Assembly (NCBI GenBank): GCA_041666185.1
Contig: JBAYHL010000005.1
Location: forward strand, 1-58,498
DNA: 58,498 bases
Source: Patescibacteria group bacterium
GTDB lineage: Bacteria > Patescibacteriota > UBA1384 > UBA12157 > JAENIV01
Reading direction: 5' to 3'
In this document: piece by piece, positions 1 to 58,498 of the stretch
Layout of the letters: every line of letters starts with the position of its first letter
Numbering within the stretch: position 1 is the first letter of the stretch
Position numbers and translations under genes: made by a program
Notes under the pieces: generated by a model
The model's input: the letters and a program-made list of their open reading frames with translations, nothing else
Database searches by the model: none
What the model was told of the DNA's origin: nothing

Positions 1-701
1 CTAGTTTCTTTTAATGGAGCACTGGCTACTTCTTCTTTTGATAAAAGATCAATAATAAATAAATTAACATTTCTTACTTTAGCTTTACGAAGGAGTTTAG
101 CAATTTGCAAGCCGGCTTTTGAAGGGCTATTCAAAGTAATAATTTGTCTTAAAGATTCTAAGGAAATATTTTCAAAAAGACTTCTATTGGCAATAAGAAC
201 TTTGTCGTGAACCTTAAGTTGTCCGGAAACAACATTTGAAAATGTTTTTAGAGGATGAATTTCAACTTTTTGATTTAACCCTTGAGTTAAATGATCAATT
301 TTGCCATTTCTGAAAAGATAAGCCTCAATTTTCCCGGAAGGGGAAAGTATTAAACTGTCACCAACAATTGTTGCTAGAGCACCATTTAATTTACCGATCC
401 ATTCTGTTTCTCCGTTTTGAGTAACTTGAGCTAAATTATCATTAATTTTTTTTAGGGCAGTTTCGAAATTAACTAAATCAGAAGTGCTACCATCTTGATA
501 ATAGGCTTTAGAGAAATTATTAATAACCATTTGACCAATTTGAGCTGAAGAGTGCCAAGGTGAAAGAATTTCAATCAACGAAAAAACCTCACCCATCGTT
601 GACTTAGTCAAGTCTTGCGGTTTGGTATGCATTGAACTCAAAAATCGGTCAGAGAGTTTTCCTAGAGATGTTACTTTTGCAAATTGAATTTCGTAATTCA
701 T
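1..701 (-). CDS. Hypothetical protein, N-terminal 233 aa only (ORF runs off window edge); possibly a degenerate PP2C/SpoIIE-like fold
   Basis: Own translation of minus strand from ATG (comp. 699-701): MNYEIQFAKVTSLGKLSDRF...; open to position 1; not in supplied ORF track. Block ATIVGDSLILSPSGKIEAYLFRNGKIDHLTQG resembles the PP2C GDSRaYl.r.G....LT.DH block. Confidence 0.5.
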   Translation of the reverse strand, partial: MNYEIQFAKVTSLGKLSDRFLSSMHTKPQDLTKSTMGEVFSLIEILSPWHSSAQIGQMVINNFSKAYYQDGSTSDLVNFETALKKINDNLAQVTQNGETEWIGKLNGALATIVGDSLILSPSGKIEAYLFRNGKIDHLTQGLNQKVEIHPLKTFSNVVSGQLKVHDKVLIANRSLFENISLESLRQIITLNSPSKAGLQIAKLLRKAKVRNVNLFIIDLLSKEEVASAPLKET

Positions 702-726
702 ATTTATTTTTAAAAGGTAGTTTATC

Positions 727-803
727 TGGTCGGGGATAGGAGATTCGAACTCCTGGCCTCGCGCACCCCATGCGCGCGCGCTACCGGACTGCGCCAATCC
801 CCG
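727..803 (-). tRNA. tRNA-Pro (anticodon GGG)
   Basis: Reverse complement CGGGGATTGGCGCAGTCCGGTAGCGCGCGCGCATGGGGTGCGCGAGGCCAGGAGTTCGAATCTCCTATCCCCGACCA folds as a cloverleaf; anticodon loop ATGGGGT; T-loop TTCGAAT; encoded CCA. Confidence 0.9.
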
Positions 804-901
804 GGCTGTTTACCTTATAGGCTCAGTCATAAGCTAAATAAAGAAAGCACCAACTTATTAAAGGTGTAGTAATTTATATTTTATCATCTTAAAAATTCTT
901 T

Positions 902-1528
902 TTAAAGTGATATTGATTTACCGGTGATTAACGTGAAGAAAAAGGTAACCGCTCTTGTCATAAATTCTGGTAGTATTGGATAAAAGAAACTGGAAAAAAT
1001 AATAACAATAAAAAGAATTGTAATACCGACTTGTTGAAAATAAATATAAGTTTCTTCTTTTAAGAAAAGTCCTAAAATTTTCGAACCGTCCAGTGGGGGA
1101 ATGGGTATGAGGTTAAAAATCATTAAAACTAGATTAAAGAAAATTGTAATAATAAATAATTGACCAATCGCTTCTGGTAAATTAACAAATCTTAAAACTA
1201 ATCCTAAAATAATTGCCAAGACCAAATTGCTTATAGGGCCAGCTAGTGCAACAGTTAAATTATCTAGTTTTGGATTGTGGAAATTGTTAGGGTTAACATT
1301 AACTGGTTTTCCCCAGCCAAACCCGGCGAGCAATAAAAAAATTGTTCCCAAAGGGTCAAGGTGAGCGATTGGGTTAAGAGTTATTCGTCCTTGCATTTTT
1401 GCTGTTGGGTCACCATACAAATTAGCTACCCAAGCATGACTGGCTTCGTGGATAGTGATAGCCACAAGTAAGGCAATAACAAACTCTAAAAATTGTAACG
1501 GGTCGGATATAAGACTAAAAATTAACAT
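902..1528 (-). CDS. Site-2 protease family (peptidase M50) membrane metalloprotease
   Basis: HEASHAW (HExxH) in a TM helix, NLIPIPPLDG motif, multiple TM segments. Confidence 0.85.
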   Translation of the reverse strand: MLIFSLISDPLQFLEFVIALLVAITIHEASHAWVANLYGDPTAKMQGRITLNPIAHLDPLGTIFLLLAGFGWGKPVNVNPNNFHNPKLDNLTVALAGPISNLVLAIILGLVLRFVNLPEAIGQLFIITIFFNLVLMIFNLIPIPPLDGSKILGLFLKEETYIYFQQVGITILFIVIIFSSFFYPILPEFMTRAVTFFFTLITGKSISL

Positions 1529-1625
1529 AATAATTTAAAGATAAGCTTGACTTATTTACTCAAATATAATACCATAAATAAAGAATCTATCACAACTTTG
1601 TTGTTAGCCAAGCAAGAGGAGAAAA

Positions 1626-1799
1626 ATGAATATTTGCGAAATTTGCGGCAAAAAGCCAGAAATGGCTTTTAATAGGCCTCATTCGCTCCATCATACAAAA
1701 AGAGTTGTAAAACCAAACATTCAGAAAAAAGAAGGTATAAATATGTGCACTCGATGTATGAGGACCGTTTACAAAAAGAGAGTTTCCGTTAAAGGATAA
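1626..1799 (+). CDS. rpmB: 50S ribosomal protein L28
   Basis: 57-aa ORF found by eye (below ORF-track cutoff): MNICEICGKKPEMAFNRPHSLHHTKRVVKPNIQKKEG...; matches the L28 pattern C.vtGK....gn..SHa...tkR...PN.q. Confidence 0.8.
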   Translation: MNICEICGKKPEMAFNRPHSLHHTKRVVKPNIQKKEGINMCTRCMRTVYKKRVSVKG

Positions 1800-1833
1800 A
1801 CTCTCTTTTTGGTATTAATCAAATTTCTATAAC

Positions 1834-2127
1834 TTAAGCGTTAGAATCTTGACCAGCATTCTTTGACTTTGCAAAGCAGTCAGCACAGAGGACGTCGTTA
1901 GGGTCACGTGGTTCAAACGGTACTTGTCCTTCTTTTCCGCATTCTTTACAAATAATAGAATACATTTGCCGATTGGCTTTTTGTTCTTTTTGCTTTTTGC
2001 GGCAGTCAGGACATCGTCCTGGTGGGTTCTGTAGTCCTTTGTCTTGGTAAAACTTTTGTTCACCAGCTGACCAAGTAAAGTCCTTTGAACATTCTTTGCA
2101 CGCTAAAGTTTTGTCTTGTAAATCCAT
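1834..2127 (-). CDS. Zinc-ribbon protein with two CxxC...CxxC pairs
   Basis: CKEC...CPDC and CKEC...CADC pairs; 97 aa. Confidence 0.65.
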   Translation of the reverse strand: MDLQDKTLACKECSKDFTWSAGEQKFYQDKGLQNPPGRCPDCRKKQKEQKANRQMYSIICKECGKEGQVPFEPRDPNDVLCADCFAKSKNAGQDSNA

Positions 2128-2249
2128 ATTATTAAAAAAATCCCTTGATATTAGTTGTTAGTTCGACCCCATGCAATCTTTATTGCATACCATAAATACT
2201 ATAAACTAAATAGTTCCATTTGTCAAGTTTTGTGGTAGTTTTAAAGTAT

Positions 2250-2915
2250 ATGAATTTAGATAGTAAATTTTCTAAATATATTAAGCTTCAGGCCAAGACT
2301 GGGAGTATTTCCCATGCTTATTTAATTTTTGGCGATTTTGAGCCAAAAGCATTAATAGAGGTTTACCAAATTCAGGCAGCTGATATTTTTTTTGTTGAGG
2401 AAGCACCTATTAAAATTAGTCATATTCGTGAACTTATTCATTGGTTACAGTTAAAACCCCATAGTTCGTCTAAAAAATTAGTGATTTTGCCTCAAATAGA
2501 AAGTATGACACTCGAAGCGGCTAATTCTTTGTTAAAAGTTTTAGAAGAACCTCCTAGCTATGCAATCTTAGTTCTACAAGCGTTTAAAAAAGAAAAAATA
2601 TTACCAACTATTCTTTCGCGCTGTCAAGTAATTCGTGAAGGAGAAAAATTAAATAGCAATATTCCAGAAAACTATTTATCGGTAAAAAAAATTAATCAGA
2701 TGTTAGTTGCAGAACGTTTTAATTATGTTAATGAAATTATTGTTGGTAAGAATTTGAACCAGTTTATTGATTTATGGGAGGCGGAAATTCGCTTGGAACT
2801 TTTAGAAGGTAGTGATGCTAGGGGCACTTTGGCAAGTATTTCCAAGGCCAGAAGTTTACTTTTGACCAATACTTCTGTAAAATTACTATTAGAAAATCTA
2901 GTTTTAAAATTTTAG
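2250..2915 (+). CDS. holB: DNA polymerase III delta-prime subunit (clamp-loader AAA+, degenerate P-loop)
   Basis: SHAYLIFG near N-terminus, LLKVLEEPP, TILSRCQVI (SRC motif). ATG 2250 preferred over TTG 2220 by N-terminal length. Confidence 0.75.
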   Translation: MNLDSKFSKYIKLQAKTGSISHAYLIFGDFEPKALIEVYQIQAADIFFVEEAPIKISHIRELIHWLQLKPHSSSKKLVILPQIESMTLEAANSLLKVLEEPPSYAILVLQAFKKEKILPTILSRCQVIREGEKLNSNIPENYLSVKKINQMLVAERFNYVNEIIVGKNLNQFIDLWEAEIRLELLEGSDARGTLASISKARSLLLTNTSVKLLLENLVLKF

Positions 2916-2942
2916 TTTATATTGAGGAGTATTAACAACGAA

Positions 2943-3674
2943 ATGAAAAAAATATATATCCGTTTTGTCTCTACTAGTAAGATATGTTCTTATGATGATT
3001 GTGACGCGAAAGGGGAGGCAACATCTTTAAGTCCCAATCAACTCGTTTTGGTAGAAAACGATCAAATCATTGAAGAGGGGAGAGTAATAGAAAAACCTGA
3101 TTCTTTATCCGACTCGGAAGAGGGAAAGGGTGTAATCTTGAGAGTTTTGACAAAAGATGATCGTCAACAGTGTCTAGAGCTTAAAAATAATGCTCGTGAA
3201 TATATTGAAGAAGCTCAAAAAAAAGTTTTAAGGCATAATTTGGCGATGAAGATTTTGGATGCAGATTTTTCTTTTGATCAAAAGAAATTAACATTTTATT
3301 TTAGTGCTAATGGTCGGGTAGATTTTCGTGGGTTGGTTTTAGATATGGCAAAATCTTTCGAAAAATTGATTCGCCTTCAACAAGTTGGCGCTCGTGATGA
3401 AACGAAGCATTTTGGTGGTATTGGTAAATGTGGGAGAGAGTATTGTTGCGCTAAGTTTCTTAATGACACTGAAGAAATAAATTTAAAAATGGCAAAGAAC
3501 CAAGAACTATCAAATATTAATACAAGTAAACTTTTGGGTCGTTGTGGTAAACCAATGTGTTGTCTTTCTTTTGAAGAAAGAAGTTGCAAAAATTGTTCAA
3601 ATGATAAAAAGCCGGCTGTTCGTATTGGGCAAATCGCAGTGAACGCTCGTCGCAAGCTGAAGGGAGAAAAATGA
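2943..3674 (+). CDS. ricT: PSP1 C-terminal domain protein (YaaT/RicT family)
   Basis: DFSFDQKKLTFYFSANGRVDFRGLVLDMAKSFEKLIRLQQVGARDE plus Cys cluster GKCGREYCC...CGKPMCC; follows holB as in many Firmicutes. Start uncertain (2922 TTG or 2943 ATG). Confidence 0.75.
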   Translation: MKKIYIRFVSTSKICSYDDCDAKGEATSLSPNQLVLVENDQIIEEGRVIEKPDSLSDSEEGKGVILRVLTKDDRQQCLELKNNAREYIEEAQKKVLRHNLAMKILDADFSFDQKKLTFYFSANGRVDFRGLVLDMAKSFEKLIRLQQVGARDETKHFGGIGKCGREYCCAKFLNDTEEINLKMAKNQELSNINTSKLLGRCGKPMCCLSFEERSCKNCSNDKKPAVRIGQIAVNARRKLKGEK

Positions 3675-4174
3675 TTTGGAATTTATCAATAATTGCTGCT
3701 GTCGTTGTAATTTTAATTATCATTGCTAGACGTCTACCAGATGCTCGTAAAGTAATGCAGGAATCAAAAGGAGTAACTGACGAAGAAGTTAGCTTGTATG
3801 GCATGATTGCTCAAGCTGATGATGCTTTTGAATCTAAAGATTTTCAAAAGGCAGAGAGCTTATATATCAAAGTTGCTGCCTTAGACCCGGATAATGCGAA
3901 AGTTTACTCTCGTTTAGGGGCAATATATTTAGAACAGAAAAATTTTTACGATGCCAAAGACGCTTTTTTACAGGCTGCTAAATTAGAGCCAGAATTAGCT
4001 TCTCGTCATGTTAATTTAGGATTAGCATTTATGGGTCTTAAAGATTATTTTAAAGCAACAGAATCTTTTAAAAAGGCTTTAAATCTTGATCGTAAAAATA
4101 GCAAGTATAAAAAACTTTTGGAAAAAGTTCAAAAGTTGTATGAAAAAGAGAAAAAGAAATCCCCAAAGGGTTGA
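3671..4174 (+). CDS. Membrane-anchored TPR-repeat protein
   Basis: N-terminal TM helix, then three TPR-like repeats (AESLYIKVAALDPDNAKVYSRLGAIY..., KDAFLQAAKLEPE...); ATGA start/stop overlap with ricT. Confidence 0.7.
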   Translation: MIWNLSIIAAVVVILIIIARRLPDARKVMQESKGVTDEEVSLYGMIAQADDAFESKDFQKAESLYIKVAALDPDNAKVYSRLGAIYLEQKNFYDAKDAFLQAAKLEPELASRHVNLGLAFMGLKDYFKATESFKKALNLDRKNSKYKKLLEKVQKLYEKEKKKSPKG

Positions 4175-4226
4175 GAAAATCTTCTGCAAGTGCTAAAATT
4201 ACATTAGACGGGGGTATTTTAAGTAT

Positions 4227-4313
4227 GCCGGGTTGGCGGAGTAGTCAATCGCACCTGACTGTAAATCAGGCGCCTTTATGGCTTCGGGAGTGCAAATCTC
4301 TCACCCGGCACCA
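4227..4313 (+). tRNA. tRNA-Tyr (anticodon GTA), class II with long variable arm
   Basis: Acceptor GCCGGGT/ACCCGGC, anticodon loop CTGTAAA, long variable arm, T-loop, encoded CCA. Confidence 0.9.
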
Positions 4314-4320
4314 ATTCTGA

Positions 4321-4395
4321 GCCCGGATAGCTCAGTGGTAGAGCAACTCCATGGTAAGGAGTAGGTCGTCGGTTCAAATCCGATTCCGGGCTCCA
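4321..4395 (+). tRNA. tRNA-Thr (anticodon GGT)
   Basis: GCCCGGATAGCTCAGTGGTAGAGC...; anticodon stem ACTCC/GGAGT, loop ATGGTAA; TTCAAAT T-loop; CCA. Confidence 0.88.
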
Positions 4396-4396
4396 A

Positions 4397-4471
4397 GCCG
4401 ACGTAGCTCAGTGGTAGAGCATCTGTTTTGTAAACAGCAGGTCGGAGGTTCAAATCCTCTCGTCGGCTCCA
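4397..4471 (+). tRNA. tRNA-Thr (anticodon TGT)
   Basis: GCCGACGTAGCTCAGTGGTAGAGC...; anticodon loop TTTGTAA; TTCAAAT T-loop; CCA. Confidence 0.88.
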
Positions 4472-4513
4472 AATTAAGAAAATAGAGATAAGAAAAAAAG
4501 AAAGAAGAAAAAA

Positions 4514-4705
4514 ATGGCTAAATCAAAATCAATTTTATTTCAATTAGAATGCACCGAGTGTAAATCAAGAAATTACACAACTTCTAAAAATCCAACATCG
4601 GCAACTGGTGGAAATAAAGAAAAACTACAATTAGAGAAATTTTGTAAAAAATGTCGCAAGCACACAGCTCACAAAGAAGCCAAAATTTCTAAAGCAAAAA
4701 AGTAG
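4514..4705 (+). CDS. rpmG: 50S ribosomal protein L33
   Basis: 63 aa, CTECKSRNY...CKKCRKHTAHKE zinc-ribbon L33 pattern; classic position next to tRNA-Trp. Confidence 0.9.
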   Translation: MAKSKSILFQLECTECKSRNYTTSKNPTSATGGNKEKLQLEKFCKKCRKHTAHKEAKISKAKK

Positions 4706-4727
4706 AGGTATAGTTAAAGAGGGGAAT

Positions 4728-4801
4728 GGGAGCTTAGTTAAATGGTATAACGGGGGTCTCCAAAACCCTTGTTGGGGGTTCGATTCCCTCAGCTCCTGCC
4801 A
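4728..4801 (+). tRNA. tRNA-Trp (anticodon CCA)
   Basis: Anticodon stem GGGGT/ACCCT, loop CTCCAAA; TTCGATT T-loop; encoded CCA. Confidence 0.88.
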
Positions 4802-4837
4802 ACTTGCATTTTTAGGTCTATTTGATATAAAAACAAA

Positions 4838-4875
4838 GGGCTTTACTGGTTCAAAGTAGAGCTTTTTGTTTTTTA
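4838..4875 (+). terminator. Intrinsic terminator after tRNA-Trp
   Basis: 7-bp stem GCTTTAC/GTAGAGC (one G-U) followed by TTTTTGTTTTTT. Confidence 0.6.
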
Positions 4876-5131
4876 AGATGAAGTTTGGGCCAATAGTTTA
4901 AAGTATTTGTTTTTTTATTCTAAGTTTAGTATTATTTAATTTTTCCTAAAGAATGTTTCTTTTTCTGATTAATTCACTTTTTTGTTGTTTATATTCCATC
5001 GTCATTAATAAGTTCTCTTAATCTCATTTTTGTGAGGTTATCTATCTGTCTTTGGCTTTTAATCTTTATAACAAAATAAAAGTTTGTGATATCATTAAAA
5101 TAGAATAAAAAATATTAAAAGGAGGATACCT

Positions 5132-5638
5132 ATGGACACAAACTCACAGCAAGGAAACTCTAAATTCTGGATAATTGTTGTCGTAGTCATCGCCGTTCTT
5201 TTGATTGGCAGCGGCGCCTATTACTGGTTTAGTTATCGGTCAAAAGTGACTATCGGCCCGGATGGTAATACAATGAGTGTAGGCGAAAATGGTACTGCTG
5301 TGAAGCCCGCCAATTTTCCAAAGAACATCCCTGTTTATCCCGACGCTACTTATGACTCTTTTACAACCGGTCCGGATGGCTCAAGCTACGGCGCCAACAC
5401 TGCTGATTCGGCAGAAAAAATCACTGCTTGGTTCAATGAACAATTGCCTAAAAACGGTTGGACGGTTCAAATAATGAATCCTAATCTCATTAGCATCTCG
5501 GCTGGTGATCAAGTAGGTAACATAAATGTTTCGACCATTGAAGGTAAAAATAAGATTACTTTTTCTGTCGTGCCGAAATCAAGTTTGCCGGAAAACTACG
5601 ACCAGATAATTGAAGAACAAAAAGATCTTCTTGAGTAA
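5132..5638 (+). CDS. Hypothetical membrane-anchored extracytoplasmic protein
   Basis: Strong SD AAGGAGG; N-terminal TM helix (FWIIVVVVIAVLLIGSGAYYWF), then a soluble domain; no recognisable motif. Confidence 0.7.
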   Translation: MDTNSQQGNSKFWIIVVVVIAVLLIGSGAYYWFSYRSKVTIGPDGNTMSVGENGTAVKPANFPKNIPVYPDATYDSFTTGPDGSSYGANTADSAEKITAWFNEQLPKNGWTVQIMNPNLISISAGDQVGNINVSTIEGKNKITFSVVPKSSLPENYDQIIEEQKDLLE

Positions 5639-5712
5639 ATGCGGGATGAGTAATTGCTAGATAAAATTAGCTTGTAAATAAGTTTGAACATCGTCCATAA
5701 TGCCCTGCCAAT

Positions 5713-5757
5713 AAAAACAGATCCAAGCTATTAAAGTGGTTTGGGTCTGTTTTTTTG
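5713..5757 (+). terminator. Intrinsic terminator
   Basis: 10-bp stem ACAGATCCAA/TTGGGTCTGT (one G-U) followed by TTTTTT. Confidence 0.7.
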
Positions 5758-5779
5758 ATTAGCCTTACTTTTGGTATTT

Positions 5780-5788
5780 TGGTATAAT
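5780..5788 (+). promoter_or_regulatory. Extended -10 promoter (TGgTATAAT) for the pilus operon
   Basis: TGGTATAAT about 100 nt upstream of the pilB start, directly after a terminator. Confidence 0.5.
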
Positions 5789-5889
5789 TTAAACATCTCG
5801 CTACGTTCTGCCATTGCGACATTTTGTTTAATTATATATAGTAGAAATAGATATTATTTTAGCACACGTTCTCCTTTAAGGAGGGAGTT

Positions 5890-8199
5890 TTGGTGGTTGA
5901 TAAGAACCAGAAACTAATTGATGTTTTAATCCAACAAGGGAAGATAAAAACCGGCATTGATCCTAATTGGCGGAATCTTTCTAATTTAGAAATGGAAGAA
6001 AAACTCCAGTCGGAACACATAGTTTCTTCCGAGGATATTGCCCGAGGTTATGCTGGTCTCTATAGTTTGCCATACGTACATTTGGCTGATTTTCAAATTT
6101 CTCAAGATCTCTTAAATTTTATTCCCGAAGATTTAGCTAGAAATTACAAAATTATTGCTTACCAAGCTGAGAAAGAAACAGAGAGCAATGGCTTAAAGGT
6201 TGTTAGAATCGCAATCGCTGAACCAGTAAAATTAACTAGTAACTTACAGGAAGTTATTGCAAATTTAGAAAAACAAAAAGGTTTTAAAATTGAATTGGCC
6301 GTTACAACAATGGGTGATTTTTTAGCAGCAATTTCCAAGCGTCAAACTATTCCTTCTGGCAATCAAATGAAGGAACCAACAATGCCAGTTGCTAATTTTC
6401 AAAAAACTGATTTTAAAACGATTGAATTAGATAAAATTATTATTCCTTACGAAGTAATCACTAAATTTCCAGAAAATATTGCTCAAAAATATAATATGGT
6501 TGTTTTTGAAGCTCCCAACTCTTCTTTTATTAGAGTTGCTGTTGCTGATCCTGAAGATAAAAAAGTTAGAGAAATTTTAGATTTTGTTAAAACTAAAAAC
6601 GACATTACTATTGAAGAATATAAAGTAACTCCTTCAGAAGTTCAAAGAGCGATGCGTTTTTATAACCCAGAGGCATCTAAGCCGGTACCAAAGCCAACGC
6701 CACCACCACCGCAACCGACACCTACTCCAGAAATTCGTTCAGTGGAAAAAATTGTTCCGCCGCCTGTATCACCTCAACCTCAAGCACCGGTTCAAAATCA
6801 GCCTCAAGTAAAACCACAAGAAGAAATAAAGCAAGAAGAGATAAAACCCATACCTCCTCAAGTTCAAAAACCATTAGAAAAACCAATTTCACCGGTCCAA
6901 AAACAACCCGAAGAAACTCCGGAAGTTCAGGGGCCAAGTAAAAATCAATTAATAGTGCCAGTAGAAAATGACCTTGATAAATATTTAGGAACATCTGTTA
7001 AAGAAGTTTCTGATCTTCAAAAAATTGCCGAAACTGGGAACGTTCCAAAAATTGTTGCTGCCACAGTTGCTTTAGCGGTGGCAAAGAAGGCTTCAGATAT
7101 TCATATTGAAGCAACGGAAAAAAATGTTAGAATTCGGTTTCGTGTTGATGGTATATTGCGGGATATTATTAAATTATCGACAGAATTACAGCCAGCAATT
7201 ATTTCCCGTGTAAAAATTTTATCTAAATTGAAAATTGACGAAACCAGAATTCCTCAAGATGGTCGTTTTGATTGTATTGCTACAGGACACGCAATTGACC
7301 TTAGAATTTCAACACTACCAACTGTTCATGGCGAAAAAATTGCCATGAGGCTTTTAGATAAATCAGCCCATTTATATACTTTAGAAGAATTGGGGGTGAC
7401 GGGTAGGGGATTGAAACTTCTTTTGGAAAATATGAATAAACCTTACGGTATTATTCTTTCGACGGGTCCTACTGGATCTGGTAAATCAACTACTTTATAT
7501 GCTATTTTGACACGTATTTCTAATGCTTCGGTTAATATTGTTACTCTCGAAGATCCGGTTGAGTACGAAATGGCAGGTGTTAACCAATGTCAAATTAGAC
7601 CGAAAATTGGTTTTACTTTCGCTAATGGTTTAAGAAGTATCTTGCGACAAGATCCAAACATCATCATGGTTGGTGAGATTCGAGATGGCGAAACGGCAGC
7701 TTTATCTACTCACGCCGCTTTAACTGGTCACTTAGTTTTATCAACACTTCATACCAACGATGCTGCCGGTGCTCTTCCAAGATTGACAGATATGGGGGTT
7801 GAGCCGTTTTTTATTACTTCACTTATCAATGCTATTATCGGTCAAAGATTGGTAAGAAAACTTTGTCCGAAATGTAAAAGACAAGCACATATTCCAGAAC
7901 CAATTTTTAAACAAATTGAAAAAGAACTTGAAGGTTTTAATTTACCCAAACCGTACCAATTCTTTGAAGGAGCGGGTTGTAGTGAATGTGAATTAGGCTA
8001 TAAAGGAAGACTTGGCATTTTTGAAGTTTTGACAATGTCGCAAAGAATAGAAGAATTAGTTTTAGAAAAAAAACCATCATCAGTGATTAGAGATCAAGCC
8101 ATTAAAGAAGGTATGGTAACTATGAAACAAGATGGTTTAATAAAAGCTTTGAAAGGTTTAACAACGGTTAATGAAGTCATGAGAGTGATAACGGTGTGA
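5890..8199 (+). CDS. pilB: Type IV pilus assembly ATPase (GspE/PilB family) with an internal Pro-rich insert
   Basis: Two T2SS-E N-terminal-like domains, Walker A GPTGSGKST, VGEIRD, tetracysteine CPKC...CSEC; SD AAGGAGG. Start TTG 5890 or GTG 5893. Confidence 0.9.
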   Translation: MVVDKNQKLIDVLIQQGKIKTGIDPNWRNLSNLEMEEKLQSEHIVSSEDIARGYAGLYSLPYVHLADFQISQDLLNFIPEDLARNYKIIAYQAEKETESNGLKVVRIAIAEPVKLTSNLQEVIANLEKQKGFKIELAVTTMGDFLAAISKRQTIPSGNQMKEPTMPVANFQKTDFKTIELDKIIIPYEVITKFPENIAQKYNMVVFEAPNSSFIRVAVADPEDKKVREILDFVKTKNDITIEEYKVTPSEVQRAMRFYNPEASKPVPKPTPPPPQPTPTPEIRSVEKIVPPPVSPQPQAPVQNQPQVKPQEEIKQEEIKPIPPQVQKPLEKPISPVQKQPEETPEVQGPSKNQLIVPVENDLDKYLGTSVKEVSDLQKIAETGNVPKIVAATVALAVAKKASDIHIEATEKNVRIRFRVDGILRDIIKLSTELQPAIISRVKILSKLKIDETRIPQDGRFDCIATGHAIDLRISTLPTVHGEKIAMRLLDKSAHLYTLEELGVTGRGLKLLLENMNKPYGIILSTGPTGSGKSTTLYAILTRISNASVNIVTLEDPVEYEMAGVNQCQIRPKIGFTFANGLRSILRQDPNIIMVGEIRDGETAALSTHAALTGHLVLSTLHTNDAAGALPRLTDMGVEPFFITSLINAIIGQRLVRKLCPKCKRQAHIPEPIFKQIEKELEGFNLPKPYQFFEGAGCSECELGYKGRLGIFEVLTMSQRIEELVLEKKPSSVIRDQAIKEGMVTMKQDGLIKALKGLTTVNEVMRVITV

Positions 8200-8254
8200 G
8201 AATTTTCAATTTAAAATTTCAAATTTCAAATTATTATTGTAGTAGGAGGGTATT

Positions 8255-9322
8255 ATGCAACAAACTTTAGATCCACAAATGAAAAAACTTTTGGATTTAG
8301 CAATCCAACATAAAGCATCAGATCTTCATCTAACAGTTGGTGTCCCACCGGTTCTTAGAATTGATGGACGGCTTTCAACTGTTCCGGATGAAGGAGTCCT
8401 TATGCCTGAGCACGTCACAAGGCTGATTCAGTCCTTTATGACTCCTGAACAGTTAGAACATTTAAGAACTCAAAAAGAACTCGATTTCTCTTTTGGTTAT
8501 CATGATACTCGTTTTCGTACTAATGCTTATTTCCAAAAAGGCAACTTTGCTGCCTCTCTTCGTTTCATTCCAAAAATGATTAAAGGCCTTTCCGAGTTAA
8601 ACCTTCCGCCAATTTTGGAAAAATTTACCGCTCCCAGTCAAGGTTTTTTAGTGATCACTGGTCCGACTGGTCACGGCAAATCAACAACATTGGCTGCTCT
8701 TATTAATCGTATTAACGAGACTCGCAGTGAACACATCGTAACAATCGAAGATCCAATTGAATATGTTTTTGAACATAAAAAATCAATTATTTCTCAAAGA
8801 GAAGTTGGTTCTGATACCAATTCTTTTGCAAGGGCTCTTCGCAGTGCTCTTCGTGAAGACCCAAACGTTATTCTAATCGGTGAAATGCGTGATTTGGAGA
8901 CAATCGATGCAGCTTTGACTTTGGCGGAAACTGGTCACTTAGTTTTTACAACTTTGCACACTAATTCGGCCTCTCAAACTGCCGATCGTATAATTAACGT
9001 TTTTCCACCTCATCAACAGCAACAAGTTCGAATGCAGTTAGCTAATGTTTTATTAGGGGTAGTCTCACAAAGATTGCTACCTAAAACTTCAGGTGGTAGA
9101 ACAATTGCTTGTGAAATTATGGTGGCGAATTCTGCTGTTCGTTCAACCATCCGCGAAGGTAAAACCCATCAGTTACCTAACATTATTCAAACATCAGCCT
9201 CTGAAGGAATGATTTCTATGGATAAAGTTTTGGCTGAACTGGTTTCTAAGGGTGAAATTACAATTGACAATGCTTTAGCTTGGGCACTTGATCCCAAAGC
9301 TTTCAAGATGATGGTTTATTAG
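8255..9322 (+). CDS. pilT: Twitching-motility retraction ATPase
   Basis: ASDLHL, Walker A GPTGHGKST, IGEMRD, TGHLVFTTLHTNSA; 355 aa. Confidence 0.9.
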   Translation: MQQTLDPQMKKLLDLAIQHKASDLHLTVGVPPVLRIDGRLSTVPDEGVLMPEHVTRLIQSFMTPEQLEHLRTQKELDFSFGYHDTRFRTNAYFQKGNFAASLRFIPKMIKGLSELNLPPILEKFTAPSQGFLVITGPTGHGKSTTLAALINRINETRSEHIVTIEDPIEYVFEHKKSIISQREVGSDTNSFARALRSALREDPNVILIGEMRDLETIDAALTLAETGHLVFTTLHTNSASQTADRIINVFPPHQQQQVRMQLANVLLGVVSQRLLPKTSGGRTIACEIMVANSAVRSTIREGKTHQLPNIIQTSASEGMISMDKVLAELVSKGEITIDNALAWALDPKAFKMMVY

Positions 9323-9391
9323 AGATTTGTGATTGTTGTTTTGTTTTACGCAATCCAGTATATTTAAATTAAGTAGTTGAAAAGAGGTAAG

Positions 9392-9844
9392 ATGTTTAAG
9401 AAAGAGCCTGCCCTGAGTAAGCAAAGTGAATCAAAGGGTTTTACTCTTATTGAATTATTAATAGTTGTTGTTGTGATCGCTATTTTATCATCAATGGTAA
9501 TTGTGGCTATAGGCGATACTAGAAAAAAAGCCAGATTAACAGCTGGTCAATCTTCAATTGCTTCTATTCCGCCAGCTATGGTTTCTTGTCTTGATAAGGG
9601 AGGCACTGTTCAGTCGCCTCCAAATACTGCTAATAGTAGGCTTATTTGCGACGCAAGTCATCAATTTATTGCCGATGCCACATATCCAGATTTAACTTCA
9701 AAAGGTTGGACGTATGGTACACTTACTTCATCTGGTGACGATGTATCTTTCACTGTTACGTGTCCAAAAGCCATGTGTGGCGGCACACCTACGGGATATA
9801 GGGCTACTTGTAACACAAACGGTTGCGATTTCGCGAATTATTAA
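9392..9844 (+). CDS. Type IV prepilin (short form)
   Basis: Class III signal [18 protein letters not shown]; six Cys; C-terminal CNTNGCDF loop. ATG 9392 preferred over TTG 9377. Confidence 0.85.
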   Translation: MFKKEPALSKQSESKGFTLIELLIVVVVIAILSSMVIVAIGDTRKKARLTAGQSSIASIPPAMVSCLDKGGTVQSPPNTANSRLICDASHQFIADATYPDLTSKGWTYGTLTSSGDDVSFTVTCPKAMCGGTPTGYRATCNTNGCDFANY

Positions 9845-9887
9845 TTAAATAATTTTTATATAAAATATATTTTCAAAAAGGAGTGGG

Positions 9888-10961
9888 ATGGCAAAAAAAA
9901 GTAAAAATGTTGTTATTTTTGCTAGGATAACTAATAAAGAAAAAGTCTTTTTCACCAGACAGTTAGCTGTTATGGTCTCGGCAGGGCTGGCAGTCGATAA
10001 CTGTATTCGATTACTTCGAATGCAAACCAAAAATCCTACTTTTCAAAAAGTTTTGGATAAAGTTTATCAAGATATTTTAGCAGGAAAAGCTCTTTCGGAA
10101 TCTTTAGGCCAATTTCCAAGATATTTTGATAGTTTTTATATTGCCGTTGTTCGTTCTGGGGAAACTTTGGGTAAATTAGATAGCGTTTTAACTCATTTGG
10201 CTGACCAAATGGAGCTCTTTCAAAGCTTTGCTAGTAAAATAAAATCTGCTTTGGCTTATCCTATATTTATTGTCGTCGCAATGGTTGGTGTCGTAGTTGT
10301 GATGATGGTCAAAGTTGTTCCTACCTTAAAAACAGTTTTTGCGGATGCTGGGGCAGAATTGCCATTTGCCACAAAGGTAGTTATGGCTACATCGGATTTT
10401 TTAGTTCTTTATTGGTGGTTGGTTTTAATTATTTTAGTAATCTTAGTCATAAGCATTGTTCTTGTTTTTCGTAAAACTGAACGTGGTCGTTGGTGGTGGG
10501 ATACAATCAAATTAAAAGCGCCACTTATTAATTATGTTTCTTATGATATTAATATGTCTCGTTTTGCCAGGACTATGGCGATGTTAATGCAAGCAGGTGT
10601 GCCGATTATTGAATCTATCAAGATTACAATGGCAATTATGAACAATCGTATCTATACGAAAATTTTGAAAAATGTTATTTTGCAAGTAGAGCGAGGTATT
10701 CCAATGTCTGTACCTTTAGAGAAGGAAAAAGATTTTACCATTTTAACAACTCAAATGATTATGATCGGTGAGCAGACCGGAAGAATGGAAATGCTTTTGG
10801 GGAAAGTTGCTGATTACTATGAAGACGAGACGGACACTAAAATTAAAACCATTTCTAGCTTGATTGAGCCAATAACAATTGTTGTGATTGGTATAGGAGT
10901 GGCATTTGTTTTATATTCGATTTTGTATCCAATATATTCATTAACAAGCGTAATTAAATAA
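9888..10961 (+). CDS. pilC: Type IV pilus platform protein (GspF/PilC family)
   Basis: Two T2SS-F repeats (FTRQLAVMVSAGLAV... and FARTMAMLMQAGVPI...), three TM segments. Confidence 0.9.
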   Translation: MAKKSKNVVIFARITNKEKVFFTRQLAVMVSAGLAVDNCIRLLRMQTKNPTFQKVLDKVYQDILAGKALSESLGQFPRYFDSFYIAVVRSGETLGKLDSVLTHLADQMELFQSFASKIKSALAYPIFIVVAMVGVVVVMMVKVVPTLKTVFADAGAELPFATKVVMATSDFLVLYWWLVLIILVILVISIVLVFRKTERGRWWWDTIKLKAPLINYVSYDINMSRFARTMAMLMQAGVPIIESIKITMAIMNNRIYTKILKNVILQVERGIPMSVPLEKEKDFTILTTQMIMIGEQTGRMEMLLGKVADYYEDETDTKIKTISSLIEPITIVVIGIGVAFVLYSILYPIYSLTSVIK

Positions 10962-11030
10962 ATCTTGAAAGATTAGCATTAGAAGTGGTCGATCTAATCG
11001 AGAAATAATTTATAAAAAAAGGAGATTTTT

Positions 11031-11429
11031 ATGACAAGGAAAAAAGGTTTTACTTTAATCGAGCTTTTGGTGGTTATTGCTATCATCGGTATTTTAGCGG
11101 CTATGATTTTAGTGGCATTAAGTAGTGCCAGACAAAAAGCCAAAATTGCTTCTGGCAAAGGTTCATTATCAGGAATCCCAGCAGCTTTGGCAATTTGTCG
11201 AGATTCGAACATTTCTGTTAATACGCCAGCCGTCGCTGGTGGTAATGCAGTTTGTACCGGTGAAACAGCGACTTATCCCGATATTGCAGCATCTGCAGGT
11301 TGGGTTTGGGGCGCAGTTGCAAATGGTACTGCTGACAACGTAACCGTTGCAGCTAGCTGTGTTGCAGCGACTTGTGGAGCACTTCAGGGTGCCTCTTGTG
11401 GCACTACTGGTTGCACTTTTACACCGTAG
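11031..11429 (+). CDS. Type IV prepilin (short form, likely a major pilin candidate)
   Basis: [24 protein letters not shown]; six Cys; ends [10 protein letters not shown]. Confidence 0.85.
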
Positions 11430-11437
11430 TCTAAGTA

Positions 11438-11614
11438 GATCACCTCTCGGATAGAAGTTTTAAGAAATAAGAGATGAGAAAGAAGAGAAATCGACAAAGC
11501 AGACTTGGCATATGCCTTGCTTTGTCGGCAGACCCCGTAGACGACACTTCTTAAATAACAGAACGGAGTTCGTTTTTAAGAAAGGAGTTCTACTGGGGTC
11601 ACCGAGGGGTGATC
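11438..11614 (+). ncRNA. Structured intergenic RNA element (nested helices) between pilin genes; function unknown
   Basis: Outer helix GATCACCTCTCGG (11438-11450) / CCGAGGGGTGATC (11602-11614); hairpin CGACAAAGCA (11492-11501) / TGCTTTGTCG (11518-11527); helix GACCCCGTAG (11531-11540) / CTACTGGGGTC (11590-11600); inner CTTCTTAAA / TTTAAGAA(A)G. Confidence 0.45.
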
Positions 11615-11663
11615 CCTTAGTCGTCGAAGAAATTCGGCGTTATGTGTTGAATTTTAAGGAGAG

Positions 11664-12374
11664 ATGTTGCGAAATAAAGGCTTGCTCGTAGCGAAGCGGA
11701 GAGGTTTTACTTTGATTGAACTTTTGGTGGTCATCGCTATTATTGGCATTCTAGCGGCGATGATAATTGTTGCATTGGGTGATTCAAGAAAGAGATCAAG
11801 AATTGCTTCCGGGAAATCCTCTCTGTCTAGCGTGTCGGGAGCCATGGCTATGTGTGTTTATGGTGGTGGAACCATAAGGAGCGCAACAAATAATGGTTAT
11901 ATTTGCAGTTCAACAACAATTACTGATGCTGTATATCCTAATTTAACTTCTTCTCGTTGGGGCTGGATTTCTGCTCCTAATGGAAGCGGTGATTCTGTTA
12001 CGATACGTTCTTATTGCCGTTATTTTAATTGTGGTGTTGATCAATCTGCTTCTTGCGGATTGACTGGTTGCACTTTTAATTCTAGCACTTCTGGCACAAA
12101 TTTATTTTTTATAAGTGCGGCATTTCCGTATAATAATCCGTATATTACATCTGCAACTTACGCAGTAACGTTTAGAGTTTATTTTAATGATCCTCCCCAA
12201 CAAATAAGTTGGAGTATACAACCGTCACTTAGTAGCTGTATGGCATTTGGTAATCCACCAGCAGCATATACATGCACTCGGCCTGTTGGTAATACGACCG
12301 CCTATACCGTAAAAGCAGTGGCTACAAAAAATGGTAACACGGTTACGCAAGAATGGTTATGGAAAACTCCGTAA
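11664..12374 (+). CDS. Type IV prepilin, long form with ~100-aa C-terminal extension
   Basis: [22 protein letters not shown]; CGLTGCTF loop followed by [10 protein letters not shown]... module; tandem paralog of 12428-13156. Confidence 0.85.
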
Positions 12375-12427
12375 TTAATATAAAATTCGATTTAGTTAAG
12401 TGTTGAGATTAGATTTGAGGAGACAAA

Positions 12428-13156
12428 TTGCAAAATAAAGGCTTGCCCGTAGTGAAGCGGAGAGGTTTTACTTTAATTGAACTTTTAGTAGCAGTTGCTA
12501 TTATTGGTATTTTAGCGGCGATGATAATCGTTGCGTTGGGTGACTCGAGGAGAAAGGCAAGAATTGCTTCAGCAAAAGCTTCTTTATCGAGTGTTTCGTC
12601 GGCTTTGTCGTTGTGTATTTATGGGGGTGGAACAGCGGGAAATGCTGGAACGAATGCTTATATTTGTTACGATCCGCCACCTAATCAAACACAGCATACA
12701 ATTACTGATGTAAGGTATCCTGATATAGCTTCAAAAAATAAATGGAGCTGGATTACTGTTACTAGTGGTAGTGGTGATTCAACTGCCGTACGTGCTCGTT
12801 GCTTTGCCAGTAATTGTGGAACTGAACAAATTGCTTCTTGCGGAACAACTGGTTGTGATTTTGATTCCGGCGCAAATTTATTTTTTGTAACTAGTGCGTA
12901 TCCGAGTAATCCTTTAACTTCAAGTTTGAGCTACACTTCTTCGGTTACTTTTTACGCTTATTTCAACACTGCTCCGGACAGTGTAGCCTGGAGTGTTGAG
13001 CCATCTGCTAATTGTGGCACACCAACGACTGCTGGTCTTTCCTCGAGGCGTACCTGTACTCGTTACACTGGTGATGCTAAGGTTTATACCATAAAGGCAG
13101 TGGCTACAAAAGGAAGTAATACAGCTACCCAGGAATGGGCATGGAGAGCGCTGTAA
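12428..13156 (+). CDS. Type IV prepilin, long form with ~100-aa C-terminal extension
   Basis: TTG start after GAGGAG; [22 protein letters not shown]; CGTTGCDF followed by [10 protein letters not shown]...YT(V/I)KAVATK...TQEW.W. Confidence 0.85.
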
Positions 13157-13219
13157 CGTATCTTAACTTTTGGCTTTTAAAATTTAATTGTAGTAATATA
13201 AAAGTAAGGAGAGGTGTTG

Positions 13220-14014
13220 ATGAATACTTTTCAATTTATAATCATAGTCTTAGTTGCTTTTTTTGGTCTTTCAGTAGGATCGTTTTTAAACGTTGTCGTG
13301 TTAAGGTTTGACGATATTGAAAGCATTATTAAAACTCGTTCTCGTTGCCCACATTGCAAAAAAAATCTTCCTTGGTATGATTTGGTACCATTTTTTTCTT
13401 ATATTATTTTAGCGGGTCGTTGCCGAGTGTGTAAAAAAACAATCTCGATTCAATATCCAATCGTTGAAGCGGTAACTGCCTTAATATTCGTTCTTATTTA
13501 TTGGCAATATGGTCTTTCGATTGAAGGAACGCTTTTAGCGATTATTTCCTCTCTCTTAATTGTTGTTGCAACTTATGACTGGTTGCATTTAGAAATTCCA
13601 GATATTTTAATTTACTCAGCGGCGATTTTCGCTTCAGGTTTAATTGTTTATAGCTTGTGGCAAATTCAAAGTCTACCAGATTTAAATTCTTGGTTAACTT
13701 ATATTTATGGTTTATTAATTGGTGTAGGTTTTTTTGGATTTTTAGTAGTTGTATCAAAGCAGAAATGGATGGGGGTTGGCGATGTTTTGTTAGCAGGGCT
13801 CATGGGCCTGATTTTAGGTTACCCGAATATTATTGTCGCACTGTTTTTAGCTTTTCTTTTGGGATCATTATTTAGTTTGGTTCTAATGGCGACTAAGAAA
13901 AAAACTTTAAAAGATGCTGTGCCGTTTGGGCCATTTTTAGTCCTGGCAACTTTTATTGCGCTTTTTTGGGGAAATAATTTATTAAATATTTATCTTTTGA
14001 GGTTTGGATTATAA
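13220..14014 (+). CDS. pilD: Prepilin peptidase (A24 family)
   Basis: CPHC...CRVC zinc motif, polytopic TM, GVGDVLL and PFGPFL motifs. ATG 13220 preferred (SD AAGGAGAGG). Confidence 0.9.
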   Translation: MNTFQFIIIVLVAFFGLSVGSFLNVVVLRFDDIESIIKTRSRCPHCKKNLPWYDLVPFFSYIILAGRCRVCKKTISIQYPIVEAVTALIFVLIYWQYGLSIEGTLLAIISSLLIVVATYDWLHLEIPDILIYSAAIFASGLIVYSLWQIQSLPDLNSWLTYIYGLLIGVGFFGFLVVVSKQKWMGVGDVLLAGLMGLILGYPNIIVALFLAFLLGSLFSLVLMATKKKTLKDAVPFGPFLVLATFIALFWGNNLLNIYLLRFGL

Positions 14015-14027
14015 AAATTAGGGTTTT

Positions 14028-14570
14028 ATGAAAAAAGGTTTTACTTTAATTGAATTGATGGTTGTTATCGTCATTGTCGTCATTATTACAGTTACTTCTA
14101 TTGTTGGAATTTCCGCTTCACGAAGTCGCAGGCAAGTCAAAACAACTGCTGAAAATTTAGAGAGTTTCTTAACCGAAGCGCGTGCAGAGGCAACGAGTCC
14201 CGATGATACAAGTTTTGGTGTGGCAAAATTGAGATTGGAAATTAGCACGAGTGGTGTAAGGTTGTACAAAGTAAACGCCAGTAATAGCAATTTAGGTGAA
14301 ATGAGTTCACCAAAATTTAGTATTCCTGGCGGAATTTCGGTCACGGCTAATGGTAGCATGACACATCTTACAACAGGTTGTTTCAGTGCAAATCCTTGTG
14401 ATTATTTCAGCTTCAATACTTCAAGTTCTTCTACTTTGAGTATTGGTCAAATAACTAACACTAATCCAGCTGCTGCCGCATCAATAGGTATTCGTGTGTC
14501 CAATGGTAATGATTCTTATCAAGTTACAGACGATGTTTTAACTGGCTTGATAACAATTACCCAATTATAA
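14028..14570 (+). CDS. Minor pilin / pseudopilin (GspH/FimT-like)
   Basis: [17 protein letters not shown] prepilin signal. Confidence 0.75.
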   Translation: MKKGFTLIELMVVIVIVVIITVTSIVGISASRSRRQVKTTAENLESFLTEARAEATSPDDTSFGVAKLRLEISTSGVRLYKVNASNSNLGEMSSPKFSIPGGISVTANGSMTHLTTGCFSANPCDYFSFNTSSSSTLSIGQITNTNPAAAASIGIRVSNGNDSYQVTDDVLTGLITITQL

Positions 14571-14579
14571 AGGAGACTC

Positions 14580-15185
14580 ATGAGAAAGACTAAATTTAAT
14601 TTACGAAGAAATATGCAAGGGTTTACTCTCATAGAGATGCTTATGGCAGTTTTTGTTTTTATGATTCTTTTTTTGATTGCTTCTTCTTTTGTTAATTTGG
14701 CTGCCGGTTCAACAAAATCTGCTCGAACAAAAATACTAACTAATGATGTAAGAAGCGCTTCAGATATAATTTCCGAAAAAATAAATAATGCCAACCAAAA
14801 GGTTGCCGTTGGTACAGATACGATTTATGGATTAAAAGTAAAAAATAATATTTTAGGAATTGCAACAACTACTGGATCGGGTACAAGATGTACTTTTTTT
14901 GGTGAAAATGGTGATAGTTTATCTATGTTAGAAGGTAGTTGCCCAAGCTCTTGGCCAGTAGCAAGTGGTTTAACCAAGAAATTAACCGGATCAAGTGTTA
15001 AAATTACGGGTTTAACTTTTACTTTGGCTAATGAAGTTACACCGACTTCCACAACATCACCTTATTTAAAAATTGTTGTTAATGCTGAAGATGCTGACGC
15101 AAAGTATGCTAGCGACAATCAAATCAATCTTCAAACTTCTTATACGATAGATTATCAAACAATAAAAAGGTTGCAGGCACAATAA
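14580..15185 (+). CDS. Minor pilin (PilW-like)
   Basis: ...NMQG/FTLIEMLMAVFVF prepilin signal; SD AAGGAG. Confidence 0.7.
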   Translation: MRKTKFNLRRNMQGFTLIEMLMAVFVFMILFLIASSFVNLAAGSTKSARTKILTNDVRSASDIISEKINNANQKVAVGTDTIYGLKVKNNILGIATTTGSGTRCTFFGENGDSLSMLEGSCPSSWPVASGLTKKLTGSSVKITGLTFTLANEVTPTSTTSPYLKIVVNAEDADAKYASDNQINLQTSYTIDYQTIKRLQAQ

Positions 15186-15187
15186 AT

Positions 15188-15766
15188 ATGAAAAACATAT
15201 TTCATTTTAAATTATATTCTTCCGGCTTTGCATTAATCTACACTCTTCTTTTTATTGTTTTGCTTTTAATTACCGTTTCGGCAACGTGGTTAACTGGTAT
15301 GACTGATCTTCGTCTTTCTCAAAAGTCGAATTATTCAGTCCAAGCTTATCAGTTGGCTCAAGCGGGAGTTGACGATGGTTTTGTAAGTTATAAAGACCAG
15401 ATTGGCACTGCTTATCCCGTACCAGCAATAACAGATCCTGCATCTGCTTGTGGAACACCTTCAAAAGTATTTAGAGTTAACCCAAATGTTACACCAGCGA
15501 CATCGCCATCTGTTAATCTTTCTCCACCGCCAGCACTTACTGATACGGTTGAGGGTAGATACGACTATAGAATTTGTACTACTGGTTCTGTAACCACGAT
15601 CGAAGGTGTTGGCTATTACAAGGGAAGTAAAATCACTTTAAAAGCGACGGTTACCCATGTAGATACGCCGATTATGGGAGTTGATTCTGGTGGTAATCCT
15701 GTACGTATTGGTACGGATCACAGTAAAGATTATTTAACAACTTACCAAACAGGACCATCACAGTAA
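15188..15766 (+). CDS. PilX-like minor pilin/pilus-associated protein (non-canonical signal)
   Basis: SSGFALIYTLLFIVLLLITVSATWL...LSQKS...AYQLAQAG resembles the PilX N-terminal domain; lacks the Glu5 position. Confidence 0.55.
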   Translation: MKNIFHFKLYSSGFALIYTLLFIVLLLITVSATWLTGMTDLRLSQKSNYSVQAYQLAQAGVDDGFVSYKDQIGTAYPVPAITDPASACGTPSKVFRVNPNVTPATSPSVNLSPPPALTDTVEGRYDYRICTTGSVTTIEGVGYYKGSKITLKATVTHVDTPIMGVDSGGNPVRIGTDHSKDYLTTYQTGPSQ

Positions 15767-15811
15767 ATTTAGAATTATGAATTAAGAATTAAAAATTTAT
15801 TTGGAGGATAC

Positions 15812-16141
15812 ATGTTGAAAATCAAAAATCTAAAAGGTTTTACACTGATCGAAATCTTAATTGCAACGGCTATTTTAGTAATGGTTGGTGTTGCTGCTAT
15901 TGGTGTTGAGAAACAATTTATAGGTTCAGCGGGAGTCAATAAACATAAACTTCAAGCAACCGCTTTGGCTCAAGAGGGGATTAGTGCTGTTCGTGCTGCT
16001 TATAATGCACAGTTAATGACTGGTGGCGCGCTAACGCCTGGTTCGTATACAATTAATACCAGTGGAAGTCTTGTTTCGGGTGCTAGTCAAGTAATACCGT
16101 TAAACGGAGTTAGCTTTACTAGAACAATCACGATTCCTTAA
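15812..16141 (+). CDS. Minor pilin (PilV-like)
   Basis: NLKG/FTLIEILIATAILVMV prepilin signal; 109 aa. Confidence 0.75.
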   Translation: MLKIKNLKGFTLIEILIATAILVMVGVAAIGVEKQFIGSAGVNKHKLQATALAQEGISAVRAAYNAQLMTGGALTPGSYTINTSGSLVSGASQVIPLNGVSFTRTITIP

Positions 16142-16170
16142 AAAACTACACTTTAAAAAGGAGAAGAAAT

Positions 16171-16884
16171 ATGTTGAAAAAACTTAAAAATCGATTTAGT
16201 CTGTTTCAAATTGTTATTTTGTTTTTAAGTGGTGTTTTTGTAACATCAGCTGGTTTTTTATTGATAGATAAAAACAATACTGCTAACGCTGCTACAACAT
16301 ATACACAAACATGGACACCAACGTATGATTCTGATTATCAAAATTATTTTGTAGATAGTAATGACAAGAATTGGCGTTTTCGATGTAATAGCACAATGAC
16401 ACATGCATCAGGAATATGTTCTTTCAGTGATGCAAATAGTAGAATTTCTGGTACGCCAGCAACGGTAGTTAAATGGAGTGTAAGCGGCAGTGTGGGAAGC
16501 ACTAATTTTACTGAATCTTGGTCACCGTCTTCTGTTAGCGGAACAAATTATCATTTTAAAACTATTGCTAAAGGAGGTCCTACGGGCGGAGAAGACCATA
16601 CTCTTTGGGTGTTTACTGGTAATGCTAGGTTGACTTCCGACAAAACATCGTTAGAATATCAGATTTACGTTAACCCTGATGCGGACGAAGGTGCCTGCGA
16701 TAGTGTTAATCAAAGCAGATGTATGAGATGGCTGCGATTTGGTCAAGATCCTGTTGCTGGTGGTTTTCCTGTTTACCCCAGTAGCGATCGGATTGATTTT
16801 ACGCAAGACGAATTACTCTTATGGGTATGGACCGAAATAGAAGAGGGCGAAGTGGCTGGTTGGCAAGTTACTGGTTCAATTTAG
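16171..16884 (+). CDS. Hypothetical membrane-anchored extracellular protein in pilus operon
   Basis: SD AAGGAG; N-terminal TM; Cys-, Trp- and Thr-rich domain; no prepilin motif. Confidence 0.6.
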   Translation: MLKKLKNRFSLFQIVILFLSGVFVTSAGFLLIDKNNTANAATTYTQTWTPTYDSDYQNYFVDSNDKNWRFRCNSTMTHASGICSFSDANSRISGTPATVVKWSVSGSVGSTNFTESWSPSSVSGTNYHFKTIAKGGPTGGEDHTLWVFTGNARLTSDKTSLEYQIYVNPDADEGACDSVNQSRCMRWLRFGQDPVAGGFPVYPSSDRIDFTQDELLLWVWTEIEEGEVAGWQVTGSI

Positions 16885-16896
16885 TAAAGTTGTATT

Positions 16897-17154
16897 ATGA
16901 AAAATAAGACTTATTTAATTATTTTTATCATTTCGTTTTTATTTTTAACTTTTTCTTTAGAAAATAGCGGTTATTTATATAAGATCCCTAAAGTTGGTAA
17001 TTATCTTTTAAGCGTCAAGCTGTCTTATCAAGCGGATAAATTTTCTCCAGAAACTGTTCAGCATAAAAGATTAAAGGCCATGTCGGAAGCGTTTAAAAAG
17101 AATCAAAAAACATATAGTTATGATGGCAGTGGTATTACTGCTCCCAATAAATAG
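16897..17154 (+). CDS. Small hypothetical membrane protein
   Basis: 85 aa, N-terminal TM helix; co-directional, 12-nt gap. Confidence 0.45.
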   Translation: MKNKTYLIIFIISFLFLTFSLENSGYLYKIPKVGNYLLSVKLSYQADKFSPETVQHKRLKAMSEAFKKNQKTYSYDGSGITAPNK

Positions 17155-17165
17155 AAAGGATAAAT

Positions 17166-17405
17166 ATGAAATCTAAAGGAATCTGGCTTTTGGTAATATT
17201 TTCTCTCTTGACTTTTCTAGACGTACTAGTAATTTTTAAACCAGTTAAAGCAATGGCGCCGCCACCTTCGTCACATATTTGGCTTTGGTTTTCGCAGAAC
17301 AAACAAGTTGCTACTGCCACGACAGCTATTGTAACAGTTACATGGCCAGAGGGGACAAGAACGGAAAAAGTGGAATTAAAAACATTGTTAAAAAATTTAA
17401 GATAA
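17166..17405 (+). CDS. Small hypothetical secreted/membrane protein
   Basis: 79 aa, signal-like N-terminus ending VKA/MAPPP. Confidence 0.45.
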   Translation: MKSKGIWLLVIFSLLTFLDVLVIFKPVKAMAPPPSSHIWLWFSQNKQVATATTAIVTVTWPEGTRTEKVELKTLLKNLR

Positions 17406-17421
17406 GGATTAAGGAGCGAAT

Positions 17422-17889
17422 ATGAAATATTTTTCTAAAAAGCGCGGTTTTACACTTATTGAACTTTTGTTAGTGGTAGCAATTATTGTTGTTTTGGCTA
17501 GTTTAGTTTTAGTAAGCGTTTCTAAATCAAGACAAAGTGCCAGAGATGGTAAAAGAAAGGCTGATTTAAGTACGATTCAATTAGCGCTTGAAATGTATAA
17601 GGATTCAAAAGGGGCGTATCCAGTCCATGCTACGTGGGTATACGATGGCCATGCACAGTGGGCTACATTATCAACTGAATTAAAATCTTATCTTTATCCA
17701 ATGCCAAAAGATCCTATTAACAGTACTAAGTATAGGTATGAAATATACACAACAAATGCTAGTTATTATATTCGTACTCGAGTAGAAGATGTTAGTAATA
17801 AAAATGCTGGTGTATCTTGCTACTATGTTATTGGTGGAACTGCTGATACATATCTTCACAGTGATGATGCTGACACCTTTTGCGATTAA
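17422..17889 (+). CDS. Type IV prepilin / GspG-like pseudopilin
   Basis: [23 protein letters not shown], then SRQSARDGKRKADLSTIQLALEMY typical of GspG/PilE helices. Confidence 0.85.
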   Translation: MKYFSKKRGFTLIELLLVVAIIVVLASLVLVSVSKSRQSARDGKRKADLSTIQLALEMYKDSKGAYPVHATWVYDGHAQWATLSTELKSYLYPMPKDPINSTKYRYEIYTTNASYYIRTRVEDVSNKNAGVSCYYVIGGTADTYLHSDDADTFCD

Positions 17890-17896
17890 ATAATCT

Positions 17897-17925
17897 TTGT
17901 CAAGTTTAGATTTTTCTGATACAAT
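17897..17925 (+). promoter_or_regulatory. Sigma70-type promoter TTGTCA-17-TACAAT, 6 nt before the rnhA ATG (leaderless geometry)
   Basis: -35 at 17897-17902, -10 at 17920-17925, ATG at 17932, no SD. Confidence 0.55.
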
Positions 17926-17931
17926 ATCTAT

Positions 17932-18372
17932 ATGAAAATAATTGTTTACTCTGATGGCGGGGCGCGGGGAAATCCTGGGCCAGCGGGCATTGGTTGTGTA
18001 ATTCAAGCACAAAACGAAAAAGACAAAGTAGAAAACTTAGCAGAAATTTCCAAATATATTGGCGTAGCAACTAATAATCAAGCAGAATACAGAGCTGTCG
18101 TAGAAGCTTTGAATTGGTTAATTGCTAACTACGACGTCAACGACACCTCTAAGGTGTTATTAGAGGTTGAGTTTTTCTTAGATTCACAGTTGGTGGTAGA
18201 GCAACTTAATCAAAGGTACAAACTTAAAAATGAGGGCCTAAAGCCTCTTTTTTGGCAAATTCGCGACCTTGTAATAAAATTAGGAGGAAAGGTAACATTT
18301 TGTCATATTCCTCGTGAGCAAAATAAGAAAGCAGATAAGCTGGTTAATTTAGCGATTGATAAAAAGGAATAA
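17932..18372 (+). CDS. rnhA: Ribonuclease HI
   Basis: YSDGGARGNPGPAGIG, NNQAEYRAVVEAL, Asp/Glu catalytic pattern. Confidence 0.85.
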   Translation: MKIIVYSDGGARGNPGPAGIGCVIQAQNEKDKVENLAEISKYIGVATNNQAEYRAVVEALNWLIANYDVNDTSKVLLEVEFFLDSQLVVEQLNQRYKLKNEGLKPLFWQIRDLVIKLGGKVTFCHIPREQNKKADKLVNLAIDKKE

Positions 18373-18373
18373 A

Positions 18374-21235
18374 ATGCCATTTAAGGAAATTAAACCAACC
18401 CAAAATTTAGTCGAAGCGGAACACGAAATTCTCAATTTTTGGCAAGAAAGAAAGATCTTTGAGAAATTAGTAGAAAAAAATAAAGGTAAAGAAAAATGGT
18501 CATTTTTAGATGGGCCGATTACTGCTAATAATCCGATGGGTGTTCATCACGCTTGGGGTAGAACTTATAAAGATCTTTTCCAGCGTTATAAAGCCATGCA
18601 AGGTTTTGATGAGAGGTATCAGAATGGTTTTGATTGCCAAGGTTTGTGGGTTGAGGTTGAAGTTGAAAAAGAATTAGGTTTTAAGACCAAAAAAGATATT
18701 GAAAGTTACGGCATTGAAAAATTCGTTAATCTTTGTAAAGAAAGAGTTCTAAAATATTCTAAAATTCAGACGGATCAATCAATCAGACTCGGACAATGGA
18801 TGGACTGGGAAAATTCTTACTATACAATGTCGGAGGAAAACAATTACTCGATTTGGCATTTTTTGAAAGTTTGTTTTGAAAAAGGCTATCTCTACAAAGG
18901 AAAAGACAGTGTTCCATGGTGTCCTCGTTGCGGAACAGCAATTTCTCAACATGAAATATTAACTGAGGAATACAAGCAAATTACTCATAAGGCAGTTTAT
19001 TTTAAATTGCCAATTATTTCCGGAAGTTTTGAAAACACTTATTTTTTGGTTTGGACAACCACGCCGTGGACAATTCCTGCCAACGTGGCAATTGCTATTA
19101 ATCCAGAATTCACCTATGGTCTTTATCAAAAAAATGACGAGAGTTTAATTCTTCTAAAAAGTTTGGCAGAAAAAATCTTAGAAGACGGATACGAATTAGA
19201 AAAAGAATATCAAGGTCAAGAACTTTTGGGATTAAAATACAAAGGACCTTTCGATGATTTAGAGAGAGTTAAAAAAGCATCAGAGTCGGAACAAAAACCA
19301 TTCCATGTGGTTATTGAAGCTAAGGATTTAGTGACTGCTGATGAAGGAACGGGGATTGTTCACATCGCTCCAGGGGCTGGCTCGGAAGATTTTAAATTAG
19401 GTAAAGTTAATAACCTACCAACCATCGATGTTATTAGTGGCGATGCCTCTTATTTAGAGGGTTTAGGTGATTTTTCTGGGGGTAACGCTAAAGAAAATCC
19501 AGAAATAATTCTAAATTATTTAAAAGATAGTGAGGGTGGAAAATATCTTTACAAGGTAGAGGATTATTCTCACCGTTACCCAACTTGTTGGCGTTGCAAG
19601 GAAGAATTGGTTTGGCGAGTAGTTGATGAATGGTATATTTCTATGGACAAGCTTCGCGAACCAATGATTGAAGTAACTAAAAAAATAAAATGGTTGCCAT
19701 CTTTTGGATTAGATAGAGAACTTGATTGGCTAAATAATATGCAAGATTGGCTGATTTCTAAAAAAAGATATTGGGGATTAGCTTTGCCAATCTATGAATG
19801 TTCTTGCGGCAATTTTGAAGTTATTGGCTCCTATGAAGAGCTAAAAGAAAAAGCGGTTGAGGGCTGGCAAGAATTCGAAGGAAAAACTCCTCATCGTCCA
19901 TGGATTGATGGTGTGAAAATTAAATGTTCAAAATGTGGAAAAACAATTTCCCGTATTCTAGATGTTGGCAATCCTTGGTTAGATGCTGGTATTGTTCCTT
20001 TTTCAACTTTGAAATACTTTGAAGACAAAAATTATTGGCAAAGTTGGTATCCGGCAGAATTTATTTGTGAATCATTTCCTGGTCAATTTAAAAATTGGTT
20101 TTATTCATTAATTGCCATGGCAACAGTTTTGGAAGATAGCACTCCCTTTAAAAATGTTTTAGGATACGCTTCAGTGAAAGATGAAAAGGGCGAAGAGATG
20201 CACAAATCAAAAGGTAACGCTATTTGGTTTGAGGATGCTGCCGAAAAAATGGGCGTTGACATTATGCGTTGGATGTTTGTCACTTCTAATCCTTACGAAA
20301 ATCTAAATTTTGGTTATGCTCAAGGAACGGAAATTTATCGTCGTTTTGTTCTAATATTTAGAAACGTTTGTCAATTTTTTGTTACTTATGCCAATATTGA
20401 TAACTGGCAACCTTCGGGATTAATTTCTAAAAATGTACTAGACAAATGGATAATGGCTAGATTAAATCAGGTCACTGCTGAAGTAACAAAGAATTTAGAT
20501 AAATATCATCCACAGCAAGCAGCAAGAATTATTGAAACATTTATTATTAATGATCTGTCAACTTGGTATTTAAGAAGAAGTCGTAATAGAAAAGGTCCAG
20601 AATTTTACGAAACTTTGCATAACGTTATTTTGCAAACTCTAAAACTTCTTTCTCCGTTTATGCCATTTTTGTCAGAAGATATTTATCAAAGTCTTAAAAA
20701 CTCTAACGATCCAGAATCAGTCCACCTTTGTGATTGGCCAAAAATAGAAGAGGTAGATGAGAAGTTACTAAACGATATGCAACAAGTTCGCGAGACTGCT
20801 GAAGTCGGTCATGCCATTAGATCTGAAAATGGAATTCGTCTTCGTCAACCATTAAATAAAATTGAAATTACAGCTAAATTAGGCAGTGACTTAAAAACAA
20901 TTTTGAAAGAAGAACTTAATGTTTTTGAGGTAGTAGAAGGAAAAGAAGTTAAGCTTGACACTGTTATCACGCAAGAACTGAAAGCTTATGGAACAATGCG
21001 AGATTTGGTTCGTTTAATTCAAGACTTACGCAAACGCGCAGGTCTTATTGCTGGTCAAAAAGCTAATCTTTTTTACAAAGCAGACGAAGAACTTGAAAAA
21101 ATAATCGCAAAATTTAATAATGAAATTACTCAAAGCACTAATACCCAATTGGAAAATATTCGTCAAGAGGAAGTAATATCGGCTGGTGAATTTGAACTTG
21201 CTGGTAAAAAAATTTGGTTAGGAATTAATAAATGA
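18374..21235 (+). CDS. ileS: Isoleucyl-tRNA synthetase (type 2)
   Basis: PITANNPMGVHHAWGRTYKD (HIGH-like), MHKSKGN (KMSKS-like), CWRC/CSCG zinc motifs, N-terminus alignable by eye to actinobacterial-type IleRS. ATG 18374 just after the rnhA stop. Confidence 0.85.
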   Translation: MPFKEIKPTQNLVEAEHEILNFWQERKIFEKLVEKNKGKEKWSFLDGPITANNPMGVHHAWGRTYKDLFQRYKAMQGFDERYQNGFDCQGLWVEVEVEKELGFKTKKDIESYGIEKFVNLCKERVLKYSKIQTDQSIRLGQWMDWENSYYTMSEENNYSIWHFLKVCFEKGYLYKGKDSVPWCPRCGTAISQHEILTEEYKQITHKAVYFKLPIISGSFENTYFLVWTTTPWTIPANVAIAINPEFTYGLYQKNDESLILLKSLAEKILEDGYELEKEYQGQELLGLKYKGPFDDLERVKKASESEQKPFHVVIEAKDLVTADEGTGIVHIAPGAGSEDFKLGKVNNLPTIDVISGDASYLEGLGDFSGGNAKENPEIILNYLKDSEGGKYLYKVEDYSHRYPTCWRCKEELVWRVVDEWYISMDKLREPMIEVTKKIKWLPSFGLDRELDWLNNMQDWLISKKRYWGLALPIYECSCGNFEVIGSYEELKEKAVEGWQEFEGKTPHRPWIDGVKIKCSKCGKTISRILDVGNPWLDAGIVPFSTLKYFEDKNYWQSWYPAEFICESFPGQFKNWFYSLIAMATVLEDSTPFKNVLGYASVKDEKGEEMHKSKGNAIWFEDAAEKMGVDIMRWMFVTSNPYENLNFGYAQGTEIYRRFVLIFRNVCQFFVTYANIDNWQPSGLISKNVLDKWIMARLNQVTAEVTKNLDKYHPQQAARIIETFIINDLSTWYLRRSRNRKGPEFYETLHNVILQTLKLLSPFMPFLSEDIYQSLKNSNDPESVHLCDWPKIEEVDEKLLNDMQQVRETAEVGHAIRSENGIRLRQPLNKIEITAKLGSDLKTILKEELNVFEVVEGKEVKLDTVITQELKAYGTMRDLVRLIQDLRKRAGLIAGQKANLFYKADEELEKIIAKFNNEITQSTNTQLENIRQEEVISAGEFELAGKKIWLGINK

Positions 21236-22326
21236 GTTCCAGAAAATTTCGTCTTCCGTGGGGGATTGATTGGGCGCTTTTTGCAGCGCCTCTTTTATTA
21301 TCGATATTTGGTATAGTTATTATTTTCTCAGTCACTTATTCCACTAGACCATTTTTTTTCTTTTATCAAATAGCTTATGCTGCTTTGGGTTTTATTGGCG
21401 CAATTCTTTTGACATTTTTTGATTATAGAAATTTACGAAATTTCTCTCTGTTTTTATATTTAATTTTAATAATTTTATTAGTATTAGTTTTACTTTTTGG
21501 CGACAAAACTTTTGGGGCTGCTCGTTGGATTGATCTTAAAATTTTTCAACTTCAACCGTCAGAAATTGGTAAGTTAATTATTGTTCTTATTTTGGCAAGA
21601 ATTTTTGCTGAAAATCATCAAGATTTTAAATTAAGACATATTCTTTTAGCTTTTGGGGTTGTTATTTTACCAGTTGTTCTTGTTTTACAACAACCAGATT
21701 TTGGTACGGCGATGGTAATTTTTTGTGGTCTTATTTCCTTGTTATTTTTCTCCAATATTAAAAAAGCTATTTTGGCTGTTATTTTGGTTGGATTAATTTT
21801 GGCGATGCCGGTTGGTTGGCATTTTTTGAAACCTTATCAAAAACAAAGAATTTATACTTTCATTAATCCGGCGGCAGATCCTTATGGGTCTGGTTATAAT
21901 GTAACTCAAGCAAAAATTACTGTTGGCTCGGGTGGACTTTTGGGGCAGGGGATTGGCAAGGGCACACAAATTCAATTAAATTTTTTGCCAGTTGCTCATT
22001 CGGACTTTATTTTTGCCACTACCTCTGAAGCCGTTGGTTTTATTGGCTCAAGCTTTTTAATGATTTTGTTATTTTTTCTGGTCTATCGAGTTTTATATGT
22101 TGCCAAAATTTCCAAAGATTTATTCGGTTTTTATTTTGCTGCTAGTTGGGGAATGGTTTTAGCTTTTCAGATTTTTGTTAATATTGGCATGAATTTAGGA
22201 ATTATGCCTGTTACAGGCATTCCGTTGCCGTTTGTTTCTTATGGTGGTTCCTCAATGCTTACAAATATGGCCGCAATCGGTATTTTGCAAAGTATCTATA
22301 TAAGACATAGAAAGATAACCTTTTAA
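21232..22326 (+). CDS. SEDS-family peptidoglycan glycosyltransferase (FtsW/RodA/SpoVE)
   Basis: About 10 TM segments, QPSE.GK, PDFGTA, LPFVSYGGSS motifs. Confidence 0.88.
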   Translation: MSSRKFRLPWGIDWALFAAPLLLSIFGIVIIFSVTYSTRPFFFFYQIAYAALGFIGAILLTFFDYRNLRNFSLFLYLILIILLVLVLLFGDKTFGAARWIDLKIFQLQPSEIGKLIIVLILARIFAENHQDFKLRHILLAFGVVILPVVLVLQQPDFGTAMVIFCGLISLLFFSNIKKAILAVILVGLILAMPVGWHFLKPYQKQRIYTFINPAADPYGSGYNVTQAKITVGSGGLLGQGIGKGTQIQLNFLPVAHSDFIFATTSEAVGFIGSSFLMILLFFLVYRVLYVAKISKDLFGFYFAASWGMVLAFQIFVNIGMNLGIMPVTGIPLPFVSYGGSSMLTNMAAIGILQSIYIRHRKITF

Positions 22327-22330
22327 GGCA

Positions 22331-22359
22331 TTGACACGGTTACGTCTTTAAGTTATAAT
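22331..22359 (+). promoter_or_regulatory. Perfect consensus sigma70 promoter TTGACA-17-TATAAT
   Basis: -35 at 22331-22336, 17-nt spacer, -10 at 22354-22359; 45 nt upstream of rplU. Confidence 0.75.
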
Positions 22360-22403
22360 AAAAGTGTAATTAGACGGGGGATTTTTTAAAATTAAGGGTA
22401 ATA

Positions 22404-22691
22404 ATGGAAGCAACAGAAAATTTTGCAATAATTAAAACCGGTGGCAAGCAATATAAAGTCAAAGTTGGCGATGTTTTAAAGGTAGAGAAATTGACTTTAG
22501 ACGAATCTTCAAAAGAAAACGAATTAAAATTCGATGATATTTTGGGAGGCAAAGTTGTGACTGCTACTCGTGTTTTAGATGGCAGATTACCTAAAGTAAG
22601 AATTTTAAAATTTCGACCTAAAAAAAGATATAAAAAAGTTACAGGTCATAGACAAAGTTTTAGTCAAATAAAAATCGAAAAGATTGCTTAA
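22404..22691 (+). CDS. rplU: 50S ribosomal protein L21
   Basis: FAIIKTGGKQYKVKVGDVLKVEKL. Confidence 0.9.
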   Translation: MEATENFAIIKTGGKQYKVKVGDVLKVEKLTLDESSKENELKFDDILGGKVVTATRVLDGRLPKVRILKFRPKKRYKKVTGHRQSFSQIKIEKIA

Positions 22692-22880
22692 ATGATAGGT
22701 AAAATTACCAATTATTTTGTTAGCGCTTACGAAGAATTAAAAAAAGTTGTTTGGCCAAGTCGAAAAGAAGTTACTAGCCACACAATTATTGTTGTTTTGT
22801 CTATTTTAATTTCTATGGGGATTATTGCTATTTTAGACTTTGGTTTATTTAGTCTTTTAGAAATGTTAATTTATCGTTAA
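22692..22880 (+). CDS. secE: Preprotein translocase subunit SecE
   Basis: 62 aa; ELKKVVWPSRKEV, then a single TM; upstream of nusG. Confidence 0.85.
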   Translation: MIGKITNYFVSAYEELKKVVWPSRKEVTSHTIIVVLSILISMGIIAILDFGLFSLLEMLIYR

Positions 22881-22892
22881 TAAGAAGGAAAA

Positions 22893-23498
22893 ATGATCGA
22901 AAATACTAAAGAAGAAAAAGAAATCCAAGAAGAAGAACGCGAACACGAAATGCTTAAAACGCAAAAGCAGACAGGTGAACGTGGTTGGTATGTAATTCAT
23001 ACCTATTCTGGATATGAAGAGCAAGTAGCTGAAAACCTTAAACAAAGGGTTGAGTCTTTGAGTATGGAAGATAAAATTTTCCAAGTTCTAGTTCCTAAAG
23101 AAAAACAAATTGAAATTAAAAATGGTCATAGAAAAACAATTGAAAAAAGAATTTTTCCTGGCTATGTTTTAGTGGAAATGATTGTTACTGACGATTCTTG
23201 GTATATTGTTCGAAATACTCCTAACGTAACTGGTTTTATTGGTATGAAAGTTAGACCAACGCCAATGTCTAAAGAAGAAATTGAACGAATTCAAAAAAGA
23301 ATGGGTGTTGAAGAACCAAAATATAAAATAGAATTTAAAGCAGGTGATTTGGTCAGAATTAATGACGGTCCTTTAAAAGGTTTTGAAGGAAAAGTAACTG
23401 ACATTGACGATGATAAGGGTAAGATTAAAGTCTTGGTTTCAATGTTCGGTCGCGAAACACCTGTTAGTTTAGATTTCTTACAAGTTAAGAAAGTATAA
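22893..23498 (+). CDS. nusG: Transcription termination/antitermination factor NusG
   Basis: WYVIHTYSGYEEQV NGN domain, KOW motif GDLVRINDGPLKGFEGKV. Confidence 0.92.
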   Translation: MIENTKEEKEIQEEEREHEMLKTQKQTGERGWYVIHTYSGYEEQVAENLKQRVESLSMEDKIFQVLVPKEKQIEIKNGHRKTIEKRIFPGYVLVEMIVTDDSWYIVRNTPNVTGFIGMKVRPTPMSKEEIERIQKRMGVEEPKYKIEFKAGDLVRINDGPLKGFEGKVTDIDDDKGKIKVLVSMFGRETPVSLDFLQVKKV

Positions 23499-23510
23499 AA
23501 AGTTTAATGG

Positions 23511-23551
23511 ATAGCCCGCTAAACGCGGGTCCGCGGTAGCGGAAAAGGAAC
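23511..23551 (+). promoter_or_regulatory. 41-nt leader motif, copy A (upstream of rplK)
   Basis: ATAGCCCGCTAAACGCGGGTCCGCGGTAGCGGAAAAGGAAC; 38/41 identical to 41558-41598; small hairpins CCCGC/GCGGG and CCGC/GCGG, or alternative CCGCTA/TAGCGG. Confidence 0.5.
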
Positions 23552-23554
23552 GAA

Positions 23555-23980
23555 GTGGCAAAAAAAGTTAAAACAATTATTAAATTACAAGCCCCCGCTG
23601 GCAAAGCTACGCCAGCACCACCAATTGGTCCGGCTTTGGGTCAACATGGGCTTAATATTATGGATTTTGTGAACCAATTTAATGCTCAAACCCAAAAGAT
23701 GGGGGACACAATTGTTCCGGTAGAAATTAAGGTTTACGAAGATAGAACCTTCGATTTTATTCTTAAATCCCCACCAGCGGCAGTTTTGCTTAAAAAAGCT
23801 GCAGGAATCGAAAAAGGTTCCGGTGTGCCAAACAGAGAAAAAGTTGGTAAGGTAACAGAAGCCCAAGTCGAAGAAATTGCTAAAATTAAACTTCAAGATT
23901 TAAATTGTGATAGCCTAGAGTCAGCCAAAAAAGTTATTGCTGGCACAGCAGTAAGTATGGGTATTACTGTCAATAAGTAA
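23555..23980 (+). CDS. rplK: 50S ribosomal protein L11
   Basis: GTG start; [29 protein letters not shown]. Confidence 0.92.
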
Positions 23981-24004
23981 AGTCTTTTAAACTTAAATAG
24001 ATAC

Positions 24005-24038
24005 TAAAAAACCTCGGTGCAAAACACCGAGGTTTTTG
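24005..24038. terminator. Bidirectional intrinsic terminator
   Basis: AAAAAA-ACCTCGGTG-CAAAA-CACCGAGGT-TTTTT between convergent rplK and 24045-24488. Confidence 0.85.
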
Positions 24039-24044
24039 GTTTGT

Positions 24045-24488
24045 TCACTTGTTTGTGAACAGATCCATCATAAATGGTTTGAAGATCCCCCTGGATCTAA
24101 TAGTTTGACTTACTAGCTTGTCGCCATTTTGTTTTGGCGAAAACCAACAAGTCAAATTGACCGTTCCTCCTGACTCGAGGTGTACGACAATCTTGTCGTA
24201 ACCTAAATGTTCTCCTTTCTCGCGTTTGTCCAGGGACAAGTCGTGCTTACATACGGACAGAAAAAGTGAAATTTTGGATTTCTCCGTAATCTTCACTTCT
24301 TTGTTCTTATTCCACGTCCAAAATGCTCCAACATCCTTTACTTGGTCTGGTGTGCAAGACTGGATTTTATCCAGCGAGTTTTTTGCAAAGCCGTACTCAA
24401 CTGTGTGTATTAGGCTTGTCTTGAAAATCACAACAACCACAGCAAGAGCAAGTAACACAAGGATTACAGTTGATCTCATTACTTTCAC
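24045..24488 (-). CDS. Hypothetical membrane-anchored protein (coupled to the upstream 872-aa gene)
   Basis: N-terminal TM (TVILVLLALAVVVVIF); start lies 4 nt after the stop of 24492-27110. Confidence 0.6.
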   Translation of the reverse strand: MKVMRSTVILVLLALAVVVVIFKTSLIHTVEYGFAKNSLDKIQSCTPDQVKDVGAFWTWNKNKEVKITEKSKISLFLSVCKHDLSLDKREKGEHLGYDKIVVHLESGGTVNLTCWFSPKQNGDKLVSQTIRSRGIFKPFMMDLFTNK

Positions 24489-24491
24489 CTC

Positions 24492-27110
24492 CTAATTTAC
24501 AAGCCAGGTCACTAACGCGGAATAATCCGTGTTGACGTACCTGTAGAGAAACATCCAGTTTCTCACGCGAAGATCCCATGTCGCATCAGAATCAGCCTTG
24601 CTTATGGCCTGAGCAACTGACCATGTATGAGTTTTGTCACCTAAGTAATACCAGCAATCTTTTGACCAACCCTCACCATTAGGGGCTAGTCCACCGATTA
24701 TCGGAAGACCAAATGGTCCACCAAGTGGTTTATACTCACCTCGCCAGCCAATGTAAGTTGAGCCCTGCTCATCATTTCGACAACCCAGGGCTACAGCGAA
24801 GGATTGATCCTCTTCTTGCTCGCAACCTCCGCTGAAACATACATTTAATTGCGAAAAGTAGAAGCTATTTTCTGGCAAGTAGGCATCAGTAAACGCTGGC
24901 CATATGTGTCGTTGTGCTGGGGCAACCCACATATTACTCCCCATAACTCCGACACCATCAGCAAACATTATTGTTGTACGGTAATGTCCGTCGGTGCACA
25001 GATCACTTCCTCCGTGGGTGGTCAGATAAAGATAGCGATAATACCTAGTTGCTATTAGATCCTTAAAACCCATAGGTTGGGTATAATCACCATCTCTTGT
25101 CCATGTGGGGTCGAAAACATAGTCAACCCTGATTCCCTTGTTTTCACATGCCCGGCCAAAAGCGTCCATTTCACGAGCGGCTGATTTTCGTAAAAGCCAG
25201 CCATCTCCTTCAAGTACACCGGCCACTAAGGCACGGTTACCACCGAATGAACGTGTGACAGAAAAGAAGTCGCCAATTTCTTCCGAGGATTCACTGTTTG
25301 CCGCAATGGATCCATCGTTTATCTCGAAAGCAACTTGGAACACTCCAGTTTTTGGTTGTCCGTCTATTTTTCCGTCCCACGAGCAACTCATAAGTCCAGG
25401 CCCATTACCGGAAGTGCTGTAAACTGTATTGTCATCAGCATCGAGTATTTTTATGGTCCATGGCAGACTTTCTGTCATTTGCGCGCCAACTTGACAGACA
25501 CTTTTGTCTGGCTGATCGATAACAATGGTTTTGTTACTGATTGTAAGTGCAGAAACACGATTTTGAACATTAACCGGCACAACATTACTTCTCATTATTG
25601 CACCAGATCGCATTTCTGCCTCAACAACTATATTGTGATCACCATTTGTAACTCTAATAGTGTTGAAATTGGCATGCTTTTTTTCTCCCCATTGATCAGT
25701 GTGTGTGGCGTAGCATGGGGAAAATGGTTGTCCGTCAACCAGTAATCTCATCTTCTTAAGGTTTACTTGTCCTTGGTCAAGTGGGTCATCAAACCAAATG
25801 TCTAATTCCACAACACCACTTATAGTTGTGTGGTAGCGGGGTGATAGTAGTCTGATACTGGGATCATTAGGGTTAGATATTTGTACCCACGCACCACCGG
25901 TAGCGTCAGGACTTTCCGCCCAAAGAGTTGCCACTCCTTTGTTTTGGCCAGCAACTAATGTTGCGGTTGCTTCACCATTTTCGTCAGTAACTGTTTGAGC
26001 ATTTGTTATTGTGCTAAAATCAGTTCTCCAAGTAATTGGCATGTTTGGCATTGATTTAGCTTCAGCGTCTCGGCACCAAGCAGTAATAGTTTTACTGTCA
26101 CTAAGGTTGACCTGACCATTACTTGGACTTAGCTGCATATAACGGTAAGTCCAGTATGGCTCAAAGTTTATATCGGTATAGTTTTGGTCAAGGTATCCTG
26201 CCATTACTTGAGTTGTGTAACCAGGTACGATACAGCTGGTAACATTTTCTCCACCAGGAATAGTGACTGAAAAACTTCCAACACCATTCATATCCAGATT
26301 GCACTGCGTTTGCTCACCAGTATCAGCAATAATTTTTGCTTTTCTGCCAGCGGCTTCTGGTGCGGTAACGGTTCCGCTAACAACGTATTTTTCTGGTCCA
26401 CGTGGTCCTTTGTCATCATAAAGATCATTGGTCCGGAAAAGCACGGGGATAATTGTTCCGTCTGGTAGTTTTTCTTGTGACAAAACTCCCGTAATTACAA
26501 CTTGCTCTCCTAGCAGGTGAATTGGATCATCGGTCCAGGCATGCAGTAAAACTTTTAAACCTTTAACGTCAGGTTGATCAGTTGTAAGGTGTGAACCATC
26601 ATCAATATAATAATAATCGAATTCATTGTCCGGGGCATCGGTGATTTCTTTTACAACCTTACCCCAAACTCTAATTCGAGCACCTTTTGGTGTTAACCCA
26701 GCTGTTAGGGCTTTTTGGCTGACACCAAACGGTTTTGGTAGCGCGTAACCTGATTCACCAGCGATATGGGGACCGTAATAACTATCGATAATAGGTTGTA
26801 TTGCACGCTCTCCGTTTTCTAGTGTTACCATATAGCCTTCGACATAAACCATAAAAGTATCGCCGGCAAGAAAATAGCTTAACACTCTCACGCCAGACGT
26901 TCTGTTAGGGTTAGCAACGTAGAAAGTGTCATAGGCTATGTAGTCGGGCAAATAACTCCACTCTTCTCTTGTCCCGAACTCGCCAGTCACTATCCACTGA
27001 TTAATCTCAACGGCTCCGCCGTCAACTACTTTATCGTATTGGTATTGAGCCAATACATTCGATGAAGCGAGAATTATGCCTAACAATAAAAATAATAACG
27101 TCTTCTTCAT
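24492..27110 (-). CDS. Large secreted multidomain protein; C-terminal domain with clan-CD (gingipain/caspase/CHAT-like) His-Gly and Cys signature
   Basis: SD AAGGAGG; signal peptide MKKTLLFLLLGIILASSNVLA/Q; carboxypeptidase-regulatory-like SGTVTAPE...; Ig-like block ITAWCRDAEAKS...TVTDENGEATATLVAGQNKGVATLWAES; YRYLYLTTHGG and FYFSQLNVCFSGGC...SFAVALG. Confidence 0.75.
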   Translation of the reverse strand: MKKTLLFLLLGIILASSNVLAQYQYDKVVDGGAVEINQWIVTGEFGTREEWSYLPDYIAYDTFYVANPNRTSGVRVLSYFLAGDTFMVYVEGYMVTLENGERAIQPIIDSYYGPHIAGESGYALPKPFGVSQKALTAGLTPKGARIRVWGKVVKEITDAPDNEFDYYYIDDGSHLTTDQPDVKGLKVLLHAWTDDPIHLLGEQVVITGVLSQEKLPDGTIIPVLFRTNDLYDDKGPRGPEKYVVSGTVTAPEAAGRKAKIIADTGEQTQCNLDMNGVGSFSVTIPGGENVTSCIVPGYTTQVMAGYLDQNYTDINFEPYWTYRYMQLSPSNGQVNLSDSKTITAWCRDAEAKSMPNMPITWRTDFSTITNAQTVTDENGEATATLVAGQNKGVATLWAESPDATGGAWVQISNPNDPSIRLLSPRYHTTISGVVELDIWFDDPLDQGQVNLKKMRLLVDGQPFSPCYATHTDQWGEKKHANFNTIRVTNGDHNIVVEAEMRSGAIMRSNVVPVNVQNRVSALTISNKTIVIDQPDKSVCQVGAQMTESLPWTIKILDADDNTVYSTSGNGPGLMSCSWDGKIDGQPKTGVFQVAFEINDGSIAANSESSEEIGDFFSVTRSFGGNRALVAGVLEGDGWLLRKSAAREMDAFGRACENKGIRVDYVFDPTWTRDGDYTQPMGFKDLIATRYYRYLYLTTHGGSDLCTDGHYRTTIMFADGVGVMGSNMWVAPAQRHIWPAFTDAYLPENSFYFSQLNVCFSGGCEQEEDQSFAVALGCRNDEQGSTYIGWRGEYKPLGGPFGLPIIGGLAPNGEGWSKDCWYYLGDKTHTWSVAQAISKADSDATWDLRVRNWMFLYRYVNTDYSALVTWLVN

Positions 27111-27265
27111 TTCCGTAGCCTCCTTCTGATTCAGATTATCTTTCGTTTACTTCGTTTTCCTTGCATTACAAAATTTTCATGCGTAACCTCCTTTTAAATT
27201 GTCAAAGTTCGTTTGGCCACAAGGACCAAATAGCAACTGCCATTAGCAGTTATGTAAACAAAACC

Positions 27266-27388
27266 TACAAAAAAACCGAAGGAAACTTCGGTTGGCTCGA
27301 GCTACCATGATTCTTAATTGCTTAAGAACTTTAGGCCTAGAGTTTTGCGCCACCACTTTTCAGTGATTTTGCCTTTTCGGTTTTGTAT
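27266..27388 (-). ncRNA. Candidate small RNA 2 (~120 nt)
   Basis: Minus-strand TTGACA (comp. 27418-27423) with TATAAA/TAAATT (comp. 27395-27402); ends at 8-bp stem AACCGAAG/CTTCGGTT with a 4-nt loop (TTTC as transcribed on the minus strand; GAAA on the plus strand) plus T7 (27266-27293); no SD-led ORF. Confidence 0.4.
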
Positions 27389-27454
27389 GTTACAAATTTA
27401 TACTATTTTAGAGTATTTGTCAAGAGTTTTTAACATTAAATATAAATTTTATAT

Positions 27455-27680
27455 AGAAAAAGGACCCAAACTTACGTCCAGGTCCTTCTTCTTTTTTCCT
27501 CTCCTTCACAGTCCCAACCGAATCCGCAAAAAGCGGAAACATCTCTCCAGCCTAATATAAATTTTAATGTACGAGGCTGGGGTTGGACGTAATAGGAAAG
27601 AAGTTGGCTAAAGTCGAGTTCATGTTTAACCAACTTTTCACCTGTTACGCCTGTAAAGATATCAATTTTTAAACCATTGT
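27455..27680 (-). ncRNA. Candidate small RNA 1 (~225 nt)
   Basis: Starts at the consensus promoter at 27687-27715; internal hairpins AAGTTGG/CCAACTT, CCAGCCT/AGGCTGG, TCCGC/GCGGA; ends at AAGGACC/GGTCCTT hairpin plus T5 (27455-27487); only poorly initiated short ORFs. Confidence 0.45.
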
Positions 27681-27686
27681 TTACTT

Positions 27687-27715
27687 ATTATAGCACAAAA
27701 CATCTCAAATGTCAA
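27687..27715 (-). promoter_or_regulatory. Perfect consensus promoter TTGACA-17-TGcTATAAT on minus strand
   Basis: comp. 27710-27715 TTGACA, 17-nt spacer, comp. 27687-27692 TATAAT preceded by TGc; lies downstream of the terminator of 27844-28632. Confidence 0.7.
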
Positions 27716-27802
27716 GTATTCTTAACATATTTTAACCGAGCGTCCATCTGACGTGAGTGGAGTCAGGGGTGGCTATTATTTTTTTTTGGTTCAAAGAGTA
27801 AT

Positions 27803-27832
27803 TAAAAAAGGATTGCCGGAAAGGGCAATCCT
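27803..27832 (-). terminator. Intrinsic terminator of 27844-28632
   Basis: 9-bp stem AGGATTGCC/GGCAATCCT followed by T6 on minus strand, 12 nt after the stop. Confidence 0.8.
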
Positions 27833-27843
27833 GTAAAGTAAGA

Positions 27844-28632
27844 CTATCTAAAAGCGTACCAACATCTTCGTCGAATGGCCAAAGCCACTAGCAAGAAAAC
27901 TGTGCCAATAACGGCTCCCTTGCCGAAGAATTTGATCAGCACTATTTTTGGGACGAGGTGTCCGTTAGTACTGAACCCACCAAGTATACAAAGAAGCCCT
28001 ATTAGTATGGATAATGCAAGTATCCAACCACCAAAACCATTCATTACTTCGTTCCAAAATCGCGCTTTTAGGCCGGTTTTAATTTGATTCATATCAATCA
28101 TGTAAGCGTCTGACTCTCCCCAACGGGCGAGTAGGTAAGTGTTGCCGTCAAAGTGTCCGAACAAAACAGGATCGGATTTGCCTTTTTCAGGGGTTCTGAT
28201 TGACAAGCTATCAAACACTCCAAGATTTTTTACTTTATAGACTAGCTCTAAAATGCTAAGTGTCGGCCGGTCAAAAACATAGCTTTCGAACGAGTTGTGA
28301 CGTGCTTCAATTAAGTAACTGGTTGGTAGCCATCCTTCCCACAGCCATCGCTCATTTCTGGTTAATAGCTTGGCGCCGATTTCCTCGATAACCTTTTTCT
28401 TGGCTTCAAGCATGGTTTTGGCTTTCTTTTCCCTTGATGGTCTGAGTAGCTCACTTTCAATTGCCGCGGCGACTTTTGTAAATCCTGCCTCTTTAGCGGC
28501 GTTCATTTGAGCCGTAAGACTGTCTCTGGTCATTTGTTGCTCCATCGACAGTTGTTCGTCTTGGCACTCAGGAATTGTTAATGTTACTTGGTCTAAATTC
28601 TGAAGAAAAATTTTTTCTACCAAGGTTCTCAC
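27844..28632 (-). CDS. Hypothetical membrane protein (cytoplasmic N-domain, two C-terminal TM helices)
   Basis: GTG start; C-terminal GGWILALSILIGLLCILGGF and GAVIGTVFLLVALAI helices; higher GC. Confidence 0.6.
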   Translation of the reverse strand: MRTLVEKIFLQNLDQVTLTIPECQDEQLSMEQQMTRDSLTAQMNAAKEAGFTKVAAAIESELLRPSREKKAKTMLEAKKKVIEEIGAKLLTRNERWLWEGWLPTSYLIEARHNSFESYVFDRPTLSILELVYKVKNLGVFDSLSIRTPEKGKSDPVLFGHFDGNTYLLARWGESDAYMIDMNQIKTGLKARFWNEVMNGFGGWILALSILIGLLCILGGFSTNGHLVPKIVLIKFFGKGAVIGTVFLLVALAIRRRCWYAFR

Positions 28633-28787
28633 CGTCCTTTTTGTATTTTGGTGAATCTAGGGGTTATTTTATTACAATTTTCTTATATTTGTCAACTAGT
28701 TTATACTTTGATTAATAAATCAAAAATTATTTACTTTTCGTTTATTTTTTGTTAATTAAATAACGGTAGTAGTTTTTTGACAAAGGA

Positions 28788-29087
28788 GTGATGACATTGC
28801 TAAAACTATCGACAATGACAGTAGCGACAGCTAAAGAAGAAGCCTTTGATTTACATCAAAGGGGATGGCGAGTTAAAAAAGACAGAGGGGAGGGTACAGA
28901 TTATTACGAACTGATTACTCCAAACACAGGGTTGGTTCTAAAGTTTCAGAATAGGTTTGATGAACCAACTGGAATTGATAATTCTGTTTTAGGTTTTCGA
29001 CAGGTTTCTGGTTACGAAATCGAATTTTCTTTTACACCGTCAGCTGAATTATTTGACGAAATTGCGAAACACGGAATATTTCCGTAG
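28788..29087 (+). CDS. Hypothetical small protein
   Basis: SD AAAGGAG; start ambiguous (GTG 28788 / ATG 28791); 99 aa; followed by a strong terminator. Confidence 0.5.
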   Translation: MMTLLKLSTMTVATAKEEAFDLHQRGWRVKKDRGEGTDYYELITPNTGLVLKFQNRFDEPTGIDNSVLGFRQVSGYEIEFSFTPSAELFDEIAKHGIFP

Positions 29088-29113
29088 AAAACTTGAAGGC
29101 GAAACGATCTAGT

Positions 29114-29146
29114 ACCAGAACTGTAATTTCGGTTCTGGTTTTTTTA
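29114..29146 (+). terminator. Intrinsic terminator
   Basis: ACCAGAAC/GTTCTGGT stem followed by T7. Confidence 0.8.
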
Positions 29147-29159
29147 AATACCAGGAAAC

Positions 29160-29168
29160 TGCTAAAAT
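29160..29168 (+). promoter_or_regulatory. Extended -10 promoter TGcTAAAAT, 6 nt before the dprA ATG (leaderless geometry)
   Basis: TG at 29160-29161, TAAAAT at 29163-29168, ATG at 29175, no SD. Confidence 0.5.
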
Positions 29169-29174
29169 ATAATT

Positions 29175-30272
29175 ATGGACGATGAAAAAAAGTATTGGGT
29201 AGCCCTTTCAACTCATAATAAAATTGGCGGCAGAACTTTACTTAAGCTTTACAAAAGATTTCGTAAATTGAGCCGTATTTGGCAGGCGGATCGTCAAAGT
29301 CTTGCTAAGGCTGGTCTTGATTTGGGTCAAATCGAAGCTGTAAAAGAGGTGATTTCCAAAAAAGATCCAGATAAAGAGTTAAAAAAACTCGAAAAATATA
29401 AAATCGAAGTTCTAATTTACCCAGATGAAAACTATCCAAAAATCCTAAAAGAATTGCCGGACCCACCGGGTATTCTTTATGTTCGCGGTAAAATTTTAGA
29501 AGAAGATAAATTAGCTATCGGTGTTGTTGGCAGTCGCAAATACACTTCTTATGGTGAAAGAGTCACAAGAGAGCTGGTTTATCCATTAGCTCAAAGAAAA
29601 ATTACAATTATTTCCGGGCTTGCCTTAGGAATCGACACTTTAGCCCACAGGGCCGCTCTCGAAGCTGATGGCAGGACTTTGGCAGTTTTAGGTTGTGGTC
29701 TAGATCAAATCTATCCAAGCATTAATATTAGATTAGCTGATAAAATCCTCTCTGGGGCAGGGGCAATAATTTCCGAATTTCCTTTAGGAATGCCGGCTTT
29801 AAGGCACAATTTCCCGATTCGCAACCGAATTATTGCCGGACTGAGCCTTGGAACATTAGTTGTTGAAGCGGCTCTAAATTCGGGCTCACTCTTGACGGCA
29901 ACGGCAGCAATAGACTACAATCGGGAAGTCTTTGCAGTTCCTGGTTCAATTTTTTCCGAAAGTTCCCAAGGGACAAACAAGCTTATTAAAATGGGCGCTC
30001 GGCCCACGACTTCTTTCGAAGATATTTTAGAAAGTTTAAATATTAAAGAAAAGTCTAAAAAAATAGGCCAAGGACCAATTTTCGCCGATACCAAAGAAGA
30101 GGAAATTTTGTTAAGATTATTAAAGCAACCAACAATGGTTGATACCTTAATCAAAAAATCTGGGCTTAAGGCATCACAGGTTAATTCTGTTCTGATTGAG
30201 ATGGAGATTAAAGGTAAAGTTACAAACTTAGGCGGAAGCCAATTTATTATTAATGGAAAAATGAACGAATAA
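29175..30272 (+). CDS. dprA: DNA-processing protein A (Smf)
   Basis: GVVGSRKYTSYGE, ISGLALGIDTLAHRAAL, FPIRNRIIAGLS; C-terminal winged-helix-like tail. Confidence 0.9.
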   Translation: MDDEKKYWVALSTHNKIGGRTLLKLYKRFRKLSRIWQADRQSLAKAGLDLGQIEAVKEVISKKDPDKELKKLEKYKIEVLIYPDENYPKILKELPDPPGILYVRGKILEEDKLAIGVVGSRKYTSYGERVTRELVYPLAQRKITIISGLALGIDTLAHRAALEADGRTLAVLGCGLDQIYPSINIRLADKILSGAGAIISEFPLGMPALRHNFPIRNRIIAGLSLGTLVVEAALNSGSLLTATAAIDYNREVFAVPGSIFSESSQGTNKLIKMGARPTTSFEDILESLNIKEKSKKIGQGPIFADTKEEEILLRLLKQPTMVDTLIKKSGLKASQVNSVLIEMEIKGKVTNLGGSQFIINGKMNE

Positions 30273-30278
30273 AAATAT

Positions 30279-32459
30279 ATGAATTTAGTTATAGTAGAGT
30301 CGCCGACTAAGGCGAAAACAATTGAAAAGTTTTTAGGAAAAGATTTTGAAGTTGTGGCCAGTTTTGGCCATGTTCGAGATTTGCCGCATAGTGAAATTGG
30401 GATTGACATAAAAAACAATTTCGAACCTAATTATGTTATTGTTCCCAAGGCTAGTAAGATTTTAAAGAATATTAAAGCCAAGGTTAAGCAGGCAGATGCT
30501 CTTTATTTGGCAACAGACTATGATCGCGAAGGTGAAGCAATTGCTTGGCATCTTCTTCAGGCTATAGGTTTAAAAAAGCTTAAGACGAATAGGATCACTT
30601 TTCATGAAATTACTAAGGATGCTATTACTGAAGCCATAAAGCACCCAAGAGATATAGACATTCGTTTAGTTGACGCTCAACAGGCCAGGCGTATTTTAGA
30701 CCGCCTGGTTGGCTATAAGCTTTCGCCGTTTTTATGGCGTAAAGTTGCTCAAGGACTCTCGGCTGGTCGGGTTCAGTCGGTTGCTGTAAGGTTAATTGTT
30801 GAAAAAGAAAGAGAAATTCGGAAATTTAAGTCTCAAGAATATTGGTCAGTGGAAGCTTTGCTAAAGAAGGGGAGTGGTCAGCTCAAAGCGATTTTAACCG
30901 AAAAAGATGGTAAAAGACTAGATAAATTAGCTATTAATTCGGAAAAAGAAGCTAAAGAAATCTTGGAAAAGCTAAAAAATGCTGATTATTTGGTTAAAAA
31001 TGTTAAAAAAGAAGTTAAAAAAAGATATCCAGCCCCGCCATTTACTACCAGTACTTTACAACAGGAGGCAGGCAATAAATTAGGGATGTCGGCTAAGCAA
31101 ACTATGCGCTTAGCTCAGGGTCTTTATGAAAAAGGTTTAATTACCTATATGAGAACAGATTCGGTTAGCGTTGCCAGTATTGCCCAAAAAGATGCTAAAA
31201 AGACTATTGAGCAACAATTTGGCAAAGATTACACCCTCGACACTCCTAGGTTCTTTAAGACTAAGTCCAAAGGTGCTCAAGAAGCTCATGAGGCAATTAG
31301 GCCAACTAACCTTAAATTATTGCCAGAAAAAGCAACCTTAGATGCTTCAGAATTAAGACTCTACAGCTTAATTTGGAAAAGAATGATTGCTTCACAGATG
31401 AAAGATGCCGAAATGCTTGAAGAAAATGTTAAAATTAGTGCCGATAATTTCACATTTACTGCCAACGGTCTTAAGGTTCAATTTGATGGATTTTTAAAAG
31501 TTTACAATAAAGTCGAAACCAAAGAAAATACCTTACCAGAACTAAAAATTGGCGATAAGCTAGATTTAGAAAAAATAGAGAAATTGCAGCATTTTACCGA
31601 ACCGCCGGCAAGATTTACAGAAGCAAGTCTTATTAAGGAATTGGAAAAGAAGGGGATTGGCCGACCTTCAACTTACGCACCAACGCTCTCTACTATTATA
31701 GATAGGGGATATGTTGAGAAAAATGAAGGAAAATTAAGCCCTAAGGAAATAGGTGAAGTTGTAAATGACGTTTTGGTTGAGCATTTTCCAGAAGTAGTTG
31801 ACTATGATTTTACGGCTAGAATGGAAGAAGAGCTTGATGAAATTGCTGAAGGGAAGCTTAAGTGGGAAAAGGCGATTAATGATTTTTATGAACCTTTCTC
31901 TAATAACTTAAAAACTAAAACTAAAGAAGTTGAAAAGAAAGATTTATCAGAGGAATCAGATGAAGATTGCCCTAAATGTGGTAAAAAATTAAAGATAAAA
32001 TTAGGTCGTTTTGGTAAATTTTTAGCCTGTTCTAGCTTTCCTGAGTGTAAGTTTACCAAACCTTTGGGTCAAATTGGCATTTCTGATGAGAAAAAAGCCC
32101 AATTAGCCGAGGAAAAATGTCCAAAGTGTGGCAAAGAAATGACCTTTAAAGAAGGTAAATTCGGTCAATTTCTAGCCTGTTCAGGGTATCCGGAATGCAA
32201 AACGACTAAAAATATTGAAATTGTCGCCGCCGCTCCTTGTCCTAATTGCGGCGGAAAACTATTGCGAAAAAACACCCGTAAAAGAAAAGTTTTCTGGGGG
32301 TGTGGTAATTACCCTAAATGTAAGACTGCTTTCTGGGAAGAGCCGACTGATCAGAAATGTCAAAAATGTGGTAGTATTATCTTAAAAGACAGAAATGGTA
32401 AGTTAAAATGTAGCCAATGTGACGTGAAAGAAAAAAAAGTTTTAAAAAGTAAAAAATGA
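30279..32459 (+). CDS. topA: DNA topoisomerase I with four C4 zinc ribbons
   Basis: TOPRIM LVIVESPTKAKTI, ATDYDREGEAIAWH, active-site region YMRTDS, four CPKCG/CPNCG ribbons. Confidence 0.93.
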   Translation: MNLVIVESPTKAKTIEKFLGKDFEVVASFGHVRDLPHSEIGIDIKNNFEPNYVIVPKASKILKNIKAKVKQADALYLATDYDREGEAIAWHLLQAIGLKKLKTNRITFHEITKDAITEAIKHPRDIDIRLVDAQQARRILDRLVGYKLSPFLWRKVAQGLSAGRVQSVAVRLIVEKEREIRKFKSQEYWSVEALLKKGSGQLKAILTEKDGKRLDKLAINSEKEAKEILEKLKNADYLVKNVKKEVKKRYPAPPFTTSTLQQEAGNKLGMSAKQTMRLAQGLYEKGLITYMRTDSVSVASIAQKDAKKTIEQQFGKDYTLDTPRFFKTKSKGAQEAHEAIRPTNLKLLPEKATLDASELRLYSLIWKRMIASQMKDAEMLEENVKISADNFTFTANGLKVQFDGFLKVYNKVETKENTLPELKIGDKLDLEKIEKLQHFTEPPARFTEASLIKELEKKGIGRPSTYAPTLSTIIDRGYVEKNEGKLSPKEIGEVVNDVLVEHFPEVVDYDFTARMEEELDEIAEGKLKWEKAINDFYEPFSNNLKTKTKEVEKKDLSEESDEDCPKCGKKLKIKLGRFGKFLACSSFPECKFTKPLGQIGISDEKKAQLAEEKCPKCGKEMTFKEGKFGQFLACSGYPECKTTKNIEIVAAAPCPNCGGKLLRKNTRKRKVFWGCGNYPKCKTAFWEEPTDQKCQKCGSIILKDRNGKLKCSQCDVKEKKVLKSKK

Positions 32460-33076
32460 CTAAAATAATCCCTGATTCAGTTTTAAGCTTAATTGAAGAA
32501 TTTTCTCGTTTGCCTGGAATTGGTCCAAAAACCGCTTCTAGGCTAACTTTTTACCTGTTAACTAAACCGGAATCCGATATTCAAAGATTTGGTCAAGCTC
32601 TTTTAGATTTAAAGAAAAATTTGAAATATTGTGAATGTTGTTTCAATATCACTGAAAATTCTCCTTGTGAAATTTGCTCCAGTAAAGAAAGAAAGAGGGA
32701 CGAGGTTATGATTGTTGAAGAACCTTTAGATATTGTTGCCTTGGAAAAAACCGGTTTTCGAGGGGTTTACCATGTTTTAGGGGGTGTAATTTCGCCAATT
32801 GAAGGTATTGGACCAGAAAACTTGCGTATTTCGGAAATTTTAGAGAAAATTAAAAAAGATGAGGAAATAGAAGAAATAATTTTAGCGACAGACCCTTCTT
32901 TGGAAGGTGAAGCTACCTCAATGTATTTAGCCCAATCTATTAAAAAATTGGATTTACAAGACAAAAGAAAGATAAAAGTTACCAGAATTGCTCGAGGTTT
33001 ACCGATTGGCGGTGACCTGGAGTATGCCGACGAAATAACTCTAACAAGGGCTATTGAAGGCAGAAGAGAATATTGA
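32456..33076 (+). CDS. recR: Recombination protein RecR
   Basis: LPGIGPKTASRL HhH, C4 zinc finger CECC...CEIC, Toprim EEPLDIVALEKT. Confidence 0.92.
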   Translation: MTKIIPDSVLSLIEEFSRLPGIGPKTASRLTFYLLTKPESDIQRFGQALLDLKKNLKYCECCFNITENSPCEICSSKERKRDEVMIVEEPLDIVALEKTGFRGVYHVLGGVISPIEGIGPENLRISEILEKIKKDEEIEEIILATDPSLEGEATSMYLAQSIKKLDLQDKRKIKVTRIARGLPIGGDLEYADEITLTRAIEGRREY

Positions 33077-33150
33077 CCTCCACACCTATCGTTGATAGAA
33101 GCCGCCTTTGGCGGCTCAAAAACGCAGTTTATCAACAATAGGTGTGGGGG
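33077..33150. repeat. Long imperfect inverted repeat enclosing a GC hairpin
   Basis: CCTCCACACCTATCGTTGATA (33077-33097) pairs with TATCAACAATAGGTGTGGGGG (33130-33150); inner hairpin GCCGCC-TTT-GGCGGC (33101-33115). Confidence 0.6.
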
Positions 33151-33163
33151 TGAAGGAGAGGAA

Positions 33164-33361
33164 ATGAAAGAAGAACAAGCTTTTTGCCCAAATTGCGAAT
33201 GGACAGGTAACGCAGAGGGGATTACCTCATGCCCTGTTTGTGGCGCAAACCTGTCGAGTCTTGACTCTTTTGAAGAGGAGGAGGCGGTGGCTGGCAAGGA
33301 AGATAAGTATTCAGCCGACCTAATTTCAAAAGTGCAAGAAGAAAACAGTTGTGATGAATAA
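33164..33361 (+). CDS. Small zinc-ribbon protein with acidic tail
   Basis: SD GAAGGAGAGG then ATG 33164; CPNC...CPVC; 65 aa. Confidence 0.55.
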   Translation: MKEEQAFCPNCEWTGNAEGITSCPVCGANLSSLDSFEEEEAVAGKEDKYSADLISKVQEENSCDE

Positions 33362-34689
33362 TGCTTAAAATATATAATACATTAACACGGAAAACTGAAG
33401 AGTTTAAACCTTTAAAGGACAAACAGGTAGGAATGTATGTTTGTGGGCCAACTGTTTATGGTCCAGACCATATTGGTCATATTAAAACCTGGATATTTTT
33501 TGATTGGCTAAAAAGATACCTTTTGTACAAAGGTTATAAGGTTAAATTAGTCCAAAATATTACCGATGTTGGTCATTTGGTAGGAGATGAAGAAACAGGT
33601 GAAGATAAGATTGAAAAACAGGCTGAGAAAGAGCAGAAAAAGCCTGAAGAGATAGCTCGTTATTGGGAAGAAGAGCATCTGAAAGACCTAAAATCTTTAA
33701 ATTTTCTTGCTCCAGACTTAATGCCAAGAGCGACAGACCATATTGAAGATATTGTTAATTTTATCGAAACTCTTATTTTAAAAGGTTATGCTTATGAGGT
33801 AAAAGGCAATGTTTATTTTAATGTAAGCAAAGATCCCAACTACGGTAAACTCTCTGGGCGCAAGGCCGAAAATAGGGAAACTGGTACTCGAGTTGAAATT
33901 GATCGAGATAAGAAAGATCAGGCTGATTTTGCTTTATGGCTAAAAGCAGAAAATCACTTGCAAAAATGGCCATCGCCTTGGGGGGAAGGTTATCCTGGGT
34001 GGCATATTGAATGTTCGGTTATGTCGGCTAAATATTTAGGTCAACCTTTTGATATTCACGGATCAGGAGTTGAGCATATTTTTCCTCATCATGAAAATGA
34101 AATTGCTCAAAGTGAATCTTTTGCAGGTGTGCCCCTTTCTAATTACTGGCTGCATACTGGCATGTTGACAATTAATGGTACAAAAATGAGCAAATCCAAG
34201 GGCAACTATATAACAGTTAAAGATGCCTTAAAGGAGTATGACGCTGATACCTTAAGAATTTTTCTTATGACCGCTCTTTGGAAAAAACCGATAGATTGGA
34301 ATAAAAAGGCGCTTTTGGAGGCCAGAAAACTTAAGGAGAGACTGGTCAGAGCTAAGATGGAAGCTCAGCTTGTTAAAACCGGTTTTCCAACCAAATTAGA
34401 AATGACCTTGGATGACGATTTTAACTTACCTAAAGCTTTAGCAGTGATTTTAGAGGATGTTGGTAAGCTTTCTCGGAAGGATTTTGAAGTTATTGAGGAA
34501 ATATTTGGTTTATCTTTAGAGGAAGAAATTAAGCTCACTCAAAAGCAAAAAGAGCTTATTAAGTTAAGGGAAAAAGCTCGCGAAAAAGGGGATTACAAGG
34601 AGTCGGATAGGATCAGAAAAATTTTGGAAAAAGAAGGTTTTGTGGTTGAGGATACTTTAACAGGTAGCCGAATATTGCCAAAAGCTTGA
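33361..34689 (+). CDS. cysS: Cysteinyl-tRNA synthetase
   Basis: CGPTVYGPDHIGH, PGWHIECS, KMSKSKGN. Confidence 0.92.
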   Translation: MLKIYNTLTRKTEEFKPLKDKQVGMYVCGPTVYGPDHIGHIKTWIFFDWLKRYLLYKGYKVKLVQNITDVGHLVGDEETGEDKIEKQAEKEQKKPEEIARYWEEEHLKDLKSLNFLAPDLMPRATDHIEDIVNFIETLILKGYAYEVKGNVYFNVSKDPNYGKLSGRKAENRETGTRVEIDRDKKDQADFALWLKAENHLQKWPSPWGEGYPGWHIECSVMSAKYLGQPFDIHGSGVEHIFPHHENEIAQSESFAGVPLSNYWLHTGMLTINGTKMSKSKGNYITVKDALKEYDADTLRIFLMTALWKKPIDWNKKALLEARKLKERLVRAKMEAQLVKTGFPTKLEMTLDDDFNLPKALAVILEDVGKLSRKDFEVIEEIFGLSLEEEIKLTQKQKELIKLREKAREKGDYKESDRIRKILEKEGFVVEDTLTGSRILPKA

Positions 34690-34696
34690 AAAGGTA

Positions 34697-34725
34697 TTGA
34701 CAAATACAATTAAATATGGTATATT
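34697..34725 (+). promoter_or_regulatory. Consensus promoter TTGACA-17-TGgTATATT
   Basis: -35 at 34697-34702, extended -10 TG at 34717-34718, TATATT at 34720-34725. Confidence 0.7.
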
Positions 34726-34966
34726 AAGTCGTTGATTATAAGGAGGCTATATGAGAGCCTTTTTTTGTGTTTCGAGCAAGGTGTTGGCTGAGACTTGTGG
34801 AGAGAAGACTCATTAAATTTATTTTAGAGTCTGCCCCTCCTTCCCTGGTCTTGGCTAACACTTTGTCCAAAACCGTTGATACACCTACATGGTGTTATAT
34901 AGACAATTTAGGGCAAATTGACGCATCGAGATATTTTCGAAGAATTCAAACTGGAGGCGATTAAAG

Positions 34967-36451
34967 ATGCGACGTACATTAACAACTATTTTTGTCACTA
35001 TCATCGTTATTTTGACGGTGATGATTCCGGCTCAGGCGAGCTGGGTTTCGGAACTACTTTGGGGTCGACATCGGGAGTATACAGCTTCCGGTATGACCTA
35101 CTCCGTGGACGAAAAGATTCCGGCAGCGTGGGTTAAGGACTCGGTCCTTTCGACTCGCTATTGGAAAGAAGGCGCGCCGGTTTTTGCTGGTACGGTCCTT
35201 CGAATTGGAGTCTTGCTAACGACTGGATCAGAAGATGGACGGCGTTTTGCCATCTGTGTTACTGATCCTGGTAAGGTTGTCGGCAATTTGTCTGGCGAGG
35301 CGGACTTCGAGTCCGATCTCAATAAAGACAAAAATGGCGGTCTGAGAGTCTTGGGTACCTTTGTCGGCAAGTATGGGCTCGTAGAGCTTAATACTTACGA
35401 CCTGGAGCCAGGGACATACTTCCTCTACAGCTACGCGCTTAACTCGCGCAAAGCTTGGAAGTTTTCTGAAAACGCTATCGCTATCCAAATCGCTCCATCG
35501 CTTTCGGAGATGATTCCGGCCTTACAAAATGAGCCGGATGAAATCTTGAAAACTTGGGGTCTGGCAAGCTATCCAACACTTGAAGAAGTAGTTGGTCAGC
35601 GTGACCAGTCGTCTGCTTTCTTCGACATTAGTTTTGCCGATGGCGGCAAGATGTCGAGCGTAAAGATGCCAGGGAGACCGTCTGTTGGACGAATTCTTGG
35701 AGTTTTTACCGACGACGAACTGCTTGGCATTGCCAAGATTGACTCGATAAGCGACGGCGTTGTCCGAAGCTCTTCGAGTTCAAAGTTCTTGCACAATGTT
35801 CAAGGTCGTGAAAGTCAGCTTAAAGCTGCTTGGGTTATTCGCACTGAGGTCTATTCGACCAAAGGTAATCGCGACATTACCCTTAAGCAGCATCAGAATT
35901 TGATGACTTTCCCTGACGGACCTGTTGGTTCAGCAACCTTTGGGTTGCAGAATATGGTCTACGAAATGTTTCAAGCTGGAGTGGTGCATTTAAATGAACC
36001 GTTCAAGAAAAACACTTCGTTAGACTATCAACAGATGTATCAGAATTGGACAGCGGCCAAGCATACTTATGTGCTTGCGCCAACGGAAAGTTATGTGCCA
36101 GAGGTCAAAGCTAAGCAACTTCGTGTTGTGAGGCTTGGTCCTGGTGGTATCCCAATTGTCAAGGTTGACGAGGCGACAGTAAGTCGCGTTGATTCTCCTG
36201 GTCTTTGGAGCGGTCTGTCCTATATTATTGGTCAGCGCGTTCATCGGCCGGATAGAACAAGCGTCAGCAACAACAGTTCGAATACGGCGACGGCGCCGAC
36301 AACCAACAATGTTGATGTCAATAGTGTCAACAACAACAGTAACGCCAACACCAATGTTAATCCGATTAACAATACGATTAACGTCGGCGATGGCTCGGCA
36401 AACGGGACTGCGACTGGCACAGGAGATTCCAATTCCGTCAGTGGTCCTTAA
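34967..36451 (+). CDS. Secreted hypothetical protein with Asn-rich C-terminal tail
   Basis: Signal peptide ...VMIPAQA/SW; higher GC; tail NNNSNANTNVNPINNTINVGDGSANGTATGTG shares a motif with the next gene. Confidence 0.7.
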   Translation: MRRTLTTIFVTIIVILTVMIPAQASWVSELLWGRHREYTASGMTYSVDEKIPAAWVKDSVLSTRYWKEGAPVFAGTVLRIGVLLTTGSEDGRRFAICVTDPGKVVGNLSGEADFESDLNKDKNGGLRVLGTFVGKYGLVELNTYDLEPGTYFLYSYALNSRKAWKFSENAIAIQIAPSLSEMIPALQNEPDEILKTWGLASYPTLEEVVGQRDQSSAFFDISFADGGKMSSVKMPGRPSVGRILGVFTDDELLGIAKIDSISDGVVRSSSSSKFLHNVQGRESQLKAAWVIRTEVYSTKGNRDITLKQHQNLMTFPDGPVGSATFGLQNMVYEMFQAGVVHLNEPFKKNTSLDYQQMYQNWTAAKHTYVLAPTESYVPEVKAKQLRVVRLGPGGIPIVKVDEATVSRVDSPGLWSGLSYIIGQRVHRPDRTSVSNNSSNTATAPTTNNVDVNSVNNNSNANTNVNPINNTINVGDGSANGTATGTGDSNSVSGP

Positions 36452-36494
36452 CCGCAACAACTAGTGGTCATGGTGATCACTTACTATCGTTTTA

Positions 36495-36515
36495 GGGCCG
36501 ACATTCTGTCGGCCC
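36495..36515 (+). terminator. GC-rich hairpin after 34967-36451 (no T-run)
   Basis: GGGCCGACA-TTC-TGTCGGCCC, 9-bp perfect stem. Confidence 0.4.
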
Positions 36516-36639
36516 CCAACCTCCAGCCCTGGACTATAATAGTGCAAGGTTGAAGATTTGGTCGATTCCGCTAAATGCGGATTATAAAAATAATTTGGCC
36601 CTTAATTGCAATGGGGCTAAATTTAAGAAAGGATTCAAA

Positions 36640-37308
36640 ATGAACAAAGCAATTTTAACTTTTGTGGCAACACCTGTTTTGGGACTAATTTTAACAATTG
36701 GTGCCGGAACAGCTTACGCTACAACTGTTTCAAATTCTTCGAATGTATCTGTTAGCTCAACTAACAATAATTCGAACAGCAACGCCAACGCTAATGCTAA
36801 CAATAATGTTATCAATGTTGGCTCAGGTAGTGCTGCAGGAACTGCTAACTCTAGCTCAACTTCTAATTCAGCTAGTGGTGGTTCTGTATCAACACAGAAA
36901 GCTGTTGCGTCTAAAACAGCAACAGTAACTTCAACAGACAACAACGCTAATGCTAATGCCAACGCTAATGCTAACAATAATGTTATCAATGTTGGCTCAG
37001 GTAGCGCTAGCGGTTCAGCTACAGCTAACGCTGACGCTGATGCACAAGCAGGTGTCGTTGAAACTTCTGACTCGCAAGAGTCAACTAGTGACAACACAAC
37101 TGCAAATGCAAATGCTAACGCTAATGCTAATTCAAACAAAGTTTCCGTTGCAACCGCAACTGGAACTTCTACCACTGAAAGTGAAAAAACTTTACCTTCA
37201 GCTGGTGCAGAATTAGTCGTTCCGTTTGCTTTGGCATCACTAGGCACATCAACTGTTGCCTATCTTCGCCAAAAGAAACAACTAGCCACTTTAGCTTTCT
37301 TAAAATAA
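36640..37308 (+). CDS. Repetitive Asn/Ala/Ser/Thr-rich surface protein with LPXTG-like sorting signal
   Basis: ATG 36640 with signal peptide MNKAILTFVATPVLGLILTIGAGTAYA/T; (NA)n runs; NNNVINVGSGSA twice; C-terminus LPSAG + hydrophobic helix + RQKK. Confidence 0.7.
   Translation: MNKAILTFVATPVLGLILTIGAGTAYATTVSNSSNVSVSSTNNNSNSNANANANNNVINVGSGSAAGTANSSSTSNSASGGSVSTQKAVASKTATVTSTDNNANANANANANNNVINVGSGSASGSATANADADAQAGVVETSDSQESTSDNTTANANANANANSNKVSVATATGTSTTESEKTLPSAGAELVVPFALASLGTSTVAYLRQKKQLATLAFLK
36784..37004 (+). repeat. 47-bp perfect direct repeat (36784-36830 and 36958-37004) within AAYGCY hexamer tracts
   Basis: GCCAACGCTAATGCTAACAATAATGTTATCAATGTTGGCTCAGGTAG read identically at both positions; copies start 174 bp apart. 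Confidence 0.9.
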
Positions 37309-37332
37309 TTGGAAGCTTAGTTGCTTAAAAAG

Positions 37333-37370
37333 AAGACCCGTTCAAATCGAAAGATGCGAGCGGGTTTTCT
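37333..37370 (+). terminator. Probable intrinsic terminator
   Basis: ACCCG...CGGGT stem with extension, then TTTTCTT. Confidence 0.5.
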
Positions 37371-37384
37371 TGTATCTAGTAAGA

Positions 37385-37413
37385 TTGTAGATATCTTGTT
37401 TTTCAGGTATAAT
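37385..37413 (+). promoter_or_regulatory. Promoter TTGTAG-17-TATAAT, 6 nt before the prfB ATG (leaderless geometry)
   Basis: -35 at 37385-37390, -10 at 37408-37413, ATG at 37420, no SD. Confidence 0.6.
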
Positions 37414-37419
37414 TAAATT

Positions 37420-38406
37420 ATGGCGAGTAAAGAAGAATTAAAAAATTTACTAAAAATTGACGAAAAAAAGCAAGAAATTGTTGGTATTCAGACGGAAATG
37501 AACGAACCGTCTTTTTGGAGTAATACGCAAAAATCACAAGAAAAAGTTCAAGAGCTGGCTAATTTAGAAAAAGAAGTCAAAGAATTTGAGTTAGCCGAAA
37601 CTCCAGAGCAGCTGGAAAAACTTGAAACAAAAACTTTATTATCAGATAAATATGACGAATATAACGCCCTTCTTTCGATTCATGCGGGTGCTGGTGGAAC
37701 CGAAGCTCAGGATTGGGCAGAAATGCTGCTTCGAATGTTTGAACGCTTTGCTGATCGAAGAAGTTTTTCTCATGAAATTTTAGAAATTTCATCTGGTGAA
37801 GAAGTCGGTGTAAAATCAGTAACTTTAAAAGTTTCCGGTCCTTATGCTTTTGGTTTTTTGAAATCCGAAGCTGGTGTTCACAGATTAGTTAGAATTTCAC
37901 CATTTGATGCCGACAAGGCTAGGCACACTAGTTTTGCTTTAGTTGAAGTTATTCCTGAAATTAGACACGATGGGGAAGTGGAAGTAGATGAAAAAGATTT
38001 AAGGATAGATGTTTATCGTTCTGGTGGGCATGGAGGTCAGTCTGTTAACACAACTGACTCAGCTGTGCGTATAACTCATTTACCAACCGGTCTTGTTGTT
38101 TCTTGCCAAAACGAGCGTTCGCAGTTGCAAAACAAAGCTATGGCTTTAAAAATTTTACAATCCAGACTTTTAGCTATAAAATTAAAGGAGCAAAAAGAGC
38201 AGTCGGCAAAATTACGCGGAGAGCATTTGTCAGTTGGTTGGGGGAATCAAATTCGTTCCTATGTTTTACAACCTTATCGTCAAGTTAAAGATCATAGAAC
38301 CGAAGCGATTTCAACCAATCCAGACGAAGTATTAAATGGTAATATAGATTTATTTATTGATAGTTATTTAAAAGAAATGAAAGGACAAAATGTTAGACAA
38401 AGCTAA
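37420..38406 (+). CDS. prfB: Peptide chain release factor 2 (single ORF, no programmed frameshift, short N-terminus)
   Basis: SPF motif (VRISPFDA), GGQ motif (SGGHGGQSVN); 328 aa. Confidence 0.9.
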   Translation: MASKEELKNLLKIDEKKQEIVGIQTEMNEPSFWSNTQKSQEKVQELANLEKEVKEFELAETPEQLEKLETKTLLSDKYDEYNALLSIHAGAGGTEAQDWAEMLLRMFERFADRRSFSHEILEISSGEEVGVKSVTLKVSGPYAFGFLKSEAGVHRLVRISPFDADKARHTSFALVEVIPEIRHDGEVEVDEKDLRIDVYRSGGHGGQSVNTTDSAVRITHLPTGLVVSCQNERSQLQNKAMALKILQSRLLAIKLKEQKEQSAKLRGEHLSVGWGNQIRSYVLQPYRQVKDHRTEAISTNPDEVLNGNIDLFIDSYLKEMKGQNVRQS

Positions 38407-38689
38407 ACAACTTTGGGAATTACAAAAAAAAGCCAGAGCAATTCAAAAAGAATTAAAAGAAATCGAAGTCGAAGCTAAAGCGGCTGAAGGCAAAGTGGTC
38501 GTTGTTTTTAATGGCGAACAACATATTCAATCAATTGACATAGATCCTGAAATGCTCGACCAGGAAAAGAAAAGAGATTTAGAAAAAGCTTTACAGCAAG
38601 CAATTGCCGAAGCAATTTCTAGAGTTCAAGCAGTTGCTTCAGAAAAAATGAAGGCGATCGCGGGAGATCTAAATATCCCTGGAATGTAA
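38390..38689 (+). CDS. ybaB: YbaB/EbfC-family nucleoid-associated protein
   Basis: 99 aa; AEGKVVVVFNGEQHIQSIDIDPEML...LEKALQQAIAEA pattern; 17-nt overlap with prfB. Confidence 0.8.
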   Translation: MLDKAKQLWELQKKARAIQKELKEIEVEAKAAEGKVVVVFNGEQHIQSIDIDPEMLDQEKKRDLEKALQQAIAEAISRVQAVASEKMKAIAGDLNIPGM

Positions 38690-38692
38690 AAA

Positions 38693-39424
38693 ATGACAAC
38701 AGTTATTACCTTTGGAATTTTTTCAGTAATACCTCTAATTTTTGGAGCGGCTTTAGGCGCGTTTTTATCCGTTAAAGAAAAATATTTGGGAGCAATCTCG
38801 GCTTTTGGCGCTGGGGCTTTAGTTGCCGCTTTAACTTTTGGTTTAATGGAAGAATCTTTTAAATTAGGTGGATTAGACAACTCTATTATTGGTTTTATTG
38901 CCGGCGGAGTTATTTTTGTTGTTGGCGACACCCTAATTATTAGAATTGGTGGTCGGGGACACAGAAGATCTTACGATGTTGAAAGTTCAACAACGGGGTG
39001 GGGGATAGTTCTCGGAGCGATTTTAGATGGTATTCCGGAATCAATTGCTTTAGGAATTGCCTTATTGCTTAATAAATCGGTTGGTCTTTTGGTATTTGTG
39101 GCAATTATTTTAGCAAATTTACCGGAAGCAATTTCTTCAGCCTACGATCTTAAAAGAACCAAGAAATCTAACAAAGAAATTATTCTTATTTGGACAGCTG
39201 TAGCGGCCATAAGTTTAGTTTTTGTCATTTTGGGATATACAATTTTTTCTCAAATTTCTAGTAGTTGGACGGCAACTTTTCAATCTTTTGCCGCCGGGGC
39301 AATTTTAGCCATGCTAGCAGTAACAATGATGCCCGAAGCTTATAAAGAAAGTGGTATTGATGCCTCAATGGCAACTGTTCTCGGCTTTTTAATAATATTT
39401 GTTCTTTCTAAGGTGGGTGTATGA
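38693..39424 (+). CDS. ZIP-family divalent metal transporter
   Basis: Polytopic; GIPESIALG and LANLPEAIS motifs. Confidence 0.75.
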   Translation: MTTVITFGIFSVIPLIFGAALGAFLSVKEKYLGAISAFGAGALVAALTFGLMEESFKLGGLDNSIIGFIAGGVIFVVGDTLIIRIGGRGHRRSYDVESSTTGWGIVLGAILDGIPESIALGIALLLNKSVGLLVFVAIILANLPEAISSAYDLKRTKKSNKEIILIWTAVAAISLVFVILGYTIFSQISSSWTATFQSFAAGAILAMLAVTMMPEAYKESGIDASMATVLGFLIIFVLSKVGV

Positions 39425-39969
39425 AATTAATTGTTGGACTTGGCAATCCTGGAAAAAATTATGAAAAAACACGGCACAATTTTGGTTTTATGATTTTGGA
39501 AAAAATAGTTCAAAAAAAAGGTCTTATTTTTGCCTCTCAAACGGATTTTGAAGCTCGGATCACCGAACTTAATATAGATGGTAAAGCTAAGCTTGTTTTG
39601 CCTCAAACTTTCATGAATGATTCTGGTAGGTCAGTCCAAAAAATCAAAAATTACTTCAAAATTAATTTGGAAAATGTTTGGGTAATTTCTGATGATGTTG
39701 ATTTAGAATTAGGAAAAATTCGAATTAGTTTTAGCGGCAGTTCAGCTGGTCATAAGGGTGTTCAGTCAATTATAGATAACATTGGTCAAGAATTTTGGCG
39801 GATTAGAGTTGGCGTTGGCAAACATGAAAAAGTTCCAACCGAAAAATGGGTTTTGGAAAATTTTTCAAAAAATGAATCTGAAATTGTAGATAAAATTGTT
39901 GACAAGGTTGCTGATTTAGTGTTAGAATCTTTAAGTAATAATTTAAAAGAAGAAACAATTAATATTTAG
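39421..39969 (+). CDS. pth: Peptidyl-tRNA hydrolase
   Basis: LIVGLGNPGKNYEKTRHNFGF, GHKGVQSI. Confidence 0.92.
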   Translation: MKLIVGLGNPGKNYEKTRHNFGFMILEKIVQKKGLIFASQTDFEARITELNIDGKAKLVLPQTFMNDSGRSVQKIKNYFKINLENVWVISDDVDLELGKIRISFSGSSAGHKGVQSIIDNIGQEFWRIRVGVGKHEKVPTEKWVLENFSKNESEIVDKIVDKVADLVLESLSNNLKEETINI

Positions 39970-40023
39970 TGGAAGTCCTTCGATTAAATTCGAAGCACGC
40001 TTGTACCACGAAGGAGTAATTTT

Positions 40024-40887
40024 ATGGGAACACAAAGACCAGTTGTCATTGGTGAAGAACTAACAGATGATTTGGGCGGACCAATCGCAAAGCACCATGG
40101 CAAGAAAAAAGAAGAAAAAAGTTCAAAAAAGAATGTTGAAGAACAAATTAAAGAAGCCAAGTACAAAAAAGAAAAAGTAGAAGAAACTGTAGTTGAAGAA
40201 AAATCAGAAGGCGAAGAAGTGGGTCAAGAAGAAGAGTCTTCAACTAAAGAAAAAAAGACTAAAGCCAAAGTTGGTAAAGTTAAAATTCGTTCTAAAAAAT
40301 ACCAGAAAGCTTTGGAACTTATTGATCATACTAAAATTTATGAACTTGAAGATGCTTTAGATTTGGTCAAAAAAACCTCAACTTCAAATTTTGATGGCAA
40401 TGTTGAAGTTCACGTTAGACTTTTGCTAAAAAATGGTAAACCAGAAAATTTACGAGGAATGTTAAAATATCCTCATGCGACTGGTAAACAAATTAAAGTC
40501 ATAATTTTAGATGAAAAGATTATGGAAGAAATTCAGAAAACAAAAAAAACTGATTTTGATATTGCCTTGGCAACTCCTGAAATGATGCCTAAAGTGGCAA
40601 AATTAGCCAAGATTTTAGGACCAAAAGGTAAAATGCCTAATCCAAAATCTGGTACGGTTACTTCTGACCCAGAGAAAACCAAAAAGGAATTAGAAGGCGG
40701 CACGATTGAATACAAAACTGATAAATATGGTATTATTCATCAGGCCATTGGTAAAGTTTCTGCTGATTTGAAAATTTTGGAAGAAAATTTTCGAACACTT
40801 CTCTCAGTTTTACCATTAGAAAAAATTACAACTTTAAATATTTGCGCCACAATGTGGCCAAGTATAAGTGTTGACAAGACAAAATAA
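40024..40887 (+). CDS. rplA: 50S ribosomal protein L1 with ~85-aa Lys/Glu-rich N-terminal extension
   Basis: SD GAAGGAG; canonical L1 begins near KIRSKKYQKALELID...FDGNVEVHVRL; no in-frame ATG/GTG/TTG near the canonical start. Confidence 0.88.
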   Translation: MGTQRPVVIGEELTDDLGGPIAKHHGKKKEEKSSKKNVEEQIKEAKYKKEKVEETVVEEKSEGEEVGQEEESSTKEKKTKAKVGKVKIRSKKYQKALELIDHTKIYELEDALDLVKKTSTSNFDGNVEVHVRLLLKNGKPENLRGMLKYPHATGKQIKVIILDEKIMEEIQKTKKTDFDIALATPEMMPKVAKLAKILGPKGKMPNPKSGTVTSDPEKTKKELEGGTIEYKTDKYGIIHQAIGKVSADLKILEENFRTLLSVLPLEKITTLNICATMWPSISVDKTK

Positions 40888-40997
40888 ATATTGTAAGATT
40901 AATTTGCCGTAGAAAATGGGCCGCAAAAAGCATAAGACCTATCGAGGTAAAATAAAGAATTAAGTAATAGATTATATTTCTTAAAGCTTTATATTAT

Positions 40998-41022
40998 TCT
41001 CGCGGCTAAGCGAGATTTTTTT
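40998..41022 (+). terminator. Terminator-like hairpin abutting the rplJ start (possible attenuator)
   Basis: TCTCGC-GGCTAA-GCGAGA followed by T7; ATG at 41025. Confidence 0.55.
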
Positions 41023-41024
41023 AA

Positions 41025-41546
41025 ATGTTATTAACACGTGATCAAAAAGAACAATTGATTTCAAAAATGTCAGATGGTTTGGAAAAATCTAAGACTGTTT
41101 TGTTAGTTAATTACCAAGGTTTGAAAGTTAAAGAAATTCAAGAATTAAAGAAAAAGTTGAAAGAACAGGGGATTGGTTTTCAAATCATTAAAAATTCATT
41201 GTTAAAAATTGCTTTAAAAAAAGCTAATTTATCAATTGAAGAAGGTTTACTTGATCAACCAGTGGCTATCGTTTGGGGAGATGTTGACGAAGTAACACCG
41301 GCTAAGTTGACCTTAGAATTTGGTAAATCTGCAGAAAAATTAGAAGTAATTGGTGGAATTGTTAATAGAAGCTTTGCTGATGTGGAAATGATTAAGCAAC
41401 TGGCTTCACTACCTGGACGAGAAGAATTGTATGCTAAATTAGTTGGCAGTTTGAACGCACCGATGTATCGTTTAGTAAATGCTTTACAAGGAAACTTAAG
41501 GTCGTTAGTTTATATTTTAAAACAATATCAAGAAAAAAAAGTATAA
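41025..41546 (+). CDS. rplJ: 50S ribosomal protein L10
   Basis: 173 aa; typical L10 N-terminus (KEQLISKMSDGLEKSKTVLLVNYQGLKVKEIQELKKKL); upstream of rplL. Confidence 0.9.
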   Translation: MLLTRDQKEQLISKMSDGLEKSKTVLLVNYQGLKVKEIQELKKKLKEQGIGFQIIKNSLLKIALKKANLSIEEGLLDQPVAIVWGDVDEVTPAKLTLEFGKSAEKLEVIGGIVNRSFADVEMIKQLASLPGREELYAKLVGSLNAPMYRLVNALQGNLRSLVYILKQYQEKKV

Positions 41547-41557
41547 AACATTAATTA

Positions 41558-41598
41558 ATAGCCCGCTAAACACGGGTCCGCAATAGCGGAAAAGGAAC
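41558..41598 (+). promoter_or_regulatory. 41-nt leader motif, copy B (upstream of rplL)
   Basis: ATAGCCCGCTAAACACGGGTCCGCAATAGCGGAAAAGGAAC; 38/41 identical to 23511-23551. Confidence 0.5.
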
Positions 41599-41602
41599 AA
41601 AA

Positions 41603-42235
41603 ATGGCAGACGAAAAAAATATCAAAGACATGGAAAAACAAGCAGAGAAAGAAGCCGAAGCAGAAGAAAAATTAGACAAAGAACCTTCAAAAGAAGAAGC
41701 TGGTTCTAATCCAGACGAGAACGCTGAAATTGGCGCTCAAGTCGAAGAAGCTGCTGGCACTGAAGAAGAAACTCCAGCCGAAGTTGAAGCAATCAACACT
41801 GACAATGAAACAGCCAAAGAAGCTACGAAAGCTTCAGAAAAAGCTGAACCAACTGGCAAATTTAAAGATTTAATCAAAGAAATCGAAGGTTTAACAACTT
41901 TAGAGTTGGCTGATTTAGTCAAAGCTTTAGAAGAACGCTTCGGCGTTTCAGCTGCTGCTCCTATGGCAGTTGCTGGTGCTCCTGCTGCTGGTGCCGCTGG
42001 TGCTGCTGAAGCAGAAGAAAAAGCTAACTACACAGTTATTTTAACTGATTCTGGATCACAAAAAATCGCCGTTATTAAGGCATTGCGTGAGATTAATCAA
42101 GAATTAGGTCTTAAAGAAGCTAAAGATATCGCTGATGCACCACCAAAAGAAATTCTAAAAGATGCTCCAAAAGAACAAGCAGAAGAAGCTAAGAAAAAAC
42201 TTGAAGCAGCTGGTGCAAAAGTCGAATTAAAGTAA
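41603..42235 (+). CDS. rplL: 50S ribosomal protein L7/L12 with ~85-aa acidic N-terminal extension
   Basis: Canonical part [31 protein letters not shown]...Ala/Gly hinge...[11 protein letters not shown]...AGAKVELK, preceded by an E/A/K-rich 85 aa. Confidence 0.88.
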
Positions 42236-42272
42236 TTTTTTCAGAAATATCGGCCCAAATATTTTCTCAAAA

Positions 42273-42296
42273 GCCCGGTTTAAACCCCGGGTTTTT
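42273..42296 (+). terminator. Intrinsic terminator after rplL
   Basis: CCCGG-loop-CCGGG followed by TTTTT. Confidence 0.6.
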
Positions 42297-42303
42297 GAGT
42301 TAC

Positions 42304-42332
42304 TTGACAAGCGAGATTTTAAGTGTTAAAGT
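42304..42332 (+). promoter_or_regulatory. Promoter TTGACA-17-TAAAGT
   Basis: -35 at 42304-42309, -10 at 42327-42332. Confidence 0.6.
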
Positions 42333-42395
42333 ATGATTTCCATACGAATGAAAGTTCGTTGTCCCATGCAACAATTTTATTAGGGGGTGATCGAA

Positions 42396-42767
42396 ATGAG
42401 AGTTATCCACAGCGACTCATCCTCCGGCTGTCACAGAGAGTTAGAAGTAATACAAGGAGTTAAGATCCTCGACATTCAAAGGATTGAAACTTTGACACAA
42501 GATCAAATAGCAGAAGAGTTGATTGAGAAAGTAAATCAGGCTTTAACCGATATCCGTCAGGAAATTGAAAAGCTTGAGGGTGAAATGCGAAGACTTGACA
42601 TTAGTCTTTCGACGCGTTTCCCAGCTAACAAGAGACTCGAGGGTCATTCGCTTTCTTTGATACTGGAGAGAAGTCAGCTAATAAAGAAGCAGGCTGTTCT
42701 TCATGAATTCCAGCAAAGGCTAAGAACTAGATGGCGTCGGTTAGAGGGCATAGAGAAGGCTTCGTAG
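42396..42767 (+). CDS. Hypothetical coiled-coil protein (higher-GC orphan)
   Basis: SD GGGGGTG then ATG 42396; heptad-like EELIEKVNQALTDIRQEIEKLEGEMRRL; own promoter and terminator. Confidence 0.55.
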   Translation: MRVIHSDSSSGCHRELEVIQGVKILDIQRIETLTQDQIAEELIEKVNQALTDIRQEIEKLEGEMRRLDISLSTRFPANKRLEGHSLSLILERSQLIKKQAVLHEFQQRLRTRWRRLEGIEKAS

Positions 42768-42783
42768 GAAGCATGGGAATCTT

Positions 42784-42816
42784 GGTCCTAGTGTTTTTAC
42801 ATTAGGACCTTTTATT
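42784..42816 (+). terminator. Intrinsic terminator
   Basis: GGTCCTA/TAGGACC stem followed by TTTTATTTT. Confidence 0.65.
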
Positions 42817-42845
42817 TTAAGGTAAAATCTATTATAATATGAACG

Positions 42846-43958
42846 ATGTTTTCATTTAAAATTCTTAAACAATCTAAAAAAAATTTAGCCCGTCGAGGTG
42901 AAATCACTACCTCTCAAGGTAAAATTCAAACACCAGTTTTTATGCCTTGCGCAACAATTGGTGCGGTTAAGGGTATAAGTCCAGAAGACTTGGAAAGTTT
43001 TGGTTATAAAATAATTTTAGGTAATACCTATCATCTTTACTTAAGGCCAAAAGATGAATTTATTAAAGATTTTGGCGGTTTGCACAAATTCATGAATTGG
43101 AAAAATTCAATTTTAACTGATTCTGGTGGTTACCAAGTGTTTTCTTTAGGCGCCGCTTACAAGGCTAGTAATGGTAAAGGAGAGAGTTTAGTTGAACTTA
43201 AAGAAGAAGGGGCAATTTTTAGATCTCACCTTGATGGTTCAAAACATTTATTTACGCCTAAAAAGGTAATAGATATTCAAAAAAATCTTGGTTCGGATAT
43301 TATGATGGTTTTGGATGAATGCACTCCTTATCCCGCAACAAGGAAGCAAGCTAAAAAATCAATGGAGTTAACTCATCTTTGGGCAAAAAAGGCGATAGAG
43401 TATTGGCAAAAAAATAAATCTAAAAAACAGGCTCTTTTTGGCATTGTTCAAGGTTCAACTTACAAAGATTTAAGAGAACAATCAGCGGAATATATTTCTA
43501 GCTTACCATTCGACGGCGTCGCAGTTGGTGGTGTTTCTGTTGGTGAGGGGAAAACTAATATGTACAAAGTAATGAAATGGGTTGGTCCAAAGCTTCCGGA
43601 AAATAAACCCCATTATTTAATGGGGGTAGGGGAGCCAGAAGATATAATTTACGGAGTTAAGCGTGGTTTTGATATGTTTGATTGTGTTTTGCCAACACGC
43701 TTAGGTCGCCACGGGACGGTTTGGGTAACTACAAATTGGAAAACTTTTAAAAAAATCGATTTAAGAAAAACTCAATATCGAGCTGATAAAAAAACTATTA
43801 TGAAAAACTGTCAATGTCCTGCTTGCTCGGGTAATTATTCAAAAGCTTATATTTCTCACCTTATTAGATCTAAAGAAATGTTGGGAATGAGATTGGCGAG
43901 CTTGCACAATCTACATTTTATTCAAACGCTTATGGAGAAAATCAGAGAAAATATTTAA
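42846..43958 (+). CDS. tgt: Queuine tRNA-ribosyltransferase (tRNA-guanine transglycosylase)
   Basis: TPVFMPCATIGAVKG, TDSGGYQVFSL, YLMGVGEPEDI, DMFDCVLPTR, zinc site CQCPAC...H. Confidence 0.92.
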   Translation: MFSFKILKQSKKNLARRGEITTSQGKIQTPVFMPCATIGAVKGISPEDLESFGYKIILGNTYHLYLRPKDEFIKDFGGLHKFMNWKNSILTDSGGYQVFSLGAAYKASNGKGESLVELKEEGAIFRSHLDGSKHLFTPKKVIDIQKNLGSDIMMVLDECTPYPATRKQAKKSMELTHLWAKKAIEYWQKNKSKKQALFGIVQGSTYKDLREQSAEYISSLPFDGVAVGGVSVGEGKTNMYKVMKWVGPKLPENKPHYLMGVGEPEDIIYGVKRGFDMFDCVLPTRLGRHGTVWVTTNWKTFKKIDLRKTQYRADKKTIMKNCQCPACSGNYSKAYISHLIRSKEMLGMRLASLHNLHFIQTLMEKIRENI

Positions 43959-44013
43959 AGCTTTGTTTTAAATATTTGCAGATAGTTATATACTATAAAA
44001 GTAGGAGAATTTA

Positions 44014-44334
44014 ATGGATCAAATAGGACCTTTGAGACAAGGTACTCCTGAAGTACCCCAATCTACACCAGAAGAAAAATTACCAGAAAGTCTTGAAACC
44101 GAGACAGAAAAACCTACTTCGCAAGTAGAGCAAGAAGCAAAAGAAGCCCAACAGGAAGAAATGGTTACTTTTGAACCAGCGGAGGTGGTAATTGAGGACC
44201 AAGGAAAGGTGATTTCTGAGGAGAAAAAGCCAGAGGTCAGCAAACAGCCGGCAAATGTTGATGTTTCCGGTGAGATTAATACGGCAGATCAAGCTTTTAG
44301 ATTACAAAATGAAATAAACTCTTTGCAAGAGTAA
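44014..44334 (+). CDS. Small acidic Pro/Glu-rich hypothetical protein
   Basis: SD TAGGAG; 106 aa, low complexity; 21 nt upstream of the first ATPase gene. Confidence 0.55.
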   Translation: MDQIGPLRQGTPEVPQSTPEEKLPESLETETEKPTSQVEQEAKEAQQEEMVTFEPAEVVIEDQGKVISEEKKPEVSKQPANVDVSGEINTADQAFRLQNEINSLQE

Positions 44335-44355
44335 TTACTAAATCAAGGAGGGTAT

Positions 44356-46851
44356 TTGGAAATTGGCAGCGAACTTTTTAATATGCTCATTACTGTGGGT
44401 TTTTTCTTTTTTGTTTTTGTTGTCCTATATATTATTAGGTCTATTTTTCTGTCGAATAAATTACATTACGAGTCCGAAAGAGTAAAAAACCTTCGAATCT
44501 TTCAAGTTAGTATTCCTCAGGAAAAAACCCAAGCTCAAGAAGACCAGCATAGCGATTTTCGTGAAACAATTGCTGTTGGCGAACAGTTCTTTTCATCTCT
44601 TAGCAATCTTTATGAAAAAGGACTTGAAGAAAGAATCTACAATTTGCAAAGTCAAATATCCTTTGAAATTATTGCTCTAAATGGCAAAGTAGGCTTTTTT
44701 TGTGTTTGCCCAAAAGAAATTGAGGGCGTAGTTGAAAGACAAATTAATTCTTATTGGCCAAACGCTCAAATTCAGAAGGCAAAAATACCAAATATTTTCG
44801 AATCTCAAAAAGGATCAATGGCAAGTGTTGAACTTAAATTAACTAAAAAATTTACTTTACCAATTAAAACTTATCGTTATTTAGAATCAGATCCGTTAAA
44901 TGCCTTAACTAATGCTCTTTCAAAACTTCCGCCACAATCCGGAGCGGCTATTCAGCTAATAATTTCGCCAACAACCGATGATTGGCAAAGAGCAACAGCT
45001 GGAGCGGCTAAAAAAGTTCAAGAAGGCAAATCAATGTATTCCGACAAATGGTATACCAAGTTAGCTAACTTCATTTTCGAAGTAATCTCTGGTATTTTCC
45101 ACGGGTCTTCCGCCTCATCAATGGCTACCAACGAACCAGCTGGCATTAAAAAACCTATTCAATTAACGCCTATTCAAGAGCAAACTCTTAAACTTTTACA
45201 AGAAAAATCCTCAAAGACAGGCTTAACTTCGACGGTTAGAATTGTTACAACCGCTTTAACTTCTGGAGAGGCGATGATAAGTTTAAAAAATATCACCACC
45301 TCATTTGGTCAATTTTCTACCCCTGAATCCAATGGTTTTAAAACAAAAACCGGTTCGAATAGTACTATACGTGATTATATTTTGCGACGCATTTCTAAGA
45401 ACAAGTTTGTTCTCAACACGGAAGAATTAGCCTCTATTTTTCATTTTCCAACTGTTTTTACCCAAACACCAAATATTAATTGGCTTTTAGCTAAGGAAAT
45501 GCCGCCGCCAACAAACTTGCCTCAAGAAGGCACAATTTTGGGCGAAAGTGTTTATCGAGGCGAGAAAAAACCGGTTAGATTAAAAATCGATGATCGTCGT
45601 CGACACATTTTCATGATTGGTAAGACTGGCGTAGGCAAAACAACTTTGTATACACAAATGTTTGAGCAAGATATGAAAGAGGGAAGGGGCTGCTGTTTTA
45701 TTGATCCCAACGGTGATGCGATCGAAGACTTATTAGGTAAAGTACCGCCAGAAAGACTAAAAGATGTAATTTTATTTGATCCAGCAGATACAGAATATCC
45801 GGTAGGGTTAAACTTATTAGAATGGCGAACGGTTGATGAAAGAGACTTTTTAATTCAAGAGTCAATTCAAATATTTTATAAATTATTCGATCCGGGCCAA
45901 ACAGGGATTGTCGGTCCGCAATGGGAGCATTGGTTTAGGAACGCGGCTTTAACAATTATGAATCAACCGGGCGGAGGAACATTAATCGACGTACCAAGAA
46001 TTTTTACTGACGACAAATTCAGGACAAGATTAGTTTCTTATGTAACTGATCCAATTGTCAAAGCTTTCTGGACCCAGCAATTAGCTAAAACGGCCGATTT
46101 TCATAAATCAGAGATGTATAACTATTTTATTTCTAAATTTGGTCGTTTTATGACCAACGATCTAATGCGTAATATTATTGGCCAAAAGAAATCTTCTTTT
46201 AATATTCGAGACGCTATGGATCAAGGAAAGATATTATTAATAAATTTAAGTAAAGGCAGGATAGGGGAAGTTAATTCGAGTTTATTGGGAATGATCTTAG
46301 TTTCGAAAATTCAAATGGCAGCTTTTTCGAGAGCAGATATACCCGAAGAAAATCGCCGAGATTTTTATCTTTTTGTTGACGAGTTTCAAAACTTTACAAC
46401 CGATTCTTTCGCGACAATTTTATCAGAGGCTAGAAAATATCGATTAAATTTAGCCGTTGCTAATCAATACATTGCTCAATTAACAGAAAAAATTCGCGAT
46501 GCTGTTATTGGTAACGCAGGAACAATGATTTGTTATCGAATTGGCGCTGCTGACGCAGAATTTATGGTCAAAGAATTTCCTGGTGTCACTGTTGATGATG
46601 TAACTAACTTGGATAAATTTAATACTTATACTAAATTACTTATTGATGGCACACCTTCAAAACCATTTAGTATGAAAGGAATAAAGTCAGAAAATATTTC
46701 TGAAAATGGTGTTAGGGAAAATGCTCGTAATTTATTTAGACAAACTTATTGTCGCAAAAAAGCCGATGTTGAAAGTGAGCTGCTTGAACAAATGAAAGCA
46801 ATGAGTGAGGCGCCTCCTGCTGGTGGTAATGAACCAGTTAAAAATCTTTAA
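44356..46851 (+). CDS. Membrane-anchored FtsK/HerA-superfamily ATPase of VirD4/TraG/TraD (coupling-protein-like) type, paralog 1
   Basis: N-terminal TM; Walker A MIGKTGVGKTTL; DPNGD; Walker B RDFYLFVDEFQNF; SEARKYRLNLAVANQYIAQL. Start TTG 44356 uncertain (alternative ATG 44383). Confidence 0.75.
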   Translation: MEIGSELFNMLITVGFFFFVFVVLYIIRSIFLSNKLHYESERVKNLRIFQVSIPQEKTQAQEDQHSDFRETIAVGEQFFSSLSNLYEKGLEERIYNLQSQISFEIIALNGKVGFFCVCPKEIEGVVERQINSYWPNAQIQKAKIPNIFESQKGSMASVELKLTKKFTLPIKTYRYLESDPLNALTNALSKLPPQSGAAIQLIISPTTDDWQRATAGAAKKVQEGKSMYSDKWYTKLANFIFEVISGIFHGSSASSMATNEPAGIKKPIQLTPIQEQTLKLLQEKSSKTGLTSTVRIVTTALTSGEAMISLKNITTSFGQFSTPESNGFKTKTGSNSTIRDYILRRISKNKFVLNTEELASIFHFPTVFTQTPNINWLLAKEMPPPTNLPQEGTILGESVYRGEKKPVRLKIDDRRRHIFMIGKTGVGKTTLYTQMFEQDMKEGRGCCFIDPNGDAIEDLLGKVPPERLKDVILFDPADTEYPVGLNLLEWRTVDERDFLIQESIQIFYKLFDPGQTGIVGPQWEHWFRNAALTIMNQPGGGTLIDVPRIFTDDKFRTRLVSYVTDPIVKAFWTQQLAKTADFHKSEMYNYFISKFGRFMTNDLMRNIIGQKKSSFNIRDAMDQGKILLINLSKGRIGEVNSSLLGMILVSKIQMAAFSRADIPEENRRDFYLFVDEFQNFTTDSFATILSEARKYRLNLAVANQYIAQLTEKIRDAVIGNAGTMICYRIGAADAEFMVKEFPGVTVDDVTNLDKFNTYTKLLIDGTPSKPFSMKGIKSENISENGVRENARNLFRQTYCRKKADVESELLEQMKAMSEAPPAGGNEPVKNL

Positions 46852-46976
46852 CTTGGTTTAGTAGTAAATTTATGCTAAAATACAACTTGTTTTGGTAATC
46901 AAAAATAACTTCTTAAAACAAAAATTGACCTGCCTGCAACGCCTGAAGCGTAGCAATGGCGGGCAGGAAGGCAAAA

Positions 46977-47507
46977 ATGCAACAAACAGACAAAAAGCTT
47001 AAAGAACTAAAAATGATTTTAGATGAAGCTGAAAGTAAAATTGCCGCTGCAAAAAGAATTCTTTTTGAACAGGTCTATCAGGAACAAGCCAAGGTTTTAA
47101 ATTTAAATGATTCTTTGGAAAAGGCAAATATTGTTGAAGGTGTTTTTGATGGTGAAGAAATGATTGATTCAGAGGGTAAGAAATATCCCGTGCCAGCAAA
47201 TTACGCTTCTAAATCAAAATTAGTTCCAGGTGATAAATTGAAATTGATTATTGCTGACGATGGAACATTTATTTTTAAACAGATTGGACCAGTTGATAGA
47301 AAAAGGTTAGTAGGGATTCTTACGCAGTCTGGCGAAGATTGGACCGTGACAGCAGACTCTAAAAAATACCGCGTTTTACAAGCAACGGTCACTTATTTTA
47401 AAGCTTGTGCTGGCGACGAAGTCACGATTCTTGTACCAAGGACAGGGGAGACTAATTGGGCGGCAATTGAAAATTGTCTTAACCATAAAAAAGAAAAGCT
47501 TAAGTAA
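46977..47507 (+). CDS. Hypothetical protein: N-terminal coiled coil plus beta-rich C-terminal domain
   Basis: ATG 46977 has SD GGAAGG (alternative ATG 46956 lies inside a hairpin, no SD); KKYPVPANYASKSKLVPGDKLKL...; sits between the two ATPase paralogs. Confidence 0.6.
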   Translation: MQQTDKKLKELKMILDEAESKIAAAKRILFEQVYQEQAKVLNLNDSLEKANIVEGVFDGEEMIDSEGKKYPVPANYASKSKLVPGDKLKLIIADDGTFIFKQIGPVDRKRLVGILTQSGEDWTVTADSKKYRVLQATVTYFKACAGDEVTILVPRTGETNWAAIENCLNHKKEKLK

Positions 47508-47512
47508 ACTAA

Positions 47513-50344
47513 ATGAATATTTTAGAACCAATACTTTACAAAGGAATCATGTATACAATTCTTATTGCAATACCGATTATTGTGATTTCTTTGTTATACA
47601 AATCAAAGCAAAATAAAAAGAAAATGGAATGGTTTAAAAATCTTCAGTTCACAACTTTGAGGATTTTAGTTCCTAAAAATAATGAAAAGACGCCGTTAGC
47701 GGCCGAGCAGATGTTTGCTGCTTTACATGGAATTTTTAAAAAGGGGAGTGATTTTCAAGATTATTTTTCATTTGAAATTGCTTCACGAGAAAAATATATT
47801 CAGTTTTATGCTCATGTACCAGTTCATTTGAAAGATTTTGTTGAAGGTCAAATTTATTCTCAATATCCAACGGCGGAAATTGCTGAAGTTGACGATTATG
47901 TTTTAGAAGAAAGAGAACAAATTGAAAGTGGACAGTTGAAGCTAGCCGGTACGGAATTAAGTTTAACAAATTTAGATGTTTATCCAATCAAAACTTTTCT
48001 TAATTTTGAAGTTGACCCAATGTCGTCTATTACTGGTGTATTATCAAAAGTAGAAAAAACTGAAGAAATTTGGATTCAAATTTTAGCTAGACCGGTTTCT
48101 GACAGTTGGCAATCAAAAGGCCTTGGTCATGTGAAAGCCGTAAAATCTGGTGTGACTAACAAAGAAGGTGTTTTTAAGGGAGTCTTTGCCGCTTTTTTCA
48201 GATTCCTTGGCGGTATTTTTACCACCATTTTAACCGGAGTAACACCAGAGTCGTCACGAGGTGAGGCAGAAAAAACTGAAGCCAAATTATCTGGCAGTCA
48301 GGAAGAAGGTTTAAAAGGGGTTGAAACGAAAGCAACTAAGCTTGGTTTTGAATCAAAGATTAGAATCATCGCTTTTTCACCGGATCAAAGCACCGCTTCG
48401 AGTAAATTAATGACAACTATTGCTGCTTTTAAACAATTTAATTTACTTAATTTGAATGGTTTTGAATCAGGCCACGCAATGCACGATATTAATTTCTATG
48501 AGCACTATCGTTATCGAGCATTTTTAGATCCTGGGTTTGTTTTAAATATTGAAGAATTAGCCTCTATTTTTCACTTGCCAAATATTACTGTTGAAACACC
48601 AAATATTGTTTGGGCAGGTTCGAAAAAAGGTGAGCCACCATCTAATTTACCAATTGAAGAAAATGTTCCTGGCAACGAATTAACAGTTTTTGCTAAAACT
48701 AATTATCGTCACTTAAGTCATAATTTTGGCATTAAGCTTAAAGACCGTCGTTATCACATGTACGCTATTGGTAAAACAGGAACTGGTAAGTCAACACTAC
48801 TCGAAAACATGATTATTGATGATATTCGCGAAGGAAGAGGTGTGGCGGTTGTAGATCCTCATGGTGATTTAATAAACCATCTTTTAGATTTCGTCCCAGA
48901 AGAAAGAATTAAAGATGTAATTGTTTTTAATCCAGCCGATAGAATGTATCCGTTAGGGTTTAATATTTTAGAAAAAGTTGATCCTGATTTGAAAAATATT
49001 GTTGCCTCTGGCGTGGTGGGAATTTTCAAAAAAATATTTGGTGAGTCTTGGGGACCAAGATTGGAATATATTTTAAGAAATACAGTTTTAGCTTTACTTG
49101 ATTATCCGGATGCAACTATGCTTGGAATCACTAAAATTTTAGTTGACCAAGATTTTCGAAATCGGGTTGTTGAAAAGATTCAAGATCCGGTCATCAAAGA
49201 TTTCTTTGTTAACGAATATGAAAAATACGATCCTAAATTTAGAACTGAAGCTATCGCGCCAATTCAAAATAAAGTTGGTCAGTTTCTTTCATCAACAACC
49301 ATTCGTAATATTGTTGGTCAATCAGAATCGACGATTAACATTGAAAAAATTATGGATTCGGGGAAAATTCTTTTCTTGAACTTATCAATCGGTGAAATTG
49401 GTGAAGACAACTCTGCTTTACTTGGAGCAATGATGATTACGAAAATTCAGTTAGCGGCTATGAGGCGAACAACTATTCCTGAAGATCAACGTCGAGACTT
49501 TTATTTATATGTTGATGAGTTTCAAAACTTTGCTACCGAATCTTTTGCGACAATTCTTTCTGAGGCTAGAAAATATCATTTGAATTTAATTATGACTAAT
49601 CAGTATATTGCCCAAGTTCCGGAAGAAGTCATTTCAGCTGTTTTTGGAAATATTGGAACTTTGCTTTCTTTTCGTATTGGTGCGCCGGATGCGGCTGTTT
49701 TAAAACAAGAATTTACGCCTGTGTTTGAAGAAGTTGACTTGGTTAATTTAGATAATTACCACATCTATGTAAAAATGTCCATCGATGGGGTAACTTCGCC
49801 GGCATTTTCAGCTGGCACACTACCACCCGACAAAAGAAAGAATTTTAATAAAGAAAAAATTATTCAATATTCGCGGGAACATTATTCAAAACAGCGAGAT
49901 TATGTTGAAGAGAAAATGTCCGAAATGTCTGGCATGCCAAAAATAGACGAAATCTTGACTAAAGCTCAAAAAGATCGAGTCTTAAAACTCCCGCCAAAAA
50001 TAGGGGAGACCTATTATCGAGAAATTCAGAACCCGGGAGATATTCGTTGGTATTTGGGTGGTGGGACAACCGATCAGCCTTTGACCGAAGAAACTGTTAA
50101 GGAAAAAATTGCTAAACACGAAGAAGAAAATGCTCCAGCATGGCAAAAAGAAAGATACGAAGCTTTAGCGGTAGAGCCAAATGAAAATGTTCAAGAAAAA
50201 AAAGCTGAAGATGAGGGTGTAGATATTGAACAAGATAAAGAAGCGATCTTAGGCTCTCTTGGGGCTAATTGGAATGGTGACAATGATCAGCTCAAGCGAG
50301 AAAAGGTTGAAGATCTTGAAGATGGTCAAATAGTTAAACTTTAA
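47513..50344 (+). CDS. Membrane-anchored FtsK/HerA-superfamily ATPase of VirD4/TraG/TraD type, paralog 2, with ~190-aa charged C-terminal tail
   Basis: N-terminal TM; Walker A AIGKTGTGKSTLL; DPHGD; Walker B RDFYLYVDEFQNF; SEARKYHLNLIMTNQYIAQV; alignable by eye to paralog 1 throughout. Confidence 0.75.
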   Translation: MNILEPILYKGIMYTILIAIPIIVISLLYKSKQNKKKMEWFKNLQFTTLRILVPKNNEKTPLAAEQMFAALHGIFKKGSDFQDYFSFEIASREKYIQFYAHVPVHLKDFVEGQIYSQYPTAEIAEVDDYVLEEREQIESGQLKLAGTELSLTNLDVYPIKTFLNFEVDPMSSITGVLSKVEKTEEIWIQILARPVSDSWQSKGLGHVKAVKSGVTNKEGVFKGVFAAFFRFLGGIFTTILTGVTPESSRGEAEKTEAKLSGSQEEGLKGVETKATKLGFESKIRIIAFSPDQSTASSKLMTTIAAFKQFNLLNLNGFESGHAMHDINFYEHYRYRAFLDPGFVLNIEELASIFHLPNITVETPNIVWAGSKKGEPPSNLPIEENVPGNELTVFAKTNYRHLSHNFGIKLKDRRYHMYAIGKTGTGKSTLLENMIIDDIREGRGVAVVDPHGDLINHLLDFVPEERIKDVIVFNPADRMYPLGFNILEKVDPDLKNIVASGVVGIFKKIFGESWGPRLEYILRNTVLALLDYPDATMLGITKILVDQDFRNRVVEKIQDPVIKDFFVNEYEKYDPKFRTEAIAPIQNKVGQFLSSTTIRNIVGQSESTINIEKIMDSGKILFLNLSIGEIGEDNSALLGAMMITKIQLAAMRRTTIPEDQRRDFYLYVDEFQNFATESFATILSEARKYHLNLIMTNQYIAQVPEEVISAVFGNIGTLLSFRIGAPDAAVLKQEFTPVFEEVDLVNLDNYHIYVKMSIDGVTSPAFSAGTLPPDKRKNFNKEKIIQYSREHYSKQRDYVEEKMSEMSGMPKIDEILTKAQKDRVLKLPPKIGETYYREIQNPGDIRWYLGGGTTDQPLTEETVKEKIAKHEEENAPAWQKERYEALAVEPNENVQEKKAEDEGVDIEQDKEAILGSLGANWNGDNDQLKREKVEDLEDGQIVKL

Positions 50345-50807
50345 GGTTTAGATATTATTAAAAAGCACTCTAAAGACGCCAGTCGAATCTGTTTATATGG
50401 TTAAATTAGAAATTTTTTTCTTCTCCAGCGGGGGAGAGGTCAAATTTTAATGAATTTGCATCTTTTCTAATTTAGTTTAAATTTATTTTCATTAGACCTG
50501 CTCTTTAGTGAGGAAAGGGAAGTGCGAATTTAATAAAATTTACATTAAATTTGTACATACTTTTTCCGCATCTTTTAGAAGTATTTTTTACTATATCCAC
50601 ACCTTAAACTGATGTTTAGTCGTAAAAGAAACATTCTGCGACGCAATATAATTTAAAGTCAGAAGAAGCATACCTGTTGCTTTTATTATCTAACCCGTTG
50701 GTTTAATGGTCATAGTACATATTATTAGGTGTAGGCTTGGCTAAGGGCTTGTCTTTATATTTTTTTGCAATGTGTCTCGCCTACTTTTATATGCATATAT
50801 ATCAAAA

Positions 50808-50828
50808 TTAGTAGCAAATTGCTACTAA
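50808..50828 (-). terminator. Terminator hairpin after secF
   Basis: Perfect 10-bp palindrome TTAGTAGCAA-A-TTGCTACTAA, followed on the minus strand by TTTTGA. Confidence 0.6.
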
Positions 50829-50883
50829 TTCGACGCTCGTGCGTTTAGTAATTCTAACCTGTTAAATTAGGCTCTACAGTGCC

Positions 50884-51792
50884 CTAGGACGCATTTTTTC
50901 GTTTTAGGCGATTCATTGTCCAGCTCTGCCAACTTACCAAAAGTGGTGAAGCATTAAAAATAGATGAATAAGTGCCAATTGCTACACCCAATAGTAATGC
51001 GAGCATAAATTCTTGCATTGTTTGACCGCCAAGTAAAAATAAGCTTAATAAGACCATTAGAACCGTAAATGAAGTGTTTAGGGAACGATTAAGAGTTTGA
51101 ATAATACTATTATTAACATTAGTTTCAAAATCTAAAGAAGGGGACTTGCGTAAATTCTCGCGAATCCTATCGAAAACAACAATTGTGTCGTGAACTGAAA
51201 AACCCATAATTGTCAGTAAGGCTGTAATAAAAAGTGAATTAATTTCGTAGTCAAAAAAGTGACCTAAAATCGCAAAACTACCCACCACGAAAAGTATGTC
51301 GTGTGTTAAAGCAATAATTGCGCAAACACCAAAACGCCAGGAGCTGGCAGGTCTGGGAACTTTGCGGAAAGCAATGGCAATGTAAATAATAATTGCCAGG
51401 GAAGCAATGATAACGGCAATAATGGCTTTTTTCTTTAAGTCGTTACTAACAGTTGGCCCAACACTGTCAAATTGATTTTGTTTATATCCCTCCCCTACTT
51501 TTGATAAAGTTGTCGTCATTTTTTGGACAGTTTCATTATCAAGAGGTTCGGTTCTGATTAAAAATGAGTTATCGGCTCCTGGTTGAACATTTGGATTATT
51601 GATGCCGGCTTCTTCTAATTTATTAACAATTTCTTCCTTGTTAACCGAATTTTGATAAGAAATATCAATAAGAGTTCCACCCTTAAAATCTATTCCCAGA
51701 GGCAGACCCCATAAAATTAGACCAACAATTCCTGGAACAATTAAAATAAGGGAAATTAAATACCAAATTTTTCTTCTACCAATAATATTCAT
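50884..51792 (-). CDS. secF: Protein translocase subunit SecF
   Basis: GIDFKGGT, six TM segments, downstream of secD. Confidence 0.9.
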   Translation of the reverse strand: MNIIGRRKIWYLISLILIVPGIVGLILWGLPLGIDFKGGTLIDISYQNSVNKEEIVNKLEEAGINNPNVQPGADNSFLIRTEPLDNETVQKMTTTLSKVGEGYKQNQFDSVGPTVSNDLKKKAIIAVIIASLAIIIYIAIAFRKVPRPASSWRFGVCAIIALTHDILFVVGSFAILGHFFDYEINSLFITALLTIMGFSVHDTIVVFDRIRENLRKSPSLDFETNVNNSIIQTLNRSLNTSFTVLMVLLSLFLLGGQTMQEFMLALLLGVAIGTYSSIFNASPLLVSWQSWTMNRLKRKNAS

Positions 51793-51805
51793 TAAATCCT
51801 CAAAA

Positions 51806-53092
51806 CTATTTTATGATCAATTTTTTTTCTAAACGTGTGCCAACTAATAATCGTAAGAAAGTTCGACTAACAGTAATGGCGGTAAACATGGAAATTAAAA
51901 TACCAATTGCTAAAGTAACGGCGAAACCTCTGACTACACCAGCGGTGCCGTAATATAAAATCAAACAAGTAATTAATGATGAAAAATTAGAATCCCTAAT
52001 TGATGGCCAGGCGCGGCGAAAACCATCATCTAAGCTTGCGCCAATTGTTTTTTTAGCTAATAGTTCTTCTTTTGTTCGTTCGAAAATTAAAATATTAGCG
52101 TCAACGGCCATGCCAATTGATAAAATAAATCCAGCAATACCGGCCAGTGTTAAAGTTATAGGAATTATTTTAAATAAAGCCAAAACAATAAGTGTGTAAA
52201 TAATTAAAGCCAGTGTGGCTATTAGTCCTGGCACTTTGTAATAAATAATCATAAAGCAAGCTATAAGCAAAATCCCCACAAGACCGGCAACTAATGATTT
52301 TTGAACTGATTCTAACCCAAGAGTTGGCCCAATAATTCTTTGTTCAACTAATTTAATTGGCACTGGCAATGCGCCGGCATTAAGTTGAATGGTTAATTTT
52401 TTAGCATCTTCTATAGAAAACTCTCCAGAAATTATTGCTTGACCGTTATCAATCGCGCTTTGGACAGTTGGCGCGGAAATAATTTCGTTGTCTAATTCAA
52501 TTGCCACCGGTTTTTGTAGATTTTTTTGGGTAATTTGTGAGAAAAGTTTTGTTCCCTCAGTATCAAATTGAATGGAAACTTGAGGTTCGCCAGTGCTTTG
52601 ATCGAATTGAACATCAGCACGTCTTAGATGTGAACCATCAAGGCCAGCGTCTACCCAAGCGTCATTTTGAGAAGTGGCCTTTTCGTTACTTTCTAAAAAT
52701 TTTAATTGAGCGGTTTTGCCAATTAAATTTATAGCTTCATTAACGTCAGTTACTCCTGGTAATTCAACGACAACCGACTCTTTTCCACCAACTTTTGCTG
52801 ATTGAATAACTGGTTCAGAGACACCTAAAGCATTAATTCTTCTGTCAATTACATTAACAACCGATTCGGTCGCCTTAGATTGGTCTTTTTCATCAATCTT
52901 TGAAGTGTCGAGTTCGTAAACTAAATGAACGCCACCTTGTAGATCAAGGCCTTCGTGAACTTTAAATTCTTTAAAATATTTGCCAACTGACAAATTAGGA
53001 CCGGTTGGCCAGTCAACTAAACCTGCTAAAACAGTTATGATAATAATAATTCCAAAAACAATCCAAAGATTGCGTCGCAAAATATACTCCAA
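51806..53092 (-). CDS. secD: Protein translocase subunit SecD
   Basis: LDLQGGVHLVYE, periplasmic-type P1 domain, C-terminal six-TM bundle. Confidence 0.9.
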   Translation of the reverse strand: MEYILRRNLWIVFGIIIIITVLAGLVDWPTGPNLSVGKYFKEFKVHEGLDLQGGVHLVYELDTSKIDEKDQSKATESVVNVIDRRINALGVSEPVIQSAKVGGKESVVVELPGVTDVNEAINLIGKTAQLKFLESNEKATSQNDAWVDAGLDGSHLRRADVQFDQSTGEPQVSIQFDTEGTKLFSQITQKNLQKPVAIELDNEIISAPTVQSAIDNGQAIISGEFSIEDAKKLTIQLNAGALPVPIKLVEQRIIGPTLGLESVQKSLVAGLVGILLIACFMIIYYKVPGLIATLALIIYTLIVLALFKIIPITLTLAGIAGFILSIGMAVDANILIFERTKEELLAKKTIGASLDDGFRRAWPSIRDSNFSSLITCLILYYGTAGVVRGFAVTLAIGILISMFTAITVSRTFLRLLVGTRLEKKLIIK

Positions 53093-53098
53093 TCTTAA

Positions 53099-54178
53099 TT
53101 AAAGATATTTATGTTTACCAAGTTCTTCTATCTTTTCAATCAACTTTTTAACATCTTGGGCTCGATTTTTATCGCATACCAGTGTGACATCTGGGGTATC
53201 AACCACTATAATATCTTTTAAGCCAACGGTTGTCAAAAGCTTATCTTGAGCGTAAATTAAACAACCTTTGTCGTCAATACCAATATGGTTACCGCGGCTA
53301 ACAGTATGACCGCCGGTTTTACTGGTTAAAAATTCATAAAGTGTCGTCCAGTTGCCAATATCAGACCAACCCAAATCAGCTGGTAGTACGGCAATTTTTT
53401 CAACTTTTTCGGCAATAGCGGTATCAATTGGTACTTTGGGTAAATTTTTATAAATTTTGGAAATTTCTTTGTCACTCCCCTTTTTCGCAAACAAATGAAT
53501 GATTTCTTCAATTCCTTTGTAAACTTCCGGGGCATAAGTTTTATAAGTATCAAGTAGCTTATCTGCTCGCCAACAAAAATAACTGGCGTTCCAAAGGAAT
53601 TTACCGGATTTAACATATTCTTTTGCTTTTTCTAAGTTTGGTTTTTCAACAAAACGTTTAACTTGATAAAGTTTTGAATCAGTTATTTTTTTACCAACTT
53701 CAATATAACCCAACCCTGTGTCTGGTGAAGTTGGTTTGAGGCCAACCGTTGCTAAATAGTCAGGATTTTTAGAAATAAATTCTAAAACTGTTTTTATGCT
53801 TTTTTTAAATTCTTCCAAATCTTCAATTGCATGATCGGAAGGTAAGGTCACGACTACCGCTTGTGGATTTCTGCGAGAAATAGTTGCTGCCGCATAGGCA
53901 ATTGCCGGGCCTGTATTTCTACTTTCAGCTTCAACAATAAAATTTTCTTTTTTTATTTCCGGTAACTGTTTTTTAGAAGTCTCTAAAATATTTTCAACCA
54001 AAGAAATAAAGATATTTTCTTTAGGCACAATATCTTTTACTCGATCATAAGTTTCTTGAATTAAAGATTTTTCTCCGCAGAGATTTTGAAATTGTTTAGG
54101 TTGATCACACCTGGACATCGGCCAAAGCCGTGTCCCCGATCCCCCGGCCATAATGACAATATAAAAATTTTCATTCAT
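53099..54178 (-). CDS. Mannose-1-phosphate guanylyltransferase
   Basis: IMAGGSGTRLWPMSR..PKQF, GYIEVG; 359 aa without a cupin/isomerase domain. Confidence 0.85.
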   Translation of the reverse strand: MNENFYIVIMAGGSGTRLWPMSRCDQPKQFQNLCGEKSLIQETYDRVKDIVPKENIFISLVENILETSKKQLPEIKKENFIVEAESRNTGPAIAYAAATISRRNPQAVVVTLPSDHAIEDLEEFKKSIKTVLEFISKNPDYLATVGLKPTSPDTGLGYIEVGKKITDSKLYQVKRFVEKPNLEKAKEYVKSGKFLWNASYFCWRADKLLDTYKTYAPEVYKGIEEIIHLFAKKGSDKEISKIYKNLPKVPIDTAIAEKVEKIAVLPADLGWSDIGNWTTLYEFLTSKTGGHTVSRGNHIGIDDKGCLIYAQDKLLTTVGLKDIIVVDTPDVTLVCDKNRAQDVKKLIEKIEELGKHKYL

Positions 54179-54278
54179 AGGACAATTATATGAAAATTAA
54201 CCCTGATTAGTCAAGGAAAGATGTACTATATTAAATTGTTACGTTCAAGAAGGACGTACAAAAGGAGGCAATGGAAAA

Positions 54279-55115
54279 ATGAGTTTGAGGGTTGTAGGGA
54301 AATTGACTTTGTTGGTATTAGTGCTACTCTGCATCAGCTTTCTCACTGGATGCGCGAAATCGGTTTCTTCCGGTCATGTCGGCATCAAAACGAATTGGGG
54401 CAAAGTAACTGGACAAGCTGGTGAAGGCCTTAATTGGTACTTCCCCATTGGAAATGCAATTGAGGTAATCGACTGCCGGACGCAAAAAGCGGAAAGATCT
54501 ACCTCAGCTGCAAGCAAAGACTTGCAAACGGTCACAACGACGATTGCAGTCAATTATCACATCGATCGTGACAAGGCCAAGAACCTTTTCTCTGATGTAG
54601 GATATTCCAAGGTGACTGTGTCAAACGGACAAGAAAGCTGGAAAGAGTATTCCTATGTCACAAAGATTATTGATCCTCGGATCGACGAGATTCTAAAGTC
54701 GGTGACCGCCAAATACACTGCCTCACAGTTGATAACCGAAAGACAAAAGGTTAAGCAAGAGGTGGAGGTGAAGTTAACAAGGGGCTTGAAGGACTACGAC
54801 ATTACAGTTGAGCCGGGAGGTGTTAGTATAACTGATTTCGATTTCTCTAAACCGTTCAACGATAGCATCGAAGAGAAGCAGGTTGCAGAACAAACGGCGC
54901 AAAAAGCACTCTACGAGCTGCAACAGGCTGAGATACAGAAAAAGATTGATATCATGCAAGCCGAAGGAAAAGCGCGGGCAAACCAGATTCAAACTCAGTC
55001 TTTGTCGAAAGCTGTGCTTGAACAGAAATGGATCGACAAGTGGGATGGTCATTTGCCCCAGGCAATGGGAAGCAATATCCTAAGCACTTTACCCGGAAGT
55101 CCTTTAAGCAGATAG
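54279..55115 (+). CDS. SPFH/prohibitin-family lipoprotein
   Basis: Lipobox LLCISFLTG/C; SPFH core GHVGIKTNWGKV...DLQTVTTTIAVNYHI; coiled-coil tail. Confidence 0.8.
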   Translation: MSLRVVGKLTLLVLVLLCISFLTGCAKSVSSGHVGIKTNWGKVTGQAGEGLNWYFPIGNAIEVIDCRTQKAERSTSAASKDLQTVTTTIAVNYHIDRDKAKNLFSDVGYSKVTVSNGQESWKEYSYVTKIIDPRIDEILKSVTAKYTASQLITERQKVKQEVEVKLTRGLKDYDITVEPGGVSITDFDFSKPFNDSIEEKQVAEQTAQKALYELQQAEIQKKIDIMQAEGKARANQIQTQSLSKAVLEQKWIDKWDGHLPQAMGSNILSTLPGSPLSR

Positions 55116-55125
55116 GAGGCATAAG

Positions 55126-55443
55126 ATGGGAGCGATTGCTGAATTTCTGATTGCCTCGCTAGCAATTGTTGCTGCTTTCGGTGGCTGGATTCTCGCATAC
55201 AAGATGTGGAAAAGAGATCCCGATGCAGTGAAAAGGGCTGCTGACGAGCTTGTTCGGGCCAGGAAAGAACTAGAGACTGAAACAAAGTCTCTGGAAGCGA
55301 TGATTCACGGTCTGAAAACAGACTTACTTCTAGGTCCATTGTTGACCGAAGATGATCGTTCTCTTAGGACATTGGCAGTAGAAACAGTAATAGAGGATGC
55401 CTTCCGAAGGATCCTTCAAAGAGTTGAGGACAGTAGAAGGTAA
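55126..55443 (+). CDS. Small single-pass membrane coiled-coil protein
   Basis: TM FLIASLAIVAAFGGWILAY, then a charged helix; 10 nt after the SPFH gene. Confidence 0.55.
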   Translation: MGAIAEFLIASLAIVAAFGGWILAYKMWKRDPDAVKRAADELVRARKELETETKSLEAMIHGLKTDLLLGPLLTEDDRSLRTLAVETVIEDAFRRILQRVEDSRR

Positions 55444-55464
55444 GCGCGTAACATACGAACCATG

Positions 55465-55503
55465 AGACCCAAGACTACTTTATAGTCGAGGGTCTTTTTT
55501 TTT
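55465..55503 (+). terminator. Intrinsic terminator
   Basis: AGACCC...GGGTCT stem with inner GACTA/TAGTC, followed by T9. Confidence 0.8.
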
Positions 55504-55532
55504 GTATTTTTGTAATTCCAAAACTTTAATCC

Positions 55533-55569
55533 AAAAAAAAGAGACTTAGATAATCTCATCTTAGTCTCT
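55533..55569 (-). terminator. Intrinsic terminator for 55588-56001
   Basis: GAGACTTAGA/TCTTAGTCTC stem (one mismatch), T8 on minus strand. Confidence 0.75.
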
Positions 55570-55587
55570 GAAAAAGAATTGTTTTGC

Positions 55588-56001
55588 TCAGTCTTTATAC
55601 TGGCGCTGGATCATGACTTCATCGAAGCCGTATTTGTTGCTAAAAGGCTTGGCGATTTCCGTGATTGGTTCTAGTGTTTTTGGATCAAAAATTTCGAATC
55701 GAATTGTAGTTTGGTTGCCAAACGCAAATCCGAAAACCTGATTACCTTCGGAAGTTATGACGCGAGTGTGCTTACTTCCTAGGCCAAACCACGTTCTGTA
55801 TTCTTCAGCTTCCCGAATGACTTCTTTGAGGTAATAGTATGCAGGACTGGTCATTATGTACTCAACAAATTCAGGGTCGCGTAGATACAAAACAGTTTTA
55901 ATACCAAGACTTTCTTCAACGATCTTCTTGATATCAAACATTAACTGCTTGATCGCTTCTCGCTTTACTGAATCTGAATACTCTATTTTAATTTCAACCA
56001 C
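55588..56001 (-). CDS. Hypothetical cytoplasmic protein (138 aa)
   Basis: GTG start at comp. 55999-56001 after SD AAGGAAAAGGGG and the promoter at 56035-56063; the longer 188-aa ORF-track version would include the promoter. Confidence 0.55.
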   Translation of the reverse strand: MVEIKIEYSDSVKREAIKQLMFDIKKIVEESLGIKTVLYLRDPEFVEYIMTSPAYYYLKEVIREAEEYRTWFGLGSKHTRVITSEGNQVFGFAFGNQTTIRFEIFDPKTLEPITEIAKPFSNKYGFDEVMIQRQYKD

Positions 56002-56034
56002 TTTTAAATACCCCTTTTCCTTAGGTTGATTAAT

Positions 56035-56063
56035 ATTATACCTTAAGAAAATCAGATTGACAA
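56035..56063 (-). promoter_or_regulatory. Promoter TTGTCA-17-TATAAT on minus strand
   Basis: comp. 56058-56063 TTGTCA, comp. 56035-56040 TATAAT. Confidence 0.65.
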
Positions 56064-56178
56064 GACTTAAATGTACCCAAATCGTACTCCAGGGGGTGTG
56101 AGGTGGACAAAACGATATTTTTTTGTTATAATTTAGCAAAGTTGCTTCCTGCATCCTGTATTGTTAGGAGGTGGTGAA

Positions 56179-56526
56179 ATGGTCGCAGGAAAAATCGGCG
56201 GTTTTATTAGTGGATTGTTGGTTGGTGGCGCAGTTGGTGGTCCGATTGGTGCGGTTGTCGGTGCAGTAGTGGGTCTAGGTGCCGGTGTTGCACTTGATGA
56301 TAGCGCAACACCAGGATCGTGTTCTAGCAGCGGTGGCGACGGAGGTAGAACCGTGCCAATGACTCGTGATTCCGAAGGGCACATTAGCCCAGCAGGCGGA
56401 TACACTTCAGAAGGGCATGCAGTATATGGTGTCAGGGATAGTGAAGGACGCGAACAGTCAGTTGACTATGTCAACTCAGAAGGTTATCGAACATCGTCCG
56501 ATAGTCTCTACGGAGATGATGACTAA
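56179..56526 (+). CDS. Glycine-zipper membrane peptide with [DTN]SEG[HRY] repeats and acidic tail
   Basis: SD TAGGAGGTGG then ATG 56179; GGFISGLLVGGAVGGPIGAVVGAVVGLGAGV; DSEGH, TSEGH, DSEGR, NSEGY. Confidence 0.6.
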   Translation: MVAGKIGGFISGLLVGGAVGGPIGAVVGAVVGLGAGVALDDSATPGSCSSSGGDGGRTVPMTRDSEGHISPAGGYTSEGHAVYGVRDSEGREQSVDYVNSEGYRTSSDSLYGDDD

Positions 56527-56550
56527 TCTCATCTAATGGGGCAATCAAGT

Positions 56551-56586
56551 ATAGTTCGAGGCAAATCTGTCTCGAACTATTTTTTA
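56551..56586 (+). terminator. Intrinsic terminator
   Basis: ATAGTTCGAG/CTCGAACTAT 10-bp stem followed by T6. Confidence 0.85.
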
Positions 56587-56726
56587 TATAGTACAGCATT
56601 GTCACTCCAGTTGTTAGTAATTTGGTAGGGTGAAAATATGTGAGTTAAGAAAAGCCAGTCTTCTTATTGTTGTATCTATATGTTTATGATATCGTATGTA
56701 GGAATTCGTACATTAAGGAGATGCAT

Positions 56727-56927
56727 ATGGAATCTGATAATAATCTTATAAAAGCTGTAGAAAAATGCTGCCGTCATCCGTCAAGTCATCTTCCTTGTTA
56801 TCAGACTTCAGGAACTGGTACGTTCCATATATGTCAGTTTGGATTGAGGCCTGAAAGGCGCAATCTTGACGTGTGTCTTGAGCGATATAAGGCAGCCTTA
56901 GATCAAAGGAAGGACGACGATCAATAA
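56727..56927 (+). CDS. Small Cys-rich hypothetical protein (66 aa)
   Basis: SD AAGGAG, ATG 56727; five Cys (CC, C, C, C). Confidence 0.45.
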   Translation: MESDNNLIKAVEKCCRHPSSHLPCYQTSGTGTFHICQFGLRPERRNLDVCLERYKAALDQRKDDDQ

Positions 56928-56972
56928 ACCATTCTAGCTATTGGAGACTAGTTAGTCTCTTTAGAGTCACTC

Positions 56973-57007
56973 ACCGCTAGGTTTTAAATACTTGGCGGTT
57001 TTTTTTA
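56973..57007 (+). terminator. Intrinsic terminator
   Basis: ACCGCTAG/CTTGGCGGT imperfect stem followed by T8. Confidence 0.6.
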
Positions 57008-57072
57008 GTTCAATACCAAACACGGGGGTTGGAAAGAGAACGGTTCCCCTGGTTCATTAGATAATATCTTAT

Positions 57073-57543
57073 TTAAATTTTTAATCTCATAAATACGTTA
57101 TCGTCATCGTCAGTAAAATTGTCTGGAAGTTTTGACATGCTTTCAAAATTGTACTTTTTGTAAAAAGCTATAGCGCGTTCAGACACAGGATTTCTAGTGG
57201 TAGCTAAGTAAATTTCTTCAAATCTTTTTTCTTTAGCATATTTTAGTAAAATATTTATCATTGCTTGGGCAAGACCCTTACCGCGATATTCTTGATCTAT
57301 GTACATTCTTTTTAGGTAACCCTGATTATTGCCCATATCTTTTAGTGCTAATGTGCCAATAATTTTATCAGCTTCTAAAGCTATCCAGAAATTCCCGTTT
57401 CTGGATAAATAATTATTTTTAATATCGTGAAGTTCAAAGGCATCTTTTTTCCAACCCAAATCATTAACTTTAATGTCCATAACAAAATCATAAATCTCTT
57501 GCGCGTATTCTGGATCAAATTCAATAATTTTCATTTTCCCCAT
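57073..57543 (-). CDS. GNAT-family N-acetyltransferase
   Basis: YIDQEYRGKGLAQAMINILLKYAKE acetyl-CoA binding motif A; 156 aa. Confidence 0.85.
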   Translation of the reverse strand: MGKMKIIEFDPEYAQEIYDFVMDIKVNDLGWKKDAFELHDIKNNYLSRNGNFWIALEADKIIGTLALKDMGNNQGYLKRMYIDQEYRGKGLAQAMINILLKYAKEKRFEEIYLATTRNPVSERAIAFYKKYNFESMSKLPDNFTDDDDNVFMRLKI

Positions 57544-57613
57544 CTTTCTTAATTGGCTTAATATTTTAATTGCCCCATCGAAGTTTGTTCAAGTTGTTGT
57601 TCGGTTTGTGTTG

Positions 57614-58498
57614 TCATAATTTTATACTTAACTTCATCATTCTTAAAGTTAGTGCTTTTTCGCCACCTTCCAGTATTCTTATGATATCATTTCTCATTTT
57701 CGTATTTTCAATGCCACCAGATTTATATTCAAAATCTATAAGTTGATCTTTTAATTTCGAGCTTTCAGCCACAACTATATTCTCAGTGTCAGAACAAATT
57801 GCCAAGCTGGCGTTATGAGTAACTAAGATGATTTGCCTTTGTTCTTTTTCTTTTTTAACAAAATTAACTAAATTTGTGGCAATACCGGTAACATCTAGAT
57901 CGTCCTCTGGTTGATCAATTAAAATTGGATATTTTTCATCATCATATTTAAATATCAGTTCTAGAAGAGCTATAGATTTTTCGCCCCCAGTCATATTTTC
58001 AAAAGTTGTTTTTCCATCATGAGTTTTGACTGAATTTAGATAATCTATAGAGTATCTATTTTTTAAGAATCTCGATATAACCTCTGAAATTTCACCTGCG
58101 CCAACTTTTATCTTTATTTCTCCTGTGATTAATTTTGTAATAAACTCTTTAACCGTTTCTTTCGTGAGTTCTTTTGGTGAATCGCTAAATAAATGTTTTA
58201 TATCTTTGTTGTCCTGTACCCTTTTTAAGGTGCTAACGGTATTAATGTTTGTTACCATAAAATTTTTTAAATCCTCGAGATCATATTTTGTTTGTATACC
58301 AATTTGCAAAAAAGAAAAATCTGTACCGAAATCAACTGATTCATAAAATTTAGCCCTTTTGTTTTTTGTGGAAATGTAATAATCTACAAGATTTTTTAAA
58401 GCACTATCTTTTTCGATTTTTGTTTGTTGTATTTGAGTTTCTAATTCTTCTATATTCTTCACGGTCTTTTTTAAATCGCTTAGTTCTTTTGCTAAATC
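57614..58498 (-). CDS. C-terminal part of an SMC/ABC-type (RecF/OLD/TrlF-like) ATPase; ORF continues beyond the window
   Basis: Signature-like GGEKSIALLELIF, Walker B/D-loop PILIDQPEDDLD, H-loop ILVTHNASL; reading frame stays open from 58462 to 58498 (DLAKELSDLKKTV...). Confidence 0.7.
   Translation of the reverse strand, partial: DLAKELSDLKKTVKNIEELETQIQQTKIEKDSALKNLVDYYISTKNKRAKFYESVDFGTDFSFLQIGIQTKYDLEDLKNFMVTNINTVSTLKRVQDNKDIKHLFSDSPKELTKETVKEFITKLITGEIKIKVGAGEISEVISRFLKNRYSIDYLNSVKTHDGKTTFENMTGGEKSIALLELIFKYDDEKYPILIDQPEDDLDVTGIATNLVNFVKKEKEQRQIILVTHNASLAICSDTENIVVAESSKLKDQLIDFEYKSGGIENTKMRNDIIRILEGGEKALTLRMMKLSIKL

Follow-up and report, generated by a model that had tools for sequence, protein, structure and literature searches.

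Two paralogous ATPases, here called A and B, are encoded together with a coiled-coil protein (S) and a small acidic protein in an operon on the chromosome of a Berkelbacteria-like, ultrasmall patescibacterium, where it is inherited vertically. Judged from their sequences, A and B are membrane-anchored FtsK/HerA-superfamily ATPases with VirD4/TraG/TraD-type motifs, and each is a hybrid of a transmembrane segment, a domain that by its predicted fold resembles the VirB4 N-terminal domain (NTD) and a type IV coupling protein (T4CP) motor, not a plain coupling protein. With its two ATPases and two accessory proteins, the operon most likely supplies coupling-type motors to the chromosomal type IV secretion system (T4SS) of the phylum, which is encoded elsewhere, a reading that we hold with about even confidence. 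The family was known before: Pfam lists it as DUF8128, and its ATPases were already counted among the 5,713 patescibacterial 'T4CP homologues' of a published survey. New here are the VirB4-NTD-like fold of the N-domain, the hybrid architecture, the fold of S, the synteny, the S. epibionticum counterparts and the phage homologues.

The window, i.e. the whole stretch of 58,498 nucleotides that was analysed, contains four same-direction genes flanked by tgt and secF/secD, all four of which were confirmed as open reading frames (ORFs). The features of the locus are the following.

43967–43994, + strand: possible operon promoter, TTTAAA-16-TATACT (consensus match alone), in the 55-nt gap between tgt and the 106-aa gene
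44014–44334, + strand: gene for the acidic 106-aa protein (ORF)
44356–46851, + strand: gene for ATPase A, 831 aa (ORF; TTG start, preceded by an AAGGAGG ribosome-binding site)
44380–44436, + strand: A transmembrane segment, residues 9–27 (hydropathy 2.52 over 19 residues)
44455–45570, + strand: A DUF8128 domain, residues 34–405 (PF26449; VirB4/TrwK N-terminal-domain-like fold)
45421–45444, + strand: A EELASIFH motif at the end of the N-domain, before the linker …TPNI.W
45619–45645, + strand: A Walker A, GKTGVGKTT, residues 422–430 (invariant in alignment A2)
46366–46383, + strand: A Walker B, YLFVDE, residues 671–676, then FQNF and SEARKY…NQYIAQ (TraG-D_C region)
46977–47507, + strand: gene for S, 176 aa from Met8 (46956–47507, 183 aa, from the ATG)
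47513–50344, + strand: gene for ATPase B, 943 aa (ORF), beginning 5 nt past the S stop codon
47543–47599, + strand: B transmembrane segment, residues 11–29 (hydropathy)
48551–48574, + strand: B EELASIFH motif
48770–48796, + strand: B Walker A, GKTGTGKST, residues 420–428
49499–49516, + strand: B Walker B, YLYVDE, residues 663–668

The start of S at Met8 (46977) is favoured by homologues and by an independent gene call. The intergenic gaps measure 21 nt between the 106-aa gene and A, 104 or 125 nt between A and S, and 5 nt between S and B. Promoter-like matches are as numerous in the region as expected from shuffling, which makes the candidate at 43967–43994 weak evidence. The remainder of the window encodes a type IV pilus (T4P) set, dprA, topA, tRNA synthetases and ribosomal proteins; no VirB4, VirB6, VirB3 or VirB2 gene, relaxase or integrase was found in its 58 kb, and neither repeats nor a tRNA boundary were found around the locus. 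With no relaxase or integrase, a G+C content no different from that of its flanks and a conserved place between tgt and secDF, the four-gene stretch is no conjugative element, in agreement with the initial annotation. The latter had also pointed out that other secretion parts are lacking; this is true of the window, but genomes with the same adjacent pair carry a T4SS cluster elsewhere (published Table S3).

The proposed paralogy of the two ATPases is borne out over their full length (38% identity over 769 residues, E = 4e-164). Both have one N-terminal transmembrane segment, and B has an additional, weakly hydrophobic segment at residues 223–241. A cluster of basic residues follows the segment of A which, through the positive-inside rule, implies a predicted cytoplasmic location for the rest of the protein. 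Walker A and Walker B are intact in both ATPases, and the junction between N-domain and motor contains the columns E324, H330, P332, T338, P339 and W343, invariant in alignment A3. The identical 24-nt DNA stretch reported earlier for this junction is at the positions given for it, although 23 rather than all 24 nucleotides agree; it merely spans the invariant peptide EELASIFH, and codon identity between A and B is 57% at identical residues, so the match is unremarkable. In the C-domain, PF10412 (TrwB_AAD_bind; gathering score 20.5) scores 36.2 bits for A and 38.7 bits for B, and PF12696 (TraG-D_C) lies above its cut-off of 22 in A (25.8) and below it in B (18.0); both profiles are matched by 13 of the 13 family members tested. 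PF02534 (T4SS-DNA_transf) is matched by A (23.7 bits, cut-off 20.1), while PF01935 (DUF87; cut-off 23.2) is matched by B (26.0) and falls below threshold in A (18.2). A sequence search of the PDB with the ATPase retrieved TrwB and DotL. A ends in a conserved tip, PPAGGNEPVKNL, and B in an acidic tail of ~130 aa with the conserved tip LEDGQIVKL, and such acidic tails with conserved end peptides recall the docking tails of TraD–TraM and DotL–adaptor pairs.

The region between transmembrane segment and Walker A had been described as a non-ATPase domain of ~320 aa. A separate N-domain does exist; it measures ~370 aa, and its predicted fold resembles that of the VirB4 NTD. PF26449 matches, taken from precomputed annotation, are present in A, in B and in all listed homologues. 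The AF2 model of the domain (pLDDT 87.1, pTM 0.84) was compared with the PDB using Foldseek, and R388 TrwK/VirB4 takes all of the first 14 places (probability 1.0 with E-values from 1e-6 to 1e-3; TMq 0.41–0.45, ~410–430 aligned columns), the first non-TrwK match having an E-value of 8e-3 and a probability of 0.38. Structures of RecA-type ATPases or of the C-terminal domain only were absent from the top 50 matches, and HerA, which has an N-terminal HAS barrel, was not among the matches. The likeness lies in the fold alone: the Pfam search of family members gave no PF03135 match to the VirB4 N-terminal domain, and hhalign against gp155 of phage G gave no VirB4-NTD signal. It is the combination of this N-domain, which matches the VirB4/TrwK fold, with a C-domain that matches VirD4/TraD/TrwB profiles that defines the hybrid architecture.

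Compared with the T4CPs (VirD4, TrwB, TraD, TraG and DotL), A and B share the Walker A, Walker B and TraG-D_C motifs of the P-loop motor as well as an N-terminal membrane anchor, but they carry one transmembrane helix instead of the usual two, and canonical T4CPs lack the ~370-aa domain. The curated NCBIfam models of T4CPs (TIGR03743, TIGR03754, TIGR02759 and NF045973) reach 62.1 bits at best, far short of the cut-off of 366, with matches confined to the P-loop region. In the window and in syntenic loci, moreover, the A and B genes do not adjoin relaxase or T4SS genes, and they are chromosomal, vertically inherited and duplicated. With VirB4/TrwK they share the two-domain layout of ~800 aa (N-domain and RecA-like C-domain), and their N-terminal transmembrane segment recalls VirB3–VirB4 fusions. 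On the other hand, TIGR00929 (VirB4_CagE; cut-off 643) yields 17.8 bits, PF19044 (P-loop_TraG) has no match in either ATPase, the C-domain is nearer to T4CP than to VirB4 profiles, and the T4SS cluster of Patescibacteria has its own bona fide VirB4 plus TrsD. An FtsK/SpoIIIE identity was considered and rejected: PF01580 matches weakly (E = 0.0036; 4 of 13 members), there is one transmembrane helix and not four, and the gamma winged-helix domain is missing.

Full-length homologues of A also occur in phages (phrog_5156, E = 2e-90), namely Bacillus phage G gp156, Geobacillus phage TP-84 ATP06113 and Bacillus phage vB_BpsM-61 gp7. These proteins share N-domain and motor with A, including an …E(L/M)SxxIH(L/M)P motif, at 22–25% identity; they differ in lacking the N-terminal transmembrane segment, with a gene for a small membrane protein lying upstream instead, and in lacking an S homologue. 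Phage G gp156 (E = 9e-87) is preceded by the VirB4-like gp155 (PF19044, 57 bits) and the TP-84 homologue by a TrbC/VirB2-like gene.

The middle protein, S, had been taken for a coiled-coil and β-rich protein. The coiled coil stands, and the β-rich part is refined to a tandem OB fold: according to the AF2 model (pLDDT 82), an N-terminal coiled-coil helix leads into a pair of canonical OB folds, and the tail is rich in Lys. The family is large: grouping at 90% identity gives at least 7,980 clusters (1,164 at 50%), with a mean column identity of ~60% and a highly conserved NYASKSKL motif. Structural matches have low TM-scores (≤0.30), the best being to cold-shock/S1-type RNA-binding OB folds, led by the tandem cold-shock domains of RNase R/RNase II (E = 2.8e-4) and including S1, aIF1A, Rho, SSB, viral OB proteins and the coiled-coil and OB domain of Mpa (7px9 and 3m9b, E = 0.03–0.15); a coiled coil and two OB domains follow each other in the same order in S and at the Mpa/PAN N-terminus. 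Long forms of S resemble SSB in that a disordered, acidic linker leads to a conserved C-terminal tip of acidic-hydrophobic character; of 141 family representatives, 69 have an acidic tail with a C-terminal tip (…[IV]xE[LM][DE]I, …DDEEL). The S of the window ends in a basic instead of an acidic tail, and the SSB profile PF00436 does not match it, its OB folds being evident from the predicted structure alone.

The 106-aa protein is rich in Pro, Glu and Gln (25 D/E versus 9 K/R; 9 Pro) and predicted to be disordered, with a short helix-like C-terminal end, …AFRLQNEINSLQE; profile searches of Pfam, NCBIfam, PADLOC and PHROG assigned it to no family. It is the local version of a small acidic partner encoded upstream of A-type ATPases, a pairing that recurs across the classes of Patescibacteria. 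In 56 of 80 patescibacterial loci, a same-strand gene for 60–280 aa lies at most 60 nt upstream of the ATPase, and these partners differ from the background in hydrophobic fraction (0.25 versus 0.36) and in PQESTA content (0.49 versus 0.32; p ~ 1e-24).

The four-gene arrangement was found in related genomes: CP011213, a complete Berkelbacteria genome, and further contigs share the order rplA-rplJ-rplL-tgt-x-A-S-B-secF-secD, and many Berkelbacteria-like genomes keep the operon in synteny. The refuting condition set in the initial annotation, namely that no related genome would conserve the arrangement, therefore does not hold. Across the phylum, in 80 genomes, A-type genes (A scores as A-type by HMM) stand in class-specific housekeeping contexts.

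Functional evidence comes from S. epibionticum, the sole genetically tractable relative. From synteny, size and annotation, we infer that SEML1_0142 is the counterpart of A and SEML1_0141 that of its acidic partner; the context YifB…0141-0142-(2 minus-strand genes)-GyrB matches Saccharimonadia A-type loci exactly. SEML1_0142 (1019 aa), a Patescibacteria-enriched core family member, was called essential by Tn-seq (ES/ES/ES), as was the 139-aa SEML1_0141, which received 0 transposon insertions (GD/ES/ES; Wang et al., 2023). Insertions in SEML1_0142 are depleted similarly to those in the T4SS VirB4 gene SEML1_0008, although SEML1_0142 is essential at T0 (class I) and most T4SS genes are class II; the second paralogue, SEML1_0293 (921 aa), is dispensable (Wang et al., 2023). 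Both paralogues carry the annotation of A and B (TraM-recognition/TrwB_AAD_bind), with the P-loop domain starting at around residue 361–381, and they are longer (1019 and 921 aa); SEML1_0293 is preceded by a 349-aa sigma-r4-like gene, as is B in loci L004–L006. They differ from the adjacent A and B with their S gene in being unlinked, 140 kb apart, with no S gene nearby.

These observations can be accommodated in a model in which A and B would form ring ATPases at the cytoplasmic face of the membrane, receive substrate and energize a chromosomal, pilus-bearing T4SS whose cluster has no recognizable coupling protein. S may act as a nucleic-acid- or substrate-binding adaptor docking on the motors, and the acidic protein as an adaptor, a regulator or a substrate. 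Because syntenic SEML1_0142 and its acidic partner are essential in S. epibionticum, A would be the indispensable motor, and B an accessory paralogue on which A does not strictly depend, probably specific for another substrate or adaptor. The VirB4- and VirB2-like neighbours of the phage homologues count in favour of T4SS motors, as do the genomes of Table S3, in which two adjacent 't4cp2' matches (gene n/n+1 or n/n+2) coexist with a VirB4/TrsD/VirB3/VirB2/VirB6 cluster elsewhere, and the essential T4SS cluster of S. epibionticum, in which no coupling protein was found (Wang et al., 2023). Counting against it are the lack of T4SS structural genes in the window, the class I status of SEML1_0142 against class II for most T4SS genes, and two figures of the published survey: 148 of the 5,713 T4CP homologues lie near virB4, and T4CP-like genes occur in 2,918 of 3,035 genomes against 2,417 for VirB4, a difference that incomplete MAGs and the 2–4 copies per genome could cause.

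The same figures, together with the replication-like class I essentiality of SEML1_0142, lend some weight to a possible, though rather unlikely, alternative, in which A, alone or joined by B, is an autonomous motor that carries ssDNA or RNA through the membrane or along it independently of a T4SS, e.g. in scavenging or export of host nucleic acids. S would then relay the substrate as an SSB-like hub, with docking by the acidic tails or tips. The predicted OB folds of S, similar to RNA- or ssDNA-binding domains, and the SSB-like tips of many S proteins would suit such a role, as would the host-RNA feeding reported for a patescibacterium in a 2026 preprint, but S was not found near A in most classes. 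A-type genes neighbour those for GyrB/GyrA, YifB/ComM, DnaX, NrdJ/NrdR and XerC/D with FtsB, an argument weakened by the almost exclusively housekeeping neighbourhoods of small genomes. A single transmembrane helix per subunit offers no obvious pore and the operon has no channel partner; the phage homologues adjoin VirB4- and VirB2-like genes. S. epibionticum, finally, encodes a canonical SSB besides a canonical FtsK of its own, and ComEC and DprA are dispensable there (Wang et al., 2023), so that the role is neither chromosome segregation nor classical transformation.

The dispensability of ComEC and DprA also bears on an earlier proposal of a heteromeric translocase that might cooperate with DprA and the type IV pilus encoded in the window. 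Read as an obligate A–B heteromer and a competence-linked DNA-uptake motor, this proposal is one that we consider improbable. The adjacency of A and B and the tight S–B coupling are conserved in Berkelbacteria-like genomes (spacing of −1 to +20 nt in loci L001, L003 and L095), and catalytic motifs are retained in both paralogues. The titles of the R388 Foldseek matches read 'trimer of dimers', and in R388 the dimers are mediated by the VirB4 NTD. Yet all 80 anchor loci keep A and only 9 have B within 8 kb, and the unlinked Saccharimonadia paralogues, one essential and one not, speak against an obligate pair. T4P genes are class I essential in S. epibionticum, as is SEML1_0142 (Wang et al., 2023). 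The linkage to T4P genes and dprA was not seen in other classes, and the suggested cooperation with DprA or competence is not supported. Very improbable, lastly, is a mobile-element remnant or cargo (ICE- or plasmid-borne coupling proteins, or HerA/'mad8'-type anti-phage defence): stand-alone relatives of the C-domain do occur on bacterial and archaeal plasmids and in viral contigs, phages carry full-length homologues and PADLOC returns weak matches (mad8, 55 bits; HerA), but these matches cover the generic P-loop core alone, the family is a phylum-wide core family whose A-type member is essential in S. epibionticum, the tgt–secDF position is the same in distant relatives, the element hallmarks mentioned above are missing, and neither a patchy, transfer-like A/B phylogeny nor excision or transfer of the locus was seen.

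While motors of the chromosomal T4SS remain the preferred reading, the hybrid of VirB4 NTD and VirD4 motor could, as a bolder and unlikely proposal, make the DUF8128 ATPases a third, previously unrecognized lineage of T4SS-type motors, at the core of an essential translocation system of Patescibacteria that is independent of the canonical T4SS, with S as an SSB-like hub and acidic partners docking through C-terminal peptides. If this were true, such a system may, for example, take in or hand over the host RNA or ssDNA needed by nucleotide-auxotrophic epibionts.

The four co-directional reading frames claimed in the initial annotation are present as described, and genes predicted separately for a second contig also had products of 106, 831 and 176 amino acids. 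Their order on the strand that they share is as follows.

44014-44334: acidic protein, 106 aa, with 25 Asp/Glu against 9 Lys/Arg residues
44356-46851: ATPase A, 831 aa, with a TTG start and an AAGGAGG site ahead of it
46956/46977-47507: protein S, 183 or 176 aa depending on the start
47513-50344: ATPase B, 943 aa, starting 5 nt past the S stop codon

The membrane-anchored paralogues A and B share 38% identity across 769 aligned residues (E = 4e-164), and each carries a single N-terminal transmembrane segment followed by basic residues, together with intact Walker A and Walker B motifs. The 24-nt block reported as identical in the two genes lies where it had been placed, at 45421 and 48551, but matches at 23 of the 24 positions. 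Gene conversion was rejected as its origin, since codons are identical at 57% of the identical residues of A and B, and a seven-codon run is expected from this level of codon identity combined with an invariant peptide. The operon has the same G+C content as its flanks, rplA-rplJ-rplL-tgt upstream and the convergent secF-secD downstream, and no T4SS structural gene, relaxase or integrase was found in the 58,498-nt window, which elsewhere encodes a type IV pilus set, dprA, topA, tRNA synthetases and similar genes. The 539-nt gap between the convergent B and secF genes (50345-50883) holds no gene, and neither an Rfam match nor a terminator-like site was found in it.

In the upstream flank, ribosomal protein L1 (40024-40887, forward strand; 287 aa) bears a Lys/Glu-rich N-terminal extension of ~90 residues and L7/L12 (41603-42235, forward strand; 210 aa) an acidic one of ~85 residues, and an Rfam L10 leader is located at 40889-41032. 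The type IV pilus gene set (5890-17889, forward strand) is complete, comprising PilB with an MshEN domain, PilT, PilC, a prepilin peptidase and at least six N-methyl pilins, and is followed by an RNase H gene. A 494-aa reading frame at 34967-36451 (forward strand), for which no Pfam match was found, falls in the part of the window with the highest G+C content (0.465). On the reverse strand, a c-di-GMP-I riboswitch (27288-27383; 48 bits, above the gathering score) directly precedes the gene for an 872-aa Big_1 (Ig-like) surface protein (24492-27110), in a stretch with a G+C content of 0.44, compared with about 0.35 elsewhere in the window; this gene is a candidate c-di-GMP-controlled adhesin in a patescibacterium and is worth examining.

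Judged by their sequences, the C-terminal halves of A and B resemble coupling proteins. Both score above the Pfam gathering threshold for PF10412 (TrwB_AAD_bind); A likewise passes the thresholds for PF12696 (TraG-D_C) and PF02534, and B the one for PF01935. Scores against the NCBIfam models of type IV coupling proteins (T4CPs) and VirB4 all fell far below the cut-offs, and sequence and profile searches of the PDB matched only TrwB, DotL and RecA P-loops. The N-terminal ~370 residues of homologues are precomputed in Pfam as DUF8128 (PF26449). A model of this domain (residues 34-405 of A, from a 59-sequence alignment; pLDDT 87, pTM 0.84) was compared with the PDB using Foldseek, and all 14 best matches were TrwK/VirB4 of plasmid R388 (E = 1e-6 to 1e-3, probability 1.0, about 410-430 aligned columns), the next match having E = 8e-3 and a probability of 0.38. 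Structures of TrwB, FtsK, HerA or the VirB4 C-terminal domain alone were absent from the top 50 matches, which indicates that the similarity concerns the VirB4-specific N-terminal domain and not the RecA-like core. On this modelled structure, A and B are hybrids of a transmembrane segment, a VirB4-N-terminal-like domain and a T4CP motor. The relation of DUF8128 to the VirB4 N-terminal domain is structural only, since PF03135 gave no match at E ≤ 5 in a Pfam scan of 13 family members and hhalign of the family against gp155 of Bacillus phage G gave no signal. The C-terminus of A is the conserved peptide PPAGxNEP(I/L/V)KNL, and that of B is LE(D/E)Gxx(I/V)K(L/I/F) behind an acidic tail of ~130 residues.

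Protein S, encoded between the two ATPases, belongs to a large, very conserved family whose members form at least 7,980 clusters when grouped at 90% identity (1,164 at 50%), average ~60% identity per alignment column and share the invariant motif NYASKSKL. In its AF2 model (pLDDT 82), two canonical OB folds, both predicted as β1-3, α, β4-5, come after a long N-terminal helix, and a reading of S as an AbrB/SpoVT-like swapped hairpin was rejected on the strength of this model and the Foldseek results. The best structural match was to the tandem cold-shock domains of RNase R/RNase II (E = 2.8e-4), followed by S1, aIF1A, Rho, SSB and the coiled-coil and OB 'inter domain' of the proteasomal ATPase Mpa; viral OB proteins in BFVD also match the model. 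An acidic low-complexity C-terminal extension longer than 50 residues is present in 69 of 141 S representatives, and most such extensions terminate with a conserved tip (ISELEI, VKELEI or IAELDI, for instance); the last residues of Doudnabacteria-type S proteins are DDEEL. The extended S proteins thus share with SSB the logic of an OB domain, an acidic linker and a tip, whereas the S of the window has a Lys-rich tail in place of the acidic one. The name '50S ribosomal protein L7/L12' that UniRef gives to S, as in the Berkelbacteria orthologues P0172 and P0216, was rejected as an annotation error, apparently a propagated one, the real L7/L12 being encoded at 41603-42235.

The initial annotation raised the question of whether the four-gene arrangement is conserved: the order acidic gene-A-S-B is retained between tgt and secDF in the complete Berkelbacteria genome CP011213, at about 60% identity, and the same order also occurs on other long contigs. 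Some relatives have insertions within the operon, and in three of these loci (L004-L006) a 346-aa protein with Sigma70_r4 and HARE-HTH domains is encoded between S and B. A scan of one genome per species yielded 80 loci from Berkelbacteria, Doudnabacteria, Microgenomatia, Saccharimonadia, Gracilibacteria-type and Paceibacteria lineages, in all of which the anchor gene was A-type by score; B adjoins A in only nine of them, the window included, and in 11 of them S is no more than about 3 kb away from A. The neighbours of A are housekeeping genes that differ by class: YifB…A…GyrB-GyrA in Saccharimonadia, NrdR-NrdJ-PduO upstream and XerC/D-DivIC downstream in Microgenomatia, and S-GtrA-DnaX in the Doudna type. 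This conserved order among class-specific housekeeping neighbours shows that A is a vertically inherited core gene and not mobile-element cargo.

A profile search with the 106-aa acidic protein detected no homologues. In 56 of the 80 loci, a same-strand gene for a protein of 60-280 residues nonetheless precedes the A-type ATPase gene by no more than 60 nt, and as a group these upstream partners have markedly few hydrophobic residues and an excess of Pro, Gln, Glu, Ser, Thr and Ala (p ~1e-24), with conserved, class-specific C-terminal helices. The idea that the upstream protein is a detached acidic tail of S is not supported, as loci with a tailed S keep the upstream acidic gene.

Relatives of A and B also occur in phages. 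The PHROGs family phrog_5156, of unknown function, matches both A (E = 2e-90) and B (E = 7e-85) along their entire lengths, and gp156 of Bacillus phage G (825 aa) matches the family profile with E = 9e-87. Ahead of gp156 are gp155, a VirB4-like ATPase (PF19044, 57 bits; weak PF03135), and gp154, a small transmembrane protein. A small membrane protein gene likewise precedes the homologues of Geobacillus phage TP-84 and Bacillus phage vB_BpsM-61; in TP-84 its product matches TrbC/VirB2 below threshold (23.7 versus 27.9 bits), and a secreted protein is encoded downstream. No S homologue was found adjoining the phage ATPases. From outside Patescibacteria, these gene neighbourhoods provide an independent link between the hybrid ATPase and T4SS-type machinery. 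The Firmicutes phage loci (phage G, 88836-93336; TP-84, 30267-33359; vB_BpsM-61, 1761-4837) appear as T4SS-derived mini-modules of a small membrane protein and a full-length DUF8128/T4CP-hybrid ATPase, with the VirB4-like ATPase added in phage G, and those of TP-84 and vB_BpsM-61 lie in the early region, upstream of recombination genes. The motor domain alone has soluble stand-alone relatives on bacterial and archaeal plasmids and viral contigs, which may represent its ancestral or donor form. Such ATPases, from IMG/VR contigs (L084-L093) and Sulfitobacter plasmid NZ_CP081110 (99994-101181), have ~360-580 residues and up to 45% identity to the A motor, and possess neither a transmembrane helix nor DUF8128.

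A recent survey of 3,035 Patescibacteria genomes detected VirB4 in 2,417 and VirD4-type T4CP homologues in 2,918; of the 5,713 homologues counted, only 148 are near virB4, and the authors raise exaptation as a possibility (Quiñonero-Coronel et al., 2025; PMC12102498). Its Table S3 includes genomes in which two 't4cp2' matches are direct neighbours (n/n+1) or one gene apart (n/n+2), as are genes 83 and 85 of GCA_000505065.1. The matches are not near VirB4, and a VirB4/TrsD/VirB3/VirB2/VirB6 cluster is located elsewhere in the same genomes. The adjacent pair is therefore already in the published data, and we found no mention of it in the accessible text. In S. epibionticum the T4SS is essential and has no recognizable coupling protein, and the supplementary tables of that study contain two family members, SEML1_0142 and SEML1_0293 (Wang et al., 2023; PMC10633639). 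Tn-seq insertions in SEML1_0142, which numbered 114 in the input DNA, dropped to 11, 11 and 9, and SEML1_0141, a 139-aa partner encoded 12 nt upstream, received none; both genes were scored essential in this data set, the only one from Tn-seq (Table S1), whereas SEML1_0293 (921 aa; PF10412 at 402-719) was called NE/NE/NE (PMC10633639). None of the three locus tags is mentioned in the main text of PMC10633639. The SEML1_0141-0142 context, with YifB upstream and two minus-strand genes (193 and 535 aa) followed by GyrB, is identical to that of A-type Saccharimonadia loci, and SEML1_0293 follows a 349-aa 'sigma factor', comparable to the position of B behind the 346-aa Sigma70_r4/HARE-HTH gene. 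From these matching contexts, that is, by synteny and not by alignment, we infer that SEML1_0142 is A-type and SEML1_0293 B-type. SEML1_0294, apparently equivalent to the Sigma70_r4/HARE-HTH gene, is essential and lies ahead of the B-like paralogue. The S. epibionticum T4CP homologue described as non-essential in a later T4SS survey is apparently SEML1_0293.

The family is already catalogued, as Pfam DUF8128 and as 'T4CP homologues', but uncharacterized. A literature search for 'DUF8128' found nothing, and no description of the VirB4-N-terminal/T4CP hybrid architecture, of the A-S-B operon, of the OB/SSB-like partner, of the recurrent acidic partner or of the link to overlooked essentiality data was found in the searchable literature.

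We propose, giving it an even chance of being right, that A and B would be coupling-type motors of a chromosomal patescibacterial T4SS encoded elsewhere, A as the indispensable motor and B as an accessory paralogue, with S and the acidic protein as putative adaptors or substrates docking by way of their terminal peptides. Its chief competitor is a nucleic-acid translocase that would work autonomously, with an SSB-like hub; the OB/SSB-like features, the wide distribution and the absence of virB4 linkage favour this reading, but no pore component accompanies it and the phage contexts weaken it, leaving it possible though doubtful. A role as a replacement for FtsK was rejected because S. epibionticum possesses canonical FtsK which, like its canonical SSB, is essential. 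An obligate A-B heteromer that cooperates with competence proteins is unlikely. A competence motor is also unlikely, given that ComEC and DprA are dispensable in S. epibionticum. A mobile-element or defence reading is very unlikely: only generic P-loop matches to defence systems were found, and the housekeeping context, the vertical inheritance and the lack of a relaxase or integrase in the window bear out the earlier view that this is not a conjugative element.

Patescibacteria, which represent a large share of bacterial diversity, are host-dependent, and neither a coupling protein nor a substrate has been recognized for their essential T4SS. By their modelled structure, the 'T4CP homologues' of the phylum are VirB4/VirD4 hybrids, with conserved partner proteins, and SEML1_0141/0142 in the tractable species, together with A, S and B here, are concrete candidates for the missing motor and adaptor. 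Whether they feed the patescibacterial T4SS or form a second translocation route is now directly testable, and the hybrid architecture may also bear on the divergence of VirB4 and VirD4.
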